Of a stretch of DNA of 46,366 nucleotides, positions 1 to 46,366 are shown piece by piece. The notes beneath the pieces are model-generated. The model was given only the letters and a program-made list of their open reading frames with translations, was not told the origin of the DNA and ran no database searches. The translations under genes were made by a program, and so were the position numbers. Every line of letters begins with the position of its first letter. Within the stretch, counting starts at the first letter, position 1. Source of the stretch: an uncultured Clostridiaceae bacterium (GTDB taxonomy: Bacteria > Bacillota > Clostridia > DUPQ01); assembly GCA_964636935.1 (NCBI GenBank), contig CAZWVS010000001.1:1-46366 (forward strand), in the 5' to 3' direction.

Positions 1-1131
1 AGCACAGGGGTAACCGCCGTTGTGTCAAAGTCGGTAGGCGCCGATGAGCCGGAGCGGTTGAAAAACCTTGTATTGGACAGCATACTGCTTGCTATGACTT
101 GTGCACTTCTGTTCATCGCCGTGGGGTTCGCCATACTAAAACCCGTGCTTGTCATCATGCAGGCAGAAGAGCATTTGATACCGATCATAATGCAATATAT
201 GAGAATATGGCTTCCCGGGCTTTTGTTTGTGGTGTTCCCCATGACCGGGAACGGCATTATCAGGGCTCTTGGAGACACAAAGACGCCCGGCATAGTGATG
301 CTGGTGGCGGCCGGAGCCAATGCGATACTGGATCCTTTGTTCATATTCGGCATCGGACCCTTCCCGGAGATGGGGGTTTCCGGAGCGGCATTGGCCACTT
401 TGATAGGCCGGTTCATAACCCTGACCGTCGCGTTATATGTATTGGTTAAAAGGGAAAAAGTCCTTGTTCTGAAAAAGCGGAACATACGGGATATGCTGAG
501 CCACTGGAAGGAAATACTGCACATAGGCATACCGGCGGGACTATCCAGGGTCATCATACCTTTGGGGACGGGCGTCATAACGGGAATGGTGGCGCTGCAC
601 GGGGTAGCCGCCGTCGCAGGATACGGGGTGGCGGCGAAGATGGAGAACTTCATCCTTCTGATAACCCTCGCCCTTGCCTCAGTAGTGGTCCCATATGCGG
701 GACAGAACCTGGGGGCGGGAAACCTTGAAAGGGTGAAAAAGATATTCAAATACTCAAACACTTTCACATTGATGCTGCAGACCGGTATTTATATATTGCT
801 GCTACCCTTCGCCCCGTTGGCGGCGCGTGTTTTCTCAAAGGATCCCGAAGTCATCAGGGTTGCCGCGCTTTACATAAGGCTGGTGGCTTTCGCATACGGG
901 TTCAAGGGGATGATACTTGTAGCGTCGGCAATGTTGAATGTGGTGAGAAGGCCTTTCACCGCGGCGTTTATAAACATTGCACAGATTTTCGCGCTGTTTG
1001 TGCCGCTTGCATATCTGGGAGACCTTCTTATAGGGATAGAAGGCATATTCCTGGCGTTTGCGCTGTCGCTTATACTTGCCGCGGTTTTTGCGAGGTCGAT
1101 TACTTTAAAACGGATAAATTCGATGATATAG
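1..1131 (+). CDS. MATE family efflux transporter, C-terminal ~376 aa (5' end lies outside the window)
   Basis: Frame 1 is open from base 1, with no stop before the GTG at 22. The protein is polytopic and Gly/Ala/Leu/Ile-rich with about 10 hydrophobic helices. It has MATE-like stretches ('PMTGNGIIRALGDTKTP', 'GVSGAALATLIGR', 'PYAGQNLGAGN'). Full-length MATE proteins are about 450 aa, so the N-terminus is missing. Confidence 0.8.
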   Translation, partial: STGVTAVVSKSVGADEPERLKNLVLDSILLAMTCALLFIAVGFAILKPVLVIMQAEEHLIPIIMQYMRIWLPGLLFVVFPMTGNGIIRALGDTKTPGIVMLVAAGANAILDPLFIFGIGPFPEMGVSGAALATLIGRFITLTVALYVLVKREKVLVLKKRNIRDMLSHWKEILHIGIPAGLSRVIIPLGTGVITGMVALHGVAAVAGYGVAAKMENFILLITLALASVVVPYAGQNLGAGNLERVKKIFKYSNTFTLMLQTGIYILLLPFAPLAARVFSKDPEVIRVAALYIRLVAFAYGFKGMILVASAMLNVVRRPFTAAFINIAQIFALFVPLAYLGDLLIGIEGIFLAFALSLILAAVFARSITLKRINSMI

Positions 1132-1155
1132 TTTTAAAGAAAGGATGGGGATACA

Positions 1156-1446
1156 GTGAAAAAAATCACAGAAGAGATCATTGCTTTCAGAGATGAAAGG
1201 GGATGGGGTAAATATCACACTTTGCGCAATCTCGCGGTATCGATATCAATAGAGGCTGCGGAGCTTTTGGAGAATTTCCAATGGGACGATGATTACGACC
1301 ATGAAAACGCATGCGATGAACTGGCGGATATAATGATATACGCAATATCCGCATGCAGTTCGCTGGGAGAGGATCCGGAGGACATGATAAGACGTAAACT
1401 GGTGAAAAACGCCGAAAAATATCCGGCAGGCGAAGGGAACAAATAG
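1156..1446 (+). CDS. MazG-like (all-alpha NTP pyrophosphohydrolase) small protein
   Basis: 96-aa helical ORF with a GTG start a few nt after the purine-rich AAAGGATGGGG. 'IEAAELLENFQW...DELADIMIY' matches the paired acidic metal-binding helices of the MazG/dCTPase-like fold. Confidence 0.7.
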   Translation: MKKITEEIIAFRDERGWGKYHTLRNLAVSISIEAAELLENFQWDDDYDHENACDELADIMIYAISACSSLGEDPEDMIRRKLVKNAEKYPAGEGNK

Positions 1447-1531
1447 CAGATGGCCCGGACGGGAAAGGGCATTGGAAATCCTGTCGTGTTATAATTGAAA
1501 AGCGGCAGGGATGTGAAAACCGGGGCGAAAA

Positions 1532-2161
1532 ATGAGCCGGGGAAATAACGGGACGGGAATTGAATTGATTACAAATCACGAATATGAACTCAAAATGATG
1601 CTTACCGAACCCGAGTACGAAAGGCTGCGCTCGATAGGGGACGGACCGGAGCACCTGCAGACAAACCACTATTTCGACACGCCTGATTTTATTCTGCTTA
1701 AGTCGCTTGTGGTAGTCAGGATAAGGCAGGTGAAAGACACATACGAGCTAACGGTGAAGCAAAAGAAGGGGGACACCTCTTCTCCCGGCGTGTCATCGGT
1801 AGACGAAACAACCTTTGAGCTTGATGAACATACAGCTGGCGAAATGCTTGTGGGAAAGCTGAAAATAGTCGAACATCTGGAGGGGTTTCCGGACCTTTCG
1901 GACATGGAGCTTGGTTGTGTGGGCAGCGTTGCCACATTGAGGAAGATATTGAAGCTTTCGGAGGATATGCCTGAAGCGGAGCTGGATAAAAGCACATATC
2001 TCGGGAAGACCGATTATGAAATCGAGTGGGAGATCGAATCCGCTCAGTACGACAGGGCGGGTTTCATATTAAGGAAGAACGGAATAAATGCCTCGGGCAG
2101 GGAGACCGGGAAATCCAAATACGGAAGGCTTATGGCCCGTTTATTGAAAGAGAGGTTTTGA
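1532..2161 (+). CDS. CYTH domain (triphosphate tunnel metalloenzyme family) protein
   Basis: N-terminal 'EYELKMML' is an ExExK-type signature. Alternating charged beta-strand motifs follow ('VVRIRQ', 'YELTVKQK', 'YEIEWEIE'), as is typical of CYTH tunnels. Length 209 aa. Confidence 0.65.
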   Translation: MSRGNNGTGIELITNHEYELKMMLTEPEYERLRSIGDGPEHLQTNHYFDTPDFILLKSLVVVRIRQVKDTYELTVKQKKGDTSSPGVSSVDETTFELDEHTAGEMLVGKLKIVEHLEGFPDLSDMELGCVGSVATLRKILKLSEDMPEAELDKSTYLGKTDYEIEWEIESAQYDRAGFILRKNGINASGRETGKSKYGRLMARLLKERF

Positions 2162-2368
2162 ATGCAGTGGTTTTTTTATGTGGTATTATTGTTCTCAGTG
2201 CTATATGTGGGCTATATTTTCTACATAAGCAAAAAGCAAAAAAAGAAATTGAGCGGCCCCAGATGTGAAAAATGCGGTTCGCCCATGGAACTGCAGACCA
2301 AAAGCGGCGATGAAGAAATCTGGGAGTGCCCTGTGTGCCGCAATAAGGGAGGGTCAAAACAAGAATGA
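2162..2368 (+). CDS. small membrane-anchored zinc-ribbon protein (hypothetical)
   Basis: The ATG immediately follows the CYTH stop (TGA 2159-2161). One N-terminal TM helix, a basic stretch, then CxxC...CxxC ('CEKCGSP...ECPVCRN'). Confidence 0.5.
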   Translation: MQWFFYVVLLFSVLYVGYIFYISKKQKKKLSGPRCEKCGSPMELQTKSGDEEIWECPVCRNKGGSKQE

Positions 2369-2895
2369 ATTACAGGAAACTTTTCTGGGGCTTCATATTC
2401 CTATTCGATTTCAGATTGGGCGGGTTCGACATACTGCCGGACATAATAGGATTCATATTGATTTTCATAGCCCTGAATGCAATGAAGGAACAAAACGGGC
2501 ATTACAGGCGGTCGTCGGTCCTGGCGCTGCCGCTCATTTTCATATCGATTTTTGATATTTACCAAAACCCCTCCGCCGAGGCCTCCTTGTTCGGAATCCT
2601 CATCGGCCTGATGGTGGGGGTTTTGAGCATTGTCATGGTATACGGCATATGTATGGGCATAATGGAGGAGGCCGCAAAAACAGGTGATGCGGATTTGGGA
2701 CATAAAGCCATGAGCAGATGGAAGATATACCTGGTCGCAAACATAATAGTCCTGGCCGCCATAATAATACCTGTGCTTGGCGCAGTGCTTTTCATCCCGG
2801 CTTTAATACTGGGAATAATATCGTATGTGCTCATGCTAATGCTTATGAAAAACGCAGAGGACAGCCTGGAAAACGAGGGTGTTCGGATATTATGA
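2365..2895 (+). CDS. hypothetical integral membrane protein (about 5 TM helices)
   Basis: 4-bp ATGA overlap with the preceding ORF. The hydrophobic helices are typical of a small polytopic membrane protein. The antisense ORFs are Cys/His/Arg-rich and implausible. Confidence 0.55.
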   Translation: MNYRKLFWGFIFLFDFRLGGFDILPDIIGFILIFIALNAMKEQNGHYRRSSVLALPLIFISIFDIYQNPSAEASLFGILIGLMVGVLSIVMVYGICMGIMEEAAKTGDADLGHKAMSRWKIYLVANIIVLAAIIIPVLGAVLFIPALILGIISYVLMLMLMKNAEDSLENEGVRIL

Positions 2896-2947
2896 CGACA
2901 GGCCGGCCCACCTTGCGGAACAAATGTTCGGGTGATATAATCAATTC

Positions 2948-5092
2948 ATGGATATTTGTGAAAAACTGCTCGAAAATTTAAATGAGCGGCAGGCTGAAGC
3001 GGTCCGCGCAACTGAAGGGTATGTGCGGGTTGTCGCAGGGGCGGGGTCGGGAAAGACAAGAACCCTTACACGCCGTTATGCGTATCTTGTTGAAGCTTTG
3101 GGGATAAGCCCGGCCAATCTTTTGTGCGTCACATTCACGAACAAGGCGGCAAATGAGATGAGAAACCGCGTCAGGGACCTGATATCGTCTGAAGATCCCA
3201 TCAGCCTCATATGCACATTCCACGGTTTTTGCGTTAAAGTCCTGCGTGAGGATATTAACAAGCTGAAGTATCCCAAAGGGTTCATGATAATAGACAACCA
3301 CGACCAGAAGGACATTTTAAGGGAAATATATGACGAGCTTGAAATCGATTCCAGAACCTTGACCTTCTCGAAATGCCTGGATGCCATCGCGGCAAAGAAA
3401 GACGACGGCAATTACATCAAACTGATGCTTTCTTCAGAAAAACTCAAGGACACGTCCAAAGACCTTCTAAGCAGAATTTTCATCAGATATCTGGCAAAGC
3501 AGAAAAAGAATTACGCCCTGGACTTTGACGACCTTATAAATTTTGCGCTTGATATATTAGACAACTATGGCGGGGTGCTTGAAAAATGGAGGGACAGGCT
3601 CCACTATATACAGGTGGACGAATTCCAGGACTGCGATTCAAAGCAGTTCAGGCTTGTTTCGCTTTTATCCGGAGGGAAGGGCAACCTTTTTGTAGTGGGG
3701 GATCCCGACCAGACCATATATGAATGGCGCGGGGCGAAGCCGGATTTGATAGTCGATTTCGAAAACCTTTTTCCGGGGGCGCAAACCATAATTCTCGACA
3801 GGAACTATCGTTCGACCCCGCAGATAATCCGTGCCGGGAACGATATCATAAGAAACAACAGCAACAGGGTTGAAAAAGAAATGTACACCCAAAACCCCGA
3901 CGGCCCCAAAGCGGTTCATTTCCACGGTGCCGATGAAAACGAGGAGACCGGATGGCTGGTCGCAAAAATCAGGCAGATTGCCGACGAGGGGGGGAGCTAT
4001 GACCAAATAGGCATATTGTACAGGGCCAATCACCTTTCAAGAGCCATAGAACAGGCGCTGATAAATGAAAAAATCGAGTATACGGTATACAGCGGAACCG
4101 GTTTTTTCGAGCGGAAGGAGATTAAGGACATCACGGCCTATCTTAGAATGGTCGTGTATGGGGACGACTTGTCGCTTGTTAGAACGGTCAACTTCCCGCC
4201 AAGGGGCTTTGGCAGAAAAAAGTTTGAATTCCTAAGGGAAAGGGCGGATGAAAAAAATGCGGGCCTGTATGAAACCTTAGTCGATCTTGCCGGGCATCCG
4301 GTGTTCAAGGCTAGCCGTGTGGGCGATTATATCGAACTCATTGAAAAAATCAGAAAAACCCATATGAAAAAAAGCATATCCGAAACAGCGGCGGAAATCC
4401 TCGGCGGGAGCGGGTTTTTAAAATACCACAGGCGTGACGGGGATGCCAACAGGCTTGACAACATCGCAGAGTTCATGACGTCCATGATCAATTATGAAAA
4501 AAACGCCGGCGAGCCGGTGGGGCTCGAAGAGTTTCTTCAGGATATTTCCCTCTATACAGATTTGGATACGGCCTCGGCGTCGGACAGTGTGAAGATGATG
4601 ACCATTCACGTCGCCAAGGGCCTTGAATTCGAATATGTTTTTTTATGCGGTATGACTGAAGGGATCTTCCCCAACGCCAGGGCGTTGAGGGAAAGACGAA
4701 AAAAAGCCCTTGAAGAGGAGAGGCGCCTTGCATATGTCGCTTTGACAAGGGCTAAGAAGCGGCTGTTCATTACGGAATCGGAAGGGGTGCTGCATAACGG
4801 CGCAGGCAAATACCCTTCGCGTTTCCTGCTTGAAATCCTCGAAGACAACCTGGCAAGGGAAGGCGAGATCGACTCCAAGCTATTGGAAAAGGCGAAAAGC
4901 GGGATAGCGGCATCCGATTTGAAGATGAACGAGGGATTGGAAAAAGACGACATTGTTTTGCATCCCGTCTGGGGTGAAGGGAAAGTGATTGAAACCGATT
5001 ATTCGAAGGGCGTATACTCCATCAGCTTTGAAAGTTTGAATTCCGTCCGGGAAATCAGGATGGAATATAAATACATTGTAAAGAAGAATTAG
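2948..5092 (+). CDS. UvrD/PcrA/Rep-family ATP-dependent DNA helicase (SF1A)
   Basis: Walker A 'AGAGSGKTRTL'; motif II 'VDEFQD'; motif III 'VVGDPDQTIYEWRGA'; 'LDRNYRS'; motif V 'MTIHVAKGLEFEYVF'; motif VI 'RLAYVALTRAKKRLF'. The C-terminal 'VLHPVWGEGKVI' resembles the UvrD/PcrA C-terminal Tudor-like domain. Confidence 0.9.
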   Translation: MDICEKLLENLNERQAEAVRATEGYVRVVAGAGSGKTRTLTRRYAYLVEALGISPANLLCVTFTNKAANEMRNRVRDLISSEDPISLICTFHGFCVKVLREDINKLKYPKGFMIIDNHDQKDILREIYDELEIDSRTLTFSKCLDAIAAKKDDGNYIKLMLSSEKLKDTSKDLLSRIFIRYLAKQKKNYALDFDDLINFALDILDNYGGVLEKWRDRLHYIQVDEFQDCDSKQFRLVSLLSGGKGNLFVVGDPDQTIYEWRGAKPDLIVDFENLFPGAQTIILDRNYRSTPQIIRAGNDIIRNNSNRVEKEMYTQNPDGPKAVHFHGADENEETGWLVAKIRQIADEGGSYDQIGILYRANHLSRAIEQALINEKIEYTVYSGTGFFERKEIKDITAYLRMVVYGDDLSLVRTVNFPPRGFGRKKFEFLRERADEKNAGLYETLVDLAGHPVFKASRVGDYIELIEKIRKTHMKKSISETAAEILGGSGFLKYHRRDGDANRLDNIAEFMTSMINYEKNAGEPVGLEEFLQDISLYTDLDTASASDSVKMMTIHVAKGLEFEYVFLCGMTEGIFPNARALRERRKKALEEERRLAYVALTRAKKRLFITESEGVLHNGAGKYPSRFLLEILEDNLAREGEIDSKLLEKAKSGIAASDLKMNEGLEKDDIVLHPVWGEGKVIETDYSKGVYSISFESLNSVREIRMEYKYIVKKN

Positions 5093-5198
5093 GCGCTGCA
5101 TACTGACCCTGCGGTTTGCGATTGTTGCCAAAGAGGCTTTATTGTAATAAAATAAAGGTGTCATCCGGTTCGGATGAAATAATACAGGAGGTGTCGAA

Positions 5199-5684
5199 AT
5201 GGCTGGTATGTTCAAGGATATCGGGAAAAAAATAGGTGACGCAGCAAAAAGTACTGCGAAAAAATCAGAAGAAATGATTGAAACAGGTAAAATCAAAAGC
5301 AAGATTAGAGAGAACGAAAACGAAATTGAAAAAATGAAAAAGGAAATCGGAGAAGTCGCTTATGCAAAATATAGTGAAGGTGACAAGATATTCGATGAGG
5401 CGGCTGTGATTTGTGAATCAATCAAGGCGGCTGAAGAGAAAATTGCCGAGCTTGAGGTTGAAATCTTAAGGCTTCGTCATGTAAGGGTCTGCCCTTCATG
5501 TCAGACGGAAGTCGAGGACACGGTTGCATTCTGTCCGAAATGCGGACACAAGTTTGAGCCCCTGCCTGAACCTGAAGAAGAAAAACCCGAGGAGGAAGCA
5601 CCGGAAAAGGTATGTCCTTCCTGTGGCGCGGAGGTTGAAGAAGGAGTCGCTTTCTGTCCTTCCTGCGGTGCGAAAGTGGAGTAG
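5199..5684 (+). CDS. coiled-coil protein with two tandem zinc-ribbon modules (hypothetical)
   Basis: Strong SD (CAGGAGGTG) 7 nt upstream. Lys/Glu-rich N-terminal helix. Duplicated 'CPSC..EVE(D/E)..AFCP.CG' modules are separated by a Pro/Glu linker. Confidence 0.6.
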   Translation: MAGMFKDIGKKIGDAAKSTAKKSEEMIETGKIKSKIRENENEIEKMKKEIGEVAYAKYSEGDKIFDEAAVICESIKAAEEKIAELEVEILRLRHVRVCPSCQTEVEDTVAFCPKCGHKFEPLPEPEEEKPEEEAPEKVCPSCGAEVEEGVAFCPSCGAKVE

Positions 5685-5687
5685 ATG

Positions 5688-5713
5688 AAAAACCCGGAGT
5701 TCCGGGTTTTTTT
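5688..5713 (+). terminator. rho-independent terminator
   Basis: Stem AACCCGG / CCGGGTT (5691-5697 / 5702-5708) followed by a T-run, 4 nt after the stop at 5684. Confidence 0.75.
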
Positions 5714-5849
5714 ATATGCGAAAAATGAATTTTCAAAAGAAAGCTTTTAAAGGCAAAAGAGGTTTTGTCTGTGTTTGTTCGTGTTAATTTAGCTTGAATT
5801 AATCATGGGTATATAATATTGTAATGTTAAACGAATCGGGAGGATTGAT

Positions 5850-6833
5850 ATGGAATACACAAAGCTTGGCAATACCGATATGGAAGTCTCGAAAATAACT
5901 CTTGGATGCTGGGCCATGGGCGCAGGCAAGGAATGGGGCGAAAGCCTTGAAGATAAAATTTATTCGGAGACCATAATGACCGCCATCGACGGAGGCGTCA
6001 ATTTCATTGACACTGCGGCAGCCTACGGAAGAGGCCACTCTGAAAAAGTGTTGGGCAGGACCATCAAGGATATAAGGGAAAAGCTTGTCATATCCACCAA
6101 ATGCTCAACACCCGGCCTTGTCAGGGGCAAGGCAAGGCAAAGCGTCGAAGAAAGCCTTGACAGGCTTGATACTGACTATATAGATGTGTTTTTCGTGCAT
6201 TGGCCAAACCCCGACATCCCTGTGGAAGAACCGATTGAAGAGCTCATGAAACTGAAAGGGGAAGGCAAAATAAGGGCCATAGGTGTTTCAAATTACACGG
6301 TGGGGCATCTTGAACGCGCATTGAAGGTTGGGGAAGTCGATGTCGTCCAGCCGTGCTACAGCCTTTATTGGCGGCATATAGAAAAGGATCTGATTCCTTA
6401 TTGCAGACAAAGGAACATCGGCATCATAACCTATAGTTCAATAGCCCAGGGACTGCTCACGGGCAAATTCACAAAAGACTGGGAATTTGATGAAACCGAC
6501 ATGAGAAGGAATACGATTCCGCTTTTCAAATCGCCGACATTCGAAATGGCAATTGAAACAACCGACGAAATTAAGAAGATAGGGGACAAATATGACAAGA
6601 CCCCTGTTCAGACGGCTATAAACTGGGTCATTAACAAGACCGGGATAACTTCGGCGATTGTGGGTGCCAAGACACCCGACCAGGTTGTGGAAAACCTGGG
6701 CGCGGCCGACTGGGAAATGTCTGAAGAGGATTATGAATACATAGGAGACATATCGATGAGGGTCGCAAAAACCGTCAGTAATTGGGACACGATGTATGAA
6801 AAGGACGACCATCGTCTTGTAATGAATGTGTGA
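5850..6833 (+). CDS. aldo/keto reductase family oxidoreductase
   Basis: 'LGCWAMG', 'IDTAAAYGRGHSEKVLG' (catalytic Asp/Tyr region), 'STKC' (Lys), 'DVFFVHWPN' (His), 'IRAIGVSNY'. 327 aa; SD GGGAGGA. Confidence 0.9.
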   Translation: MEYTKLGNTDMEVSKITLGCWAMGAGKEWGESLEDKIYSETIMTAIDGGVNFIDTAAAYGRGHSEKVLGRTIKDIREKLVISTKCSTPGLVRGKARQSVEESLDRLDTDYIDVFFVHWPNPDIPVEEPIEELMKLKGEGKIRAIGVSNYTVGHLERALKVGEVDVVQPCYSLYWRHIEKDLIPYCRQRNIGIITYSSIAQGLLTGKFTKDWEFDETDMRRNTIPLFKSPTFEMAIETTDEIKKIGDKYDKTPVQTAINWVINKTGITSAIVGAKTPDQVVENLGAADWEMSEEDYEYIGDISMRVAKTVSNWDTMYEKDDHRLVMNV

Positions 6834-6843
6834 GCGGACGTAG

Positions 6844-7755
6844 ATGAATCCTTCTGTTGTGTTTTATGAAGTATTGGTGCTGTTTATCATAATGGCAGCC
6901 GGTTTTGCAGCGGCAAAACTTAAAATAATCGGGGAAGTCACGCGTAAAAGCCTGTCTTCCTTTATTATAAACATTACGCTTCCCGCTGTTATTCTCATGT
7001 CTTCCCAGATTGAATTCACACAGGAGAAAATCACAAATTCATTCTGGCTTTTGGGCATGTCCGTTGTCATTTTTGCCGTTTCAATCATTTTGGCCGCCTT
7101 ATTATATAGGAAGGCGGGGCACGAAAAAGAAACCGTACTAAAATTTGCAACGGTTTTTTCAAATAGCGCCTATATGGGGTTCCCGGTGCTCGACGCGCTA
7201 ATGGGGGCGGAGGGAATTTTCTACGGTGCGGTTTTTTTAATACCGTTCAATATTTTCGTTTGGACATACGGGGTCCTGATTTTTAAAAAGCACAACAGCC
7301 TGAAACAGATGCTAAAGGACATAATGAGCCCGTCGATAATAGCTATGCTCATAGCATTTGTTTTCATCGGCTTTAAAATTGTAATACCTTATCCCCTGGA
7401 CAGGGGGTTGGATCTGATCGGCGGGCTTACAACCCCTCTTTCAATGGTTGTCATAGGGGCCACTCTCGCATCGGCTGATTTCAGGGATATTGTCTCGGAT
7501 AAATGGATATATGTAGTCTCTGCGGTGAGACTCCTGGTGCTGCCCGCCGTCTCCTATGGATTGTTCTTTTGGATGTCGCCCCCGGAGATGTCCATCAGGA
7601 TCCTTGTCCTGCTTGTAGGCATGCCCTGCGCGGCGGCTACGACCATATTCGCCCAGCAGTACGGGGGGAATGCGAAACTGGCATCGGGGATCGTCTCGTT
7701 TTCAACCCTTTTGTCCATATTGACGATACCTTTGCTTATTTTTCTCTTCCTATAA
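6844..7755 (+). CDS. AEC (auxin efflux carrier) family membrane transporter
   Basis: 303 aa with about 10 TM helices and a two-halves architecture with a central loop. 'FSNSAYMGFPV' and 'LLVGMPCAAATTIFAQQYGG' are typical of the membrane transport protein/AEC family. Confidence 0.8.
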   Translation: MNPSVVFYEVLVLFIIMAAGFAAAKLKIIGEVTRKSLSSFIINITLPAVILMSSQIEFTQEKITNSFWLLGMSVVIFAVSIILAALLYRKAGHEKETVLKFATVFSNSAYMGFPVLDALMGAEGIFYGAVFLIPFNIFVWTYGVLIFKKHNSLKQMLKDIMSPSIIAMLIAFVFIGFKIVIPYPLDRGLDLIGGLTTPLSMVVIGATLASADFRDIVSDKWIYVVSAVRLLVLPAVSYGLFFWMSPPEMSIRILVLLVGMPCAAATTIFAQQYGGNAKLASGIVSFSTLLSILTIPLLIFLFL

Positions 7756-7951
7756 ATAATCCGTAAATTGCAAAACAAGTTGCAACTTTGCAGGGGTTGA
7801 TGAAACTGGAGGGGGTATTGGAGATCCATTTATCATGCAATTTCATTCTGGAATTTCCTGCAGGACTAAATTCCGGTTGGAACCCCCTACTCTGGAATTT
7901 ACTTTTGCAATTTACTTCTATAAAAAAGCTGTTCACAAACAATTCAGATAC

Positions 7952-7980
7952 TTTAAAAAGCATATCGGTAGTGATATAAT
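7952..7980 (+). promoter_or_regulatory. candidate sigma-A promoter of the giant lipoprotein gene (extended -10)
   Basis: TGATATAAT at 7972-7980 (TGn + TATAAT). Weak -35 TTTAAA at 7952-7957 with a 17-bp spacer. About 65 nt upstream of the ATG at 8047. Confidence 0.5.
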
Positions 7981-8046
7981 AATCCATATATTGCATTTCA
8001 ACAAAGTTCTTCGCAAAAAAGGGGAATTCGATACGGGGGTATTGTC

Positions 8047-11000
8047 ATGAAACGTTTCAAGAAACAGTTGTGTATATTATTGATACCTGTACTTTTATCT
8101 ACCTATATGCTTGCCGGTTGCAAGAAAAAGGAGAAGACCGAGGAATCCCCCTCGCCCGGAGTTGAAGAGCCGGTTGAATCCGGCCGGCCCGACAATCAAC
8201 ATGGGGATACGGACCAAAAACCTCCTGAAGAGGGCGGGGATCAGGAACCGTGGATACCTGTGGAACAAATGGTTGAGCAACCTTCTGATTTGAGTGAATT
8301 CCTTGATTCGAAAACCCCGGGAGCCCGGGGTCTGCTGGACTCCCCGGACATAGCGGATGAAATATTGGAGGCTGAAAGCCTGGAAGACATTTTGGATGAA
8401 CCGGACGATGCCGGAAGACTTCAGGAGATTGTTGAAGAGATAAACGAGGCCCTTGAAGACATGGAGGGCGAAGAGGACAGGGAGGATGCAGAGCGTCTCG
8501 GCCAGATCAAAGACAAGATTGAAGACCTGTTTGCCAATGCAAAACCGACACCGCAGCAGCTTGAGGCGTCGACGGAACTCAAAGGGACCTGGAGCGAGCC
8601 GAATAAGGTTCTATTAAGATGGATACCCCAGATAGAATGGTTTCCGGAAAACGGATATTACCTTTACAGGATAATCGACGGGGAGGTGTCCGTTATTGCA
8701 AACGACCTTGGAACAAAAGATAGGATAGATCAAATTGCGGGTCTTAATCTGCAATTTTCCCCCATTGTGACCGATTTGTACAATCAGTCGGTTCTGGACG
8801 AGACAAAAATGAACATAATCGGGGTCACTTCGCTTCAACAGTTCAACGACATGGTTTTCGGAGAAGTGATTTTGAATTCGGACATGTTGAAAATATCGGG
8901 GCAGAACAATTTTGAGAAAAAACAGTTCAATCTTTTTCAGCAGCCGGAAACGGTTATTGAAAAAGTTCCCGAAAGCGACATTTTCACAAACACATCCATA
9001 CATCTTGCAACACAGATAAACACAGCAATCCTGCCCATCGGATCAATCGGACTGGTACCCGAAACCCAGGTTCCGGATTTGATAACCGAACCTGCCCTGA
9101 CGTTGCCGGAAGAGACGGTCATGAACATACTTGACGCAAGGAATTCCATGCTCACCCTTGCAAACACCGACTCCGAGTTCGCAGAGGCTGTGGGTTTTGG
9201 ATATGAAGATGATTTCGGGGACACGAAATATGATATCAATGAAGAAATAGAATATGTGCTTCTGCCTTTGGGCGAGGGTGTTGAAGTGCCCTCCACCCAG
9301 AACGTCCTGGATGAGAATTCACGTGAAGGCATGTATTCATTGAAGGTCAGCTACGGAGCGGAGACGCCTGTGGAGACACCGGTTGATTTACAGGGTTACG
9401 GGGCCGACGGGGAGGTCCATTTACGATGGGCCCAGCCGGCGACGGAGTACGGGGCAAGCATAATATCGGGTTATTATGTGGAACGCAGGATGGAGAGTGA
9501 ACAGGAATTCACAAGGTTGAACGATGTGCCCGTCGCGGTTTCATACATGGAGGATGAAAACAACATCCTTTATGAAGTTGCTGATTATTATGTGGACTAT
9601 GATGTGGAAAACGGTGACAAAGCGGTTTACAGGGTGCAGGCCCTGGATATTTTCGGAAGGTTGAGCGATTACAATCCCGACCCGCTTTCAATAGAAGTCA
9701 AAAAGACAGTTCCACCGGGACCTCCGGAGGCGGATCAACCCGTTCTGTCGACCGAAGTGAAGAACAGAACCGAAAGCTTCTTCGATACGGTTAAATCGAA
9801 ATATCCCGGTGAAAATGGAATTATAATCCCAATAACCGTTACAACGGAAGATTCCAAGGACTGCATCATATATAGAAGCGCAGCATGGGGAAACGGAAGC
9901 TTTTCCCAGCCTGAAGAGGTCGGCCGTGTGCAGGTTCCCCCGGAAAGAAGCAACATCGTGCTTGAGAAAAACGGAATTGGGTCGATTCGGGAAATCATAC
10001 CCAGGAAGACGGACAGCGCAGATACGGATGCCGTATTCCTGGACACCAATGTAACCGCGGGATATTTCTATAAATACTGGGTTTCCGCCATTGACGACTG
10101 GGAAAATGAAAGCGCATGGTCGTCTTCCAAGGTGATCGGATATAAAACAGAGAGGAAACCGGATGTGCCGGATACGGCAGAAGCCTTCATGACATTCAAC
10201 ATCCTTCCGGACCTTTCATTGGAACCTGCCGGATTCATGAAAGGAAGACTGATAGACGACAAGGTTTTTTCAGGGTTAAATCTAGGTGGAACGCCTTCAA
10301 TGGAAGGTTTCACACCAAGGGAAAATGTTGACACGACACCTGTAGTAGAAGCAATGGCAAAGAATATAAAAATCGGCGTCTCCCTTTCCGACACGGTAAG
10401 GGCGGGGATTAAACTGGTGCCCCAGCTGCTTGATATCAAATTCAGCAACAAGCCCGAACCGAAGGATGTCCATGACATAATCGCACTTAGGGAAAGCGAT
10501 ATAAGTCCCGACGGAACAGCGGATGTGTCCTGGTATCATTATTCAGGGGACGGGCTGGGTTCCTACAATGTATATAGGACTTATATAGACGGAGGGGATA
10601 TAAATCAGATTATGACAACCCCCATACCCGACATACTGGAGGATTACCAGTGGAGCCTGGTGGAAAGCGACACCGTATACAACAAGATAACGGACACCGT
10701 GGATAAAAAAAGCGGAAGAACCTATCTGTACATGGTTTCACTGGTGCCGGAAGACACCGGGATGGAGGATGAAGACGTATACGACGGATATGTGCCCGCC
10801 GGATGGGTGAGGGTCGGATGGGAAAGACCCGGCGATAAACAGATATCGCATTTCAGGGTGTACAAGGCCGAAGTGCCGTATTTCGACAACGACGACCCGG
10901 AAGAACTCGAATGGACCATGGTGGGTGACAACCTCAAGTACTCTACCTATTCGGAAGATGTGGACCAGACTCATGCTCACTACTATTATTATAAGGTTAC

Positions 11001-14000
11001 ATCCGTAAGTGTCTGGGGGGTTGAGAGCGACGATTATGCGATTGCATCAATCAGGGTCGCCTCCACTGTTCCGCCACAGACCCCGGTAATGCTGATCCCA
11101 TTCCCTCAAAAGGGTGCTGTGGAAGTAAGATGGAGCGGTGTGCCCTATGCATCGAAATATACCGTGTTCAAAGTGAAAATACCCAGGGTTAAGGACGAGG
11201 ACCTTGAGCTGGTGCAGTTGGCGGCGCCTGTCATGTTCAACAAGATATTCACGCCCGAGCTGGGTCTCAAGATATATATGCCTGAAATGCAGATAGCGCC
11301 GTTTTCTTCGGACAGACCGGCTTACAGCACTATTGCGGAAGGTATTTCGCTGCCTTCTTCAACCGTGTCAAAAGCAGTCTCGAGTTTCAGCACCATGCGT
11401 CTGCTGGAGCCGGCTGCCATAATGAACGACATACAAATCACACCTCCCGGCGACAAGGTGGATGTTTTCAATCAGATTGTGGACAAGTACGGCATACTCG
11501 CAGCCGCGCCCTACGGCTTTTTGGATTCGGCAGCCGCCAAACTTGTGCTTTGGGAGAAAGTGCATGAAATGGAAATCCCCCTGGGTCAGCAGTCCACCGG
11601 CGAGTTTTCCTTCGTCGATGAAGATGTTGAATTCGGGGATACGTACATGTATACGGTTATTGCTTCGAACGACGACGGATTGTCTTCCGAAAGACCCGAA
11701 CCGGTCAGCGTGTCTCCTAGAAAAGGGGAGGCGTTCCCTCCGGTGACAGGTATAACGGCATCAATTGACGAAGACACCGGACAGCCGGAAATCAGATGGA
11801 ACCCGGCAAAAGACCCCAATCTTTCCGTTAAGGAGAGTGCGGAATTCGTTGCAGGATATATCGTTTACAAAAGCAAGACAAAAGACGGTGAATATCATCA
11901 GGCCAGCCCGTTCCTGACGACAGAGGCATATATAGATGACGAAGCGGATGCGGCGGCCATAAACTGGTATAGGGTCAAGGTCGTGGATGTGGGGGGATAT
12001 ACATCCGATTTTTCCACAGCGGCTTCGACCGGAAATATCAGGGATTTCCTGCTTCCTTCATCAACCTTCCAAAAAAGCATAATAAAACCGAACATAGTGA
12101 TACCGCTTATACCTGCGGGCGATAATGAAGACGGGGCGGATGCGCCGGCCAATCTTACGGCTGACACCCTTTTCACACCCATATTCACTTTGCCGCCCAT
12201 AATAATCAACTTGAATATTCCCGAGGCGGTGAAGATAGCCGGGTTCGATGTGATAAACATCACAACGACAGATACCGGTTCCCCTAAAAAAGGGGAAGGA
12301 GAGCTTGTACTGGCCAATAAATACACTGTTCCGGTCAACCTCACCGTCACATCATGGAACGATCAAAATGAAGTAACCGACGGGTCGTTGACACTTGACA
12401 CCCCGGTCCAGGTCGGAAACACAGGCGTGCATATAACCGGACTTGATGTTTCAACGGCTTCAAACAAGGGGTTTGCGTCGGGTTATGTGCTAAAAGCAGG
12501 GAATCAGCAGAATGAAAACCTCATGGGCGACCTGTACTCCCTCAGATTCAGCAATACCGAGATAAGTCCCGGTGGGGTGATAAAGATAACGGACATTCCC
12601 GAATTCAGGTATGACAACATAAAAATATCGGGGATGGAAAGCATAACTGTCAATTTGAGCGCATTCGATTCAAGCGCGCCCGCGGTGATCCAGGAAGAAA
12701 GCATTCGCAAAGGCGGAAAGACGGTATATTTCCTATTCGGGACAGGATTCATAAATCTTATGCATGGCACCGCTGAAAACGACCTGGGCATGGAGACAAT
12801 GGACAACAAGGGGTTGGAATACGCTTTCAACATAATCAATTTCGACCGTGACGGCCGGATGAACGGCACCATGACTATTACCGAGACCAGAATGATGAGA
12901 ACGGTGATACCCGCGGGATTGGGAATAAAGACATCGGATTCCAAACTCGTCTATTCAAACGGACAGCCGGACAAGACAAACAGCTATATCAAAGGAAAAG
13001 TGATGTTGCCCTTTGACACATTTGTCGACGATGCACCCACATATGTGGATTTCGAGTCCATTGCAAAGACAAGACTGGGTGACACGCTTGTTAACAAGAC
13101 GGATGTCAGCGGAATATTGGGGATGAATCCGGATGCGGTAAAGAGCGGAAGCATGCAGATAACCCCCGTGCAAAAAAGCATAGTGGACGTTGGAATGTTC
13201 TACATTGCGGAACAGGCGCAGATCAACACATTGCTGGTTCTCCCGCTTGAGCTTATAGAGGCTGAATCGGTTTCCAACATACCCATAAACATAACAAACT
13301 GGGGGGGAAGGGGATTTACGGTATCCAACAAGACCCTTATGCCCACCCTTGTCGGAAACGATGACGAGGAGATCGGGATAATCGGCAGCAACATAACGAT
13401 AGACATGGACAGGGAAAGCAGCACAGCCGACGCATTGACCGACGAAACCAAAGACAATCAATGGACGGGAATGATAGTCAAATCGGGAAGGGTGTCACTG
13501 CCGCCCGCCTTTATTAAAACCGAACAGGACAAGAGGGTTTCATTTAATCTCACACCCGGAGACATGATATATGACAGAAACGGATTCTTCTATCAAAGCC
13601 AGGCATATTCGCCGCAAGGGATCCCCGTCAACTTCGGCGACCAGCTGGGTGGGTTCCGCGACGCTTACGCAAACAGCATATACATAGACCTGTATAACAA
13701 CAAGATGAATCTTGAAATCAAGGGAAACGTAGGCATACCCCTGTTCGGCTTCCAAAGGGTCAATGTGACAATTTACACATCGGAGGAACTGGGTAAAATC
13801 GTATGCAGCGTGGAGGAGACCGAAAAATTCGATCCGGCGGGCACGGGAGAGGTATATCTAAGCGTAACCGGAGGGCACCTGCTTCCCGACGGGCTGCATA
13901 TGGACGGAACACTTGATTTGAACTTTGAAGGGGGCATTGAAACCGAAAACGTAAAATTCACCGAACTGATCATACCCTCCGACATGGAAGGATTGAAAAA

Positions 14001-15519
14001 GGAAAACAATGAGGAAGGGCTGCTGGGTTCGGCTTTATTCGACAAACCCTATAAAATCAAATTCCATGACTTTGAAATGGAGATCAGGGCTTTGGCTCTT
14101 GCCACGAAGGAAGGCGGATACAACGTCGCCTCGCTTTCTACCGGTCTGCAGACGGGAATAACAAGGACATTCAAAAGAACCGGCATAACCATGCCCATAA
14201 CCGGAACAGTCCAATATTACTCGACCGACATGTATCTGTGGGGAGGGATGCAGCTTTCCGACACGCTGTCCATAGATACGAAGGAGGATTTCGACAGGGT
14301 CATAATATCCTCTGTGTTCGGAGACCCGTTTATAAATTACAATGAATCCAAATCAAAAATCAATATGGACTTCGAAGAATTCGCGCACATCGATGCGGTG
14401 GCCACACCCAAGCTTGCGGATCCGGACTCGGGAATTGTAGAATATGAAACGGACACACTTGAAATGCTCTTCAATTCGGCAATGGACAAATTCGGTTCAG
14501 TCGAAATCGAAGCAAATGCAAGGCTGGGCTATGACAAGGTCATGAAAAGATTCTTCTTCGCCCTGGCAATTTACTATCACGACCCCTCAGGAGGCATACA
14601 GTTGGGTTATGGCAAAATAAACGATATAACGGGAGTGATAGGATACAATCTCGACATCGAATATACGGAGGAAGAAGGGTATATCTTCCCTGAAGAAAAG
14701 CAGGGGTTGTTCAACTATATAGACACCATGGATGTAAACCGTGATGCGTTTGGCAACTACTTCATGGCGGCGACGGCATGGATGCAGCTGGGGTATGACA
14801 CGGGGTCCATGGAACTTCAACTCGGCGAAGTCAGAAACATGTATTTCGTTGTAGAAAAAGGCCCGACGGTTGAAATGGGCGGAAAATATTACGGGCCTTC
14901 CAAAATAACCTCCGTGATGACGGGAAGCGACCTTAAACATATGGGAACCGTTAGAATCGGTTATTATCACCGCGACCGCCTGTTCAAATTCAGTCTCACG
15001 CTGAATGACTTTGGAATGTACGGTTTCACTTTGAACGGCGATGTGGGGTTTGAAATGGGCCCCGGTTACTGGATGCTGAATGTGGGGTATCCCAACACAC
15101 TTGAAGCACAGCTTGGAAGCATGGTAAATGCCGGATTCGCCCTTGCGATAAAAAACACTTTCCCGCCTACCGAAAACTACATCAAGGCCAAGATGGACTT
15201 TGAATACGATACCGGCTATGTGACAATCGCCATCGTATACTTCAGAGCCTACTTAAGGGTAGGTGGCGAAGGGGAGATACACTTCCCGGGAGACTATCTG
15301 TACCTTTCCGCGTACCTGCAGGGCGGACTGGAAGGCGGAATCAAGGTTGCAGGAAAGAGATATAACATAATTTCCCTGAATCTCGATGCCAGGGGCGAGA
15401 TGGAAAAACACAATAACGATTGGAGGCTTGAAGCAAGAGTCAAGGTAAGGTATCATCTCAGCCTGTTGTTCACCAGTGTGGGAGGCTCGGTGACATGGCA
15501 TATGAAACTGGCATTTTGA
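8047..15519 (+). CDS. giant (2,490 aa) cell-surface lipoprotein with an acidic linker, about 7 FN3-like modules and a large uncharacterised beta-rich C-terminal region
   Basis: Uninterrupted 7.47-kb ORF with a GGGGG SD 7-8 nt upstream. Signal peptide with lipobox 'L-A-G-C' (Cys25). Asp/Glu/Pro-rich low-complexity segment (aa ~26-175). Recurrent FN3-type patterns: 'LLRW..', 'VHLRWAQP...GYYVERR...AVYRVQALD', 'YFYKYWVSAID', 'FRVYKA...YYYYKVTSVS', 'VEVRWSG', 'PEIRWNP...GYIVYKS...WYRVKVVD'. The antisense ORFs are short and compositionally odd. Confidence 0.85.
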   Translation: MKRFKKQLCILLIPVLLSTYMLAGCKKKEKTEESPSPGVEEPVESGRPDNQHGDTDQKPPEEGGDQEPWIPVEQMVEQPSDLSEFLDSKTPGARGLLDSPDIADEILEAESLEDILDEPDDAGRLQEIVEEINEALEDMEGEEDREDAERLGQIKDKIEDLFANAKPTPQQLEASTELKGTWSEPNKVLLRWIPQIEWFPENGYYLYRIIDGEVSVIANDLGTKDRIDQIAGLNLQFSPIVTDLYNQSVLDETKMNIIGVTSLQQFNDMVFGEVILNSDMLKISGQNNFEKKQFNLFQQPETVIEKVPESDIFTNTSIHLATQINTAILPIGSIGLVPETQVPDLITEPALTLPEETVMNILDARNSMLTLANTDSEFAEAVGFGYEDDFGDTKYDINEEIEYVLLPLGEGVEVPSTQNVLDENSREGMYSLKVSYGAETPVETPVDLQGYGADGEVHLRWAQPATEYGASIISGYYVERRMESEQEFTRLNDVPVAVSYMEDENNILYEVADYYVDYDVENGDKAVYRVQALDIFGRLSDYNPDPLSIEVKKTVPPGPPEADQPVLSTEVKNRTESFFDTVKSKYPGENGIIIPITVTTEDSKDCIIYRSAAWGNGSFSQPEEVGRVQVPPERSNIVLEKNGIGSIREIIPRKTDSADTDAVFLDTNVTAGYFYKYWVSAIDDWENESAWSSSKVIGYKTERKPDVPDTAEAFMTFNILPDLSLEPAGFMKGRLIDDKVFSGLNLGGTPSMEGFTPRENVDTTPVVEAMAKNIKIGVSLSDTVRAGIKLVPQLLDIKFSNKPEPKDVHDIIALRESDISPDGTADVSWYHYSGDGLGSYNVYRTYIDGGDINQIMTTPIPDILEDYQWSLVESDTVYNKITDTVDKKSGRTYLYMVSLVPEDTGMEDEDVYDGYVPAGWVRVGWERPGDKQISHFRVYKAEVPYFDNDDPEELEWTMVGDNLKYSTYSEDVDQTHAHYYYYKVTSVSVWGVESDDYAIASIRVASTVPPQTPVMLIPFPQKGAVEVRWSGVPYASKYTVFKVKIPRVKDEDLELVQLAAPVMFNKIFTPELGLKIYMPEMQIAPFSSDRPAYSTIAEGISLPSSTVSKAVSSFSTMRLLEPAAIMNDIQITPPGDKVDVFNQIVDKYGILAAAPYGFLDSAAAKLVLWEKVHEMEIPLGQQSTGEFSFVDEDVEFGDTYMYTVIASNDDGLSSERPEPVSVSPRKGEAFPPVTGITASIDEDTGQPEIRWNPAKDPNLSVKESAEFVAGYIVYKSKTKDGEYHQASPFLTTEAYIDDEADAAAINWYRVKVVDVGGYTSDFSTAASTGNIRDFLLPSSTFQKSIIKPNIVIPLIPAGDNEDGADAPANLTADTLFTPIFTLPPIIINLNIPEAVKIAGFDVINITTTDTGSPKKGEGELVLANKYTVPVNLTVTSWNDQNEVTDGSLTLDTPVQVGNTGVHITGLDVSTASNKGFASGYVLKAGNQQNENLMGDLYSLRFSNTEISPGGVIKITDIPEFRYDNIKISGMESITVNLSAFDSSAPAVIQEESIRKGGKTVYFLFGTGFINLMHGTAENDLGMETMDNKGLEYAFNIINFDRDGRMNGTMTITETRMMRTVIPAGLGIKTSDSKLVYSNGQPDKTNSYIKGKVMLPFDTFVDDAPTYVDFESIAKTRLGDTLVNKTDVSGILGMNPDAVKSGSMQITPVQKSIVDVGMFYIAEQAQINTLLVLPLELIEAESVSNIPINITNWGGRGFTVSNKTLMPTLVGNDDEEIGIIGSNITIDMDRESSTADALTDETKDNQWTGMIVKSGRVSLPPAFIKTEQDKRVSFNLTPGDMIYDRNGFFYQSQAYSPQGIPVNFGDQLGGFRDAYANSIYIDLYNNKMNLEIKGNVGIPLFGFQRVNVTIYTSEELGKIVCSVEETEKFDPAGTGEVYLSVTGGHLLPDGLHMDGTLDLNFEGGIETENVKFTELIIPSDMEGLKKENNEEGLLGSALFDKPYKIKFHDFEMEIRALALATKEGGYNVASLSTGLQTGITRTFKRTGITMPITGTVQYYSTDMYLWGGMQLSDTLSIDTKEDFDRVIISSVFGDPFINYNESKSKINMDFEEFAHIDAVATPKLADPDSGIVEYETDTLEMLFNSAMDKFGSVEIEANARLGYDKVMKRFFFALAIYYHDPSGGIQLGYGKINDITGVIGYNLDIEYTEEEGYIFPEEKQGLFNYIDTMDVNRDAFGNYFMAATAWMQLGYDTGSMELQLGEVRNMYFVVEKGPTVEMGGKYYGPSKITSVMTGSDLKHMGTVRIGYYHRDRLFKFSLTLNDFGMYGFTLNGDVGFEMGPGYWMLNVGYPNTLEAQLGSMVNAGFALAIKNTFPPTENYIKAKMDFEYDTGYVTIAIVYFRAYLRVGGEGEIHFPGDYLYLSAYLQGGLEGGIKVAGKRYNIISLNLDARGEMEKHNNDWRLEARVKVRYHLSLLFTSVGGSVTWHMKLAF

Positions 15520-15549
15520 GTTGCCTGCACAAAAGGCGGAGGACGGGGA

Positions 15550-16038
15550 ATGATAACTGAAGACTACATACTTAAGCTGATACGCCTTGGCGCGGAATTC
15601 ATAGCAAAGGCGCTTGGCCTTTCCAGGGAAGGGAATTTCCTTGAAAGTGAGAAAACACTTGAAAACGGGTTGCAGGACCTTACGGGCATAAGCTTGGACA
15701 CGTTGATGCATATGGATGCCGCAACCCTTAGGACGATGACCGGAGGTGATGACGCATCGGTCTTCATACTGGCCCGTTTTCTGACCGCCCTGGCCGAGAT
15801 AGAAAGGCAAAAAGGCAAGGAGGATTCATATTACAACCATCTTGAAAAAAGCCTCCGGTTGTATTTGGATATCAATGTCACCGAGGATATCGAGACAGAC
15901 AAGCCCATAATGGAGATTTATGAACAAGTAAGGCATATACGTTTGGAGGACGGCACGTATGAAAAGCTCCTGGCTTTTGCCAAGGAGGGCGGTTACGGGG
16001 ATATGCAGGCGGAGATAGAAGAGACAGCTGCTTTGTAG
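15550..16038 (+). CDS. small all-helical cytoplasmic protein (hypothetical), probably co-transcribed with the giant gene
   Basis: 162 aa. SD GGAGGACGGGG precedes the ATG, 30 nt after the giant gene stop, with no intervening terminator. No signal peptide or TM segment; helix-repeat-like composition. Confidence 0.55.
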   Translation: MITEDYILKLIRLGAEFIAKALGLSREGNFLESEKTLENGLQDLTGISLDTLMHMDAATLRTMTGGDDASVFILARFLTALAEIERQKGKEDSYYNHLEKSLRLYLDINVTEDIETDKPIMEIYEQVRHIRLEDGTYEKLLAFAKEGGYGDMQAEIEETAAL

Positions 16039-16065
16039 GCAGTGAAATGTTTCAAATCCGCGAAG

Positions 16066-16094
16066 TTGACATACGGAAGGGTATCGGTTAGAAT
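16066..16094 (+). promoter_or_regulatory. sigma-A promoter of the alaS T-box leader
   Basis: TTGACA (16066-16071), 17-bp spacer, TAGAAT (16089-16094). Confidence 0.7.
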
Positions 16095-16099
16095 TGGTA

Positions 16100-16316
16100 A
16101 TGCAATGAAGGAGAATATTAACCGGAAGGTTTTGTTGCAGAAAGAAAGCGGTTGATGCGAGCTTTTACAAAAAACCGGTGAACGCTGACTCCCGAGCATC
16201 CTTTCCCAATAAGAAAGGACGAAAACGCCGCGTTAAGGCGCCGAGTGCTTCCGAAAGGAAGAATCAGGGTGGTACCGCGAGTTGCTCTCGTCCCTCAGGG
16301 GATGGGAGTTTTTTGT
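16100..16316 (+). promoter_or_regulatory. T-box riboswitch leader (Ala specifier) with terminator/antiterminator
   Basis: Canonical T-box sequence AAUCAGGGUGGUACCGCGAG at 16262-16281. A downstream hairpin (CUCGUCCC / GGGAUGGGAG) is followed by UUUUUU (16284-16316). The candidate specifier GCU (16184-16186) sits in '...GGUGAAC-GCU-GA...' and matches the downstream alaS. Confidence 0.85.
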
Positions 16317-16338
16317 ATTGAAAAAACAGAGGTGTGTG

Positions 16339-18951
16339 ATGAAGAAGTTGTCATTAAATGAATTGAGAAAAGGCTTTTTGGAGTTTTTCGAAGACAAGGG
16401 TCACCTGGTGGTCCCGAGTTTTTCGCTGGTTCCGGAAAACGACCCCAGCATATTGCTCATAAATGCGGGAATGACCCCGTTAAAGGAATATTTCACAGGC
16501 GCGAAGAAACCCCCGGCATACAGGATGGCCACTTGTCAGAAATGCATCAGGACCCTCGATATCGACAGGGTTGGCAAGACCGACAGGCACGGGACCTTTT
16601 TTGAAATGCTGGGCAACTTTTCATTCGGGGATTATTTCAAAAGCGAAGCCATAAAATGGGCATGGGAGTATTTCACAGAAGTGCTGGATATCCCGGAAGA
16701 GCTTTTATCGGTCTCCGTTTATGAAGAGGACGAAGAGGCCTACGGGATTTGGAGGAACGAAATCGGGCTGCCGGAAGGCAAAATAGTGCGCCTTGGCAAG
16801 GAGGACAATTTCTGGGAACACGGTTCGGGACCTTGCGGCCCCTGTTCCGAAATTTTCTTCGATCGCGGAAGCGACAAGGGCTGCGGGGATGAAAGCTGCG
16901 CGCCCGGATGCGACTGCGACAGGTTTATTGAAGTATGGAACCTTGTTTTCACGCAGTTTGAAAAAACCGAAGACGGCGAATACATACCACTTGAAAAGAA
17001 AAACATAGATACGGGCATGGGGCTGGAAAGGCTGGCCTGCGTAATCCAGGGTGTGGACAACCTTTTTGAAGTGGACACCGTCAAAAGGATACTCGACAAA
17101 GTATGTGAAATTTCAGGTAAAGAATATAGAAAAGATAAAAAAACGGATGAGTCCATACGGTTGATCACCGACCATGTCAGAAGCACTGTGATGATGGTTT
17201 CCGACGGGATAATCCCCTCGAACGAGGGCAGGGGGTATGTGCTTAGAAGGTTGATCAGAAGAGCTGCAAGGCACGGGAAACTTCTGGGAATAGAAGACAA
17301 GTTCCTTGTGCCGCTGGTGAAAACGGCAATCGGGGAATCCATGGACGCCTACCCCGAACTGAATGAAAAAAGCGAATACATTGAAAAAGTAATCGGGATT
17401 GAAGAGGACAGGTTCAGGGACACCGTTGACCAGGGGCTGCAGATCCTGGGTTCTTTCATGGAGCAGGTGCAAAAAGAAGGAGGGGACACACTTGAAGGAT
17501 CAATGGTTTTCCGTCTTCACGACACCTACGGTTTTCCGTATGAGCTGACAGAAGAGATAGCCTCCGAGAGGGGTCTTGAAACCGACCGTGAGGGTTTTGA
17601 AAGGGAAATGGACAAGCAGAAGGAAAAAGCAAGAAAAGCGCAAAAAACGGAAGAAGGTGTCCGGGCCTGGGGCGAAGGTGAACAGGAGTATTTCGAAGGG
17701 CTCGCTCCCACGGTTTTCACCGGCCATGGAAACCTTTCCGATGATGCAAAAGTCATTCGTGTGCTTGTAATGGAAAACGAGATTGAAATTGCGCTGGATA
17801 AAACACCGTTTTACGCCGAAAGCGGAGGCCAGGCGGGGGATACGGGGATTATTGAGTCCGACGGGTTTTCAATGACTGTCAGGGACTGCACAAAAACCCA
17901 TGAAGGCGTTTTCGTCCATAAGGGTGTCATAAACCATGGCGAGGTAAAAGAAGGGGACAGGGTCGTCTGCAGGGTAGACGTAAAAAGAAGGAAAGCGATT
18001 GCTAAAAATCACACAGCGACCCACATATTGCATTACGCATTAAAAGAAGTCCTTGGAGGGCACGTTGCCCAGGCGGGATCATATGTGGGACCGGACAGAC
18101 TCCGTTTCGACTTCAATCACTTTGCGGCCATGACGGGACAGGAAATCCAAAAAGCAGAGAAACTGGTGAACGAAAAGATTTTTGAAGACAAGCCCGTTGA
18201 AACCCGGGAGATGGACATAGACCGGGCCCGTGAAGAGGGTGCCACGGCGCTTTTCGGCGAGAAATACGGGGATAAGGTCCGGGTTGTCAGCACCGGGGGG
18301 TTCAGCATGGAGCTGTGCGGCGGAACACATCTTGACAAAACTTCGGCCGCGGGGTTGTTTGTCATCGCATCTGAAAGCGGCGTGGCCGCCGGGGTCAGGA
18401 GGATTGAGGCGCTTACCGGTGAAAAAGCCCTAGAGTATCTGCTTCAAAGACGTGATCATGTAAAAGAGGTGGCTGATATTGTGCGCTCCGGTGAACATGA
18501 AATAACCGAAAGGGTTAAATCGCTGCAACAGGAGATCAAGGAGTCCAGACGTGAGATTGAAGAGCTTAAAAAAAGGATTGCAAAGGGCTCCGTTTCCAAT
18601 GTGTTTGACAAGCCGGAGGATATAAACGGCACAAAAGTGATTGTTTCTGAAATCGAGGGGGCGGATTCCGACACCCTTCGAACCATGTGCGACGCGGCAA
18701 GGGAGAAGTATGACGATTGCGTGGTTGTGCTCGGCAGCGCAGGCGACAAGGTTGTCTTTACCGCCGCGGCTACAAACAAAGCCGTAAAAAAGGGCATACA
18801 TTCGGGTAAAATAATAGGTGAAGCGGCAAAAATCACAGGCGGAGGCGGAGGCGGAAGGCCGGACATGGCCCAGGCCGGAGGAAAGGATCCGGGAAAATTG
18901 GATGAAGCCCTCGACAGGGCCAGGGATATCATCAGGGAGGTACTGGCATGA
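16339..18951 (+). CDS. alaS: alanine--tRNA ligase
   Basis: 'FFEDKGH', 'NAGMTPLK', 'RHGTFFEMLGNFSFGDYFK'; editing-domain 'HTATHILH' and 'CGGTHL'; C-terminal 'GGGGGGRPDMAQAGG' (DHHA1). I prefer the ATG at 16339 (SD AGAGGTG). The track start at 16282 lies inside the T-box terminator. Confidence 0.95.
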   Translation: MKKLSLNELRKGFLEFFEDKGHLVVPSFSLVPENDPSILLINAGMTPLKEYFTGAKKPPAYRMATCQKCIRTLDIDRVGKTDRHGTFFEMLGNFSFGDYFKSEAIKWAWEYFTEVLDIPEELLSVSVYEEDEEAYGIWRNEIGLPEGKIVRLGKEDNFWEHGSGPCGPCSEIFFDRGSDKGCGDESCAPGCDCDRFIEVWNLVFTQFEKTEDGEYIPLEKKNIDTGMGLERLACVIQGVDNLFEVDTVKRILDKVCEISGKEYRKDKKTDESIRLITDHVRSTVMMVSDGIIPSNEGRGYVLRRLIRRAARHGKLLGIEDKFLVPLVKTAIGESMDAYPELNEKSEYIEKVIGIEEDRFRDTVDQGLQILGSFMEQVQKEGGDTLEGSMVFRLHDTYGFPYELTEEIASERGLETDREGFEREMDKQKEKARKAQKTEEGVRAWGEGEQEYFEGLAPTVFTGHGNLSDDAKVIRVLVMENEIEIALDKTPFYAESGGQAGDTGIIESDGFSMTVRDCTKTHEGVFVHKGVINHGEVKEGDRVVCRVDVKRRKAIAKNHTATHILHYALKEVLGGHVAQAGSYVGPDRLRFDFNHFAAMTGQEIQKAEKLVNEKIFEDKPVETREMDIDRAREEGATALFGEKYGDKVRVVSTGGFSMELCGGTHLDKTSAAGLFVIASESGVAAGVRRIEALTGEKALEYLLQRRDHVKEVADIVRSGEHEITERVKSLQQEIKESRREIEELKKRIAKGSVSNVFDKPEDINGTKVIVSEIEGADSDTLRTMCDAAREKYDDCVVVLGSAGDKVVFTAAATNKAVKKGIHSGKIIGEAAKITGGGGGGRPDMAQAGGKDPGKLDEALDRARDIIREVLA

Positions 18952-19292
18952 GCGATTGTATTTTTTGTGAAATAGTAAAAGGGGACATCCCGTCGGACAC
19001 CGTATACGAGAACGAAAATGTAAAGGTGATAAAGGACATTAATCCTGTTGCGCCGGTGCATCTGGTCATCATTCCGAAAACGCATATACGGGATATGAAC
19101 GGAATTGATGAAGACAATTCGCACATCGTGGCGGAATGCATGCTTGCGGCAAAAAAGTCCGCAGAAACAAGCGGGATCGATAAAAGCGGTTACAGGATAA
19201 TAAACAACTGTGGCGAAGGTGCCGGCCAGACGGTCATGCACATACATTTCCACCTGATCGGAGGGGTGGAATTGGGAGAAGGGCTGATCTGA
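18948..19292 (+). CDS. HIT (histidine triad) family nucleotide-binding protein
   Basis: 'CIFCEI', 'HLVIIPK' and the histidine triad 'HIHFHLIGG'. 4-bp ATGA overlap with the alaS stop. Confidence 0.9.
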   Translation: MSDCIFCEIVKGDIPSDTVYENENVKVIKDINPVAPVHLVIIPKTHIRDMNGIDEDNSHIVAECMLAAKKSAETSGIDKSGYRIINNCGEGAGQTVMHIHFHLIGGVELGEGLI

Positions 19293-19342
19293 AAAACCCG
19301 TCGGGATATGCGGTTGTTGCGGAAAATCATGGAAAAATCGGT

Positions 19343-19371
19343 TTGACTAAGCATTTGCTATCATGTATAAT
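19343..19371 (+). promoter_or_regulatory. sigma-A promoter upstream of rpsU
   Basis: TTGACT (19343-19348), 17-bp spacer, TGTATAAT (extended -10, TATAAT 19366-19371). Confidence 0.7.
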
Positions 19372-19464
19372 GTCATACAGTATTCAAGGATGCTGAGTTC
19401 GGTTTTTTGAAGCCGGACCGTCCCTTAATATAAAACCCACTGGAAGAAGGGGGGGAATGAGACT

Positions 19465-19641
19465 ATGGCCGACGTCCAAGTTAAAGAAAATGAGAGCCTG
19501 GACAGTGCTTTAAAGAGATTCAAAAGACAATGCGCGAAATCGGGCGTGCTTGCTGAAGTGAGAAAAAGAGAACACTATGAAAAACCCAGCGTAAGAAAAA
19601 AGAAAAAATCGGAAGCAGCAAGAAAGAGAAAGAAAAAATAA
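19465..19641 (+). CDS. rpsU: 30S ribosomal protein S21
   Basis: 58-aa ORF, below the ORF-track cutoff: '[58 protein letters not shown]'. This is the classic S21 sequence pattern. SD GGGGGGAATGAG precedes it. Confidence 0.9.
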
Positions 19642-19676
19642 AAAAAACAATCCGGCTGAAAAGCCGGATTTTTTAT
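19641..19676. terminator. bidirectional rho-independent terminator shared by rpsU (+) and purA (-)
   Basis: Stem AATCCGGC / GCCGGATT (19649-19656 / 19663-19670), flanked by an A-run upstream and a T-run downstream. It lies between the convergent stops at 19641 and 19698. Confidence 0.8.
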
Positions 19677-19697
19677 GTTTTCATAATTTTGTCAACA

Positions 19698-20966
19698 TTA
19701 TCCTATTTCAATCAACGCATCCCGTTCCGGGCCAACTGAAACATAAGAGAGTGGAACCCCGCATAGCCTTTCAATTTCAAGCAGATATTTTTTTGCGTTT
19801 TCCGGAAGATCGTCAAAACTTCGCACGCCTGTTATGTCCTCACTCCAGCCGGGCATTGTCATATAAACCGGCTTTGCTTCATCCAGAGCGCAGTTGATGG
19901 GAAAATTCCGGGTGATTTCACCGTTGATTTCATATCCGGTGCATATTTTCAATTCTTTTTCACCGCTTAGCACATCAAGACAAGTGACCGTCATGCCTGT
20001 TGCGGCCTGAAGCCTGCATCCGTATCTGGTGGCTACGGCGTCAAAATGGCCGATTCTTCTGGGCCGGCCGGTCTTGGCGCCGTATTCATTCCCCCTCTCC
20101 CTGATCTGTTCCGCCTGCTCATCGAAGATTTCAGTGGTGAAAGGGCCTTCTCCCACACAGGTGGAATAGGCTTTTGTGATGCCTTCGATCCTTTCAATCT
20201 CATATGGGGCGACCGGTATGGATGCGCATGCGTTCCCGCTTAGCGTCGAAGATGAAGTGGTGTAGGGATAAATGCCGTGGGTTATGTCCCTAAGGGCTCC
20301 GAGCTGGGCCTCGACAATAATTGTTTTGCCGTTTTCAAGCAATTCGTCCGTCATTGCCTTGGTGTTTGCAAGATAAGGTCTTATGATATCGGCGTATCCC
20401 ATCAGGTAATCATACATTTCATCCGCGTCCACCGGATCTGAACCATAGCCTTTTTCAATCAGGAGGTTGGCGTACTCCACAACATCGTTTAAGTGCTCTT
20501 TGAGATATTCGGGATACATGAGCTCACCGGCCTGAATGCCCTTTTTAAGATATTTGTAACCGTAAGTGGGGGCTATCCCGCTCATCGTGGAGCCGTATTT
20601 TTTATCTTTTAGACGCTCCTCTTCGAGTTTTTCCAAGATTTTGGCGTAGGGCATTATGAGAATCGCCCTGTCGGATATATATATTTCACCGATTTCAAGT
20701 CCCTTCGCCTTTGTATCCTCAAGTTCCTTCACAAAGGATTCCGGACTGATTACCGAGCCGCTTGCGATTATGTTGACAACATCCGGATAGCAAACACCGG
20801 AAGGGAAGTTGTGAAATGCGAATTTGCCGTGGTCGTTTACGACTGTGTGTCCCGCGTTGTCTCCGCCCTGATATCTTATGACGCAGTCCGCCTTGCCGGC
20901 GAAATAATCGACCATGCGTCCTTTTCCTTCGTCTCCCCAGTTCAAACCAACTACAGATATAACCAT
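19698..20966 (-). CDS. purA: adenylosuccinate synthase
   Basis: 'GLNWGDEGKGR' P-loop, 'YQGGDNAGHTV', 'GAKTGRPRRIGHFD'; 422 aa. Confidence 0.93.
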   Translation of the reverse strand: MVISVVGLNWGDEGKGRMVDYFAGKADCVIRYQGGDNAGHTVVNDHGKFAFHNFPSGVCYPDVVNIIASGSVISPESFVKELEDTKAKGLEIGEIYISDRAILIMPYAKILEKLEEERLKDKKYGSTMSGIAPTYGYKYLKKGIQAGELMYPEYLKEHLNDVVEYANLLIEKGYGSDPVDADEMYDYLMGYADIIRPYLANTKAMTDELLENGKTIIVEAQLGALRDITHGIYPYTTSSSTLSGNACASIPVAPYEIERIEGITKAYSTCVGEGPFTTEIFDEQAEQIRERGNEYGAKTGRPRRIGHFDAVATRYGCRLQAATGMTVTCLDVLSGEKELKICTGYEINGEITRNFPINCALDEAKPVYMTMPGWSEDITGVRSFDDLPENAKKYLLEIERLCGVPLSYVSVGPERDALIEIG

Positions 20967-21067
20967 ATTATCGTCTCCCTTGATTTTTTTACCACATTGA
21001 TATTATAATCAATTTAAACATATTAGTAAAATTAATAAAATTTATGTAAAGGATAAGGTGAGCTAAT

Positions 21068-21958
21068 ATTAAAAACAATCTGGACCAATATCATGTCTTC
21101 TACATCGCCGCGATGCAGGGAAGCTTTTCGAAAGCGGCGGAAATCCTGTTTGTTTCCCAGTCGGCCGTAAGTCAGTCGATCATGCAGCTAGAGAATGCCA
21201 TGGGGACTAAGCTTTTCAGAAGAATACCCCGCGGGATAGAGCTCACCCGGGAGGGCAGGATTCTTCTTGAGCATGTGGAACCCGCTGTCAACCTTTTGAA
21301 AAGCGGGGAAAGGCGCATCAGCGAAAGAATATCAACAAAAAACAAGAATGTAACAATAAGCGCTTCGGATACACACTGCATGTACTATCTGCCCGACCAT
21401 CTGGAAAGATTCAAGTCTCAAAACCCCGATGTCGGAATAATCGTAGCCAACAAGACAACCCTGGAAACCATGAATCTATTGAAGAAGGGTGAAGCCGACA
21501 TAGGTGTGGTGAATCTGCCTGACAAACAGATAAAAAATGTGAGGATATGGGCAAAGAGTGAATTGAATCACTCGTTCATTGCGAAAAAGGGATTAACACA
21601 AGCCGTGAAAAGCCGGAAAAGCCCTGCGCAAATTGCAAAAATGCCGCTGATAATGCTTGAAAAGGGGACGGGTCACAGGAGCCACCTGGATAAGTATTTC
21701 ATGGACAAGGGACTCGAGGTCGAACCGAAAATGGAGCTTGGTTCAATAGAACTGTTGATAAAATTCGCGGCAATGGGCATGGGGGTGAGCTGTGTGGAAA
21801 GCGAGTTTCTGCGAAAAAGCCCGTATTCCCACGAGGTCGAAGCGATACCGGTTAAAAAGGATATAGGGAAAAGATACATAGGTGTGATAACATTGAAAGG
21901 TGTTCCGCTTTCAGGACCGGCGGAAGCATTTGTAAGCTTGATTACGGAGGCCGAATGA
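21068..21958 (+). CDS. LysR-family transcriptional regulator (probable non-canonical ATT start)
   Basis: The HTH 'LDQYHVFYIAAMQGSFSKAAEILFVSQSAVSQSIMQLE' begins upstream of the first ATG (21113). The frame is closed by TGA at 21059-21061. The only SD-spaced initiator is ATT at 21068, 6 nt after AAGGTGA, giving a typical 296-aa LysR length. The C-terminal substrate-binding domain is present. Confidence 0.75.
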   Translation: MKNNLDQYHVFYIAAMQGSFSKAAEILFVSQSAVSQSIMQLENAMGTKLFRRIPRGIELTREGRILLEHVEPAVNLLKSGERRISERISTKNKNVTISASDTHCMYYLPDHLERFKSQNPDVGIIVANKTTLETMNLLKKGEADIGVVNLPDKQIKNVRIWAKSELNHSFIAKKGLTQAVKSRKSPAQIAKMPLIMLEKGTGHRSHLDKYFMDKGLEVEPKMELGSIELLIKFAAMGMGVSCVESEFLRKSPYSHEVEAIPVKKDIGKRYIGVITLKGVPLSGPAEAFVSLITEAE

Positions 21959-22554
21959 AAATAAAAGACGCACAAATAGAAGCCACGGCGGCGGGACCCG
22001 CCCAGTACCCTGAAGACAACCTTCCGGAAGCGGCATTCGCAGGAAGGTCCAATGTCGGGAAATCCGCAATGATAAACACTCTTGTAAGGCGGAAAAAACT
22101 TGCCTATGTCGGGTCGACGCCAGGCAAGACGAGACTTATCAACTTTTACCGTATAAACGACGAGCTGCGCCTTGTGGACCTCCCCGGGTACGGATATGCG
22201 AAGGTGCCGGGAAACGAGAGACGCTCCTGGGCCGACCTTGCGGGGGACTACCTTTCAAAAAGAGAGAATTTGAAAGTTATAGTCTTTCTGATCGACATAA
22301 GGCATAAACCGTCATCCCTTGATATAGAAATGGCAAAATGGCTTTCCGACAACGGCAAGCCTTTTGTGCTGTGCATAACCAAAAGCGATAAGATTTCCAA
22401 GAGCAGACAGAAAAAGAACATAATGGAAATAATAAGGGGGCTGGAACCGCAGGGCGACACGCCGCTTGTTGTTTTTTCCTCACAGACCCGTGAAGGCAGG
22501 GAGGAGCTGTGGGAGGCGATCTGCCATTATACGGGCATCGGGAGAGAAGATTAA
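21955..22554 (+). CDS. engB: ribosome biogenesis GTP-binding protein YsxC/EngB
   Basis: 'GRSNVGKSAMINTL' (G1), 'DLPGYGYA' (G3), 'TKSDK' (G4). ATGA overlap with the LysR stop. Confidence 0.9.
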   Translation: MKIKDAQIEATAAGPAQYPEDNLPEAAFAGRSNVGKSAMINTLVRRKKLAYVGSTPGKTRLINFYRINDELRLVDLPGYGYAKVPGNERRSWADLAGDYLSKRENLKVIVFLIDIRHKPSSLDIEMAKWLSDNGKPFVLCITKSDKISKSRQKKNIMEIIRGLEPQGDTPLVVFSSQTREGREELWEAICHYTGIGRED

Positions 22555-22571
22555 AACATAAATAACATAAG

Positions 22572-22580
22572 TGATATAAT
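22572..22580 (+). promoter_or_regulatory. candidate extended -10 promoter element (TGATATAAT)
   Basis: Same TGATATAAT nonamer as upstream of the giant gene. It lies about 39 nt upstream of the ATG at 22619. Confidence 0.4.
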
Positions 22581-22618
22581 CATTCCATGCAATGCGCATG
22601 AAAAGACGGGGGATTATC

Positions 22619-24412
22619 ATGAAAAACAAAAAGGGGATAAGGCAAATATTAAAAGAGGTTTTCGAAAGTCTCGGCACGGCTGTAAAAAGATATCCCGCCG
22701 CGGTGTTTCTTTTCATTGTCGCGACAACAATAGGGATTGTTTTAACACACTTGGATTCACCGGGTGAAGATGTCCGCAGGCTGCTGACCAGTTTCATACT
22801 GGCATCCATACTCGGCGGAGCGGTCTCCCTGTCGATAAAGGACATATTTGAACAGTTCAAACCCAGACTGAGAATGAGGATTTTCTTCTGGATTGTTTTC
22901 GGTTGCTGCACGCTTTTGTATCAGATGTATCTTTACGGCTCCATGGAAGGTTGCGAACAGACCGAGTTCACAAGATTCGCCATACTGGGGCTTATCGCTT
23001 TCGTGCTTTTCATGACAGCGGTGTTCAGAAGGCGGAAAGACCACAGGGAGGCGTATTCGACCGTTGTCGGATGGAGGCTGGCCATAACATGGATATACAC
23101 CATGATAATCTGGGGCGGCATATCCCTGGTGCTGTTCGCCGTGGAAAGCCTTTTGAACGTCAATGTGGATGAAAAGCTTTATATGGACATCATCATTGTT
23201 GCGGCAGGTGTGTTTGCGCCAATTTTCTTTTTGGGAGGGGTGCCCGAACCGGGAGCGAATCCCGGTCCTGAGAGCATATACAAATTCTTCAGGATACTAG
23301 TCCTATATGTGATAATGCCCATTCTGACGGCATACACCCTGGTGTTCTACATATATGCCCTCCGGATACTGCTCATATGGGAATGGCCCGACGGGGTGGT
23401 GGGGAACATGGTTCTCTGGTATGCCGTCGCGGGAACGCTGACCATGTATTTTCTCAGATGCATGGCCGGTGAAAGCAAGTGGGCGGATATTTTCGGGCGA
23501 TGGTTCCCCAGGGTCGTGCTCCTGCCCGTGGTGCTGTTGTTCATATCGTTGGGGATAAGGATAAACGCATACGGTTTGACGGCGAACAGATACCTCCTGG
23601 GCGCCGCAGGCATGTGGATATTCATCAACATGGTGTATATGAGTGTTGTGAATTACAAAGAAAGGCTTGCGCGGATAATGACTATTTCATTGGCAGTGAT
23701 AGCTTTCTTTTGCGCAGTGGGGCCTTTCAATGCTTTCGCTGCCGGACGGATCAGCCAGTCAAACAGGCTTGAGACGGTGCTCGACAACAATCGGATGCTT
23801 GACGCGGGCGGGAATGTGACCGCAAGGTCGGACCTGGATGAGAAGACGAAAGGCGAAATATCCTCAAAACTCGAATATCTGGAAAACTGCGGGGGTTTTG
23901 AAAAGATTGATTATCTTCCCGATAATCTGACCCTGAGGGATATGGAAAAAGTGTTCGGGTTTGAATACACATATTATTACCCGGTGGATGAATGGGCGGG
24001 GAAACCGGGGGAGGACGAATACATATTCATAAACAGGGAAAACACCCGGGACATCATAAACATAACCGGCTATGAATACATGTGGGATTCGGAAAACTTT
24101 GAACCGACCCACATAACCACACAAAAGGGAGAGCTGGGATTTGTGTTCGACAGAAATCCGGATGCATCGACGATTTCAATCACTTTGGACGACATGCCTC
24201 TGTTTGAAACCACCGCTGAAAAATACGCCCCGATGCTAAAAGACGCCTGGGAAGACACAAACGGGAACCCTTCGGCCAGCGATCTTGTCTTTGATGAAAA
24301 CACTGAAAAGGCGGATATCCGCATAGTGTTTACGGCTGCCGAGATTTACGAAAGCGATGATGCTTTTGAATACGGGTGGGTGAGATTCATAATATTGGTG
24401 CGCTTAAAATGA
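22619..24412 (+). CDS. large polytopic membrane protein with a C-terminal soluble domain (DUF4153-like; function unknown)
   Basis: About 11 hydrophobic helices over the first ~400 aa, then a ~200-aa hydrophilic Asp/Glu/Tyr-rich domain. I prefer the ATG at 22619 (SD GACGGGGGA) to the track start at 22592, which would sit almost on the predicted transcription start. Confidence 0.6.
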   Translation: MKNKKGIRQILKEVFESLGTAVKRYPAAVFLFIVATTIGIVLTHLDSPGEDVRRLLTSFILASILGGAVSLSIKDIFEQFKPRLRMRIFFWIVFGCCTLLYQMYLYGSMEGCEQTEFTRFAILGLIAFVLFMTAVFRRRKDHREAYSTVVGWRLAITWIYTMIIWGGISLVLFAVESLLNVNVDEKLYMDIIIVAAGVFAPIFFLGGVPEPGANPGPESIYKFFRILVLYVIMPILTAYTLVFYIYALRILLIWEWPDGVVGNMVLWYAVAGTLTMYFLRCMAGESKWADIFGRWFPRVVLLPVVLLFISLGIRINAYGLTANRYLLGAAGMWIFINMVYMSVVNYKERLARIMTISLAVIAFFCAVGPFNAFAAGRISQSNRLETVLDNNRMLDAGGNVTARSDLDEKTKGEISSKLEYLENCGGFEKIDYLPDNLTLRDMEKVFGFEYTYYYPVDEWAGKPGEDEYIFINRENTRDIINITGYEYMWDSENFEPTHITTQKGELGFVFDRNPDASTISITLDDMPLFETTAEKYAPMLKDAWEDTNGNPSASDLVFDENTEKADIRIVFTAAEIYESDDAFEYGWVRFIILVRLK

Positions 24413-24423
24413 GTTTCATGAAA

Positions 24424-25230
24424 TCAACGTGTCTTCGTGATGCTGCAGCGGGACAATATTTTTTCAAAACAACGGTTTACAACCGCCCCGTCGGTGGCGC
24501 ATGCATATAGTATCACCGTGCTCTTGAATTCGGGGAAATAGCGTATCATCAGTTTCCCGTGTAGAACAATAGGCGGGTAATCCCCATTTGCCGGCGTGGA
24601 AGGCCGGCCGTATTGAATATAGTTCCTTAAAAATACGGAATATTCGTGGCTGAGTCCGCATGTGGCCATGTCGGCTTCGATGCTGTACCAACCGCTGTAA
24701 CCTATATATTCCTCCGTTTCAACTGAATAACCCGACAGTTTCCAAAGCGGATCGTCACAACCCAGATCCCTTAGGACAAGCCGGGTGTAATCATATTTGA
24801 AAACATCCATGACCTGTTCCATGGACAGTGTGTCTTCTTCAATGAAGCCATAGGGCGAACCGTCGGGAAGGCTCAAAGCATAAGCGCCGTAGAAAGCCGA
24901 ATGATACGGGGAACCCTCGTCAAAAATCATATTTTTGCGGGTGAGCGGGTCGAAGGCGGGAAAAACATATATGACGGACATCTTCACATCTTCATGATAA
25001 TCCGATCTGAATCCGGAGGCATTGTAGACAAACGGGCTCGCAAACCAATCATTTTCAAAGGTGGCAAGGCCGCCGGGCACATATATTTCAAACCCGTTTT
25101 CACTCATGACGCTTTTCGACCGGTGAATCGCTGAATAGACAGGCATTGTCAAAGAGCATCGGAGCGGATAGTAGAACCATATGCTCAAAACAACCACAAC
25201 AGCTAAAATTATTAAGGGCACCCTTTTCAT
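24424..25230 (-). CDS. hypothetical membrane-anchored protein (N-terminal TM/signal anchor, Tyr/Phe/Asp-rich ectodomain)
   Basis: 'MKRVPLIILAVVVVLSIWFYY' signal-anchor, then a 245-aa soluble-looking domain. I prefer the start at 25230 over 25254. No obvious SD precedes either start. Confidence 0.6.
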   Translation of the reverse strand: MKRVPLIILAVVVVLSIWFYYPLRCSLTMPVYSAIHRSKSVMSENGFEIYVPGGLATFENDWFASPFVYNASGFRSDYHEDVKMSVIYVFPAFDPLTRKNMIFDEGSPYHSAFYGAYALSLPDGSPYGFIEEDTLSMEQVMDVFKYDYTRLVLRDLGCDDPLWKLSGYSVETEEYIGYSGWYSIEADMATCGLSHEYSVFLRNYIQYGRPSTPANGDYPPIVLHGKLMIRYFPEFKSTVILYACATDGAVVNRCFEKILSRCSITKTR

Positions 25231-25384
25231 GATTAAATGATAGCACATTTGCATTGTTGTTCGTTGAAAGCAATATCGGCATGTGATATCCTAAAGCCAC
25301 GGGGGATTATAAATATAATCATCGAATCATTCATAAAAATCTTTGACATTCTGCCATAACCCTGAAAAAAGAGGAGGGATTGAG

Positions 25385-27247
25385 ATGGAGAGGAAGATAT
25401 TGGGAAGCGTAATTGCATTATCGCTGGCTTTTGTCATGCTTTTCGGGACAGCCTTGGACAATACCATAGATGCCGCCGATGTATCACAGCCCACACAGAA
25501 ACAAAAAAGCGTGATAGGGGAAGCCGCTGATTTTCTTGAGGACATGGATATGGGGGACATGGCTGACAATGTCCGCACCTGGCTAAACGACGGGAAAATT
25601 AAAATCGACCCGGACTTGAGGGCAAACGGCGTAACAAACAGAAAAGGCGAAATCACCATAAAAGGGAAATTTGTCACACCGTTGCCTGAAAACGAGCTTC
25701 AGAAGTTTAAAAGAGTTGTAAATCTGGCACATCTTCTTTTACATGAAAAAGTCCATGCCCATCAGGCCCCGGAAGGCGGCTCTTTGGCCGAGGGTGTGGA
25801 AACGGGGGATTGGCTCGCCGGATATGATGTGATGAAGGAATGCGTAGGGCCGGACCCGTTGGAGGTCGAGGCCTATTATAGACAAATAAGGGCCAAATTG
25901 GTTTGGGCCGAGAAAATAAACGCACAAGCAACACCCGAAGGGCTTGAACCTTCCGAGCAGACAATAGCCGAAATTATAAAGCATGAAAAATTCAAATGGC
26001 TTCATGAAGAGGCTTCAAACTGGGCAAAAGTGCTGAAAAACCATAATTTTGAAAAAGCAGCCAAATTCGCCGGAGTAAAGGCTCTGGCCGACTCTTTTAA
26101 GGAAATCGACGATAACATCGAGCTGAATGAAGAACAGAAAGTTGCGCAGAAAAGGGAATTGCTGGATTCCCTGATTTCAAAACTTTTCGATGAAGATGAT
26201 TTTTATGACAGGGCCAGAAAGCTTTACAACGAAAAAAAGGGAACGGAAGCGACCAGCTTCATAGTCCCGCTTTCGGACGAACTTACTGAAGAAATCAGCA
26301 AACAGCTTCCAAATGGAGGGGGGGAACTGACGATTAACGGCCTTCCCGAAAACGTTGATACCGGAATGGATTCATTCCTGGAAATCACCGTTCATGATTT
26401 CGAAGTGCCGCCCCAGGCCGACCCGGGTTATGAAATAATAAGCCCGGTATATGAAGTCTCCTGGAATTCCAGACTGCCGGTGCCCTTTGAGCTGACAATG
26501 ACGACGGCTGTTGAAAGCTCGTATGAAGTTCACATAGCGGCATTCGGTTTAAACAGAACAGAAATCGAAAGGGACTGGACTTTGCTTGAAACACAGACGG
26601 TCATCGAAGAAGGCATGACATATGCCACGGCCATGGCCGATGCAGCCACAATGTATGCGCTTGTAACGCCGAGGCAGTCTTTTGTGGATGTCCCGCCGAA
26701 CCACTGGGCGTATGAATCGGCACAACGATTGATGAGCAAAGGTGTGCTCGACGGAGGAGCATTGCTGCTCCCTCAGATGCAGGTCACCAGGGAGATGTTT
26801 GTAAAATACCTTGTAAAAAGCCTGGGACTGGAGATAACGGCAGCCGATGTTCCTTTCACGGATGTTTCTACAGACAGCCCGTACTTTCCGTATGTCAGCA
26901 CAGCTTATCATAACGGGCTCACCGCAGGCGTATCAGAAGATGAATTCGGCATGGGACAGATAATACCAAGGGAACAAAGCATAACATTTCTGATCAGGGC
27001 TGTAGGAATGGAGGACGAAGCGCTCGAAATGGAGGAAGGGGAAATGAAGGGATACATCGACTCGTTCTTTGACATATACACGGATTGTTCCGAATGGGCC
27101 CATCCATATATAGCGCAGGCTGTTAAAGAGCTTTTCACCAACGGGTATCCGGACGGCACCATGAGAGGCAGGAACCTGTTAAGCCACGCAGAGGTTATCG
27201 CGCTGATTGACAGGATAATGATTCATGTGGCGTATAACGGTAGATAG
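25385..27247 (+). CDS. secreted cell-wall-associated protein with three C-terminal SLH domains and an N-terminal HExxH-containing domain
   Basis: SD AAGAGGAGGGA; signal peptide 'MERKILGSVIALSLAFVMLFGTA'. 'HEKVH' at 25742-25756. Three SLH repeats from about 26681 ('FVDVPPNHWAYESAQRLMSKGVL', 'FTDVSTDSPYFPYVSTAYHNGLTAG', 'EWAHPYIAQAVKELFTNGYPDGTMRG'). Confidence 0.8.
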   Translation: MERKILGSVIALSLAFVMLFGTALDNTIDAADVSQPTQKQKSVIGEAADFLEDMDMGDMADNVRTWLNDGKIKIDPDLRANGVTNRKGEITIKGKFVTPLPENELQKFKRVVNLAHLLLHEKVHAHQAPEGGSLAEGVETGDWLAGYDVMKECVGPDPLEVEAYYRQIRAKLVWAEKINAQATPEGLEPSEQTIAEIIKHEKFKWLHEEASNWAKVLKNHNFEKAAKFAGVKALADSFKEIDDNIELNEEQKVAQKRELLDSLISKLFDEDDFYDRARKLYNEKKGTEATSFIVPLSDELTEEISKQLPNGGGELTINGLPENVDTGMDSFLEITVHDFEVPPQADPGYEIISPVYEVSWNSRLPVPFELTMTTAVESSYEVHIAAFGLNRTEIERDWTLLETQTVIEEGMTYATAMADAATMYALVTPRQSFVDVPPNHWAYESAQRLMSKGVLDGGALLLPQMQVTREMFVKYLVKSLGLEITAADVPFTDVSTDSPYFPYVSTAYHNGLTAGVSEDEFGMGQIIPREQSITFLIRAVGMEDEALEMEEGEMKGYIDSFFDIYTDCSEWAHPYIAQAVKELFTNGYPDGTMRGRNLLSHAEVIALIDRIMIHVAYNGR

Positions 27248-27324
27248 GAAAACGGGTTCCCCGCAAACCATGTATAAAATGCATGGCCGGCGCGGCATGG
27301 ATATAGGTTGAAAGGATTTACATA

Positions 27325-28149
27325 GTGGATGCGAGAATTTTTTGCTTTTCGGGCACAGGGAACACATGGGCCATGGCCGGTGTGCTTGCAGAACAACTAA
27401 ACAACAGAGGTCTTGAAACCGAACTTCTGTCGATTGAAAAAATCAATGAAGCCCGTATGGCTCCATTGATACAAGATGCTAAGACCATAATATTCGCATA
27501 CCCGGTCTACGGTGGGGCCATGCCCGTACCCATGCTAAGATTCATTGATGCGGTCCCCGATACGGAAAAAGCCAAGGATGCCGCAATAGTGTGTTCCCAG
27601 ATGCTCGCCTCCGGAGACGGAGCCTGGCATTACCACAAAGAGATAGAAGAAAAGGGATATGAAGTGAAATGGGCGTTCCATTTCCGCATGCCCAACAATG
27701 TATCCATTAAGGCATGGCATCTTCCGTATCAGTCCAAGCCGGGAGCGGCTGAAAAAGCGCTGCAAAAAAGAAAAAAGGCTATCGGAATGGCTGCGGATAA
27801 GATAGCGGACGGGGAAAAATCAATCACGGGCAAAGGCCTCCTTGGTAAAATATTGGGATTAATGCAAAGACCTGCTTACCTGAGGATGACGAAATACCCG
27901 TATAAACCGCCTTTTTCCGTAGATGCCGGAAAATGCACCCTGTGCATGAAATGCGTCAAAATGTGTCCGGAGATGAATATCGCATATGAAAAAGGGGAAA
28001 TAGTTCACGGCACCCGGTGCACGCTTTGCATGCGTTGCTATAATTTCTGCCCGACCCTGGCCATCGAGGCTTATGGGAAAGCCCATCCCGCAAAAAAACC
28101 TCCGTACAGAGGTCCCGTGGGATTTGATCCGCTAAAGCTAAAAAGTTAA
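27325..28149 (+). CDS. EFR1-type ferredoxin (flavodoxin-like N-domain + 2x[4Fe-4S] C-domain)
   Basis: GTG start. 'FCFSGTGNT' flavodoxin-like loop. Two 'CxxCxxCxxxCP' motifs ('CTLCMKCVKMCP', 'CTLCMRCYNFCP'). Confidence 0.75.
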   Translation: MDARIFCFSGTGNTWAMAGVLAEQLNNRGLETELLSIEKINEARMAPLIQDAKTIIFAYPVYGGAMPVPMLRFIDAVPDTEKAKDAAIVCSQMLASGDGAWHYHKEIEEKGYEVKWAFHFRMPNNVSIKAWHLPYQSKPGAAEKALQKRKKAIGMAADKIADGEKSITGKGLLGKILGLMQRPAYLRMTKYPYKPPFSVDAGKCTLCMKCVKMCPEMNIAYEKGEIVHGTRCTLCMRCYNFCPTLAIEAYGKAHPAKKPPYRGPVGFDPLKLKS

Positions 28150-28265
28150 AAAAAGGCGACAACGGGTATGACCGGATAAAACTTTTGTCAAATATGCAAA
28201 TAAACGGGACATGCTGTTTGATATAATGGATATGAAATATTAAAGACGGGGCTGGTGACAGGATT

Positions 28266-29132
28266 ATGGATAACAAAATAATAATGCATATCAATTATTG
28301 CGAACAGGGACAAAGCATCGATGAGATTTGTGAAAAAGCGGTGCATTGGGGGTTCGACGGTGTCGAATTCAGGAATAAAAGACCGGGAATCGATGAAAAG
28401 ACGGATGATTATCTCGAAGCCATACATAAGGCTTCTAAAAGCCACGGATTAAAAACCGTGTTGTTCGGGGGAGGGACTCCGGACATTATAGATATGGAAC
28501 CGGGGGAGCTTGAAAATAAGATGGCATACTGCCTGGATTTCTACCCTAAGGCTTATGACATGTTCGGTTTTGAAGTTTGCAACCTGCTTCTGGGGACGAT
28601 AATGAACCCGGCGCCGGGAATAGCCTACGCCGACTATACGAAACATGGATCCTATATAGCAAAAGCCCATCACTGGGATAACGGGATAAAGGCATTGCGG
28701 ATGCTTGGGGAAATCGCAAAAAACAGGGGATTCCTTTTTGCGATGGAGACACATCCCAACTATCTGCACGATACGGTGGAGTCCGCAATGAAGCTTGCCA
28801 AGGGAAGCGGTTCCGCCAATATAGGCGTCAACCTGGATTATATAAATGCAGCCGCGCATCCGGATGAGATATCAATCGAGGACGCAATTGAAAAATCCGA
28901 CGACAGGCTGTTTTATGTACATATCAAGAATGTGATAAAAGCGGGAAACGGTGTCAGGATAAGGACGGGGCTGGGAGACGGCGAATATAACAACAGGCAC
29001 ATATTGAAAAAATTGCGGGAAGCCGGATATGAAGGGCCCATATGCATGGAAGCCCCCCGTCAAGGCGACAGGGAGTGGTTCGCCCGGCAGGACCTGGCGT
29101 ATCTGAAAACAGTCATGAGGGAGATAGGATAG
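28266..29132 (+). CDS. sugar phosphate isomerase/epimerase (xylose isomerase-like TIM barrel) family protein
   Basis: 'WGFDGVEF', 'FAMETHPN', 'VNLDYINA', 'HIKN' metal-ligand-type motifs spaced as in AP endonuclease 2/xylose isomerase-like TIM barrels; 288 aa. Confidence 0.75.
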   Translation: MDNKIIMHINYCEQGQSIDEICEKAVHWGFDGVEFRNKRPGIDEKTDDYLEAIHKASKSHGLKTVLFGGGTPDIIDMEPGELENKMAYCLDFYPKAYDMFGFEVCNLLLGTIMNPAPGIAYADYTKHGSYIAKAHHWDNGIKALRMLGEIAKNRGFLFAMETHPNYLHDTVESAMKLAKGSGSANIGVNLDYINAAAHPDEISIEDAIEKSDDRLFYVHIKNVIKAGNGVRIRTGLGDGEYNNRHILKKLREAGYEGPICMEAPRQGDREWFARQDLAYLKTVMREIG

Positions 29133-29135
29133 TTG

Positions 29136-30209
29136 ATGACAAAGAAAGACAAACTTGGAATAGGTATAATAGGTCTGGGCGCCATAAGCCGGGTTCATAT
29201 TGACGCTTTTCGCCGGATAGAAAAGGCCGAACTCATGGCCGTGTGTACAAGAAACGGGGAAAAGGCTAAACAAGTCGCCAAAAAGGAAGACTGCGACTGG
29301 TATACGGACTACAGGGATATGATCGATACGGCGGGCATCGATGCGGTCGTCCTGTGCACACCCAGCGGGGCAAGGATGGAAATCGCAGAGTATGCGGCAC
29401 GGCATAAAAAACATGTAATATCGGAAAAGCCTCTTGAAGTGACGACAAAAAGAATTGACGCAATGATCAAGGCCTGTGAAAAAAACGGCGTTTACATCGC
29501 ATCCATCTTCCACAAAAGATATCATCCCGTATACAAATGGATTAAAAAAACAATTGATGAAGGGCGTTTCGGCGACATTATCTCCACAAATGTCCTTATG
29601 AAATGGTACAGGCCTGATGAATATTATGCGGATTCGAACTGGCGGGGCACCTGGAAACTCGACGGAGGCGGGGCGCTTATGAATCAGTGCGTCCATTTTA
29701 TCGACCTTATGCAATGGTTCAACGGGGGTGTGGACTCCGTTTTCGCACGAACCGGAAACAAGCTGCATAAGAATATAGAAACAGAGGACACGGCGGTGGG
29801 GAACATGCTTTTTTCAAACGGCGCCTTCGGCCTGGTGGAAGCTACAACCAGCTCCTATCCGGGATTTTCAACGATACTGACGTTAAACGGCACACGGGGC
29901 GGAGTTATTTGTGAAAACGAAGCCATACGGGAGCTGAAAATGGAAAACGGGACAAAACAGGATGAAGACATGAAAAAGGATTCGAAATTCGGTGAGCACG
30001 GCAGGGATGCGGGAACGAATATTAAAAAGGACATAACCCTTCATCTTGAACAGTTGACCGAAATCACGGACGCGCTGCTTGAAGGGAAACAGCCGCCGGT
30101 GGAAGGCCGCGAAGCAAGAAAGGCAGTAGAGATAGTGACGGCCATGTATGAATCGGCGAAAAAGGGAACAGACATAAAACTGGGCGATTTCAAGGGTGCA
30201 AACGAATGA
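29136..30209 (+). CDS. Gfo/Idh/MocA family NAD(P)-dependent oxidoreductase
   Basis: 'LGIGIIGLGAISRVH' Rossmann N-terminus, 'VISEKPL' (EKP motif), C-terminal alpha/beta dimerisation domain. It starts 1-4 nt after the preceding stop. Confidence 0.85.
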   Translation: MTKKDKLGIGIIGLGAISRVHIDAFRRIEKAELMAVCTRNGEKAKQVAKKEDCDWYTDYRDMIDTAGIDAVVLCTPSGARMEIAEYAARHKKHVISEKPLEVTTKRIDAMIKACEKNGVYIASIFHKRYHPVYKWIKKTIDEGRFGDIISTNVLMKWYRPDEYYADSNWRGTWKLDGGGALMNQCVHFIDLMQWFNGGVDSVFARTGNKLHKNIETEDTAVGNMLFSNGAFGLVEATTSSYPGFSTILTLNGTRGGVICENEAIRELKMENGTKQDEDMKKDSKFGEHGRDAGTNIKKDITLHLEQLTEITDALLEGKQPPVEGREARKAVEIVTAMYESAKKGTDIKLGDFKGANE

Positions 30210-31690
30210 ACATATATTTCGGAGACCTGCACAACCATTGCGGAATAAGCTACGGATACGGCAGTCTGAAAAACGCCTTGTCTGTGGCGAAGGGGCATCT
30301 TGACTTTTGCGCGGTCACCGGACATGCCCTTTGGCCGGATATATTCGAGCGCAACAGCGATACGGCATTCATAATAGACTTTCATAAAAAGGGGTTCGAA
30401 AAACTCGAAAAGGGCTGGGATGAGGTCAAAGCCCGGATAGCGGCTGCAAACGAAGACGGACGGTTCGTCACATTACAAAGCTATGAAATGCACTCTTCAA
30501 AATTGGGGGACCACCACATATTGTCGCCGGACGACGGCCTGCGGCTTGAAAAGGGCGAATCACCTGAGGAAATAATAGAACAAATGGACTGCGAAGCCAT
30601 GGCAGTGCCCCACCACATAGCATACACTCCCGGATACAGGGGGATAAACTGGGATCGTTTTGATGAGTCAATAAGCCCTGTTGTCGAAATATATTCAAAG
30701 CACGGATGCGGATTGGACGATATCGCCTGCGAGCCCTACCTTCACACCATGGGCCCCGCAGACGGCAGGAATACGGCATATGCAGGTTTGAAAATAGGGA
30801 AACGATTCGGTTTTACCGGCTCTACGGACCATCATGCGGGGTACCCGGGTTCCTATGGAGATGGTCTCACTGCGGTATTGGCACCCGATCTTTCAAGAAA
30901 GTCCATATGGGATGCAATAAAAAACCGCAGGACATACGCGATTACGGGGGACAGGATAAAATGCGAATTCACCGTGAACGGGGAACCCTTCGGAGGGGAA
31001 TCGAAAGCGGTTGACAGTAACAGCGTCTTTTTTAAAGCCAAGGCCTGCGATTTCATTGAAAAGGCGGTTATATATAAAAATCTCGAACCTGTAGATTCCA
31101 TTCATTTTGAAAATTTTGAAAAACAGGAATTCACCGGAGGAAGAGTCAAATTAAGGGTGGAGACGGGATGGGGGAGAAAAAACGAACCCTACAGATGGGA
31201 TATGGGCCTATCCGTAAAAGGCGGAGAGATAGTTTCAGTCGATAAATGCTTCAGGGGCAGGAGCGTGCTTGCGCCCAGGGAGGACGAGAACTATTCGGAT
31301 TTTGTGAATGAAATTGAAAACAGGGTTTCATATGAGGGGGCGGACAGGGTGGAATGGAAATGCACCACATTCAAAAACCCCACGACAAGGCATCCGGCAA
31401 CCTGTTCGCTTATATTCGAACTTGAAGCCGGCCCCGACTCGATTATTGAAATAGAGGCAAACGGCGTAACAAAAACAGCAAGTCTGGATGAGCTTATGCA
31501 AAGGAGCGAGAGTTTTCATATGCATGATTACAACTCTGAGGCATGCCTGATACACAGGGCGGTCCCCGAGAGATTGTATACAATTGAAATGGCATCTGCG
31601 CAAAAGGCCGAGCCCGGCGACTTCTTCCATGCGGTCATAAGGCAGGTGAACGGACAGGCAGCATGGATAAGTCCCGTTTTCATGAAATGA
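30206..31690 (+). CDS. DUF3604/PHP-like putative metal-dependent hydrolase
   Basis: N-terminal 'FGDLHNHCGISYGYG...CAVTGHA' His-cluster, later 'STDHHAGYPGSYG', as in PHP/DUF3604-type metallohydrolases. ATGA overlap with the oxidoreductase gene. Confidence 0.55.
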   Translation: MNIYFGDLHNHCGISYGYGSLKNALSVAKGHLDFCAVTGHALWPDIFERNSDTAFIIDFHKKGFEKLEKGWDEVKARIAAANEDGRFVTLQSYEMHSSKLGDHHILSPDDGLRLEKGESPEEIIEQMDCEAMAVPHHIAYTPGYRGINWDRFDESISPVVEIYSKHGCGLDDIACEPYLHTMGPADGRNTAYAGLKIGKRFGFTGSTDHHAGYPGSYGDGLTAVLAPDLSRKSIWDAIKNRRTYAITGDRIKCEFTVNGEPFGGESKAVDSNSVFFKAKACDFIEKAVIYKNLEPVDSIHFENFEKQEFTGGRVKLRVETGWGRKNEPYRWDMGLSVKGGEIVSVDKCFRGRSVLAPREDENYSDFVNEIENRVSYEGADRVEWKCTTFKNPTTRHPATCSLIFELEAGPDSIIEIEANGVTKTASLDELMQRSESFHMHDYNSEACLIHRAVPERLYTIEMASAQKAEPGDFFHAVIRQVNGQAAWISPVFMK

Positions 31691-31718
31691 CATCGAAGTT
31701 TTAGGGCGGTTTTCAATA

Positions 31719-31727
31719 TGTTATAAT
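31719..31727 (+). promoter_or_regulatory. candidate extended -10 promoter (TGTTATAAT) starting a ~290-nt leader
   Basis: TGn+TATAAT at 31719-31727. No ORF of 60 aa or more lies on the + strand between here and the ATG at 32023. Confidence 0.45.
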
Positions 31728-32022
31728 AGTTAGTGACTGCTGAATGACACGGGATTTCAAATTCAGAACCGGCTGTAGCCGCATGGGTTGAAAACATGAA
31801 TCATATAAAAGTTTTCACAACATGGCCCTTATTGCCGGCGGGCTGAATCGGGCAAAGCGAGGCATCAAGGTCTGAAAAGGTTCAAGGGTTTATACGCCTT
31901 CACCGGGAAAAGCTTGTACCCGAGCGACGTGAAAATGAATAAAATTTAAGCGGGGCGTTTTCAAGTTATTCGGCAAACCCAGCTACAGGTTATATTTATT
32001 TTGGATTACGGAGTCGAGATAT

Positions 32023-32673
32023 ATGAGTGAAGAACGAAACAATCACGATTTGGATGAGGCCGGCAAGACCCTGGGCAAGCTTTACAACGTATCCTCCTAC
32101 GACAAGGAGTACGGCGGCAAGAAAGGGATGAAATTTTTCGGCTGGGCTGTTGTCGTAGTGTTTTTTGTCAGCCTGTTGCTGCTCAACATAAAAACACATG
32201 ACGACATCGAGCTGGTATATGCCGATGATGAGGGGATCACGGTATATGAATTGAATATCGGTTTTCTGGGGACATACGGCATAAAGGCCGAGCACCATAT
32301 CGATTATCCTCCCGATACGACTGTATACAGGAACATAGCAGGCAAGCCCGCCGAGGTGGCCAGGACTGTCAGCGAATATGAAGCTGAGGCTGTCGTGGGA
32401 ACCGAATGGATATTGGAAGCGCTTCCCGAGACCGGTCTTATAAGCAGCTTTAAAAAGTTCATAACACCGGAAGAACACAGCAGGATGCTCATTCATGAAT
32501 ATGATCATGATTTCCCCGACCTGTATTACGGCATGCCCATAAATAAAGGTTTCAGAAAAATCGATTTTCGCAATATGGAATATATTGTTTTCACGGGTTT
32601 CGCCGCAAAACTGCAGGAAAGGACGACAATAAAACTGATCAATGACATGACAACTCTTCAAAGTGCCGAATAA
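32023..32673 (+). CDS. hypothetical single-pass membrane protein
   Basis: 216 aa with one TM helix ('FFGWAVVVVFFVSLLLL') and normal amino-acid composition. The fully overlapping antisense ORF (31996-32661) is Cys/His/Phe-rich and was rejected. Confidence 0.6.
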   Translation: MSEERNNHDLDEAGKTLGKLYNVSSYDKEYGGKKGMKFFGWAVVVVFFVSLLLLNIKTHDDIELVYADDEGITVYELNIGFLGTYGIKAEHHIDYPPDTTVYRNIAGKPAEVARTVSEYEAEAVVGTEWILEALPETGLISSFKKFITPEEHSRMLIHEYDHDFPDLYYGMPINKGFRKIDFRNMEYIVFTGFAAKLQERTTIKLINDMTTLQSAE

Positions 32674-32754
32674 CGCCCTTTTTTTCTATTTTTAAAGTGC
32701 TTCGGTAATATATCCCCTTTCGGGGGTATATTCTAGTCGGGAAGGTGATAGGGT

Positions 32755-32964
32755 ATGAAAAGAAAAAACAAGCACGAGCCCGGTGTTTTCTTCACAGATC
32801 CTTCTGACATGGATGTGTCCGACGGCACAAAAAACACAGTCGAAACATTTGTCGAAGGGGTTCACACGCCGGTGGGCACCGATAATCTATCAGAAGATTA
32901 CAAAAGGCTTGTCAACATCAAGTACGACAGTGATAAAAAGGGAAAAAGAAGATTTGGAATCTGA
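32755..32964 (+). CDS. small hypothetical protein (69 aa)
   Basis: Good SD (GGGAAGGTGA) 7 nt upstream of the ATG. Hydrophilic with a basic C-terminus and no recognisable motif. Confidence 0.45.
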   Translation: MKRKNKHEPGVFFTDPSDMDVSDGTKNTVETFVEGVHTPVGTDNLSEDYKRLVNIKYDSDKKGKRRFGI

Positions 32965-33134
32965 TCCGGTGCATCGCTTATATTCATCACAAGATGTGCG
33001 ACCATGTTTTGTTGCGCTCGATTTCAAAGGTTTGAGATCAGGGGTTTGAACGAAATTTGTATTCGCCCCTTTATCGTGCCTGTGTTATCATAATATTGTA
33101 ACAATACAGGGTATACGTGAACGAGGTGCAGGCA

Positions 33135-35411
33135 ATGAATAAAAAAGAGCTGGCGGAAAACATCATCCCCTTACCGAGAAAGATCAAGTGTTCAAGCGGT
33201 GTAGAATACAGTGTTTCACGCATCAGGGTCGAGATGCCCGGCGAAATGACGCCGCAGCTGGAAACAGCCGGCGAAATCTTATCCAAATTTACAATGCCGG
33301 GTCAGATACCCGCTGATTTTGTTATAAAACTCAAATTATTCAAAAAGAAATCCGATTCGAAATTATTGAAAAAATTGAAGAAGGCAAAAAACAAAGAGCA
33401 GGCCTATGTCATAAAATCCCGAATAAGAAAAGGCGTATACGAGGGTGTGGACCTGGCGGCATACGATGATACCGGATTGATTTATGCTGCGCTAACCCTC
33501 AGGCAGGCCGTGGAATTCAACGGCGACTCGGTGACAATCCCCGTGCTTGACATAGCCGACTGGCCGGAAATCCCTTTCAGGGGGCAATGGGGAGGGGACT
33601 CGAATTGCGACCTGTTCTGGACCCACCAATATAAGTTGAATGCGCTTGACGGCAAAGTCCGGGTTTTTGCCGATGAATCCGGCAAAGCGTGCGTCACACA
33701 CAATGAAAGGCTGTATAGGGATGCGGAAAAACTCGGAGTTGACATCATGGCGACAATCCCGCATCTTGAACAGATATCAAGAAGGGGGTTTTTGGAGAAC
33801 AGGCTGGATATACTGAATGTCCCCTCCGATGAAAGAAAAAACAGGAGCGACTATTTCCCGGGTTTGTGCATGAGCAAGAAAGCAACCGAGGATTTGATAT
33901 TCGAGTGGTTTGCCGGAATCGCTGAAAACAGCCATGTGAAAAAAATACTTGTCTGGCTGTCCGAAGAGTCCACGCCCTGCTACTGCGACCAATGCAAGGG
34001 GGCTGAACCTTATCAGCTTGAAACGGCATGCATCTTAAGGGCCTATCGGAGGCTTAAGGAGAAGAACCCGAAAATCGAGCTTGGAGTGATGCTGTCCCAG
34101 GGAAGTTTCGAGGTCACAGGGGAAATTGTAAAAATGATTCCCGAAGGGGTCGCACTTACATATTATGACGGTGGGAGAACTTACGACTCCGGGAAATATC
34201 CCATGATTTTACCTGAATTGACGGAATTTGCGGAAAAAGGCGGGAAACTGGGGGTGTATCCGCAGCTGACACACTCATGGAGGATGGTTTTCCCATGGAC
34301 GGCCCCTGCCTTTATCAAATACAGATGTGATGAATTCGCCAAAAAAAACCTTAACAGGGTCATAGGTTATGCGGTGCCTTCAAACAGATACCACGAATTC
34401 AACATAATGGCTTTTGCTGAGTGGCTATGGAATCCGAAAGGCAGAAAGAAATGGGATTTCGCTGCGGCTTATGCGAAAAACGAAGGGATATCCCCAAAAG
34501 AATTCGTCGATTTTTTGAAGCTGATTGAAAAACCCGCCTGGCAGCTGGCCCAGAGCAAATTACTGTTAAGGCTTTGTTACAATTATCCTTTGATTTTGAG
34601 GGGTAGGGCGGACATAGACGACCACCGTTTTGAAATGGCCGAATTGATACCCGTTAAAAATCCACAAAAGCTCCTGGATAAGGCGAAGCGGGCCGAAGTT
34701 GCCGCGAAAGGCTCCGGTTCCAAAGTTTTTAAATACGAGGCAAGATGTACGGCTGCCGGTCTGGAGGCATACATATGCATAACGGACTTTCTCTTGGAAC
34801 TTGAAAAACAAAGCATCGATACCGAAATGCTGATGGAAAGGTTCACCCGGCTAAGAAAAGCGGCGGCCATGATGCATAAATCAATAACAAAATGGAACAG
34901 GTCAATAATGCCGGAAGGCGAGACACCCATGTACCGTGTCGTGGACACGGCTATGGTGCTGTACAGGGCCCTTGACGGATTCAAAAGATACTTTGACAGG
35001 ACAGGCGTGAAAACGGATGACATGCATGAAACCGTGGAAGCGGTCGGGGAATGGGATGAAAACACCTTTGACGACAGGGGAAATGCGATTGTCGAGTTGG
35101 ATGTCACCGACTACATGCGTAAAAACGGCTTCGGCCGGTACAGCGTATCGCTGGATTTTGTCGAAAGCGATTCGGGAAGCGACATAAACAGTATCTGCCT
35201 GGTTGAAAGGCAAAGGGCGGGCGGAAGAAAAACCGTCGCCCGTTCGAATGCCGAATTAATGAGGTTGTCGGTCTGGAAGCCGTGGGCTGAATATCCGTTG
35301 AAATTATCGAAGATCAACTCAAGAAGCGAATACTTCCTAAGACTGGACATCACAGGCATACCCAAAGGCGGGGGGACCTGCAGGGGTTTGGCGGGCATTC
35401 GAAAATTATAG
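33135..35411 (+). CDS. putative glycoside hydrolase (GH20-like N-terminal/catalytic boundary; family uncertain)
   Basis: ATG at 33135, 6 nt after GAGGTG. 'IIPLPRKI...' followed by 'VLDIADWPEIPFRGQWGGD' resembles the domain-2/TIM-barrel junction of beta-hexosaminidase-like enzymes. 758 aa with no signal peptide. Confidence 0.45.
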   Translation: MNKKELAENIIPLPRKIKCSSGVEYSVSRIRVEMPGEMTPQLETAGEILSKFTMPGQIPADFVIKLKLFKKKSDSKLLKKLKKAKNKEQAYVIKSRIRKGVYEGVDLAAYDDTGLIYAALTLRQAVEFNGDSVTIPVLDIADWPEIPFRGQWGGDSNCDLFWTHQYKLNALDGKVRVFADESGKACVTHNERLYRDAEKLGVDIMATIPHLEQISRRGFLENRLDILNVPSDERKNRSDYFPGLCMSKKATEDLIFEWFAGIAENSHVKKILVWLSEESTPCYCDQCKGAEPYQLETACILRAYRRLKEKNPKIELGVMLSQGSFEVTGEIVKMIPEGVALTYYDGGRTYDSGKYPMILPELTEFAEKGGKLGVYPQLTHSWRMVFPWTAPAFIKYRCDEFAKKNLNRVIGYAVPSNRYHEFNIMAFAEWLWNPKGRKKWDFAAAYAKNEGISPKEFVDFLKLIEKPAWQLAQSKLLLRLCYNYPLILRGRADIDDHRFEMAELIPVKNPQKLLDKAKRAEVAAKGSGSKVFKYEARCTAAGLEAYICITDFLLELEKQSIDTEMLMERFTRLRKAAAMMHKSITKWNRSIMPEGETPMYRVVDTAMVLYRALDGFKRYFDRTGVKTDDMHETVEAVGEWDENTFDDRGNAIVELDVTDYMRKNGFGRYSVSLDFVESDSGSDINSICLVERQRAGGRKTVARSNAELMRLSVWKPWAEYPLKLSKINSRSEYFLRLDITGIPKGGGTCRGLAGIRKL

Positions 35412-35413
35412 TT

Positions 35414-37540
35414 TCATCCTCTTTTCAAAATCTCCCCTGTGGCGCTGTCGAGAAGCACGGTTTCCGCAGGAGTTAAATCGATGTTTACATTTTTGCCGTT
35501 TGTGAGGGTGACGGTTCGGCCGCCGCCTTCTTTTGTGTGAATTGAGATAAGGCCCATCCCCGATATGAGCGAGTCTCCGGGTCCGGTATACAGATGCACC
35601 CCGGCCTTTTTGAATATCTTTGCGAAAATTTCAGGCGTTGTAAAAGGAAGAGATGAAAACCATACAGTATGGTTTTCAGCTTTACGGCTCACCAGCGCGG
35701 GGGATTTCCTACCCTTTGGGATGAATATATCAGTTTCGGGAAATTCAGAAGGCGTCTTATACATCTTTTCATATAAACCGTGAAAACCGTATGTCAGATT
35801 TGCATAATTTATCGAAGGCGCGCCGCCATAGGTCTCCCTGTACAATTCGAACCCGGTTATATCGCTGACAAGGGAAATGTCGGAAGAATCGCCGTCCAGA
35901 TACCCCGGGGCATAAAACCAGATTATATGACTATCGCCGCCGTATGCCTTCTTTTTTATATAGTCGCGCTGTTTTTTTGTCAAAAGGAATGTGTTCATTA
36001 AGACTACGCATTTATATCTTGAAAGATCCGCTATTTCAATATCGCTTAGATATATGGCGTCGACGGAAGCTCCGCTCTTTAAAGCCGCCGGGTAAGCGAT
36101 ATTTATGCATGCGGCGTCAGTTATGGGATCCTTTTGGGAGTTCAGGGCGGTGTGCTTGAAAACCTGTGTGTCGAAGACAAGGAGGACATCCGAAGGGTTG
36201 GCATATTCCGCCTCCATATATTTTTCGGTAAGGTTTTTAAGGGATGCTATTTCGTCGGCATAATCCCTGTCGGCCCACCAGCCCGTAGTGTTGTACGGCC
36301 CGAAGTCGTAATACCACAATCCTCCGCCCTTTATAAGGGGGAACATGGTGTTTCTCCTCAACACCTGTTTCGATTCATATTTTTCAAAAACCGGCATTCC
36401 CCCCATTATTGTCCCTGTGTGCTCCGGCTGGTCCATTTCGTCAATCCACAATTTGCCATGCAAGAAGGCGGATTCGAGCAGCCCTCTGCTCGCGCCTGCA
36501 CCTCCAAGCGAACGCAGCTGCCCGTCATAGGCCTGCGGGCCGCACATACAGTCGACATATTCGCTTTTTAGTATGGTCTGTTCGTCGAGATGACCGCCCG
36601 CCGCGGAGCGTCCGAAAAGCGATATGTAGTAACCGTAGAAAGCGCCCGTTATTATTGGGGCAGGCCAGTTTTTCTTAACCGTCCTGCAAAAATGCACTAT
36701 GCTTTCAGAAACCAGGCTGTGCTGGCAGTCGTAATAGTCGCTCATATTTCTTTCCAGCAACGGGTCTCTGAAGATTCCGTCGCGGTTGTTCAATCTCTGA
36801 TCCATATCCGGCACACACGCTGTTTCTATTTTGACGTCTTTTCGCCCCCATGCCTTTTGAAGGGCCCTGTCGTCAAGATATTTCTTTATTAGATATTCAC
36901 TGAAGGCTTTTTGCATGCATTCCCCGGTGTCCGGCTCGTGTGAATTGAATGCCCAATAGTGATGCTCTCCGTAAACGCCGGTCGCCGGTTGAATCCCGGC
37001 AAGGGAGGCCGCTTCGGGAGTCGCAGACAGCTCTTCAAGGAAGAGCCTTAACATCCTGGTCGAATCCTCAAGCCATTTTTCCGAAGCGAAGCTGTGACGG
37101 TAAACGGGGCGCAAATCCTGGATGAGATATCTCTGAACTCCGGGAATGTCTTTTTCAGGCCCGGCTTTTGTATCAGCGAACCCGGTGAGCTGATCCGGAT
37201 TTTCATGATTCCACCATTTCGGAGGTGTCGTGTGAAAACGGAAGAAAACTTTCGCGTCACTACAGATGTCGGTAACACCGCGGATCTGCTTCCGGGCTAT
37301 GGTTATGTCGAAACCGCCGTCGGGAAACCACATGTCGTCCAGCCATATGTCAAGCTGGAAAAGCTTGAACCCCCTTTCGGCAAAACGCCTTATGGCGTCC
37401 GCCGGCGTCTCCTCATATGAGAGCCTTCCGCCGGGGCAGTCCGTAAGCGAATATATCACAGGAGCGAAATGCTCCCCGTCAATCGTTATGGTGGGGCGCC
37501 CCTTGTGCATCGTTATCCCCGAATCAAGCAGTTTTTTCAT
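35414..37540 (-). CDS. putative glycoside hydrolase (TIM-barrel + trimerisation-like C-domains, GH42-like architecture; family uncertain)
   Basis: 708-aa ORF with SD GGAGG 7-8 nt upstream. It is Trp/Tyr/Asp-rich and has patterns such as 'FKLFQLDIWLDDMW' and 'LWIDEMD', as in cytoplasmic glycosidases. It sits next to another GH-like gene. Confidence 0.45.
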   Translation of the reverse strand: MKKLLDSGITMHKGRPTITIDGEHFAPVIYSLTDCPGGRLSYEETPADAIRRFAERGFKLFQLDIWLDDMWFPDGGFDITIARKQIRGVTDICSDAKVFFRFHTTPPKWWNHENPDQLTGFADTKAGPEKDIPGVQRYLIQDLRPVYRHSFASEKWLEDSTRMLRLFLEELSATPEAASLAGIQPATGVYGEHHYWAFNSHEPDTGECMQKAFSEYLIKKYLDDRALQKAWGRKDVKIETACVPDMDQRLNNRDGIFRDPLLERNMSDYYDCQHSLVSESIVHFCRTVKKNWPAPIITGAFYGYYISLFGRSAAGGHLDEQTILKSEYVDCMCGPQAYDGQLRSLGGAGASRGLLESAFLHGKLWIDEMDQPEHTGTIMGGMPVFEKYESKQVLRRNTMFPLIKGGGLWYYDFGPYNTTGWWADRDYADEIASLKNLTEKYMEAEYANPSDVLLVFDTQVFKHTALNSQKDPITDAACINIAYPAALKSGASVDAIYLSDIEIADLSRYKCVVLMNTFLLTKKQRDYIKKKAYGGDSHIIWFYAPGYLDGDSSDISLVSDITGFELYRETYGGAPSINYANLTYGFHGLYEKMYKTPSEFPETDIFIPKGRKSPALVSRKAENHTVWFSSLPFTTPEIFAKIFKKAGVHLYTGPGDSLISGMGLISIHTKEGGGRTVTLTNGKNVNIDLTPAETVLLDSATGEILKRG

Positions 37541-37573
37541 TTAATCAAAACCTCCGTCGCATGTATCAATTCC

Positions 37574-37582
37574 ATTTTATCA
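37574..37582 (-). promoter_or_regulatory. candidate extended -10 promoter (TGATAAAAT on the minus strand) of the GH gene
   Basis: The reverse complement of 37574-37582 reads TGATAAAAT. It lies about 34 nt upstream of the ATG at 37540, and the -35 position reads only TTTTAC. Confidence 0.45.
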
Positions 37583-37600
37583 GAAACCCCGCCGCTGTAA

Positions 37601-37980
37601 AACAAAGGGTGCCCTAAATTTTAAAACAAGTAAAACAAGGGTGCCCTAAACAGAAATAAAGCTTCATGACGGGTAAAAAAGCGCTAAAAACAAGGATTGA
37701 ACAAAGGGTGCCCTAAATAGAAACAAGGTTTCATGCGGGCAAAGAGCGTTCTGAACGAGAAGCGAACAAAGGGTGCCCTAAACAGAAATAAAGTTTCAAG
37801 ACGGGTAAAAAAGCGCTAAAAACAAGGATTGAACAAAGGGTGCCCTAAATGAAAGCAAAGTTTAATTGCGGTAAAAAAGGCACTTGGAACAAGAAAAAAA
37901 CAAAGGGTGCCCTAAATAGAAACAAGGTTTCATGCGGGCAAAGAGCGTTCTGAACGAGAAGCGAACAAAGGGTGCCCTAT
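37601..37980 (+). repeat. tandem array: 7 same-orientation copies of AAAGGGTGCCCTAAA, ~66-bp units organised as a ~132-bp higher-order repeat
   Basis: Motif copies start at 37604, 37636 (AAGGG variant), 37703, 37768, 37835, 37902 and 37967. 37703-37780 is identical to 37902-37979 (78 bp). 37636-37717 differs from 37768-37849 at 2 positions. Confidence 0.9.
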
Positions 37981-38031
37981 AGAGGGCTAAAGAGGGGATT
38001 TGAATGAAAATGTATTAAGCCGAACAGTTCA

Positions 38032-38060
38032 TTGTAAAATGAGCTTTGATTTAATATAAT
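38032..38060 (+). promoter_or_regulatory. candidate sigma-A promoter of the cmk operon
   Basis: TTGTAA (38032-38037), 17-bp spacer, TATAAT (38055-38060). Confidence 0.55.
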
Positions 38061-38119
38061 GGTGTTAATATTTTAAAAAGACTGTAAACAGGGTAAGAAT
38101 AAAAACACATGGAGGGATT

Positions 38120-38782
38120 ATGACATTTGCTGTAGCGATAGACGGTCCGGCCGGTGCGGGTAAGAGCACCGCTGCAAAAATACTTGCGAAAAAGCTGGGC
38201 GCCATATACCTGGACACAGGAGCGATGTACCGCACTGTAGCCCTTGAGGCTATCAGAAAAGGCATCGATACAAAGAACGAGCAGGCACTAACCAACTTGG
38301 TTGAGGACATCCGCATAGATATAGATTTCAGTGAAGAGGGGCAGATGATATATCTTGACGGAGAACCTGTGAACGGGCTTATCAGAACGGCGGAAGTATC
38401 CATCGGAGCTTCCGATGTCGCCGTGTTCCCTTCGGTGAGAGGGAAGATGGTTGAGATGCAGAGGAGAATCGCTTCCGAGCAAACAGTCGTTATGGACGGA
38501 AGGGACATAGGCACATATGTCCTAAAGGATGCAAAATACAAGTTCTTTCTCACGGCAACGGTTGATGAAAGAGCCAAAAGGCGTTTCAAGGAAATGAAAG
38601 AAAAGGGGATCGAAGCGGATTTTGACCATATAATTAAAGATATAAAGTACAGGGACAACAACGATACAAGCAGGAAAATGTCTCCGCTTAAGCAGGCTGA
38701 CGATGCAATACTGATCGACACCACCAATCAAACCATAGATGAAATGGTGGAAGAAATGGCAGGTTATATAGATGAGGCATAG
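38120..38782 (+). CDS. cmk: cytidylate kinase
   Basis: 'IDGPAGAGKST' P-loop, 'YLDTGAMYR', 'VMDGRDIGT'; 220 aa. The fully overlapping antisense ORF was rejected. Confidence 0.93.
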   Translation: MTFAVAIDGPAGAGKSTAAKILAKKLGAIYLDTGAMYRTVALEAIRKGIDTKNEQALTNLVEDIRIDIDFSEEGQMIYLDGEPVNGLIRTAEVSIGASDVAVFPSVRGKMVEMQRRIASEQTVVMDGRDIGTYVLKDAKYKFFLTATVDERAKRRFKEMKEKGIEADFDHIIKDIKYRDNNDTSRKMSPLKQADDAILIDTTNQTIDEMVEEMAGYIDEA

Positions 38783-39383
38783 GCTTGCTCAAAGATTTGT
38801 GCGGTTCGTGGCACGTGTTTTCATACATTCCATATATTGGGTCAGATACAGAGGCGAAAAAAGGCTTCCAAAAGAAGGGGCGTATATCGTCTGCTCCAAC
38901 CACAGGAGTTTTGTGGACATACCGATCGTGGGCTGCATAGGCAGGAAGCGTTGGATGTATTTCATGGGCAAAAAGGAATTGTTCGAAAAACCTGTTTCAA
39001 GATTTTTCATGAATATAATGGATGTTTTTCCCATAGACAGGGGAAAGGGTGACCTTAAAAGCATAAAAACTGCGCTCAGGCATTTGAAAAATGGGCATGT
39101 GATTGTATTATTCCCGCAGGGGACAAGGGAAAAACCGGGACAGACATTACGGGCAAGAAAAGGCGCCGCCATGCTCGCTGCAATGTCGGAGGCTGAAATA
39201 ATACCGGTATATATAAAGGGCAAAATGAAACCGTTTCACAAAATCACAACATATATGGGAAAGCCCTTCGACCTGGGGCTCAAAAAAGGCGAAAGATATT
39301 CCATAGAGGTTTACGAGCAGAAGATCGATGAAATAATGAAACGTATATACTCCCTTGAGGAGGTGTACGGTATTGAAAATTGA
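38772..39383 (+). CDS. plsC: 1-acyl-sn-glycerol-3-phosphate acyltransferase (lysophospholipid acyltransferase family)
   Basis: 'NHRSFVDIP' (HX4D), 'FPQGTR', 'GAAMLA' acyltransferase motifs. Overlaps the cmk 3' end by 11 nt. Confidence 0.85.
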   Translation: MRHRLAQRFVRFVARVFIHSIYWVRYRGEKRLPKEGAYIVCSNHRSFVDIPIVGCIGRKRWMYFMGKKELFEKPVSRFFMNIMDVFPIDRGKGDLKSIKTALRHLKNGHVIVLFPQGTREKPGQTLRARKGAAMLAAMSEAEIIPVYIKGKMKPFHKITTYMGKPFDLGLKKGERYSIEVYEQKIDEIMKRIYSLEEVYGIEN

Positions 39384-41532
39384 AGTTGCGGACAGCGCAG
39401 GTTTTTGTTTCGGTGTTTCGGGGGCTGTTGAAGAAGCAAAAAGGATACTTGAAAATAACGAGATTGCATACGCAACCGGCGACATTGTTCACAATCCCGT
39501 TGTGATGAAGGATCTTTTAGGCCGCGGCTTGGTGAGGGTTGATTCCGTGTCTCAAATCCCCGAAGGGGGTCATTTTATCGTAAGGGCGCATGGAGAACCG
39601 CCCGAGTCTTACGAAATTGCAAGACGTAGAGGGGTAGTCCTGCATGATGCCACATGCTCGTATGTGCACAACATTCACAAACTGGTTCAAAAAATTCATG
39701 AAAAGGGTAAAAAAATAATAATTTTCGGTTCACCCGTGCATCCTGAAATAATAGGCATCAACGGATATTGCAACAATGAGGCGATAATCATAGAAAACAA
39801 GGAGCAGGCGAAGGAACTGGAGGCAGAGGGTTCAAATCTCTGCCTGATAGCCCAAACAACGGCAAATTTGAATAATTACGAAGAAATCTATAATATTTTA
39901 AAAGATAGATTCCCAAATATGGAAAAATTTGATACAATATGCAAGGCTACGCAAAAAAGACAGCTTGAAACGGTTGAAATGGCAAAAAAAGCTGATATAA
40001 TGATTGTCGTGGGCGGCAGAAACAGCTCAAACACGGGAAAGCTTTTTGAAATCTGCCGTCGGCATTGCGTAAAGACCTATTGGGTTGAAGAAGCTAGTGA
40101 ATTATCACCCGATATAATTATCGGGTGTAATTATATAGGCATAACGGCCGGGGCCTCGACTCCGGACCGGACTGTCAAGGAGGTATTGGAATATATGAGT
40201 GAAGAAGTAAAACAGGGATCGAGCACCGAGTTTGAGAAAGCCCTGGAAGAATCCCTGGTTGAGCTTAGGAACGGTCAGCTGATAAAAGGGAAGGTTATCA
40301 GCCTGAACGACCAGGAAGTGTTTCTGGATGTCGGCTACAAGATCGACGGTACGATAAACATCGATGAATTCCCGAAGGACGCAGATGGTAAACCGAAGGT
40401 CAAGGAAGGCGACGAAGTTGAAGCGGTGGTGTCCAAGGTCAAGGATGCCGAAGGCATTGTCTATCTTTCAAAGAGAAGAGCCGATGAGAGAAAGGCTTTT
40501 GACAAGGTGAACGATCTTTTTGACAACAATGAGACTTTTAAAGCAAAAGTCAAAGAGGTTGTAAAAGGCGGGCTTATACTGGATGTATTCGGAGTCAACG
40601 GGTTCATGCCGGCATCGCTTGTCAGTGACAGATTTGTAAGAAATTTAAATAAATATGTCGGAAGAAAGCTAAAAGTAAAAATAATTGAAAACGACAGAAG
40701 GCGCAAAAAACTGATTCTTTCTGCAAAAGCGGTCATAGAAGAGGAAAATGAAAGACTTGAAAAAGAAGTCTGGAGCAAACTCGAGATCGGAAGTGTCATC
40801 AACGGCCGTATCAAGAGCCTAACCAACTTTGGCGCATTTGTCGATGTCGGAGGAATAGATGGGCTCCTGCACATAACAGAGATGTCCTGGACCAAGATCG
40901 ACCATCCAAGCGACATGTTCGAAGTGGATCAGGATGTAGTGGTTTATGTTAAGGATTTCGACAGGGAGGAAAAGAAGATATCCCTTGGTTATAAAAGGGA
41001 AGAAGACAACCCCTGGTACGACGCGGAAGAGAAATACGCCAGCGGAAACATAGTTAAAGCGAAAATCGTAAGAATACTGCCCTTTGGAGCATTTGTGAGG
41101 CTGGAAGAGGGGATTGACGCCCTTGTGCACATATCCCAGATATCGAATAAAAGGCTCGCGACCCCTGATGAAGTGCTCAGCGAAGGCATGGAAGTCGATG
41201 TGGCTATTGTGGATGTGGACATTGAGAAAAGAAAAATCAATGCAAGCATAAAAGCTGTCAAGCCCATTGACCCCGAAGTCTCCGAAGAGGAAAAGGAAGC
41301 AGCTGAAAATGAAACTACGGGGTCCGATGAACAAAAACCCAAAAGGGCACCTAGAAAACGTAAAGCAAGCTCCAGAAGCGGAGACAGGCTTCCCACGAGC
41401 CACAAGGAAGATTTCAATAACACCCTTGGAGACCTTTTATCTGGTATTGATCTTGAATCTGAAGAAGCGGATGAAGACAAAACCACCGAAGAAGTCGAAG
41501 AAAAAACAGAAGAAACAGAAAAAACCGAATAA
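39373..41532 (+). CDS. ispH: bifunctional 4-hydroxy-3-methylbut-2-enyl diphosphate reductase (IspH) / ribosomal protein S1 fusion
   Basis: Probable TTG start at 39373, 9 nt after GAGGAGG. IspH motifs 'AGFCFGV', 'IVHNP', 'HPE', 'GGRNSSNT' in the first ~280 aa. Four S1/OB repeats follow ('G.LI.GKVIS', 'VKGGLILDVFG', 'GRIKSLTNFGAFVDVGG', 'AKIVRILPFGAFVRL'), then a Lys/Glu-rich tail. Confidence 0.9.
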   Translation: MKIEVADSAGFCFGVSGAVEEAKRILENNEIAYATGDIVHNPVVMKDLLGRGLVRVDSVSQIPEGGHFIVRAHGEPPESYEIARRRGVVLHDATCSYVHNIHKLVQKIHEKGKKIIIFGSPVHPEIIGINGYCNNEAIIIENKEQAKELEAEGSNLCLIAQTTANLNNYEEIYNILKDRFPNMEKFDTICKATQKRQLETVEMAKKADIMIVVGGRNSSNTGKLFEICRRHCVKTYWVEEASELSPDIIIGCNYIGITAGASTPDRTVKEVLEYMSEEVKQGSSTEFEKALEESLVELRNGQLIKGKVISLNDQEVFLDVGYKIDGTINIDEFPKDADGKPKVKEGDEVEAVVSKVKDAEGIVYLSKRRADERKAFDKVNDLFDNNETFKAKVKEVVKGGLILDVFGVNGFMPASLVSDRFVRNLNKYVGRKLKVKIIENDRRRKKLILSAKAVIEEENERLEKEVWSKLEIGSVINGRIKSLTNFGAFVDVGGIDGLLHITEMSWTKIDHPSDMFEVDQDVVVYVKDFDREEKKISLGYKREEDNPWYDAEEKYASGNIVKAKIVRILPFGAFVRLEEGIDALVHISQISNKRLATPDEVLSEGMEVDVAIVDVDIEKRKINASIKAVKPIDPEVSEEEKEAAENETTGSDEQKPKRAPRKRKASSRSGDRLPTSHKEDFNNTLGDLLSGIDLESEEADEDKTTEEVEEKTEETEKTE

Positions 41533-41555
41533 TTGAAATAAAAACACTATTTATC

Positions 41556-41582
41556 AAAGGACTGCGTGAGCAGTCCTTTTTT
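41556..41582 (+). terminator. rho-independent terminator
   Basis: Stem AAAGGACTGC / GCAGTCCTTT with a GTGA loop, followed by a T-run. Confidence 0.8.
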
Positions 41583-41675
41583 CTCGGTTAAAAGCGGAAT
41601 TGGACAAGGTAGGTATATTTAGCAGCCTGTTTTGTTATATAATGTCGATATGGGACAAATATCCGGGAGGTTTAT

Positions 41676-42710
41676 ATGAAAGCGGCGGTATTGAAGGAAA
41701 TCGGCAGGATTGAAATTGAAGATATCGATAAACCCGAAGCAGGGGCTGGACATGTACTGATTAAGATTGATTATGTCGGGATTTGCGGATCCGATGTGCA
41801 TTATTATGAACATGGAAAAATCGGTGATTTTGTCGTTGAAAAGCCGCTAATACTCGGCCACGAGTGCGCCGGTGTCATTGTTGAAACAGGAGAAGGCGTG
41901 GAAGGTTTTCAAAAGGGCGACAGGGTTGTCCCCGAACCCGGATACGCATGCAACAAGTGCAGTTTCTGTAAAGAAGGGCGATATAACCTGTGTGACAAAA
42001 TGACGTTTATGGCAACACCTCCGGTGGACGGCGCTTTTTGTGAATACATATCATATCCTGCGGATATGGTTTTCAAACTGCCCGAAAATGTATCTAATGT
42101 CGAAGGCGCTTTGCTGGAACCGCTTTCAATAGGAATCTATGCGGCAAAGAGGGCGGGTGTTTCACCGGGTGACGCGGTTTTGATCACCGGCGCAGGTTGC
42201 ATAGGTCTGGTGACAATGCTGGCTTGCAGGGCTTTCGGGGCTTCGAAAATAATTATGACCGATGTTATGGGAAACAGGCTGGCGGCCGCAAAAAGGTTGG
42301 GAGCCGACTTTGCTGTAAATCCCATGGAGCAAAATCTGCATGAGCTCATTGCGGATTTGACAGGGGACAAGGGTGTGGACACATCGATCGACTGCGTCGG
42401 TGTCAACCAAACCATTGCAGATGTCATAGACAATACGAAAAAGGGAGGGGTTATTGTCATGGTGGGGATGGGCTCGGAATCGAATGTGTCCGTAAACATG
42501 AACAGGGCGATAAGCAAAGAACTGGATTTTAAAACAATTTTCCGATATCGCAACATTTTTCCGACAGCCATAAAACTTGTTGCGGACGGGAAAATCGACA
42601 TAAAGGGTATTGTAAGCCACTCCTTTGATTTCGAGGATATTGACAAGGCCATGAAGTATGTCATGAATAACAAGGATGAAGTGGTTAAGGCGATTGTGAA
42701 AATCGGTTGA
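41676..42710 (+). CDS. zinc-dependent medium-chain dehydrogenase (sorbitol/L-iditol or threonine dehydrogenase-like)
   Basis: 'CGSDVHYY', 'GHECAGVIVETG' catalytic zinc site, structural-zinc 'CNKCSFCKEGRYNLC', 'ITGAGCIGL' Rossmann; 344 aa. Confidence 0.88.
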   Translation: MKAAVLKEIGRIEIEDIDKPEAGAGHVLIKIDYVGICGSDVHYYEHGKIGDFVVEKPLILGHECAGVIVETGEGVEGFQKGDRVVPEPGYACNKCSFCKEGRYNLCDKMTFMATPPVDGAFCEYISYPADMVFKLPENVSNVEGALLEPLSIGIYAAKRAGVSPGDAVLITGAGCIGLVTMLACRAFGASKIIMTDVMGNRLAAAKRLGADFAVNPMEQNLHELIADLTGDKGVDTSIDCVGVNQTIADVIDNTKKGGVIVMVGMGSESNVSVNMNRAISKELDFKTIFRYRNIFPTAIKLVADGKIDIKGIVSHSFDFEDIDKAMKYVMNNKDEVVKAIVKIG

Positions 42711-42790
42711 CCGGACGGGGGTTGGGAAATGCATGCAGTTGTCGGAAAAACGTGGAATCCGGAGCAAGGCGGTTACACCCTTTTACGGAT

Positions 42791-42825
42791 AAAAAAAGGG
42801 AGCGTTCAATTGAATAAAACGCTCC
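42791..42825 (-). terminator. rho-independent terminator downstream of tRNA-Leu
   Basis: On the minus strand, stem GGAGCGTT / AACGCTCC is followed by TTTTTTT (complement of the A-run at 42791-42797). Confidence 0.65.
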
Positions 42826-42827
42826 TC

Positions 42828-42914
42828 TGGTGCGAGAAGTGGGATTCGAACCCACACGTACTTGCGTACACTAGAACCTGAATCTAGCGAGTCTGCCAGT
42901 TCCACCATTCTCGC
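42828..42914 (-). tRNA. tRNA-Leu (anticodon CAG), CCA encoded
   Basis: The reverse complement reads GCGAGAA...TTCTCGC-A-CCA (7-bp acceptor). Anticodon arm CTAGA-TTCAGGT-TCTAG gives CAG. Long variable arm TGTACGCAAGTACG; T-arm GTGGG-TTCGAAT-CCCAC. Confidence 0.93.
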
Positions 42915-42975
42915 ATGCATATGCTATTATAAAGGAAATGAATGTTCATTACAATATTAAATTTGGAGGATTTTC

Positions 42976-44385
42976 ATGAATAAGGCTTTTGAGGAATATA
43001 AGAAACAGATAAGAAACAAAAAGGTTGCCGCGGTGGGTCTGGGTATAAGCAACCGGCCTCTTTTTAAGTATCTGGCTGACTTGGGAGTCGAGATAACCGG
43101 ATTCGATTCAGCCCCGTATGAAAAACTGAAGTCCTTTATAAAAGAGTTCGAAAAATACGAAAATGTCAGCTTTCATACAGGCCCCGAATATCTGGAGAAT
43201 CTAAAAGGCTATGAAATTATCTTTAAAACACCGGCCATAAGGCCGGATATCAAACCCTTTATTGATGAAATAAGAAGAGGCGCACTGATAACGAGTGAAA
43301 TGGAAGTGTTCATGAAAATGTGTCCCGCAAAAATGGTGGCAGTCACCGGCAGCGACGGCAAAACAACAACAACTACAGTAATCGGCAAAATGCTTGAAAA
43401 GCAGGGATTCAAAGTCTGGGTGGGCGGCAATATAGGAACCCCTCTTTTTGATAAGCTCGATTTGATTAAAAGCAAGGACATGGTTGTGCTCGAGCTTGGA
43501 TCCTTCCAGCTCCAGACCATCAGGGACAAAAGTCCCGATATAGCGGTCATAACAAACATATCTCCCAACCATCTGGATTTCCATAAGGCTATCGACGAAT
43601 ATATATGGTCCAAACAAAACATTTACAGATATCAAAAACCCGATGATGTGCTGGTGTTGAACCTGGACAACAAAACCACGAAAAATTTCGCAAACGACGC
43701 CGATGCCCATATCATCTGGTTTTCAAGAAGAGCCGTGCCGAAAAAGGGCGTCTTCCTGCAAAACGGCATAATCAAATATTCCGATGAAGACGGGATCAGT
43801 GATTTGTTCCCGGCATCCGAAATAGCCGTAAGGGGAATACACAATGTGGAGAATTTTATGGCAGCCATAGCCGCTGTTTACGAATATGTTGATGTGCAAA
43901 GCATGATTGATGTAGCAAGGACATTCAAAGGGGTTGAGCATAGGATAGAACCCGTGATGAAGGTTAAAGGCGTGTGGTATTACAACGACTCCATAGGCAG
44001 TTCGCCAACAAGGACTAAGGCAAGCCTCCACGCATTCGAAGGCAGGTTGATCCTTATAACAGGCGGATATGACAAGAAGATTTCATATGACATGATGGGT
44101 CCGTTGATAATCGAAAAAGTCAAAGGGTTGATATTGCTGGGTGAAACGGCTCCTAAAATCAAAAAGGCATTTGAAGCCGCCAAAAAGAAAACAGGCAAAG
44201 GCGGGGATGTTCCCGTCAAGGAGGTCGCTTCGATTGAAGAGGCGGTGGAGGTAGCAAGCAAAATGGCTGCACAGGGGGACGTGGTGATCCTGTCTCCCGC
44301 CAGCGCAAGTTACGATATGTTCCCCAACTTCGAAATAAGGGGTAGGGTTTTCAAAGAAGCCGTCAAAAAATTGAAAAAACAGTGA
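42976..44385 (+). CDS. murD: UDP-N-acetylmuramoyl-L-alanine--D-glutamate ligase
   Basis: 'VGLGISN' N-terminal Rossmann-like motif, 'VTGSDGKTTTT' P-loop, Mur ligase central and C-terminal domains ('HRIE', 'NDSIGSSPT'); SD GGAGGA. Confidence 0.9.
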   Translation: MNKAFEEYKKQIRNKKVAAVGLGISNRPLFKYLADLGVEITGFDSAPYEKLKSFIKEFEKYENVSFHTGPEYLENLKGYEIIFKTPAIRPDIKPFIDEIRRGALITSEMEVFMKMCPAKMVAVTGSDGKTTTTTVIGKMLEKQGFKVWVGGNIGTPLFDKLDLIKSKDMVVLELGSFQLQTIRDKSPDIAVITNISPNHLDFHKAIDEYIWSKQNIYRYQKPDDVLVLNLDNKTTKNFANDADAHIIWFSRRAVPKKGVFLQNGIIKYSDEDGISDLFPASEIAVRGIHNVENFMAAIAAVYEYVDVQSMIDVARTFKGVEHRIEPVMKVKGVWYYNDSIGSSPTRTKASLHAFEGRLILITGGYDKKISYDMMGPLIIEKVKGLILLGETAPKIKKAFEAAKKKTGKGGDVPVKEVASIEEAVEVASKMAAQGDVVILSPASASYDMFPNFEIRGRVFKEAVKKLKKQ

Positions 44386-44390
44386 AAAAC

Positions 44391-44416
44391 AACCGTCCGT
44401 AAAAGGGCGGTTTTTC
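44391..44416 (+). terminator. rho-independent terminator after murD
   Basis: Stem AACCGTCC / GGGCGGTT (one mismatch) followed by TTTTT. Confidence 0.6.
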
Positions 44417-44447
44417 TCAATCAAATGACACCCTGAGAAAAATATTC

Positions 44448-44656
44448 AAAGGGTGCCCTAAAAAAAGATAGATAAAAGGGTGCCCTAAAAAAGATGGATA
44501 AAAGGGTGCCCTAAAAAACAATGGACAAAAGGGTGCCAAAAAACGGTTAAAAGAAATGAATATGTTTCAACAAAATAAAGGGTGCCCTAAAAAAATCACG
44601 TTATAAATCGATAAAGGGTGCCCTGAACGCTAAACGAAATCAAAGGGTGCCCTAAA
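44448..44656 (+). repeat. second array of the AAAGGGTGCCCTAAA motif (7 same-orientation copies, 26-49-bp spacing)
   Basis: Copies start at 44448, 44475, 44501, 44528 (degenerate, AAAGGGTGCCAAA), 44577, 44613 (..CCCTGAA) and 44642. The first four form a 26-27-bp tandem repeat. Confidence 0.9.
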
Positions 44657-44679
44657 AGCGGGGCATGGCGGGGAGGATG

Positions 44680-44688
44680 TGATAAAAT
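44680..44688 (+). promoter_or_regulatory. candidate extended -10 promoter (TGATAAAAT) of glpK
   Basis: TGATAAAAT lies about 33 nt upstream of the glpK ATG, with SD GGAGGAG at 44705-44711. There is no recognisable -35 hexamer. Confidence 0.45.
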
Positions 44689-44721
44689 GAAAGCAGTCCA
44701 TGCCGGAGGAGTAAATTGAAT

Positions 44722-46203
44722 ATGAAAAAATATGTAATAGCGCTTGATCAGGGAACAACAAGTTCGCGGGCGATAGCTTTTGGAAGGGACGGGATGCCCG
44801 TGGGGACTGAAAATGTAGAATTCAGACAAATTTTCCCCCAGCCGGGATGGGTGGAACATGATCCGGAGGACATATTCAACAGCCAGATGGAAGCTTTGGA
44901 GCTGCTCATTTCCAAAAATGATATAAAGTCCTGTGAAATCCAGGCCATAGGCATCACCAACCAAAGGGAAACCACGGTATTATGGAATAAAAAGACGGGA
45001 AAGCCCGTATACAACGCAATAGTATGGCAATGCAGACGGACGGCAAAAATATGCGAAGACCTCAAAAGCAGGGGCTATTCCGAAAAAATCAAGCAAAAGA
45101 CCGGTCTTTTACCGGATGCGTATTTTTCCGCAACAAAAATAAAATGGATTTTGGACAATGTTCCGGAAGCCGCTCGGCTTGCCCGGACAGGCGAACTTGC
45201 CGCAGGAACGGTTGACTCATGGCTCATGTACCGCATGAGCAAAGGGAAAGTGCATGTGACCGACGAGACAAACGCATCAAGAACCATGTTATACAACATA
45301 CGAAAGAACAAGTGGGATGAACAGCTTTGCGGGATGCTGGAAATCCCGATGGAAATACTGCCGGAAGTAATCGATTCTTCGGGAATTGTGTTCCATTATC
45401 AGATTGATGAAGAAAAAATACCAGTTGCAGGTATCGCCGGGGATCAGCAGGCAGCCCTATTCGGGCAATGTTGTTTCAAAAAAGGCGACACTAAGAACAC
45501 ATATGGGACGGGATGCTTCATATTGATGAACACCGGTGACATCGCAGTCTCTTCGGGAAACGGGCTTCTTACAACTGTAGCATTGAGAATTGACGGGAAA
45601 ACCGAATACGCCCTTGAAGGGAGCGTTTTCAACGCGGGTTCCGTAATCCAGTGGCTGCGGGACAATCTGGGTGTTCTGGACAGTGCTGCAAAAAGCGAGG
45701 AAATGGCAAAATCCGTTGAAGACACCGGCGGGGTATATTTTGTGCCTGCTTTTACCGGTCTGGGGACCCCTTACTGGGATATGTATGCGCGAGGGGCGAT
45801 AACAGGTATAACAAGGGGGACATCCCGCGAGCATATAGTAAGGGCCGGCCTTGAGGCCGTTGCATACAGAAGCGCGGAAATCATAGAAGTGATGATGAAT
45901 GAATCCGGAATAGAATTAAACAGCATGCATGTCGACGGGGGAGCGAGCGCAAACGGATTCCTTATGCAGTTCCAGGCGGACCTAATCGGCGTTGAAATCG
46001 TAAGGCCGGTCGTTCGGGAAACCACAGCACTGGGAGCGGCATTTCTCGCAGGCCTTGCAACGGGCTTCTGGAAAAGCAAAGATGAAATAGCTGCGCTTAT
46101 GCCCATAGACAAAACCTACGTGCCGGAATGCGATGAAAATGTGAGGATGAAAAAACTCGACCGGTGGCGGCAAGCCGTCAAAAACGTGCGAGGCTGCCGA
46201 TAA
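44722..46203 (+). CDS. glpK: glycerol kinase
   Basis: 'ALDQGTTSSR', 'GITNQRETT', 'GDQQAALFGQ', 'VDGGAS' FGGY-kinase motifs. I prefer the ATG at 44722; the TTG at 44716 is also possible. Confidence 0.93.
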   Translation: MKKYVIALDQGTTSSRAIAFGRDGMPVGTENVEFRQIFPQPGWVEHDPEDIFNSQMEALELLISKNDIKSCEIQAIGITNQRETTVLWNKKTGKPVYNAIVWQCRRTAKICEDLKSRGYSEKIKQKTGLLPDAYFSATKIKWILDNVPEAARLARTGELAAGTVDSWLMYRMSKGKVHVTDETNASRTMLYNIRKNKWDEQLCGMLEIPMEILPEVIDSSGIVFHYQIDEEKIPVAGIAGDQQAALFGQCCFKKGDTKNTYGTGCFILMNTGDIAVSSGNGLLTTVALRIDGKTEYALEGSVFNAGSVIQWLRDNLGVLDSAAKSEEMAKSVEDTGGVYFVPAFTGLGTPYWDMYARGAITGITRGTSREHIVRAGLEAVAYRSAEIIEVMMNESGIELNSMHVDGGASANGFLMQFQADLIGVEIVRPVVRETTALGAAFLAGLATGFWKSKDEIAALMPIDKTYVPECDENVRMKKLDRWRQAVKNVRGCR

Positions 46204-46216
46204 GCATAATTGTCAA

Positions 46217-46244
46217 TTGACACAATGCGGTTAATTGATATAAT
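46217..46244 (+). promoter_or_regulatory. sigma-A promoter upstream of a tRNA gene (cluster)
   Basis: TTGACA (46217-46222), 16-bp spacer, TATAAT (46239-46244). The -35 is embedded in the palindrome TGTCAATTGACA (46211-46222). Confidence 0.6.
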
Positions 46245-46313
46245 AAAATATACATATATGCAGGGGTTCCCGATTTATTTGAAAAGGCGGCAAAGCGCCT
46301 TGGGTTTCAATCT

Positions 46314-46366
46314 GCGGGTGTAGTTCAGTGGTAGAACACCAGCTTCCCAAGCTGGTTATGAGGGTT
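46314..46366 (+). tRNA. tRNA-Gly (anticodon CCC), 3' part truncated by the window end
   Basis: GCGGGTG acceptor 5' half, D-arm TAGTTCAGTGGTAGAACA. Anticodon arm CCAGC-TTCCCAA-GCTGG gives CCC. The sequence ends within the T-arm. Confidence 0.85.

What the first reader, a model, noticed from the sequence alone, without database searches (positions are those of the whole stretch)
37601..37980. Higher-order tandem array of a 15-nt GC-core/A-flank motif fills the divergent GH / cmk intergenic region
The 580-bp gap between the minus-strand glycoside hydrolase gene and cmk holds no ORF of 60 aa or more. It is occupied by 7 same-orientation copies of AAAGGGTGCCCTAAA. The motif core AGGG-TG-CCCT is a 4-bp dyad, and it is flanked by A-runs. 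Copies recur every 65-67 bp. The intervening segments are themselves two alternating, related ~48-nt sequences, which gives a ~132-bp higher-order repeat. One 78-bp stretch is duplicated exactly, and an 82-bp stretch recurs with 2 changes. The near-identity implies recent duplication or homogenisation. It is not a CRISPR: the repeat is too short and the spacers are repeated. I see no terminator hairpin, promoter or known operator consensus (cre, LexA, CodY, CIRCE, Rex, parS) in it. Candidate roles include a multi-site landing pad for a DNA-binding regulator or nucleoid protein, a transcribed repeat RNA or protein sponge, or a species-specific REP-like element.
Basis: seen in the sequence. Interest (0 to 1): 0.72.

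Follow-up and report, generated by a model that had tools for sequence, protein, structure and literature searches.

The report
Clostridial 14-mer site array between promoters
The repeat array is real: it is seven copies of an exact 14-base signal (AAGGGTGCCCTRAA) that a patchy group of uncultured Clostridia keeps unchanged near particular promoters and even inside genes, most likely a docking site for an unidentified DNA-binding protein that here has recently multiplied from a single ancestral copy.

Summary
There are 7 head-to-tail copies of AAAGGGTGCCCTAAA at 37604-37981, against 0.17 window matches expected by chance.

The element extends beyond the reported interval:
- A second 7-copy array lies at 44448-44656, between murD and glpK.
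- A lone copy overlaps the start codon of a membrane-protein gene (25212-25226, minus strand).

The functional unit is the 14-mer AAGGGTGCCCTRAA, not the 66/132-bp repeat:
- It recurs in at least 5 divergent Clostridia/Bacillota MAGs and in metagenome contigs.
- Spacer lengths (17-67 bp) and spacer sequences are unrelated between arrays.
- Arrays sit at the same intergenic regions in different lineages.
- Copies also occur inside genes, in all three frames and on both strands.
- At 16 orthologous sites the motif shows 1 change in 176 nt, against 28% divergence in the flanks (P~2e-24).

The closest relative has exactly one copy at the GH|cmk position, abutting the conserved GH -35. The window's array is therefore a recent local expansion. 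Other relatives have no copies at all.

Best reading (confidence about 0.45): a multi-site cluster for an unidentified, lineage-restricted, sequence-specific DNA-binding protein.

Rivals: an uptake-sequence-like genomic tag, a STAR-like RNA element, a REP/RAYT element. CRISPR is excluded.

The closest known architecture is the S. aureus STAR element, whose function is also unknown.

The parts
37604..37981 (+). Array 1: seven head-to-tail copies of the motif in the divergent GH|cmk gap. Unit order: short-a-b-a'-c-b-end.
   Evidence: Copies start at 37604, 37636, 37703, 37768, 37835, 37902 and 37967. Spacing is 32, 67, 65, 67, 67, 65.
37604..37618 (+). First copy, the ancestral 'seed'. It is orthologous to the single copy in the closest relative and lies 2 nt from the GH -35 hexamer. 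Its core spans about -40 to -47 from the predicted GH start site.
   Evidence: L127 has one copy at the aligned position. (promoter-like site).
37700..37780 (+). Left copy of the exact 81-bp duplicate (unit b plus flanks).
37899..37979 (+). Right copy of the exact 81-bp duplicate. The 199 bp between the two b units is exactly what is missing from the independent Logan assembly L033.
37574..37601 (-). Promoter-like site for the GH42-like gene: TTTACA-16-TAAAAT with TG. It is conserved in the relative L127.
   Evidence: This is a consensus match plus conservation; it has not been shown experimentally.
38032..38060 (+). Promoter-like site for cmk: TTGTAA-17-TATAAT. L127 has TTGTAT-17-TATAAT. It lies about 55 bp downstream of the last motif copy.
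35414..37540 (-). 708-aa GH42-like beta-galactosidase homolog, transcribed divergently from the array.
   Evidence: no Pfam hit for the protein itself. (homologs carry PF02449 or are named beta-galactosidase).
38120..38782 (+). cmk (cytidylate kinase).
   Evidence: PF02224, 4.4e-73.
44448..44656 (+). Array 2: seven copies starting at 44448, 44475, 44501, 44528 (2 mismatches), 44577, 44613 (1 mismatch) and 44642. Spacing is 27, 26, 27, 49, 36, 29. The spacers are unrelated to those of array 1.
44391..44415 (+). Intrinsic-terminator-like hairpin of murD (8-bp stem plus U-run), immediately ahead of array 2.
   Evidence: -14.8 kcal/mol, z -5.1. The simple scan did not flag it.
44679..44688 (+). 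Extended -10-like TGaTAAAAT ahead of glpK, 30 nt after the last motif core. Seen by eye only.
   Evidence: Sequence. The scan found no full sigma-70 match.
25212..25226 (-). Lone copy overlapping codons 2-5 (MKRVP) of a conserved membrane-protein gene. It is preceded by TGcTATCAT plus 6 nt plus ATG, the arrangement expected for a leaderless mRNA.
   Evidence: The same arrangement occurs in L123, L009, L012 and L031.
24424..25230 (-). Conserved membrane protein of unknown function (no Pfam or NCBIfam hit; a family of only 18 clusters). Its promoter carries the motif in most motif-positive lineages.

Best explanation
The conserved object is a 14-bp DNA site, AAGGGTGCCCTRAA. Its core is a quasi-dyad, AGGG-TG-CCCT, with A/T flanks. 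I propose that it is the high-affinity binding site of an unidentified, lineage-restricted, sequence-specific DNA-binding protein, either a regulator or a nucleoid/ParB-KorB-like protein.

Single sites sit near particular promoters. At GH|cmk, the ancestral site lies directly upstream of the GH -35. In this genome that site, together with about 50 bp of neighbouring DNA, was tandemly duplicated by slippage or unequal exchange. The 81-bp exact duplicate shows the latest event is very recent. The result is a 7-site cluster that fills the non-transcribed space between the divergent GH and cmk promoters. Array 2 fills the terminator-to-promoter space ahead of glpK in the same way.

The cluster would raise local occupancy of the protein, or titrate it, and so modulate the adjacent promoters.

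What is shown:
- The site is under strong nucleotide-level constraint.
- It recurs at the same promoters in different lineages.
- The arrays are labile local expansions.

What is inferred:
- The reader of the site is a protein acting on double-stranded DNA.
- Binding affects transcription.
- The extra copies matter at all; they could instead be tolerated by-products.
For: 1. Only the 14-mer is conserved. 120 non-identical copies collected on the 8-mer GGGTGCCC alone still show AA at 93-100%, T at 91-99% and RAA at 76-96% in the flanks. Spacers range from 17 to 67 bp and are unrelated between arrays.
2. Constraint. At 16 orthologous sites in three MAG pairs the motif shows 1 difference in 176 nt, against 272 in 960 in the +/-30-nt flanks (P=2e-24). 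This includes copies antisense to genes, which argues for a DNA-level reading.
3. Enrichment. Exact singles number 33 against 0.06 expected in 171 kb.
4. Promoter placement.
   - In five genomes the last copy ends exactly 17 nt before the extended -10 of the membrane-protein gene, although the intervening sequence differs. In three of those five (L009, L012, L031) a second copy lies at +6 to +19, an operator-like bracket.
   - In L016/L046 a copy ends 12 nt before TGgTATAAT.
   - At GH the site abuts the conserved -35 in both the window and L127.
5. Arrays lie in non-transcribed positions, either between a terminator and a promoter or between divergent promoters.
6. The same intergenic regions carry the motif in different lineages, with different copy numbers. 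8 of 17 motif-ascertained loci, at least one in each of 5 MAGs, fall in one roughly 15-kb syntenic neighbourhood.
7. Dependence on a dispensable trans-factor. Related genomes with the same genes and promoters have 0 copies in about 98 kb.
Against: - No cognate protein was identified. Neighbouring small ORFs are SatP-type transporters, not regulators.
- The site is nearly all-or-none: 33 exact singles against 12 one-mismatch singles. That is unlike the graded sites of most regulators.
- Copies inside genes occur in all three frames. Five sit in one GDSL-like gene, and one reshapes a LysR HTH from KAAE to KGAL. This looks more like an uptake-sequence or Chi-type genomic tag than a regulon.
- Spacing within arrays shows no helical phasing (17-67 bp).
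- Distance to the -10 varies between loci and lineages: about -27, -33, -44, -50 and -90.
- The invariant central TG and the asymmetric flanks are odd for a symmetric dimer.
Confidence: 0.45

Rival explanations
1. Genomic self-tag maintained by molecular drive or genome-wide selection, analogous to the DNA uptake sequences (DUS/USS) of Neisseriaceae and Pasteurellaceae, to Chi, or to cyanobacterial HIP1. An accessory machine, such as an uptake receptor or a recombination or repair factor, prefers DNA carrying the exact 14-mer. Copies therefore accumulate by point substitution wherever they can be tolerated, including inside genes. Intergenic tandem duplication is a cheap way to add copies.
For: - Copies lie in all three frames and on both strands inside unrelated genes. 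They were built in place by substitutions and are kept between species.
- A conserved LysR HTH segment changed from KAAE to KGAL to carry the motif.
- The site is all-or-none exact.
- It is enriched more than 500-fold.
- Its distribution is patchy, as expected for a dispensable factor, with rapid decay where it is absent.
- An intragenic orientation bias is also known for uptake sequences (PMC2346458).
Against: - In the window itself there is only 1 single copy in 46 kb. 14 of the 15 copies sit in two arrays.
- Copies are strongly clustered and tied to particular promoters and one neighbourhood.
- A fixed 17-nt register to a -10 is kept in five genomes.
- From my own knowledge: DUS and USS do not form direct-repeat arrays, and sequence-specific uptake is not known in Firmicutes.
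- A 14-mer is far longer than any known Chi.
Confidence: 0.2
2. STAR-like RNA-level element. The arrays are transcribed in the sense direction. Adjacent AGGGUGCCCU copies pair with one another (10 bp with two G.U pairs) or with sense copies in mRNAs, including the copy at +6 of the leaderless membrane-protein mRNA. This would affect RNA stability or translation, or sponge an RNA-binding protein.
For: - Sense-strand RNA folds better than shuffles (z -2.93 and -3.72). The antisense strand does not (z -1.63 and -1.01), because G.U pairs become C.A mismatches.
- The architecture matches STAR elements. About half of STAR copies are transcribed, and adjacent STAR motifs pair in vitro.
- There is a sense bias in genes (18:7) and in tandem gene contexts (8/8).
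Against: - Arrays lie after terminators and upstream of the next promoter, with no promoter-like site ahead of them.
- Antisense copies inside genes are conserved just as well.
- Base-composition skew alone predicts a sense:antisense ratio of about 2.9:1, so 8/8 has P~0.09.
- Spacers as short as 3-8 nt leave no room for a STAR-type spacer hairpin.
- There is no Rfam hit.
Confidence: 0.12
3. The array is a selectively neutral minisatellite. One functional site happens to seed slippage, and the six extra copies do nothing.
For: - The closest relative manages with one copy.
- Copy number at orthologous loci ranges from 0 to 8.
- Units within an array are near-identical, which indicates recent turnover.
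- An independent assembly has 4 copies instead of 7.
Against: - TRF found multi-unit tandem arrays in the window only at the two motif loci. No comparable motif-free minisatellite is present.
- Arrays recur independently at many loci and in many lineages, always with the motif intact and spacers free to differ.
- This is a sub-case of the best explanation, not a true alternative to the site being functional.
Confidence: 0.1
4. REP/BIME-type or MITE-like mobile repeat spread by a REP-associated tyrosine transposase (RAYT).
For: A 257-aa Y1 transposase-like gene lies 71 nt downstream of a motif copy in L008. It is conserved in L026 (75% identical). Its best NCBIfam match is REP_Tyr_transpos, E 2.6e-16.
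Against: - The RAYT match scores 59.8 bits against an 80-bit cut-off.
- Only one flank of that gene carries a copy, and the window and other loci hold no homolog.
- The motif cannot form a hairpin: 4+4 bp with a 2-nt loop, and 0 inverted repeats.
- Copies are head-to-tail, not alternating.
- In-frame copies inside genes cannot arise by insertion.
- Spacers are locus-specific.
- There are no matches in plasmids or phages, and no relevant matches in viral contigs.
Confidence: 0.04

Closest known systems
STAR elements (Staphylococcus aureus repeats; Cramton 2000; Purves 2012, PMC3532100; Mediati 2023 preprint)
   Same: - A 14-bp GC-rich direct repeat in a lower-GC Firmicute.
- Interspersed with recurring spacers that are near-identical within a locus and different between loci.
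- Many intergenic loci.
- Loci expand and contract.
- Abundance is patchy among related species.
- Adjacent motifs can pair as RNA.
- Function is unresolved.
   Different: - The consensus is unrelated: TNTGTTGNGGCCCN against AAGGGTGCCCTRAA.
- STAR loci are reported as not conserved between species. Here the same intergenic regions carry the motif across lineages.
- STAR spacers are at least 40 bp with a conserved RNA stem. Here spacers are 3-53 nt with no common structure.
- STAR is described as intergenic. Here conserved copies also lie inside genes in all frames.
DNA uptake sequences (Neisseria DUS, Pasteurellaceae USS) and other genome-wide tags (Chi, HIP1)
   Same: - An exact short oligomer, hugely over-represented.
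- Present inside genes in all frames and both orientations, and conserved at orthologous positions.
- Able to bend protein sequence.
- Has A/T-rich flanks.
   Different: - Those tags are spread at roughly one per kb, and from my own knowledge they do not form direct-repeat arrays.
- Here the copies are clustered, promoter-associated and sparse in the window (1 single in 46 kb).
- No uptake specificity is known in Firmicutes.
Plasmid/phage centromeres and dispersed ParB-family operators (F sopC: 12 x 43-bp repeats each holding a SopB site; RK2 KorB OB sites TTTAGCSGCTAAA at varied distances from promoters); chromosomal DnaA-box clusters
   Same: - Tandem units, each carrying one short protein site.
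- Copy number is not critical.
- The same site also occurs singly, next to -35 regions, far upstream and inside genes.
- Sites are near-exact.

These comparisons come from my own knowledge of those systems and were not tested here.
   Different: - No par or rep genes lie nearby.
- The context is chromosomal.
- The site is not a true palindrome.
- There is no match to plasmids or phages.
REP/BIME elements with RAYT transposases
   Same: Short, dispersed, clustered repeats. A RAYT-like gene lies next to one copy in two MAGs.
   Different: - There is no hairpin.
- Copies are head-to-tail.
- Copies occur inside genes.
- The RAYT match is below the cut-off.

Membership tests
CRISPR array | Repeats of about 23-55 nt separated by unique spacers of similar length. 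| tested here: not met
   The conserved repeat is 14-15 nt. Spacers are themselves repeated (81-bp exact duplicate) and range from 3 to 53 nt.
CRISPR array | cas genes nearby. | tested here: not met
   Pfam scans of 32 of the window's larger ORFs (including both arrays' immediate neighbours except glpK) show none. The 2490-aa ORF, the 725-aa, 344-aa and glpK ORFs, and the small ORFs were not scanned.
REP/BIME (RAYT-associated) | An imperfect palindrome able to form a stem-loop. | tested here: not met
   There are 0 inverted repeats in the gap. The core is 4+4 bp around a 2-nt centre.
REP/BIME (RAYT-associated) | Strictly extragenic, with clusters in alternating orientation. | tested here: not met
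   Copies inside genes occur in three frames. All array copies are head-to-tail.
REP/BIME (RAYT-associated) | A cognate RAYT gene flanked by the repeats. | tested here: inconclusive
   A Y1 gene lies next to one copy in L008/L026. It scores 59.8 bits against an 80-bit cut-off, and only one flank carries a copy. The window holds no homolog.
STAR-type interspersed intergenic direct repeat | A short GC-rich direct repeat with recurring, locus-specific spacers at many intergenic loci. | tested here: met
   Spacers are alike within an array and unrelated between arrays.
STAR-type interspersed intergenic direct repeat | Consensus T(G/A/T)TGTTG(G/T)GGCCC(C/A), spacers of at least 40 bp, Staphylococcus. 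| tested here: not met
   The consensus is different. Spacers are mostly under 40 bp outside array 1. The host is an uncultured Clostridia lineage.
STAR-type interspersed intergenic direct repeat | Copy number varies between strains at a fixed locus. | tested here: inconclusive
   L033 has 99.8%-identical flanks and 4 copies against 7. The 199-bp difference lies between two identical 81-bp repeats, so it could be an assembly collapse. Between species the copy number clearly varies (1 against 7; 3 against 8).
DNA uptake sequence (DUS/USS) | An exact oligomer inside genes in all frames, conserved at orthologous positions. | tested here: met
DNA uptake sequence (DUS/USS) | Roughly even genome-wide density of about one per kb. 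| tested here: not met
   The window has 1 single copy in 46 kb plus 2 arrays. Loci ascertained by array have about 1 single per 8-15 kb, with hot spots. No whole genome was available.
DNA uptake sequence (DUS/USS) | Preferential uptake by a competent host with a cognate receptor. | not testable with these tools
   Needs culture or transformation assays, or at least whole genomes.
Transcription-factor operator set (regulon) | Sites at promoters, conserved at orthologous promoters across species. | tested here: met
   Membrane-protein promoter (17-nt register, 5 genomes), the AP_endonuc_2 operon, the ppdK-degT gap, and the GH -35.
Transcription-factor operator set (regulon) | An identified cognate regulator; graded site strength. 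| tested here: not met
   No regulator was found near the sites. The sites are all-or-none.
Plasmid-type centromere or iteron array | Tandem units, each with one binding site. | tested here: met
Plasmid-type centromere or iteron array | Adjacent par/rep genes, on a plasmid or phage. | tested here: not met
   The neighbours are housekeeping or sugar-metabolism genes. There is no match in plasmids or phages, and none relevant in viral contigs.
Any Rfam RNA family | A covariance-model match. | tested here: not met
   0 matches at E<=1 on both arrays. At gathering thresholds the window shows only a T-box and tRNAs.

The most novel reading that the evidence does not exclude
The 14-mer is the recognition tag of a dispensable, lineage-restricted machine that acts genome-wide and is strong enough to rewrite coding sequence. 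It could be the first uptake-sequence-like (DUS/USS-type) self-recognition signal in Gram-positive bacteria. Alternatively it could mark a new chromosome-organising, centromere-like system whose sites nucleate in arrays within one chromosomal neighbourhood.
Probability: 0.2. Interest if true: 0.85.

Novelty: new variant of a known kind. Interest (0 to 1): 0.6.

Why it matters
If the reading is right, a group of uncultured Clostridia from digesters and sediments carries an undescribed cis-element. It has unusually sharp specificity (about 24 bits) and is held constant at promoters and inside genes across lineages with 39-49% GC.

It gives a clean handle for finding its trans-factor. Motif-positive and motif-negative relatives with the same gene order already exist, which makes phylogenetic profiling possible.

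It is also a natural example of how a single binding site grows into a tandem array. The 1-copy relative and the 7-copy array here are two stages of that process.

It further offers a second, independent system beside the S. aureus STAR elements for asking what interspersed direct-repeat arrays do in Firmicutes. If the tag reading were true instead, it would extend uptake-sequence biology beyond Proteobacteria.

If the sites are merely operators of one more regulator, the finding is modest.

Tried and rejected
- CRISPR: rejected. The repeat is too short, the spacers are repeated, and no cas genes are present.
- Known RNA family: Rfam at gathering thresholds and at E<=1 found nothing.
- Protein-coding repeat: rejected. 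Copies in one gene use all three frames.
- Alternative-sigma -35 element: rejected. Copies inside genes and within arrays have no -10 at 17 nt, and array periods of 17-19 bp leave no room (reading).
- Sigma-54 -24/-12 promoter on the reverse strand: the GGCAC part matches, but there is no TTGC at the right distance (by eye).
- LysR T-N11-A box: no fit (by eye).
- TetR-like divergent regulators next to arrays: those roughly 200-aa ORFs are SatP/YaaH transporters.
- An Xre-type HTH gene next to the L053 array: it is absent from the orthologous L038 locus, which has more copies.
- RAYT link: the match is below the cut-off and one-sided.
- Polarity as evidence for an RNA role: composition skew alone predicts about 2.9:1.
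- Variant 'dialects' in motif-less relatives: none were found by k-mer counts.
- Plasmid, phage and viral origin: no relevant matches.
- Literature: neither strand of the 10-mer appears in any relevant paper.
- Other arrays sharing the 11-mer: many metagenome and genome hits carry different flanks (period-20 termite-gut arrays, AAAAGGGTGCCCTCATG arrays, high-GC coding repeats). I set them aside as unrelated.
- Exact-protein look-ups for GH and MurD found no other assembly.
Full report
**1. The observation**

The 579-bp gap between the minus-strand 708-aa gene (35414-37540) and cmk (38120-38782) holds seven plus-strand copies of AAAGGGTGCCCTAAA. Five are exact and two have one mismatch. They start at 37604, 37636, 37703, 37768, 37835, 37902 and 37967, with spacings of 32, 67, 65, 67, 67 and 65. 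The whole window holds 16 matches at up to 2 mismatches, against 0.17 expected by chance.

TRF reports periods of 67 and 132. The units run short-a-b-a'-c-b-end. The two b units and their flanks are an exact 81-bp duplicate (37700-37780 = 37899-37979). The stretch 37637-37718 recurs at 37769-37850 with 2 changes.

No ORF of 60 aa or more lies in the gap, and there is no inverted repeat. cmk is confirmed by Pfam. The 708-aa protein has no Pfam hit of its own, but its homologs carry PF02449 (GH42) or are named beta-galactosidase.

**2. The element is larger than the finding**

TRF and the pattern search show a second seven-copy array at 44448-44656, between murD and glpK. Its spacings are 27, 26, 27, 49, 36 and 29, and its spacers are unrelated to those of array 1.

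There is also a lone minus-strand copy at 25212-25226. That copy overlaps codons 2-5 (MKRVP) of a membrane-protein gene. An extended -10 (TGcTATCAT) lies 6 nt upstream of the ATG, which is the layout of a leaderless mRNA.

**3. What is conserved is a 14-mer**

A two-copy pattern scan of one genome per GTDB species found arrays in five Clostridia/Bacillota MAGs with GC 39-49%. Many of these arrays sit at contig ends. The metagenome scan added more member loci.

I collected 120 non-identical copies using only the 8-mer GGGTGCCC. They give the consensus ttnAAGGGTGCCCTRAA, with the flanking AA, T and RAA conserved at 76-100%. Spacers range from 3 to 53 nt. They are alike within an array and unrelated between arrays.

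In 171 kb of non-redundant member loci there are 33 exact single 11-mers (0.06 expected). There are only 12 one-mismatch singles (2.1 expected). The site is nearly all-or-none.

Neither strand of the 10-mer appears in a relevant paper.

**4. Nucleotide-level constraint, including inside genes**

In L008/L026 a GDSL-like gene carries five copies in all three frames, read as RVP, GCP and KGAL. Further copies lie in M55 peptidase, HemW and DegT genes, and one lies antisense in LepA. In L038/L053, copies in a DegT gene and an amidohydrolase gene lie on both strands.

Across 16 orthologous sites in three MAG pairs (73-75% overall identity), the 11-mer shows 1 difference in 176 nt. The +/-30-nt flanks show 272 differences in 960 (binomial P=2e-24).

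In two MAGs the LysR helix-turn-helix reads SFSKGALKL, encoded by the exact motif. The window's ortholog has the canonical SFSKAAEIL. The signal is therefore read as nucleic acid. Copies are built by substitution, and the constraint is strong enough to alter a protein.

**5. Where the copies sit**

*At GH|cmk.* Promoter-like sites flank array 1. For GH the site is TTTACA-16-TAAAAT with TG (37601 to 37574, minus strand). For cmk it is TTGTAA-17-TATAAT (38032-38060). These are consensus matches, but both are conserved in the relative L127.

*Array 2.* It starts about 30 nt after the murD terminator hairpin.

*Other lineages.*
- In L038, L053 and L007 the arrays begin right after the ppdK terminator's T-run. 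A conserved TGATATAAT lies 33-37 nt past the last copy.
- At the membrane-protein gene, the last copy ends exactly 17 nt before the extended -10 in L009, L012, L031, L006 and L022, although the intervening sequence differs. A second copy lies just after the ATG in L009, L012, L031, L123 and the window.
- In L016/L046 a copy ends 12 nt before TGgTATAAT of the AP_endonuc_2 operon. In L006/L023 a copy lies about 90 nt upstream of the same conserved promoter. The window, L123 and L120 have none there.

**6. History of this particular array**

- An independent assembly (L033, SRR14492185) encodes the identical Cmk and has 99.8%-identical flanks, but 4 copies. The missing 199 bp is exactly the b-to-b interval. 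This is either real recombination or an assembly collapse.
- The closest relative found (L127; GH 79% identical; GC 37%) has a 191-bp gap with one copy. It aligns with the window's first copy, 1-2 nt from the conserved GH -35.
- A more distant syntenic relative (L128/L129; GH 63% identical) has no copy. It has a hutP-like gene between GH and cmk, and only 77 bp between murD and glpK.

The seven-copy array is therefore a lineage-specific, recent expansion of one promoter-proximal site.

**7. Patchy distribution**

I fetched loci through homologs of the membrane protein, not through the motif. L119, L120/L121, L122, L124, L125 and L126 have zero copies in about 98 kb. L123 has only the copy just after the ATG.

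The motif-positive loci L006 and L022 share gene order and the N-terminus MKKAA with the motif-negative loci L120 and L124. This implies repeated loss or gain. The motif-less loci showed no alternative over-represented oligomer. This pattern fits dependence on a dispensable trans-factor.

**8. Recurrence at the same loci**

8 of 17 motif-ascertained loci, at least one in each of the five MAGs, fall in one roughly 15-kb syntenic neighbourhood. Its gene order is purA, lysR, engB, DUF4153, membrane protein, SLH protein, flavodoxin, (satP), AP_endonuc_2 operon. The window holds this neighbourhood at 20-32 kb.

Other recurrent sites are the ppdK-degT gap (three lineages) and GH|cmk. The neighbouring genes are largely for sugar or cell-surface glycan metabolism: GH42-like, GH20b-like, DegT, GDSL, AP_endonuc_2/GFO, GlpK and an SLH protein. 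They also include cmk, trkH and a phosphoribosyltransferase.

**9. Orientation**

Intergenic copies point towards a co-oriented downstream gene. This holds in 8 of 8 independent tandem-gene contexts. Copies inside genes run 18 sense to 7 antisense.

The motif is A/G-rich on its sense strand, however. The window's base composition alone predicts a sense:antisense ratio of about 2.9:1. Codability also favours sense copies, because AAG GGT GCC CTN reads KGAL. I therefore do not count polarity as evidence for an RNA role.

**10. RNA reading**

AGGGUGCCCU pairs with itself through two G.U pairs. Sense transcripts of the arrays would fold better than shuffled sequence (z -2.9 and -3.7). Antisense transcripts would not (z -1.6 and -1.0).

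No Rfam family matches. No promoter-like site precedes the arrays.

**11. Mobile-element reading**

A RAYT-like Y1 gene sits next to one copy in L008/L026. It scores 59.8 bits against an 80-bit cut-off, has no copy on its other flank, and has no homolog in the window. Plasmid, phage and viral collections give nothing relevant.

**12. Interpretation**

Four things are shown:
- A sharply defined 14-bp signal is under strong constraint.
- It is associated with particular promoters across lineages.
- The arrays are labile local expansions.
- The signal depends on something that some relatives lack.

The most economical mechanism is a sequence-specific DNA-binding protein. Its single sites act at promoters, and its arrays are multi-site clusters. 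I give this a confidence of about 0.45.

The all-or-none exactness, the copies inside genes in every frame, and the reshaped LysR segment keep an uptake-sequence-like or other genome-wide tag alive as a rival (about 0.2).

A STAR-like RNA role is possible but is disfavoured by position (about 0.12). A purely neutral expansion of one functional site gets about 0.1. A REP/RAYT origin gets about 0.04.

In architecture the closest known thing is the S. aureus STAR element, whose function is itself unresolved. This element differs from STAR in three ways: its consensus, its conservation of location between species, and its copies inside genes.

Noticed in passing
window 44448-44656: A second seven-copy array of the same motif lies between the murD terminator and glpK. 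Its spacers are short (26-49 bp periods) and unrelated to those of array 1.
   Followed up: yes
window 25212-25245 (minus strand): A lone motif copy encodes residues 2-5 (MKRVP) of a conserved membrane protein of unknown function. An extended -10 (TGcTATCAT) lies 6 nt before the ATG, which suggests a leaderless mRNA. The arrangement is conserved in L123, L009, L012 and L031.
   Followed up: yes
L008:6195-7190 and L026:5479-6504: A GDSL-like hydrolase gene carries five motif copies in all three reading frames, all conserved between two MAGs. This is a local hot spot next to DegT, M55 peptidase, lepA and hemW.
   Followed up: partly
L008:758-1531 and L026:49-813: A 257-aa IS200-like Y1 transposase homolog sits at a conserved position downstream of hemW. 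Its best match is to REP-associated tyrosine transposases, below the cut-off. A motif copy overlaps the hemW stop codon just upstream.
   Followed up: partly
L128:9385-9804 (and L129:1365-1784): In a syntenic relative, a HutP-family (RNA-binding antiterminator) gene occupies the GH|cmk gap, where the window has the array. The window holds no remnant of it by tblastn.
   Followed up: partly
L009:6944-7825, L031:1655-2568, window 21113-21958: The LysR-type regulator in the shared neighbourhood carries the motif inside its HTH-coding segment in two MAGs (SFSKGALKL). The window's ortholog does not (SFSKAAEIL).
   Followed up: yes
L053:654-1253: An Xre-type HTH (PF01381) gene is inserted between ppdK and the motif array in L053. 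It is absent from the orthologous L038 locus.
   Followed up: partly
window 16096-16298: A T-box leader (120.6 bits) lies directly upstream of the alanyl-tRNA synthetase gene (16282-18951).
   Followed up: no
window 8047-15519: A very large ORF (2490 aa) on the plus strand. It was not scanned against any library.
   Followed up: no
window 42828-42914 and 46314-46366: A tRNA-Leu(CAG) lies on the minus strand between plus-strand genes. A tRNA gene is cut off at the right end of the window.
   Followed up: no
L036, L037, L045, L071, L072; L039, L047, L049 and related loci: Unrelated tandem arrays in metagenomes share the same 11-mer AAGGGTGCCCT but have different flanks. One group has period 20 (AGAAGGGTGCCCTTTACTGC). 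Another reads AAAAGGGTGCCCTCATG with GGGCAGACATG units. I set them aside as not members, and what they are is unknown.
   Followed up: no

What the first reader, a model, noticed from the sequence alone, without database searches (positions are those of the whole stretch)
44448..44656. Second array of the same motif, directly upstream of glpK
The identical 15-mer recurs 7 times, all in the + orientation, between the murD terminator and glpK, about 6.5 kb from the first array. The architecture differs here: four copies are in a tight 26-27-bp tandem, then come three at 49/36/29-bp spacing. The spacers are A-rich and unrelated to those of array 1, so only the 15-mer itself is conserved between the two loci. 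That pattern argues selection acts on the motif and not on a mobile unit carrying it. A 12-nt core such as AAAGGGTGCCCT is not expected by chance even once in a window this size.
Basis: seen in the sequence. Interest (0 to 1): 0.7.

Follow-up and report, generated by a model that had tools for sequence, protein, structure and literature searches.

The report
Clade-wide 14-base motif array
A 14-base DNA word that stays letter-perfect across a group of uncultured Clostridia, even inside genes, has been copied seven times in front of the glycerol kinase gene; it is most likely a docking site for an unidentified factor, not a glycerol-specific switch.

Summary
Six exact copies and one decayed copy of AAAGGGTGCCCT lie on the + strand at 44448-44656, between the murD terminator and glpK, with spacings of 27/26/27/49/36/29 bp. 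No such copy is expected by chance.

The motif is not specific to glpK. It is an asymmetric 14-mer, AAGGGTGCCCTRAA, found across a family-level clade of uncultured Clostridia that share synteny with this contig. It occurs there in two forms:
- Tandem arrays with periods of 17-67 bp, whose spacers are unrelated between loci and between orthologous loci.
- Single copies inside genes, in all three reading phases. At orthologous positions the motif is 98% conserved while its flanks are 68% identical.

The closest relative (MurD 81% identical) has one copy before glpK. Five more distant relatives have none, so this array is a lineage-specific local amplification of one site.

Arrays sit downstream of terminators or between divergent promoters. 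The copy nearest the promoter usually lies about -45 to -60, or inside the promoter spacer.

My best reading (about 0.45) is that these are recognition sites for one unidentified sequence-specific DNA-binding factor acting at many promoters. Rivals are an RNA-level element, a repeat driven by a RAYT-like enzyme, and a chromosome-organisation or titration site. No match was found in Rfam, phages, plasmids, viral contigs or the literature.

The parts
44448..44656 (+). Array 2: 6 exact copies and 1 decayed copy of AAAGGGTGCCCT(R)AA. Copies start at 44448, 44475, 44501, 44528 (decayed), 44577, 44613 and 44642.
44391..44420 (+). Intrinsic terminator of murD: hairpin AACCGUCC-GUAAAA-GGGCGGUU followed by a U-run.
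   Evidence: -14.8 kcal/mol, z = -3.6. L108 has the homologous hairpin.
44680..44688 (+). Candidate extended -10 element (TGaTAAAAT) of glpK. It would place the centre of the last motif copy at about -47. This is inferred by eye; the consensus scan did not report it because the -35 is poor.
   Evidence: Sequence; not listed.
44722..46203 (+). glpK (glycerol kinase), with GGAGG 11 nt before the ATG.
   Evidence: TIGR01311, 702 bits.
42976..44385 (+). murD.
   Evidence: TIGR01087, 363.7 bits.
37604..37981 (+). Array 1: 7 copies of the same motif with a 65-67 bp period and a 132-bp higher-order unit. It lies between two predicted divergent promoters.
   Evidence: Predicted promoters at 37601-37574 (-) and 38032-38060 (+).
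25215..25226 (-). Single copy forming codons 2-5 (K R V P) of a 268-aa membrane-protein gene (24424-25230, -). The same arrangement occurs in the orthologues in L008, L011 and L030.

Best explanation
The array is a local, lineage-specific tandem amplification of one ancestral copy of a 14-nt asymmetric cis-element, AAGGGTGCCCTRAA. That element is a genome-dispersed recognition site in a family-level clade of uncultured Clostridia.

Shown:
- The motif is kept by purifying selection at the nucleotide level, in intergenic DNA and inside genes.
- Arrays turn over quickly in period, spacer and copy number, while the motif does not change.
- The site before glpK went from 0 copies (five relatives) to 1 (L108) to 6+1 (this contig).
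- The site before cmk went from 1 copy (L117, L118) to 5 (L108) to 7 (this contig).

Inferred:
- Each copy is bound by one unidentified sequence-specific trans-acting factor, most likely a protein that reads double-stranded DNA.
- Single sites near promoters modulate transcription initiation of the adjacent genes. The factor would therefore have a broad, mixed regulon of which glpK is one member.
- Arrays arise by slippage or unequal crossing-over around a bound site. They persist because several sites increase occupancy or titrate the factor.
- For glpK, the last copy would sit at about -47 from the start implied by the TGaTAAAAT element. That position fits recruitment or activation better than occlusion.
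For: Motif definition: 127 distinct sites give near-invariant AAGGGTGCCCT, then R, A, A. The centre of GGGNNCCC is TG/CA in 136 of 170 cases.

Selection: at seven orthologous intragenic sites in L007, L025 and L112 the motif is 98% identical and the flanks 68%. The copies fall in all three phases, encoding RVP, GCP or KGAL. In L008 and L030 the LysR helix-turn-helix reads GSFSKGALKLF, where the window has the canonical GSFSKAAEILF.

Array turnover with a constant motif.

Amplification history.

Position: arrays follow terminators (murD; ppdK in L035, L049 and L006) or lie between divergent promoters. The centre of the promoter-proximal copy lies at about:
- -52 in L049 (tool promoter 1376-1405)
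- -58 before the RAYT-like gene in L007
- -57 before cmk in L108
- -43 before the 708-aa gene

Evidence for reading of duplex DNA:
- In L061 an inverted copy lies within a 20-bp -35/-10 spacer.
- Before the MKRVP genes the core lies 7 nt upstream of a -10-like CATAAT or CATATT.
- At the orthologous cmk-side site the copy is on opposite strands in L117 and L118.

The minimum period of 17-18 bp (L035, L061) fits a footprint of 17 bp or less. Periods show no helical phasing, so binding is probably site by site.
Against: - No binding protein is identified, and nothing in the 46-kb contig is an obvious candidate.
- Sites are far more exact (about 26 bits) than typical regulator operators.
- The logo is asymmetric, unlike sites of dimeric helix-turn-helix proteins.
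- Intragenic copies are mostly on the sense strand (about 14 to 4). Copies in co-directional spacers point with the genes. A pure duplex-binding model does not need this.
- In L108 the glpK copy lies 20 nt before the ATG with no room for a promoter downstream of it, so there it is probably transcribed.
- The genes next to the sites have no common function.
- Most promoter positions are consensus predictions or my own reading, not mapped transcription starts.
Confidence: 0.45

Rival explanations
1. RNA-level element. The motif works in transcripts as the binding site of an RNA-binding protein or as the pairing site of a small RNA. Arrays would act as multivalent leaders or sponges, and copies next to start codons would control translation.
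For: - Intragenic copies are biased towards the sense strand (about 14 to 4).
- The motif overlaps codons 2-5 of the MKRVP gene in four genomes, and that gene has no Shine-Dalgarno sequence.
- Copies lie 20-22 nt before the ATG of glpK in L108 and of the M55 peptidase gene in three genomes.
- The exactness of a 14-mer suits base pairing.
- AGGGUGCCCU is self-complementary only on the sense strand, through G.U pairs. Sense RNA of array 2 folds at -74.6 kcal/mol (z = -4.3); antisense folds at -53.9 (z = -1.5).
Against: - Arrays 1 and 2, and the arrays in L035, L049 and L108, lie upstream of the predicted promoters and directly after terminators or between divergent promoters. They would be transcribed only by read-through.
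- Antisense copies in lepA and in L035/L049 are conserved as well.
- The cmk-side site is inverted in L117.
- No Rfam family matches.
- The better folding of the sense strand follows automatically from a TG centre.
Confidence: 0.2
2. Non-transcriptional DNA site. The motif is a loading, anchoring or titration site for a chromosome-organisation or replication-control protein. It would resemble parS/NBS sites, DnaA-box clusters or plasmid centromere arrays, and the arrays would be high-avidity sinks.
For: - Near-exact sites are conserved inside genes at orthologous positions, as with parS.
- There are dense local islands, about 10 copies in 7 kb from DegT to hemN in four genomes.
- Tandem direct arrays of 5-9 or more sites resemble sopC or iteron arrays.
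- The neighbouring genes have no functional theme.
Against: - The logo is not a palindrome, so it does not look like a ParB-type site.
- No par, rep or ParB-like gene is in the window.
- No similar array occurs in plasmids or phages.
- The sites show a marked preference for promoter-proximal positions.
Confidence: 0.15
3. Drive-maintained or selfish repeat. The motif would be spread and kept by an enzyme and not by host benefit. Candidates are the RAYT-like HUH-Y1 protein found in motif-rich relatives (a REP-like system) or an uptake or repair bias (USS-like). Arrays would be by-products of nicking or stalling at the site.
For: - A RAYT-like gene with intact HxH and Tyr motifs and an IS200/RAYT fold lies between hemN and hrcA in L007, L025 and L112. 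A motif copy sits about 58 bp upstream of its start, and the densest motif island is next to it.
- No homologue was found on the 2.45-Mb contig, whose two sampled loci (42 kb) have no motif.
- Group 1 RAYTs are reported in Clostridia with moderately repeated flanking 16-mers (PMC5581495).
- The motif overrides conserved residues, and its dominant frame K-G-A-L-K resembles how uptake sequences sit in genes.
Against: - The motif cannot fold alone into a hairpin.
- It is not confined to extragenic DNA.
- Arrays are direct, not alternating.
- The palindrome at the RAYT-like gene (ATGGTAAAWTTTACCAT) is a different sequence and occurs only there.
- Site density is very uneven (1 non-array copy in 46 kb here), unlike uptake sequences.
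- The lepA and LysR copies are substitutions, not insertions.
- Whether the window's genome has the RAYT-like gene is unknown.
Confidence: 0.12
4. Neutral minisatellite. Ordinary tandem duplication of a stretch that happens to contain this sequence, with no function.
For: The first four copies are a plain 26-27 bp tandem repeat. Metagenomes contain unrelated satellites that happen to hold the same 11-mer.
Against: - The same 14-mer appears with unrelated spacers in a second array, at a start codon, and in at least 10 other genomes of the clade.
- Orthologous intragenic copies are conserved.
- No copy is expected by chance.
Confidence: 0.03

Closest known systems
REP/BIME elements with their RAYT transposases (Enterobacteria, Pseudomonas)
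   Same: Both are short, genome-dispersed, lineage-specific repeats that cluster in intergenic DNA just after terminators. A RAYT-like HUH-Y1 gene with a repeat copy beside it exists in relatives. Group 1 RAYTs occur in Clostridia (PMC5581495).
   Different: REPs are 20-40 nt hairpin-forming palindromes, strictly extragenic, and alternate in orientation within BIMEs. Here the unit is a 14-mer that cannot fold alone, the arrays are direct, and many copies lie inside genes.
DNA uptake sequences (USS of Pasteurellaceae, DUS of Neisseriaceae)
   Same: Both have an exact 9-12 nt core with an A/T-rich flank. Both occur in coding DNA in several frames with one preferred harmless peptide, are conserved at orthologous positions, and are clade-specific.
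   Different: Uptake sequences are spread fairly evenly at about one per kb and do not form tandem arrays. Here density is very uneven and arrays dominate. No sequence-specific uptake is known in Firmicutes (own knowledge).
Iteron and centromere-type arrays (F sopC, P1 incA, pSK41 parC, omega-binding heptads) and chromosomal DnaA-box clusters
   Same: Both are tandem direct repeats of one asymmetric protein-binding site, with 5-12 copies and a period of roughly 17-43 bp. Both can act as high-avidity or titrating platforms, and some also act as promoter operators.
   Different: Those arrays lie beside their rep or par genes on a replicon or at oriC. Here the arrays lie between housekeeping genes at several chromosomal loci. 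No partner gene is nearby, and the spacers evolve freely.
Regulon operators of global transcription factors
   Same: Sites lie at about -45 to -60 or inside promoter spacers. They are conserved before orthologous genes (the cmk-side site in four relatives).
   Different: Information content and exactness are far higher than usual. Amplification to 5-9 tandem copies, conserved intragenic copies that override protein sequence, and the lack of a functional theme among neighbouring genes are also unusual.

Membership tests
REP/BIME (RAYT-associated) | The unit is an imperfect palindrome that folds by itself into a hairpin. | tested here: not met
   The core AGGG-TG-CCCT would leave a 2-nt loop. 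No inverted repeats were found in either array.
REP/BIME (RAYT-associated) | Strictly extragenic. | tested here: not met
   Copies lie inside GDSL-like, M55, lepA, hemN, LysR and DegT genes in three phases.
REP/BIME (RAYT-associated) | Copies in clusters alternate in orientation. | tested here: not met
   All copies within each array are on the same strand.
REP/BIME (RAYT-associated) | A single-copy RAYT gene is flanked by the repeat. | tested here: inconclusive
   In L007, L025 and L112 one copy or variant lies upstream of a RAYT-like gene, and L007 has a 3-mismatch copy downstream. The rest of the window's genome is not available.
DNA uptake sequences (USS/DUS) | Exact short core in both coding and non-coding DNA, conserved among relatives. 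| tested here: met
DNA uptake sequences (USS/DUS) | High and roughly even density across the genome (about one per kb). | tested here: not met
   The window has 1 non-array copy in 46 kb. L015 has none in 7.7 kb outside its array. L007 has 9 in 8 kb.
DNA uptake sequences (USS/DUS) | Sequence-biased DNA uptake by the competence machinery. | not testable with these tools
   This needs uptake assays.
Iterons / plasmid centromere arrays | Tandem direct repeats of one protein-binding site. | tested here: met
   This covers architecture only: 5-9 direct copies with periods of 17-67 bp.
Iterons / plasmid centromere arrays | Located beside the cognate rep or par gene on a replicon. | tested here: not met
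   The neighbours are murD, glpK, cmk and a 708-aa gene. No Rep or Par domain is in the window. No plasmid or phage match was found.
ParB-family sites (parS / NBS) | A 16-bp near-perfect palindrome. | tested here: not met
   The logo is asymmetric: AA on the left versus RAA on the right, and the centre is always TG.
CRISPR array | Repeats of 23-50 nt, unique spacers of similar length, and cas genes. | tested here: not met
   The conserved unit is 14-17 nt. Spacers within an array are copies of one another. No cas domains were found.
Described RNA families (Rfam 15) | A match at the gathering score. | tested here: not met
   The best hits at E up to 10 score 12-17 bits against cut-offs of 39-100.
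Operator of a transcription-factor regulon | Sites at fixed promoter-relative positions and conserved before orthologous genes. | tested here: inconclusive
   The cmk-side site is conserved in the window, L108, L117 and L118. The glpK site is conserved only in L108. Positions rest on predicted promoters.
Operator of a transcription-factor regulon | An identified cognate DNA-binding protein. | not testable with these tools
   The whole genomes of the clade are not available to these tools. This needs pull-down or DAP-seq.

The most novel reading that the evidence does not exclude
The 14-mer is a new kind of genome-wide element that is written or maintained by an enzyme-driven or guide-driven process, and not by ordinary operator selection. 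One possibility is recognition by the clade's domesticated RAYT-like HUH enzyme. Another is recognition by an RNA-guided DNA binder, which would explain the letter-perfect asymmetric sites. In either case nicking or stalling at bound sites would seed the fast-evolving tandem arrays. That would make it a Firmicute counterpart of the REP/RAYT or USS systems with a different architecture: direct arrays, a non-hairpin unit, and tolerated inside genes.
Probability: 0.12. Interest if true: 0.8.

Novelty: new variant of a known kind. Interest (0 to 1): 0.6.

Why it matters
If the reading holds, a whole clade of uncultured Clostridia carries an undescribed high-information DNA word. The word is under strong enough pressure to rewrite conserved protein residues, and it repeatedly amplifies into arrays next to promoters.

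Finding its partner would reveal one of three things: a new global regulator or nucleoid factor with unusually stringent recognition, or a new repeat-maintenance system. It would also explain a recurrent cause of assembly breaks in these MAGs, since several arrays lie at contig ends.

For annotation, it warns against reading such arrays as gene-specific switches.

Tried and rejected
- Rfam at gathering score and at E up to 10: nothing relevant.
- Exact-protein look-ups of murD and glpK found no other record of the source genome. The contig is the whole record.
- Motif-pair scan of IMG/VR viral contigs: 0 hits.
- blastn of the array against plasmids and phages: only a chance 28-nt hit.
- Literature search for the 9-mer and the 11-mer: only primers and eukaryotic sites.
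- Sigma-54 (-24/-12), SigH, ECF sigma promoters, the T-box sequence, Shine-Dalgarno mimicry, CIRCE, CsoR-type and MerR-type operators were compared by eye. None fits the spacing or the sequence, except a loose MerR-like placement in L061.
- CRISPR rejected: the unit is too short and the spacers are duplicated.
- Transposon ends rejected: the two arrays are direct, not inverted.
- Helical phasing of array periods: none (17-67 bp).
- Most metagenome hits are unrelated satellites, or high-GC chance pairs, that contain the 11-mer with different flanks.
- Pfam and NCBIfam give nothing for the 708-aa protein, the MKRVP protein or the C-terminal half of the RAYT-like protein. PDB sequence search was uninformative.
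- The global alignment of the murD-glpK spacers was not useful because of the length difference.

Full report
**Observation.** The region 44448-44656 holds six exact copies of AAAGGGTGCCCT on the + strand, starting at 44448, 44475, 44501, 44577, 44613 and 44642. A decayed copy (AAAGGGTGCCAA) starts at 44528. The spacings are 27/26/27/49/36/29 bp, as reported.
- The extended form AAGGGTGCCCTRAA occurs 12 times in the window and never in 100 shuffles.
- The first four copies are a 26-27 bp tandem repeat. The last three have unrelated spacers.
- The array lies between the murD terminator and glpK (ATG 44722).
- Array 1 (37604-37981) has seven copies at 65-67 bp, with spacers unrelated to those of array 2.
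- A fourteenth copy at 25215 (-) forms codons 2-5 (K R V P) of a 268-aa membrane-protein gene.

**The contig.** The window is an entire 46,366-bp MAG contig. Its gene content is typical of Clostridia and includes cmk-plsC-ispH/rpsA, murD, glpK and a T-box alaS. The + strand is the leading strand, with GC skew of +0.07 to +0.18 throughout.

**The motif is clade-wide.** A scan of one genome per species for two copies 12-42 nt apart found arrays in several uncultured Clostridia MAGs: JAFGQE01, JAFGIJ01, DAINQB01, CAYYXJ01 and JAWOIG01. The metagenome scan added more (L035, L049, L061, L070, L042, L088, L089, L096, L078), along with many unrelated satellites.
- These genomes share the window's gene order purA-LysR-engB-DUF4153-MKRVP gene / SLH protein-flavodoxin-AP_endonuc_2. 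They are therefore relatives at roughly family level.
- Nearly every GGGTGCCC in them carries the same context.
- 127 distinct sites give t-y-m-A-A-G-G-G-T-G-C-C-C-T-R-A-A-w, with 14 near-invariant positions. The logo is asymmetric, with an invariant TG centre.

**Arrays turn over; the motif does not.**
- Periods are 17-18, 20, 23, 25, 26-27, 30-33, 37, 44-47 and 65-67 bp.
- Arrays in one genome have unrelated spacers.
- Orthologous arrays differ in period and spacer. Upstream of the MKRVP gene the period is 32 bp in L005, 33 bp in L021 and 25 bp in L008, and L011 and L030 have two copies. In the 708-aa gene/cmk spacer it is 65-67 bp here and 23 bp in L108.
- Several arrays end contigs.

**Selection at the nucleotide level.** In the DegT-GDSL-M55-lepA-hemN cluster, copies occupy the same positions in L007, L025, L078/L096 and L112. 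They fall in three reading phases (RVP, GCP, KGAL), and one is antisense in lepA.
- Over seven orthologous sites in three genomes the 11-mer is 98% identical, and the flanking coding DNA is 68% identical.
- The lepA copy uses fixed codons for the conserved Q-G-T-L.
- In L008 and L030 the LysR helix-turn-helix reads GSFSKGALKLF, where the window keeps the canonical GSFSKAAEILF. The motif can therefore override protein preference. These are substitutions, not insertions.

**Orthologous murD-glpK and cmk spacers.**

| Locus | MurD identity | cmk-side site | glpK-side site |
|---|---|---|---|
| Window | - | 7 copies, 65-67 bp | 6+1 copies |
| L108 | 81% | 5 copies, 23 bp | 1 copy, 20 nt before the ATG, in a 77-bp spacer |
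| L117 | 72% | 1 exact copy | none |
| L118 | 71% | 1 exact copy, opposite orientation to L117 | none |
| L109-L111 | about 75% | none | none |

- L111 and L114 come from the same 2.45-Mb contig and together have no exact copy in 42 kb.
- The glpK array is therefore a recent amplification of a single site that is itself young. The cmk-side site is older.

**Position relative to transcription signals.** Arrays follow terminators (murD; ppdK in L035, L049 and L006) or lie between divergent promoters.
- Tool-predicted promoters flank array 1 at 37601-37574 (-) and 38032-38060 (+).
- Further predicted promoters lie downstream of the arrays in L108 (1542-1570) and L049 (1376-1405), and downstream of the hemN-stop copy in L007 (1584-1555).
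- These place the nearest copy at about -43 to -58.
- For glpK I infer a TGaTAAAAT extended -10 at 44680-44688, which places the last copy near -47. The scan did not report this element.
- Before the MKRVP genes the core lies 7 nt upstream of a -10-like hexamer, and a second copy 44 bp downstream overlaps the start codon.
- In L061 an inverted copy lies inside a 20-bp promoter spacer.

**Orientation.**
- Intragenic copies are mostly on the sense strand (about 14 to 4 non-redundant sites).
- In co-directional spacers, copies point with the genes (five sites; one possible exception is L010).
- Divergent spacers are uninformative on this point.
- Most genes are on the leading strand, so coupling to transcription and coupling to replication cannot be separated with these data.

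**Interpretation.** The data firmly support a functional cis-element that is not specific to glpK.
- I favour recognition by one sequence-specific DNA-binding factor acting at many promoters, with arrays as amplified, high-avidity versions of single sites (confidence about 0.45). The grounds are the promoter-proximal placement, the use of both orientations at promoters, a footprint of 17 bp or less, and arrays that appear to be untranscribed.
- An RNA-level role (0.2) is kept alive by three things: the sense bias, the copies next to start codons, and the sense-only self-complementarity.
- A non-transcriptional organiser or titration site (0.15) and a repeat maintained by drive or by a RAYT-like enzyme (0.12) remain possible.

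**Side lead: the RAYT-like gene.** Motif-rich relatives carry a conserved HUH-Y1 gene between hemN and hrcA.
- It has intact catalytic motifs and an IS200/RAYT fold.
- It has a private palindrome at its -10.
- A motif copy lies upstream of it.

**Comparison with known systems.** The element shares features with REP/BIME, USS/DUS, iteron or centromere arrays, and regulon operators, but it fails at least one defining feature of each of the first three (see the membership table). Nothing similar was found in Rfam, viral contigs, phages, plasmids or the searchable literature.

**Verdict.** The glpK-specific reading is not supported. I rate it a new variant of a known kind (dispersed protein-site or repeat families), of moderate to high interest because its mechanism and its partner are unknown.

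Noticed in passing
window 37541-38119; L109 4187-4606, L111 4711-5130, L117 2577-2996, L118 3607-4026: Five relatives carry a hutP-family gene between the 708-aa gene and cmk. It is missing in the window and in L108, the two genomes where the single motif site of that spacer became a 7-copy or 5-copy array.
   Followed up: partly
L007 758-1531 (-), L025 49-813 (-), L112 5607-6374 (+): A RAYT-like HUH-Y1 gene lies between hemN and hrcA. It has invariant HxH and Tyr motifs and an IS200/IS608/RAYT fold. A palindrome ATGGTAAAWTTTACCAT over its -10 occurs nowhere else in the fetched DNA. A motif copy lies about 58 bp upstream, and the densest motif island is next to it.
   Followed up: partly
window 24424-25254 (-): The 268-aa membrane-protein gene has no recognisable Shine-Dalgarno sequence before its ATG. 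Codons 2-5 are the motif. Its orthologues carry 2-9 motif copies directly upstream. The protein has no Pfam or NCBIfam match.
   Followed up: partly
L008 7755 (-), L030 1715 (+); window 21113-21958: In two relatives the LysR helix-turn-helix is recoded to hold the motif (SKGALKLF instead of SKAAEILF). In the window's LysR gene the helix-turn-helix begins upstream of the first ATG, so its start codon is unclear.
   Followed up: partly
L061 4749-4866 / L070 4840-4957: A divergent spacer holds three to four direct copies at an 18-bp period. One inverted copy lies inside a TTGACT-N20-TAGAAT promoter-like site. This placement is typical of MerR-type regulators.
   Followed up: no
window 16096-16298: T-box leader (120.6 bits) before alaS (16282-18951).
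   Followed up: no
window 42828-42914 (-) and 46314-46366 (+): tRNA-Leu(CAG) lies antisense between the alcohol dehydrogenase gene and murD. A tRNA cut by the contig end lies behind a perfect TTGACA-16-TATAAT promoter (46217-46244).
   Followed up: no
window 8047-15519 (+): A 2490-aa ORF has no family match at useful significance. The neighbouring 634-aa protein carries SLH domains, so this is probably a cell-surface cluster.
   Followed up: no
L033, L034, L066, L067 (20-bp unit); L036, L043, L044, L055 and others (70-76 bp); L091 (42 bp): These are unrelated tandem satellites in metagenomes that happen to contain AAGGGTGCCCT with different flanks. A scan for motif pairs alone is therefore not specific to this clade.
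   Followed up: partly
L118 1612, L109/L110 2148, L025 880, L112 5530: The one-mismatch variant AAGGCTGCCCT recurs at orthologous positions, inside the 708-aa gene and before the RAYT-like gene. It may be a second accepted form of the site.
   Followed up: no
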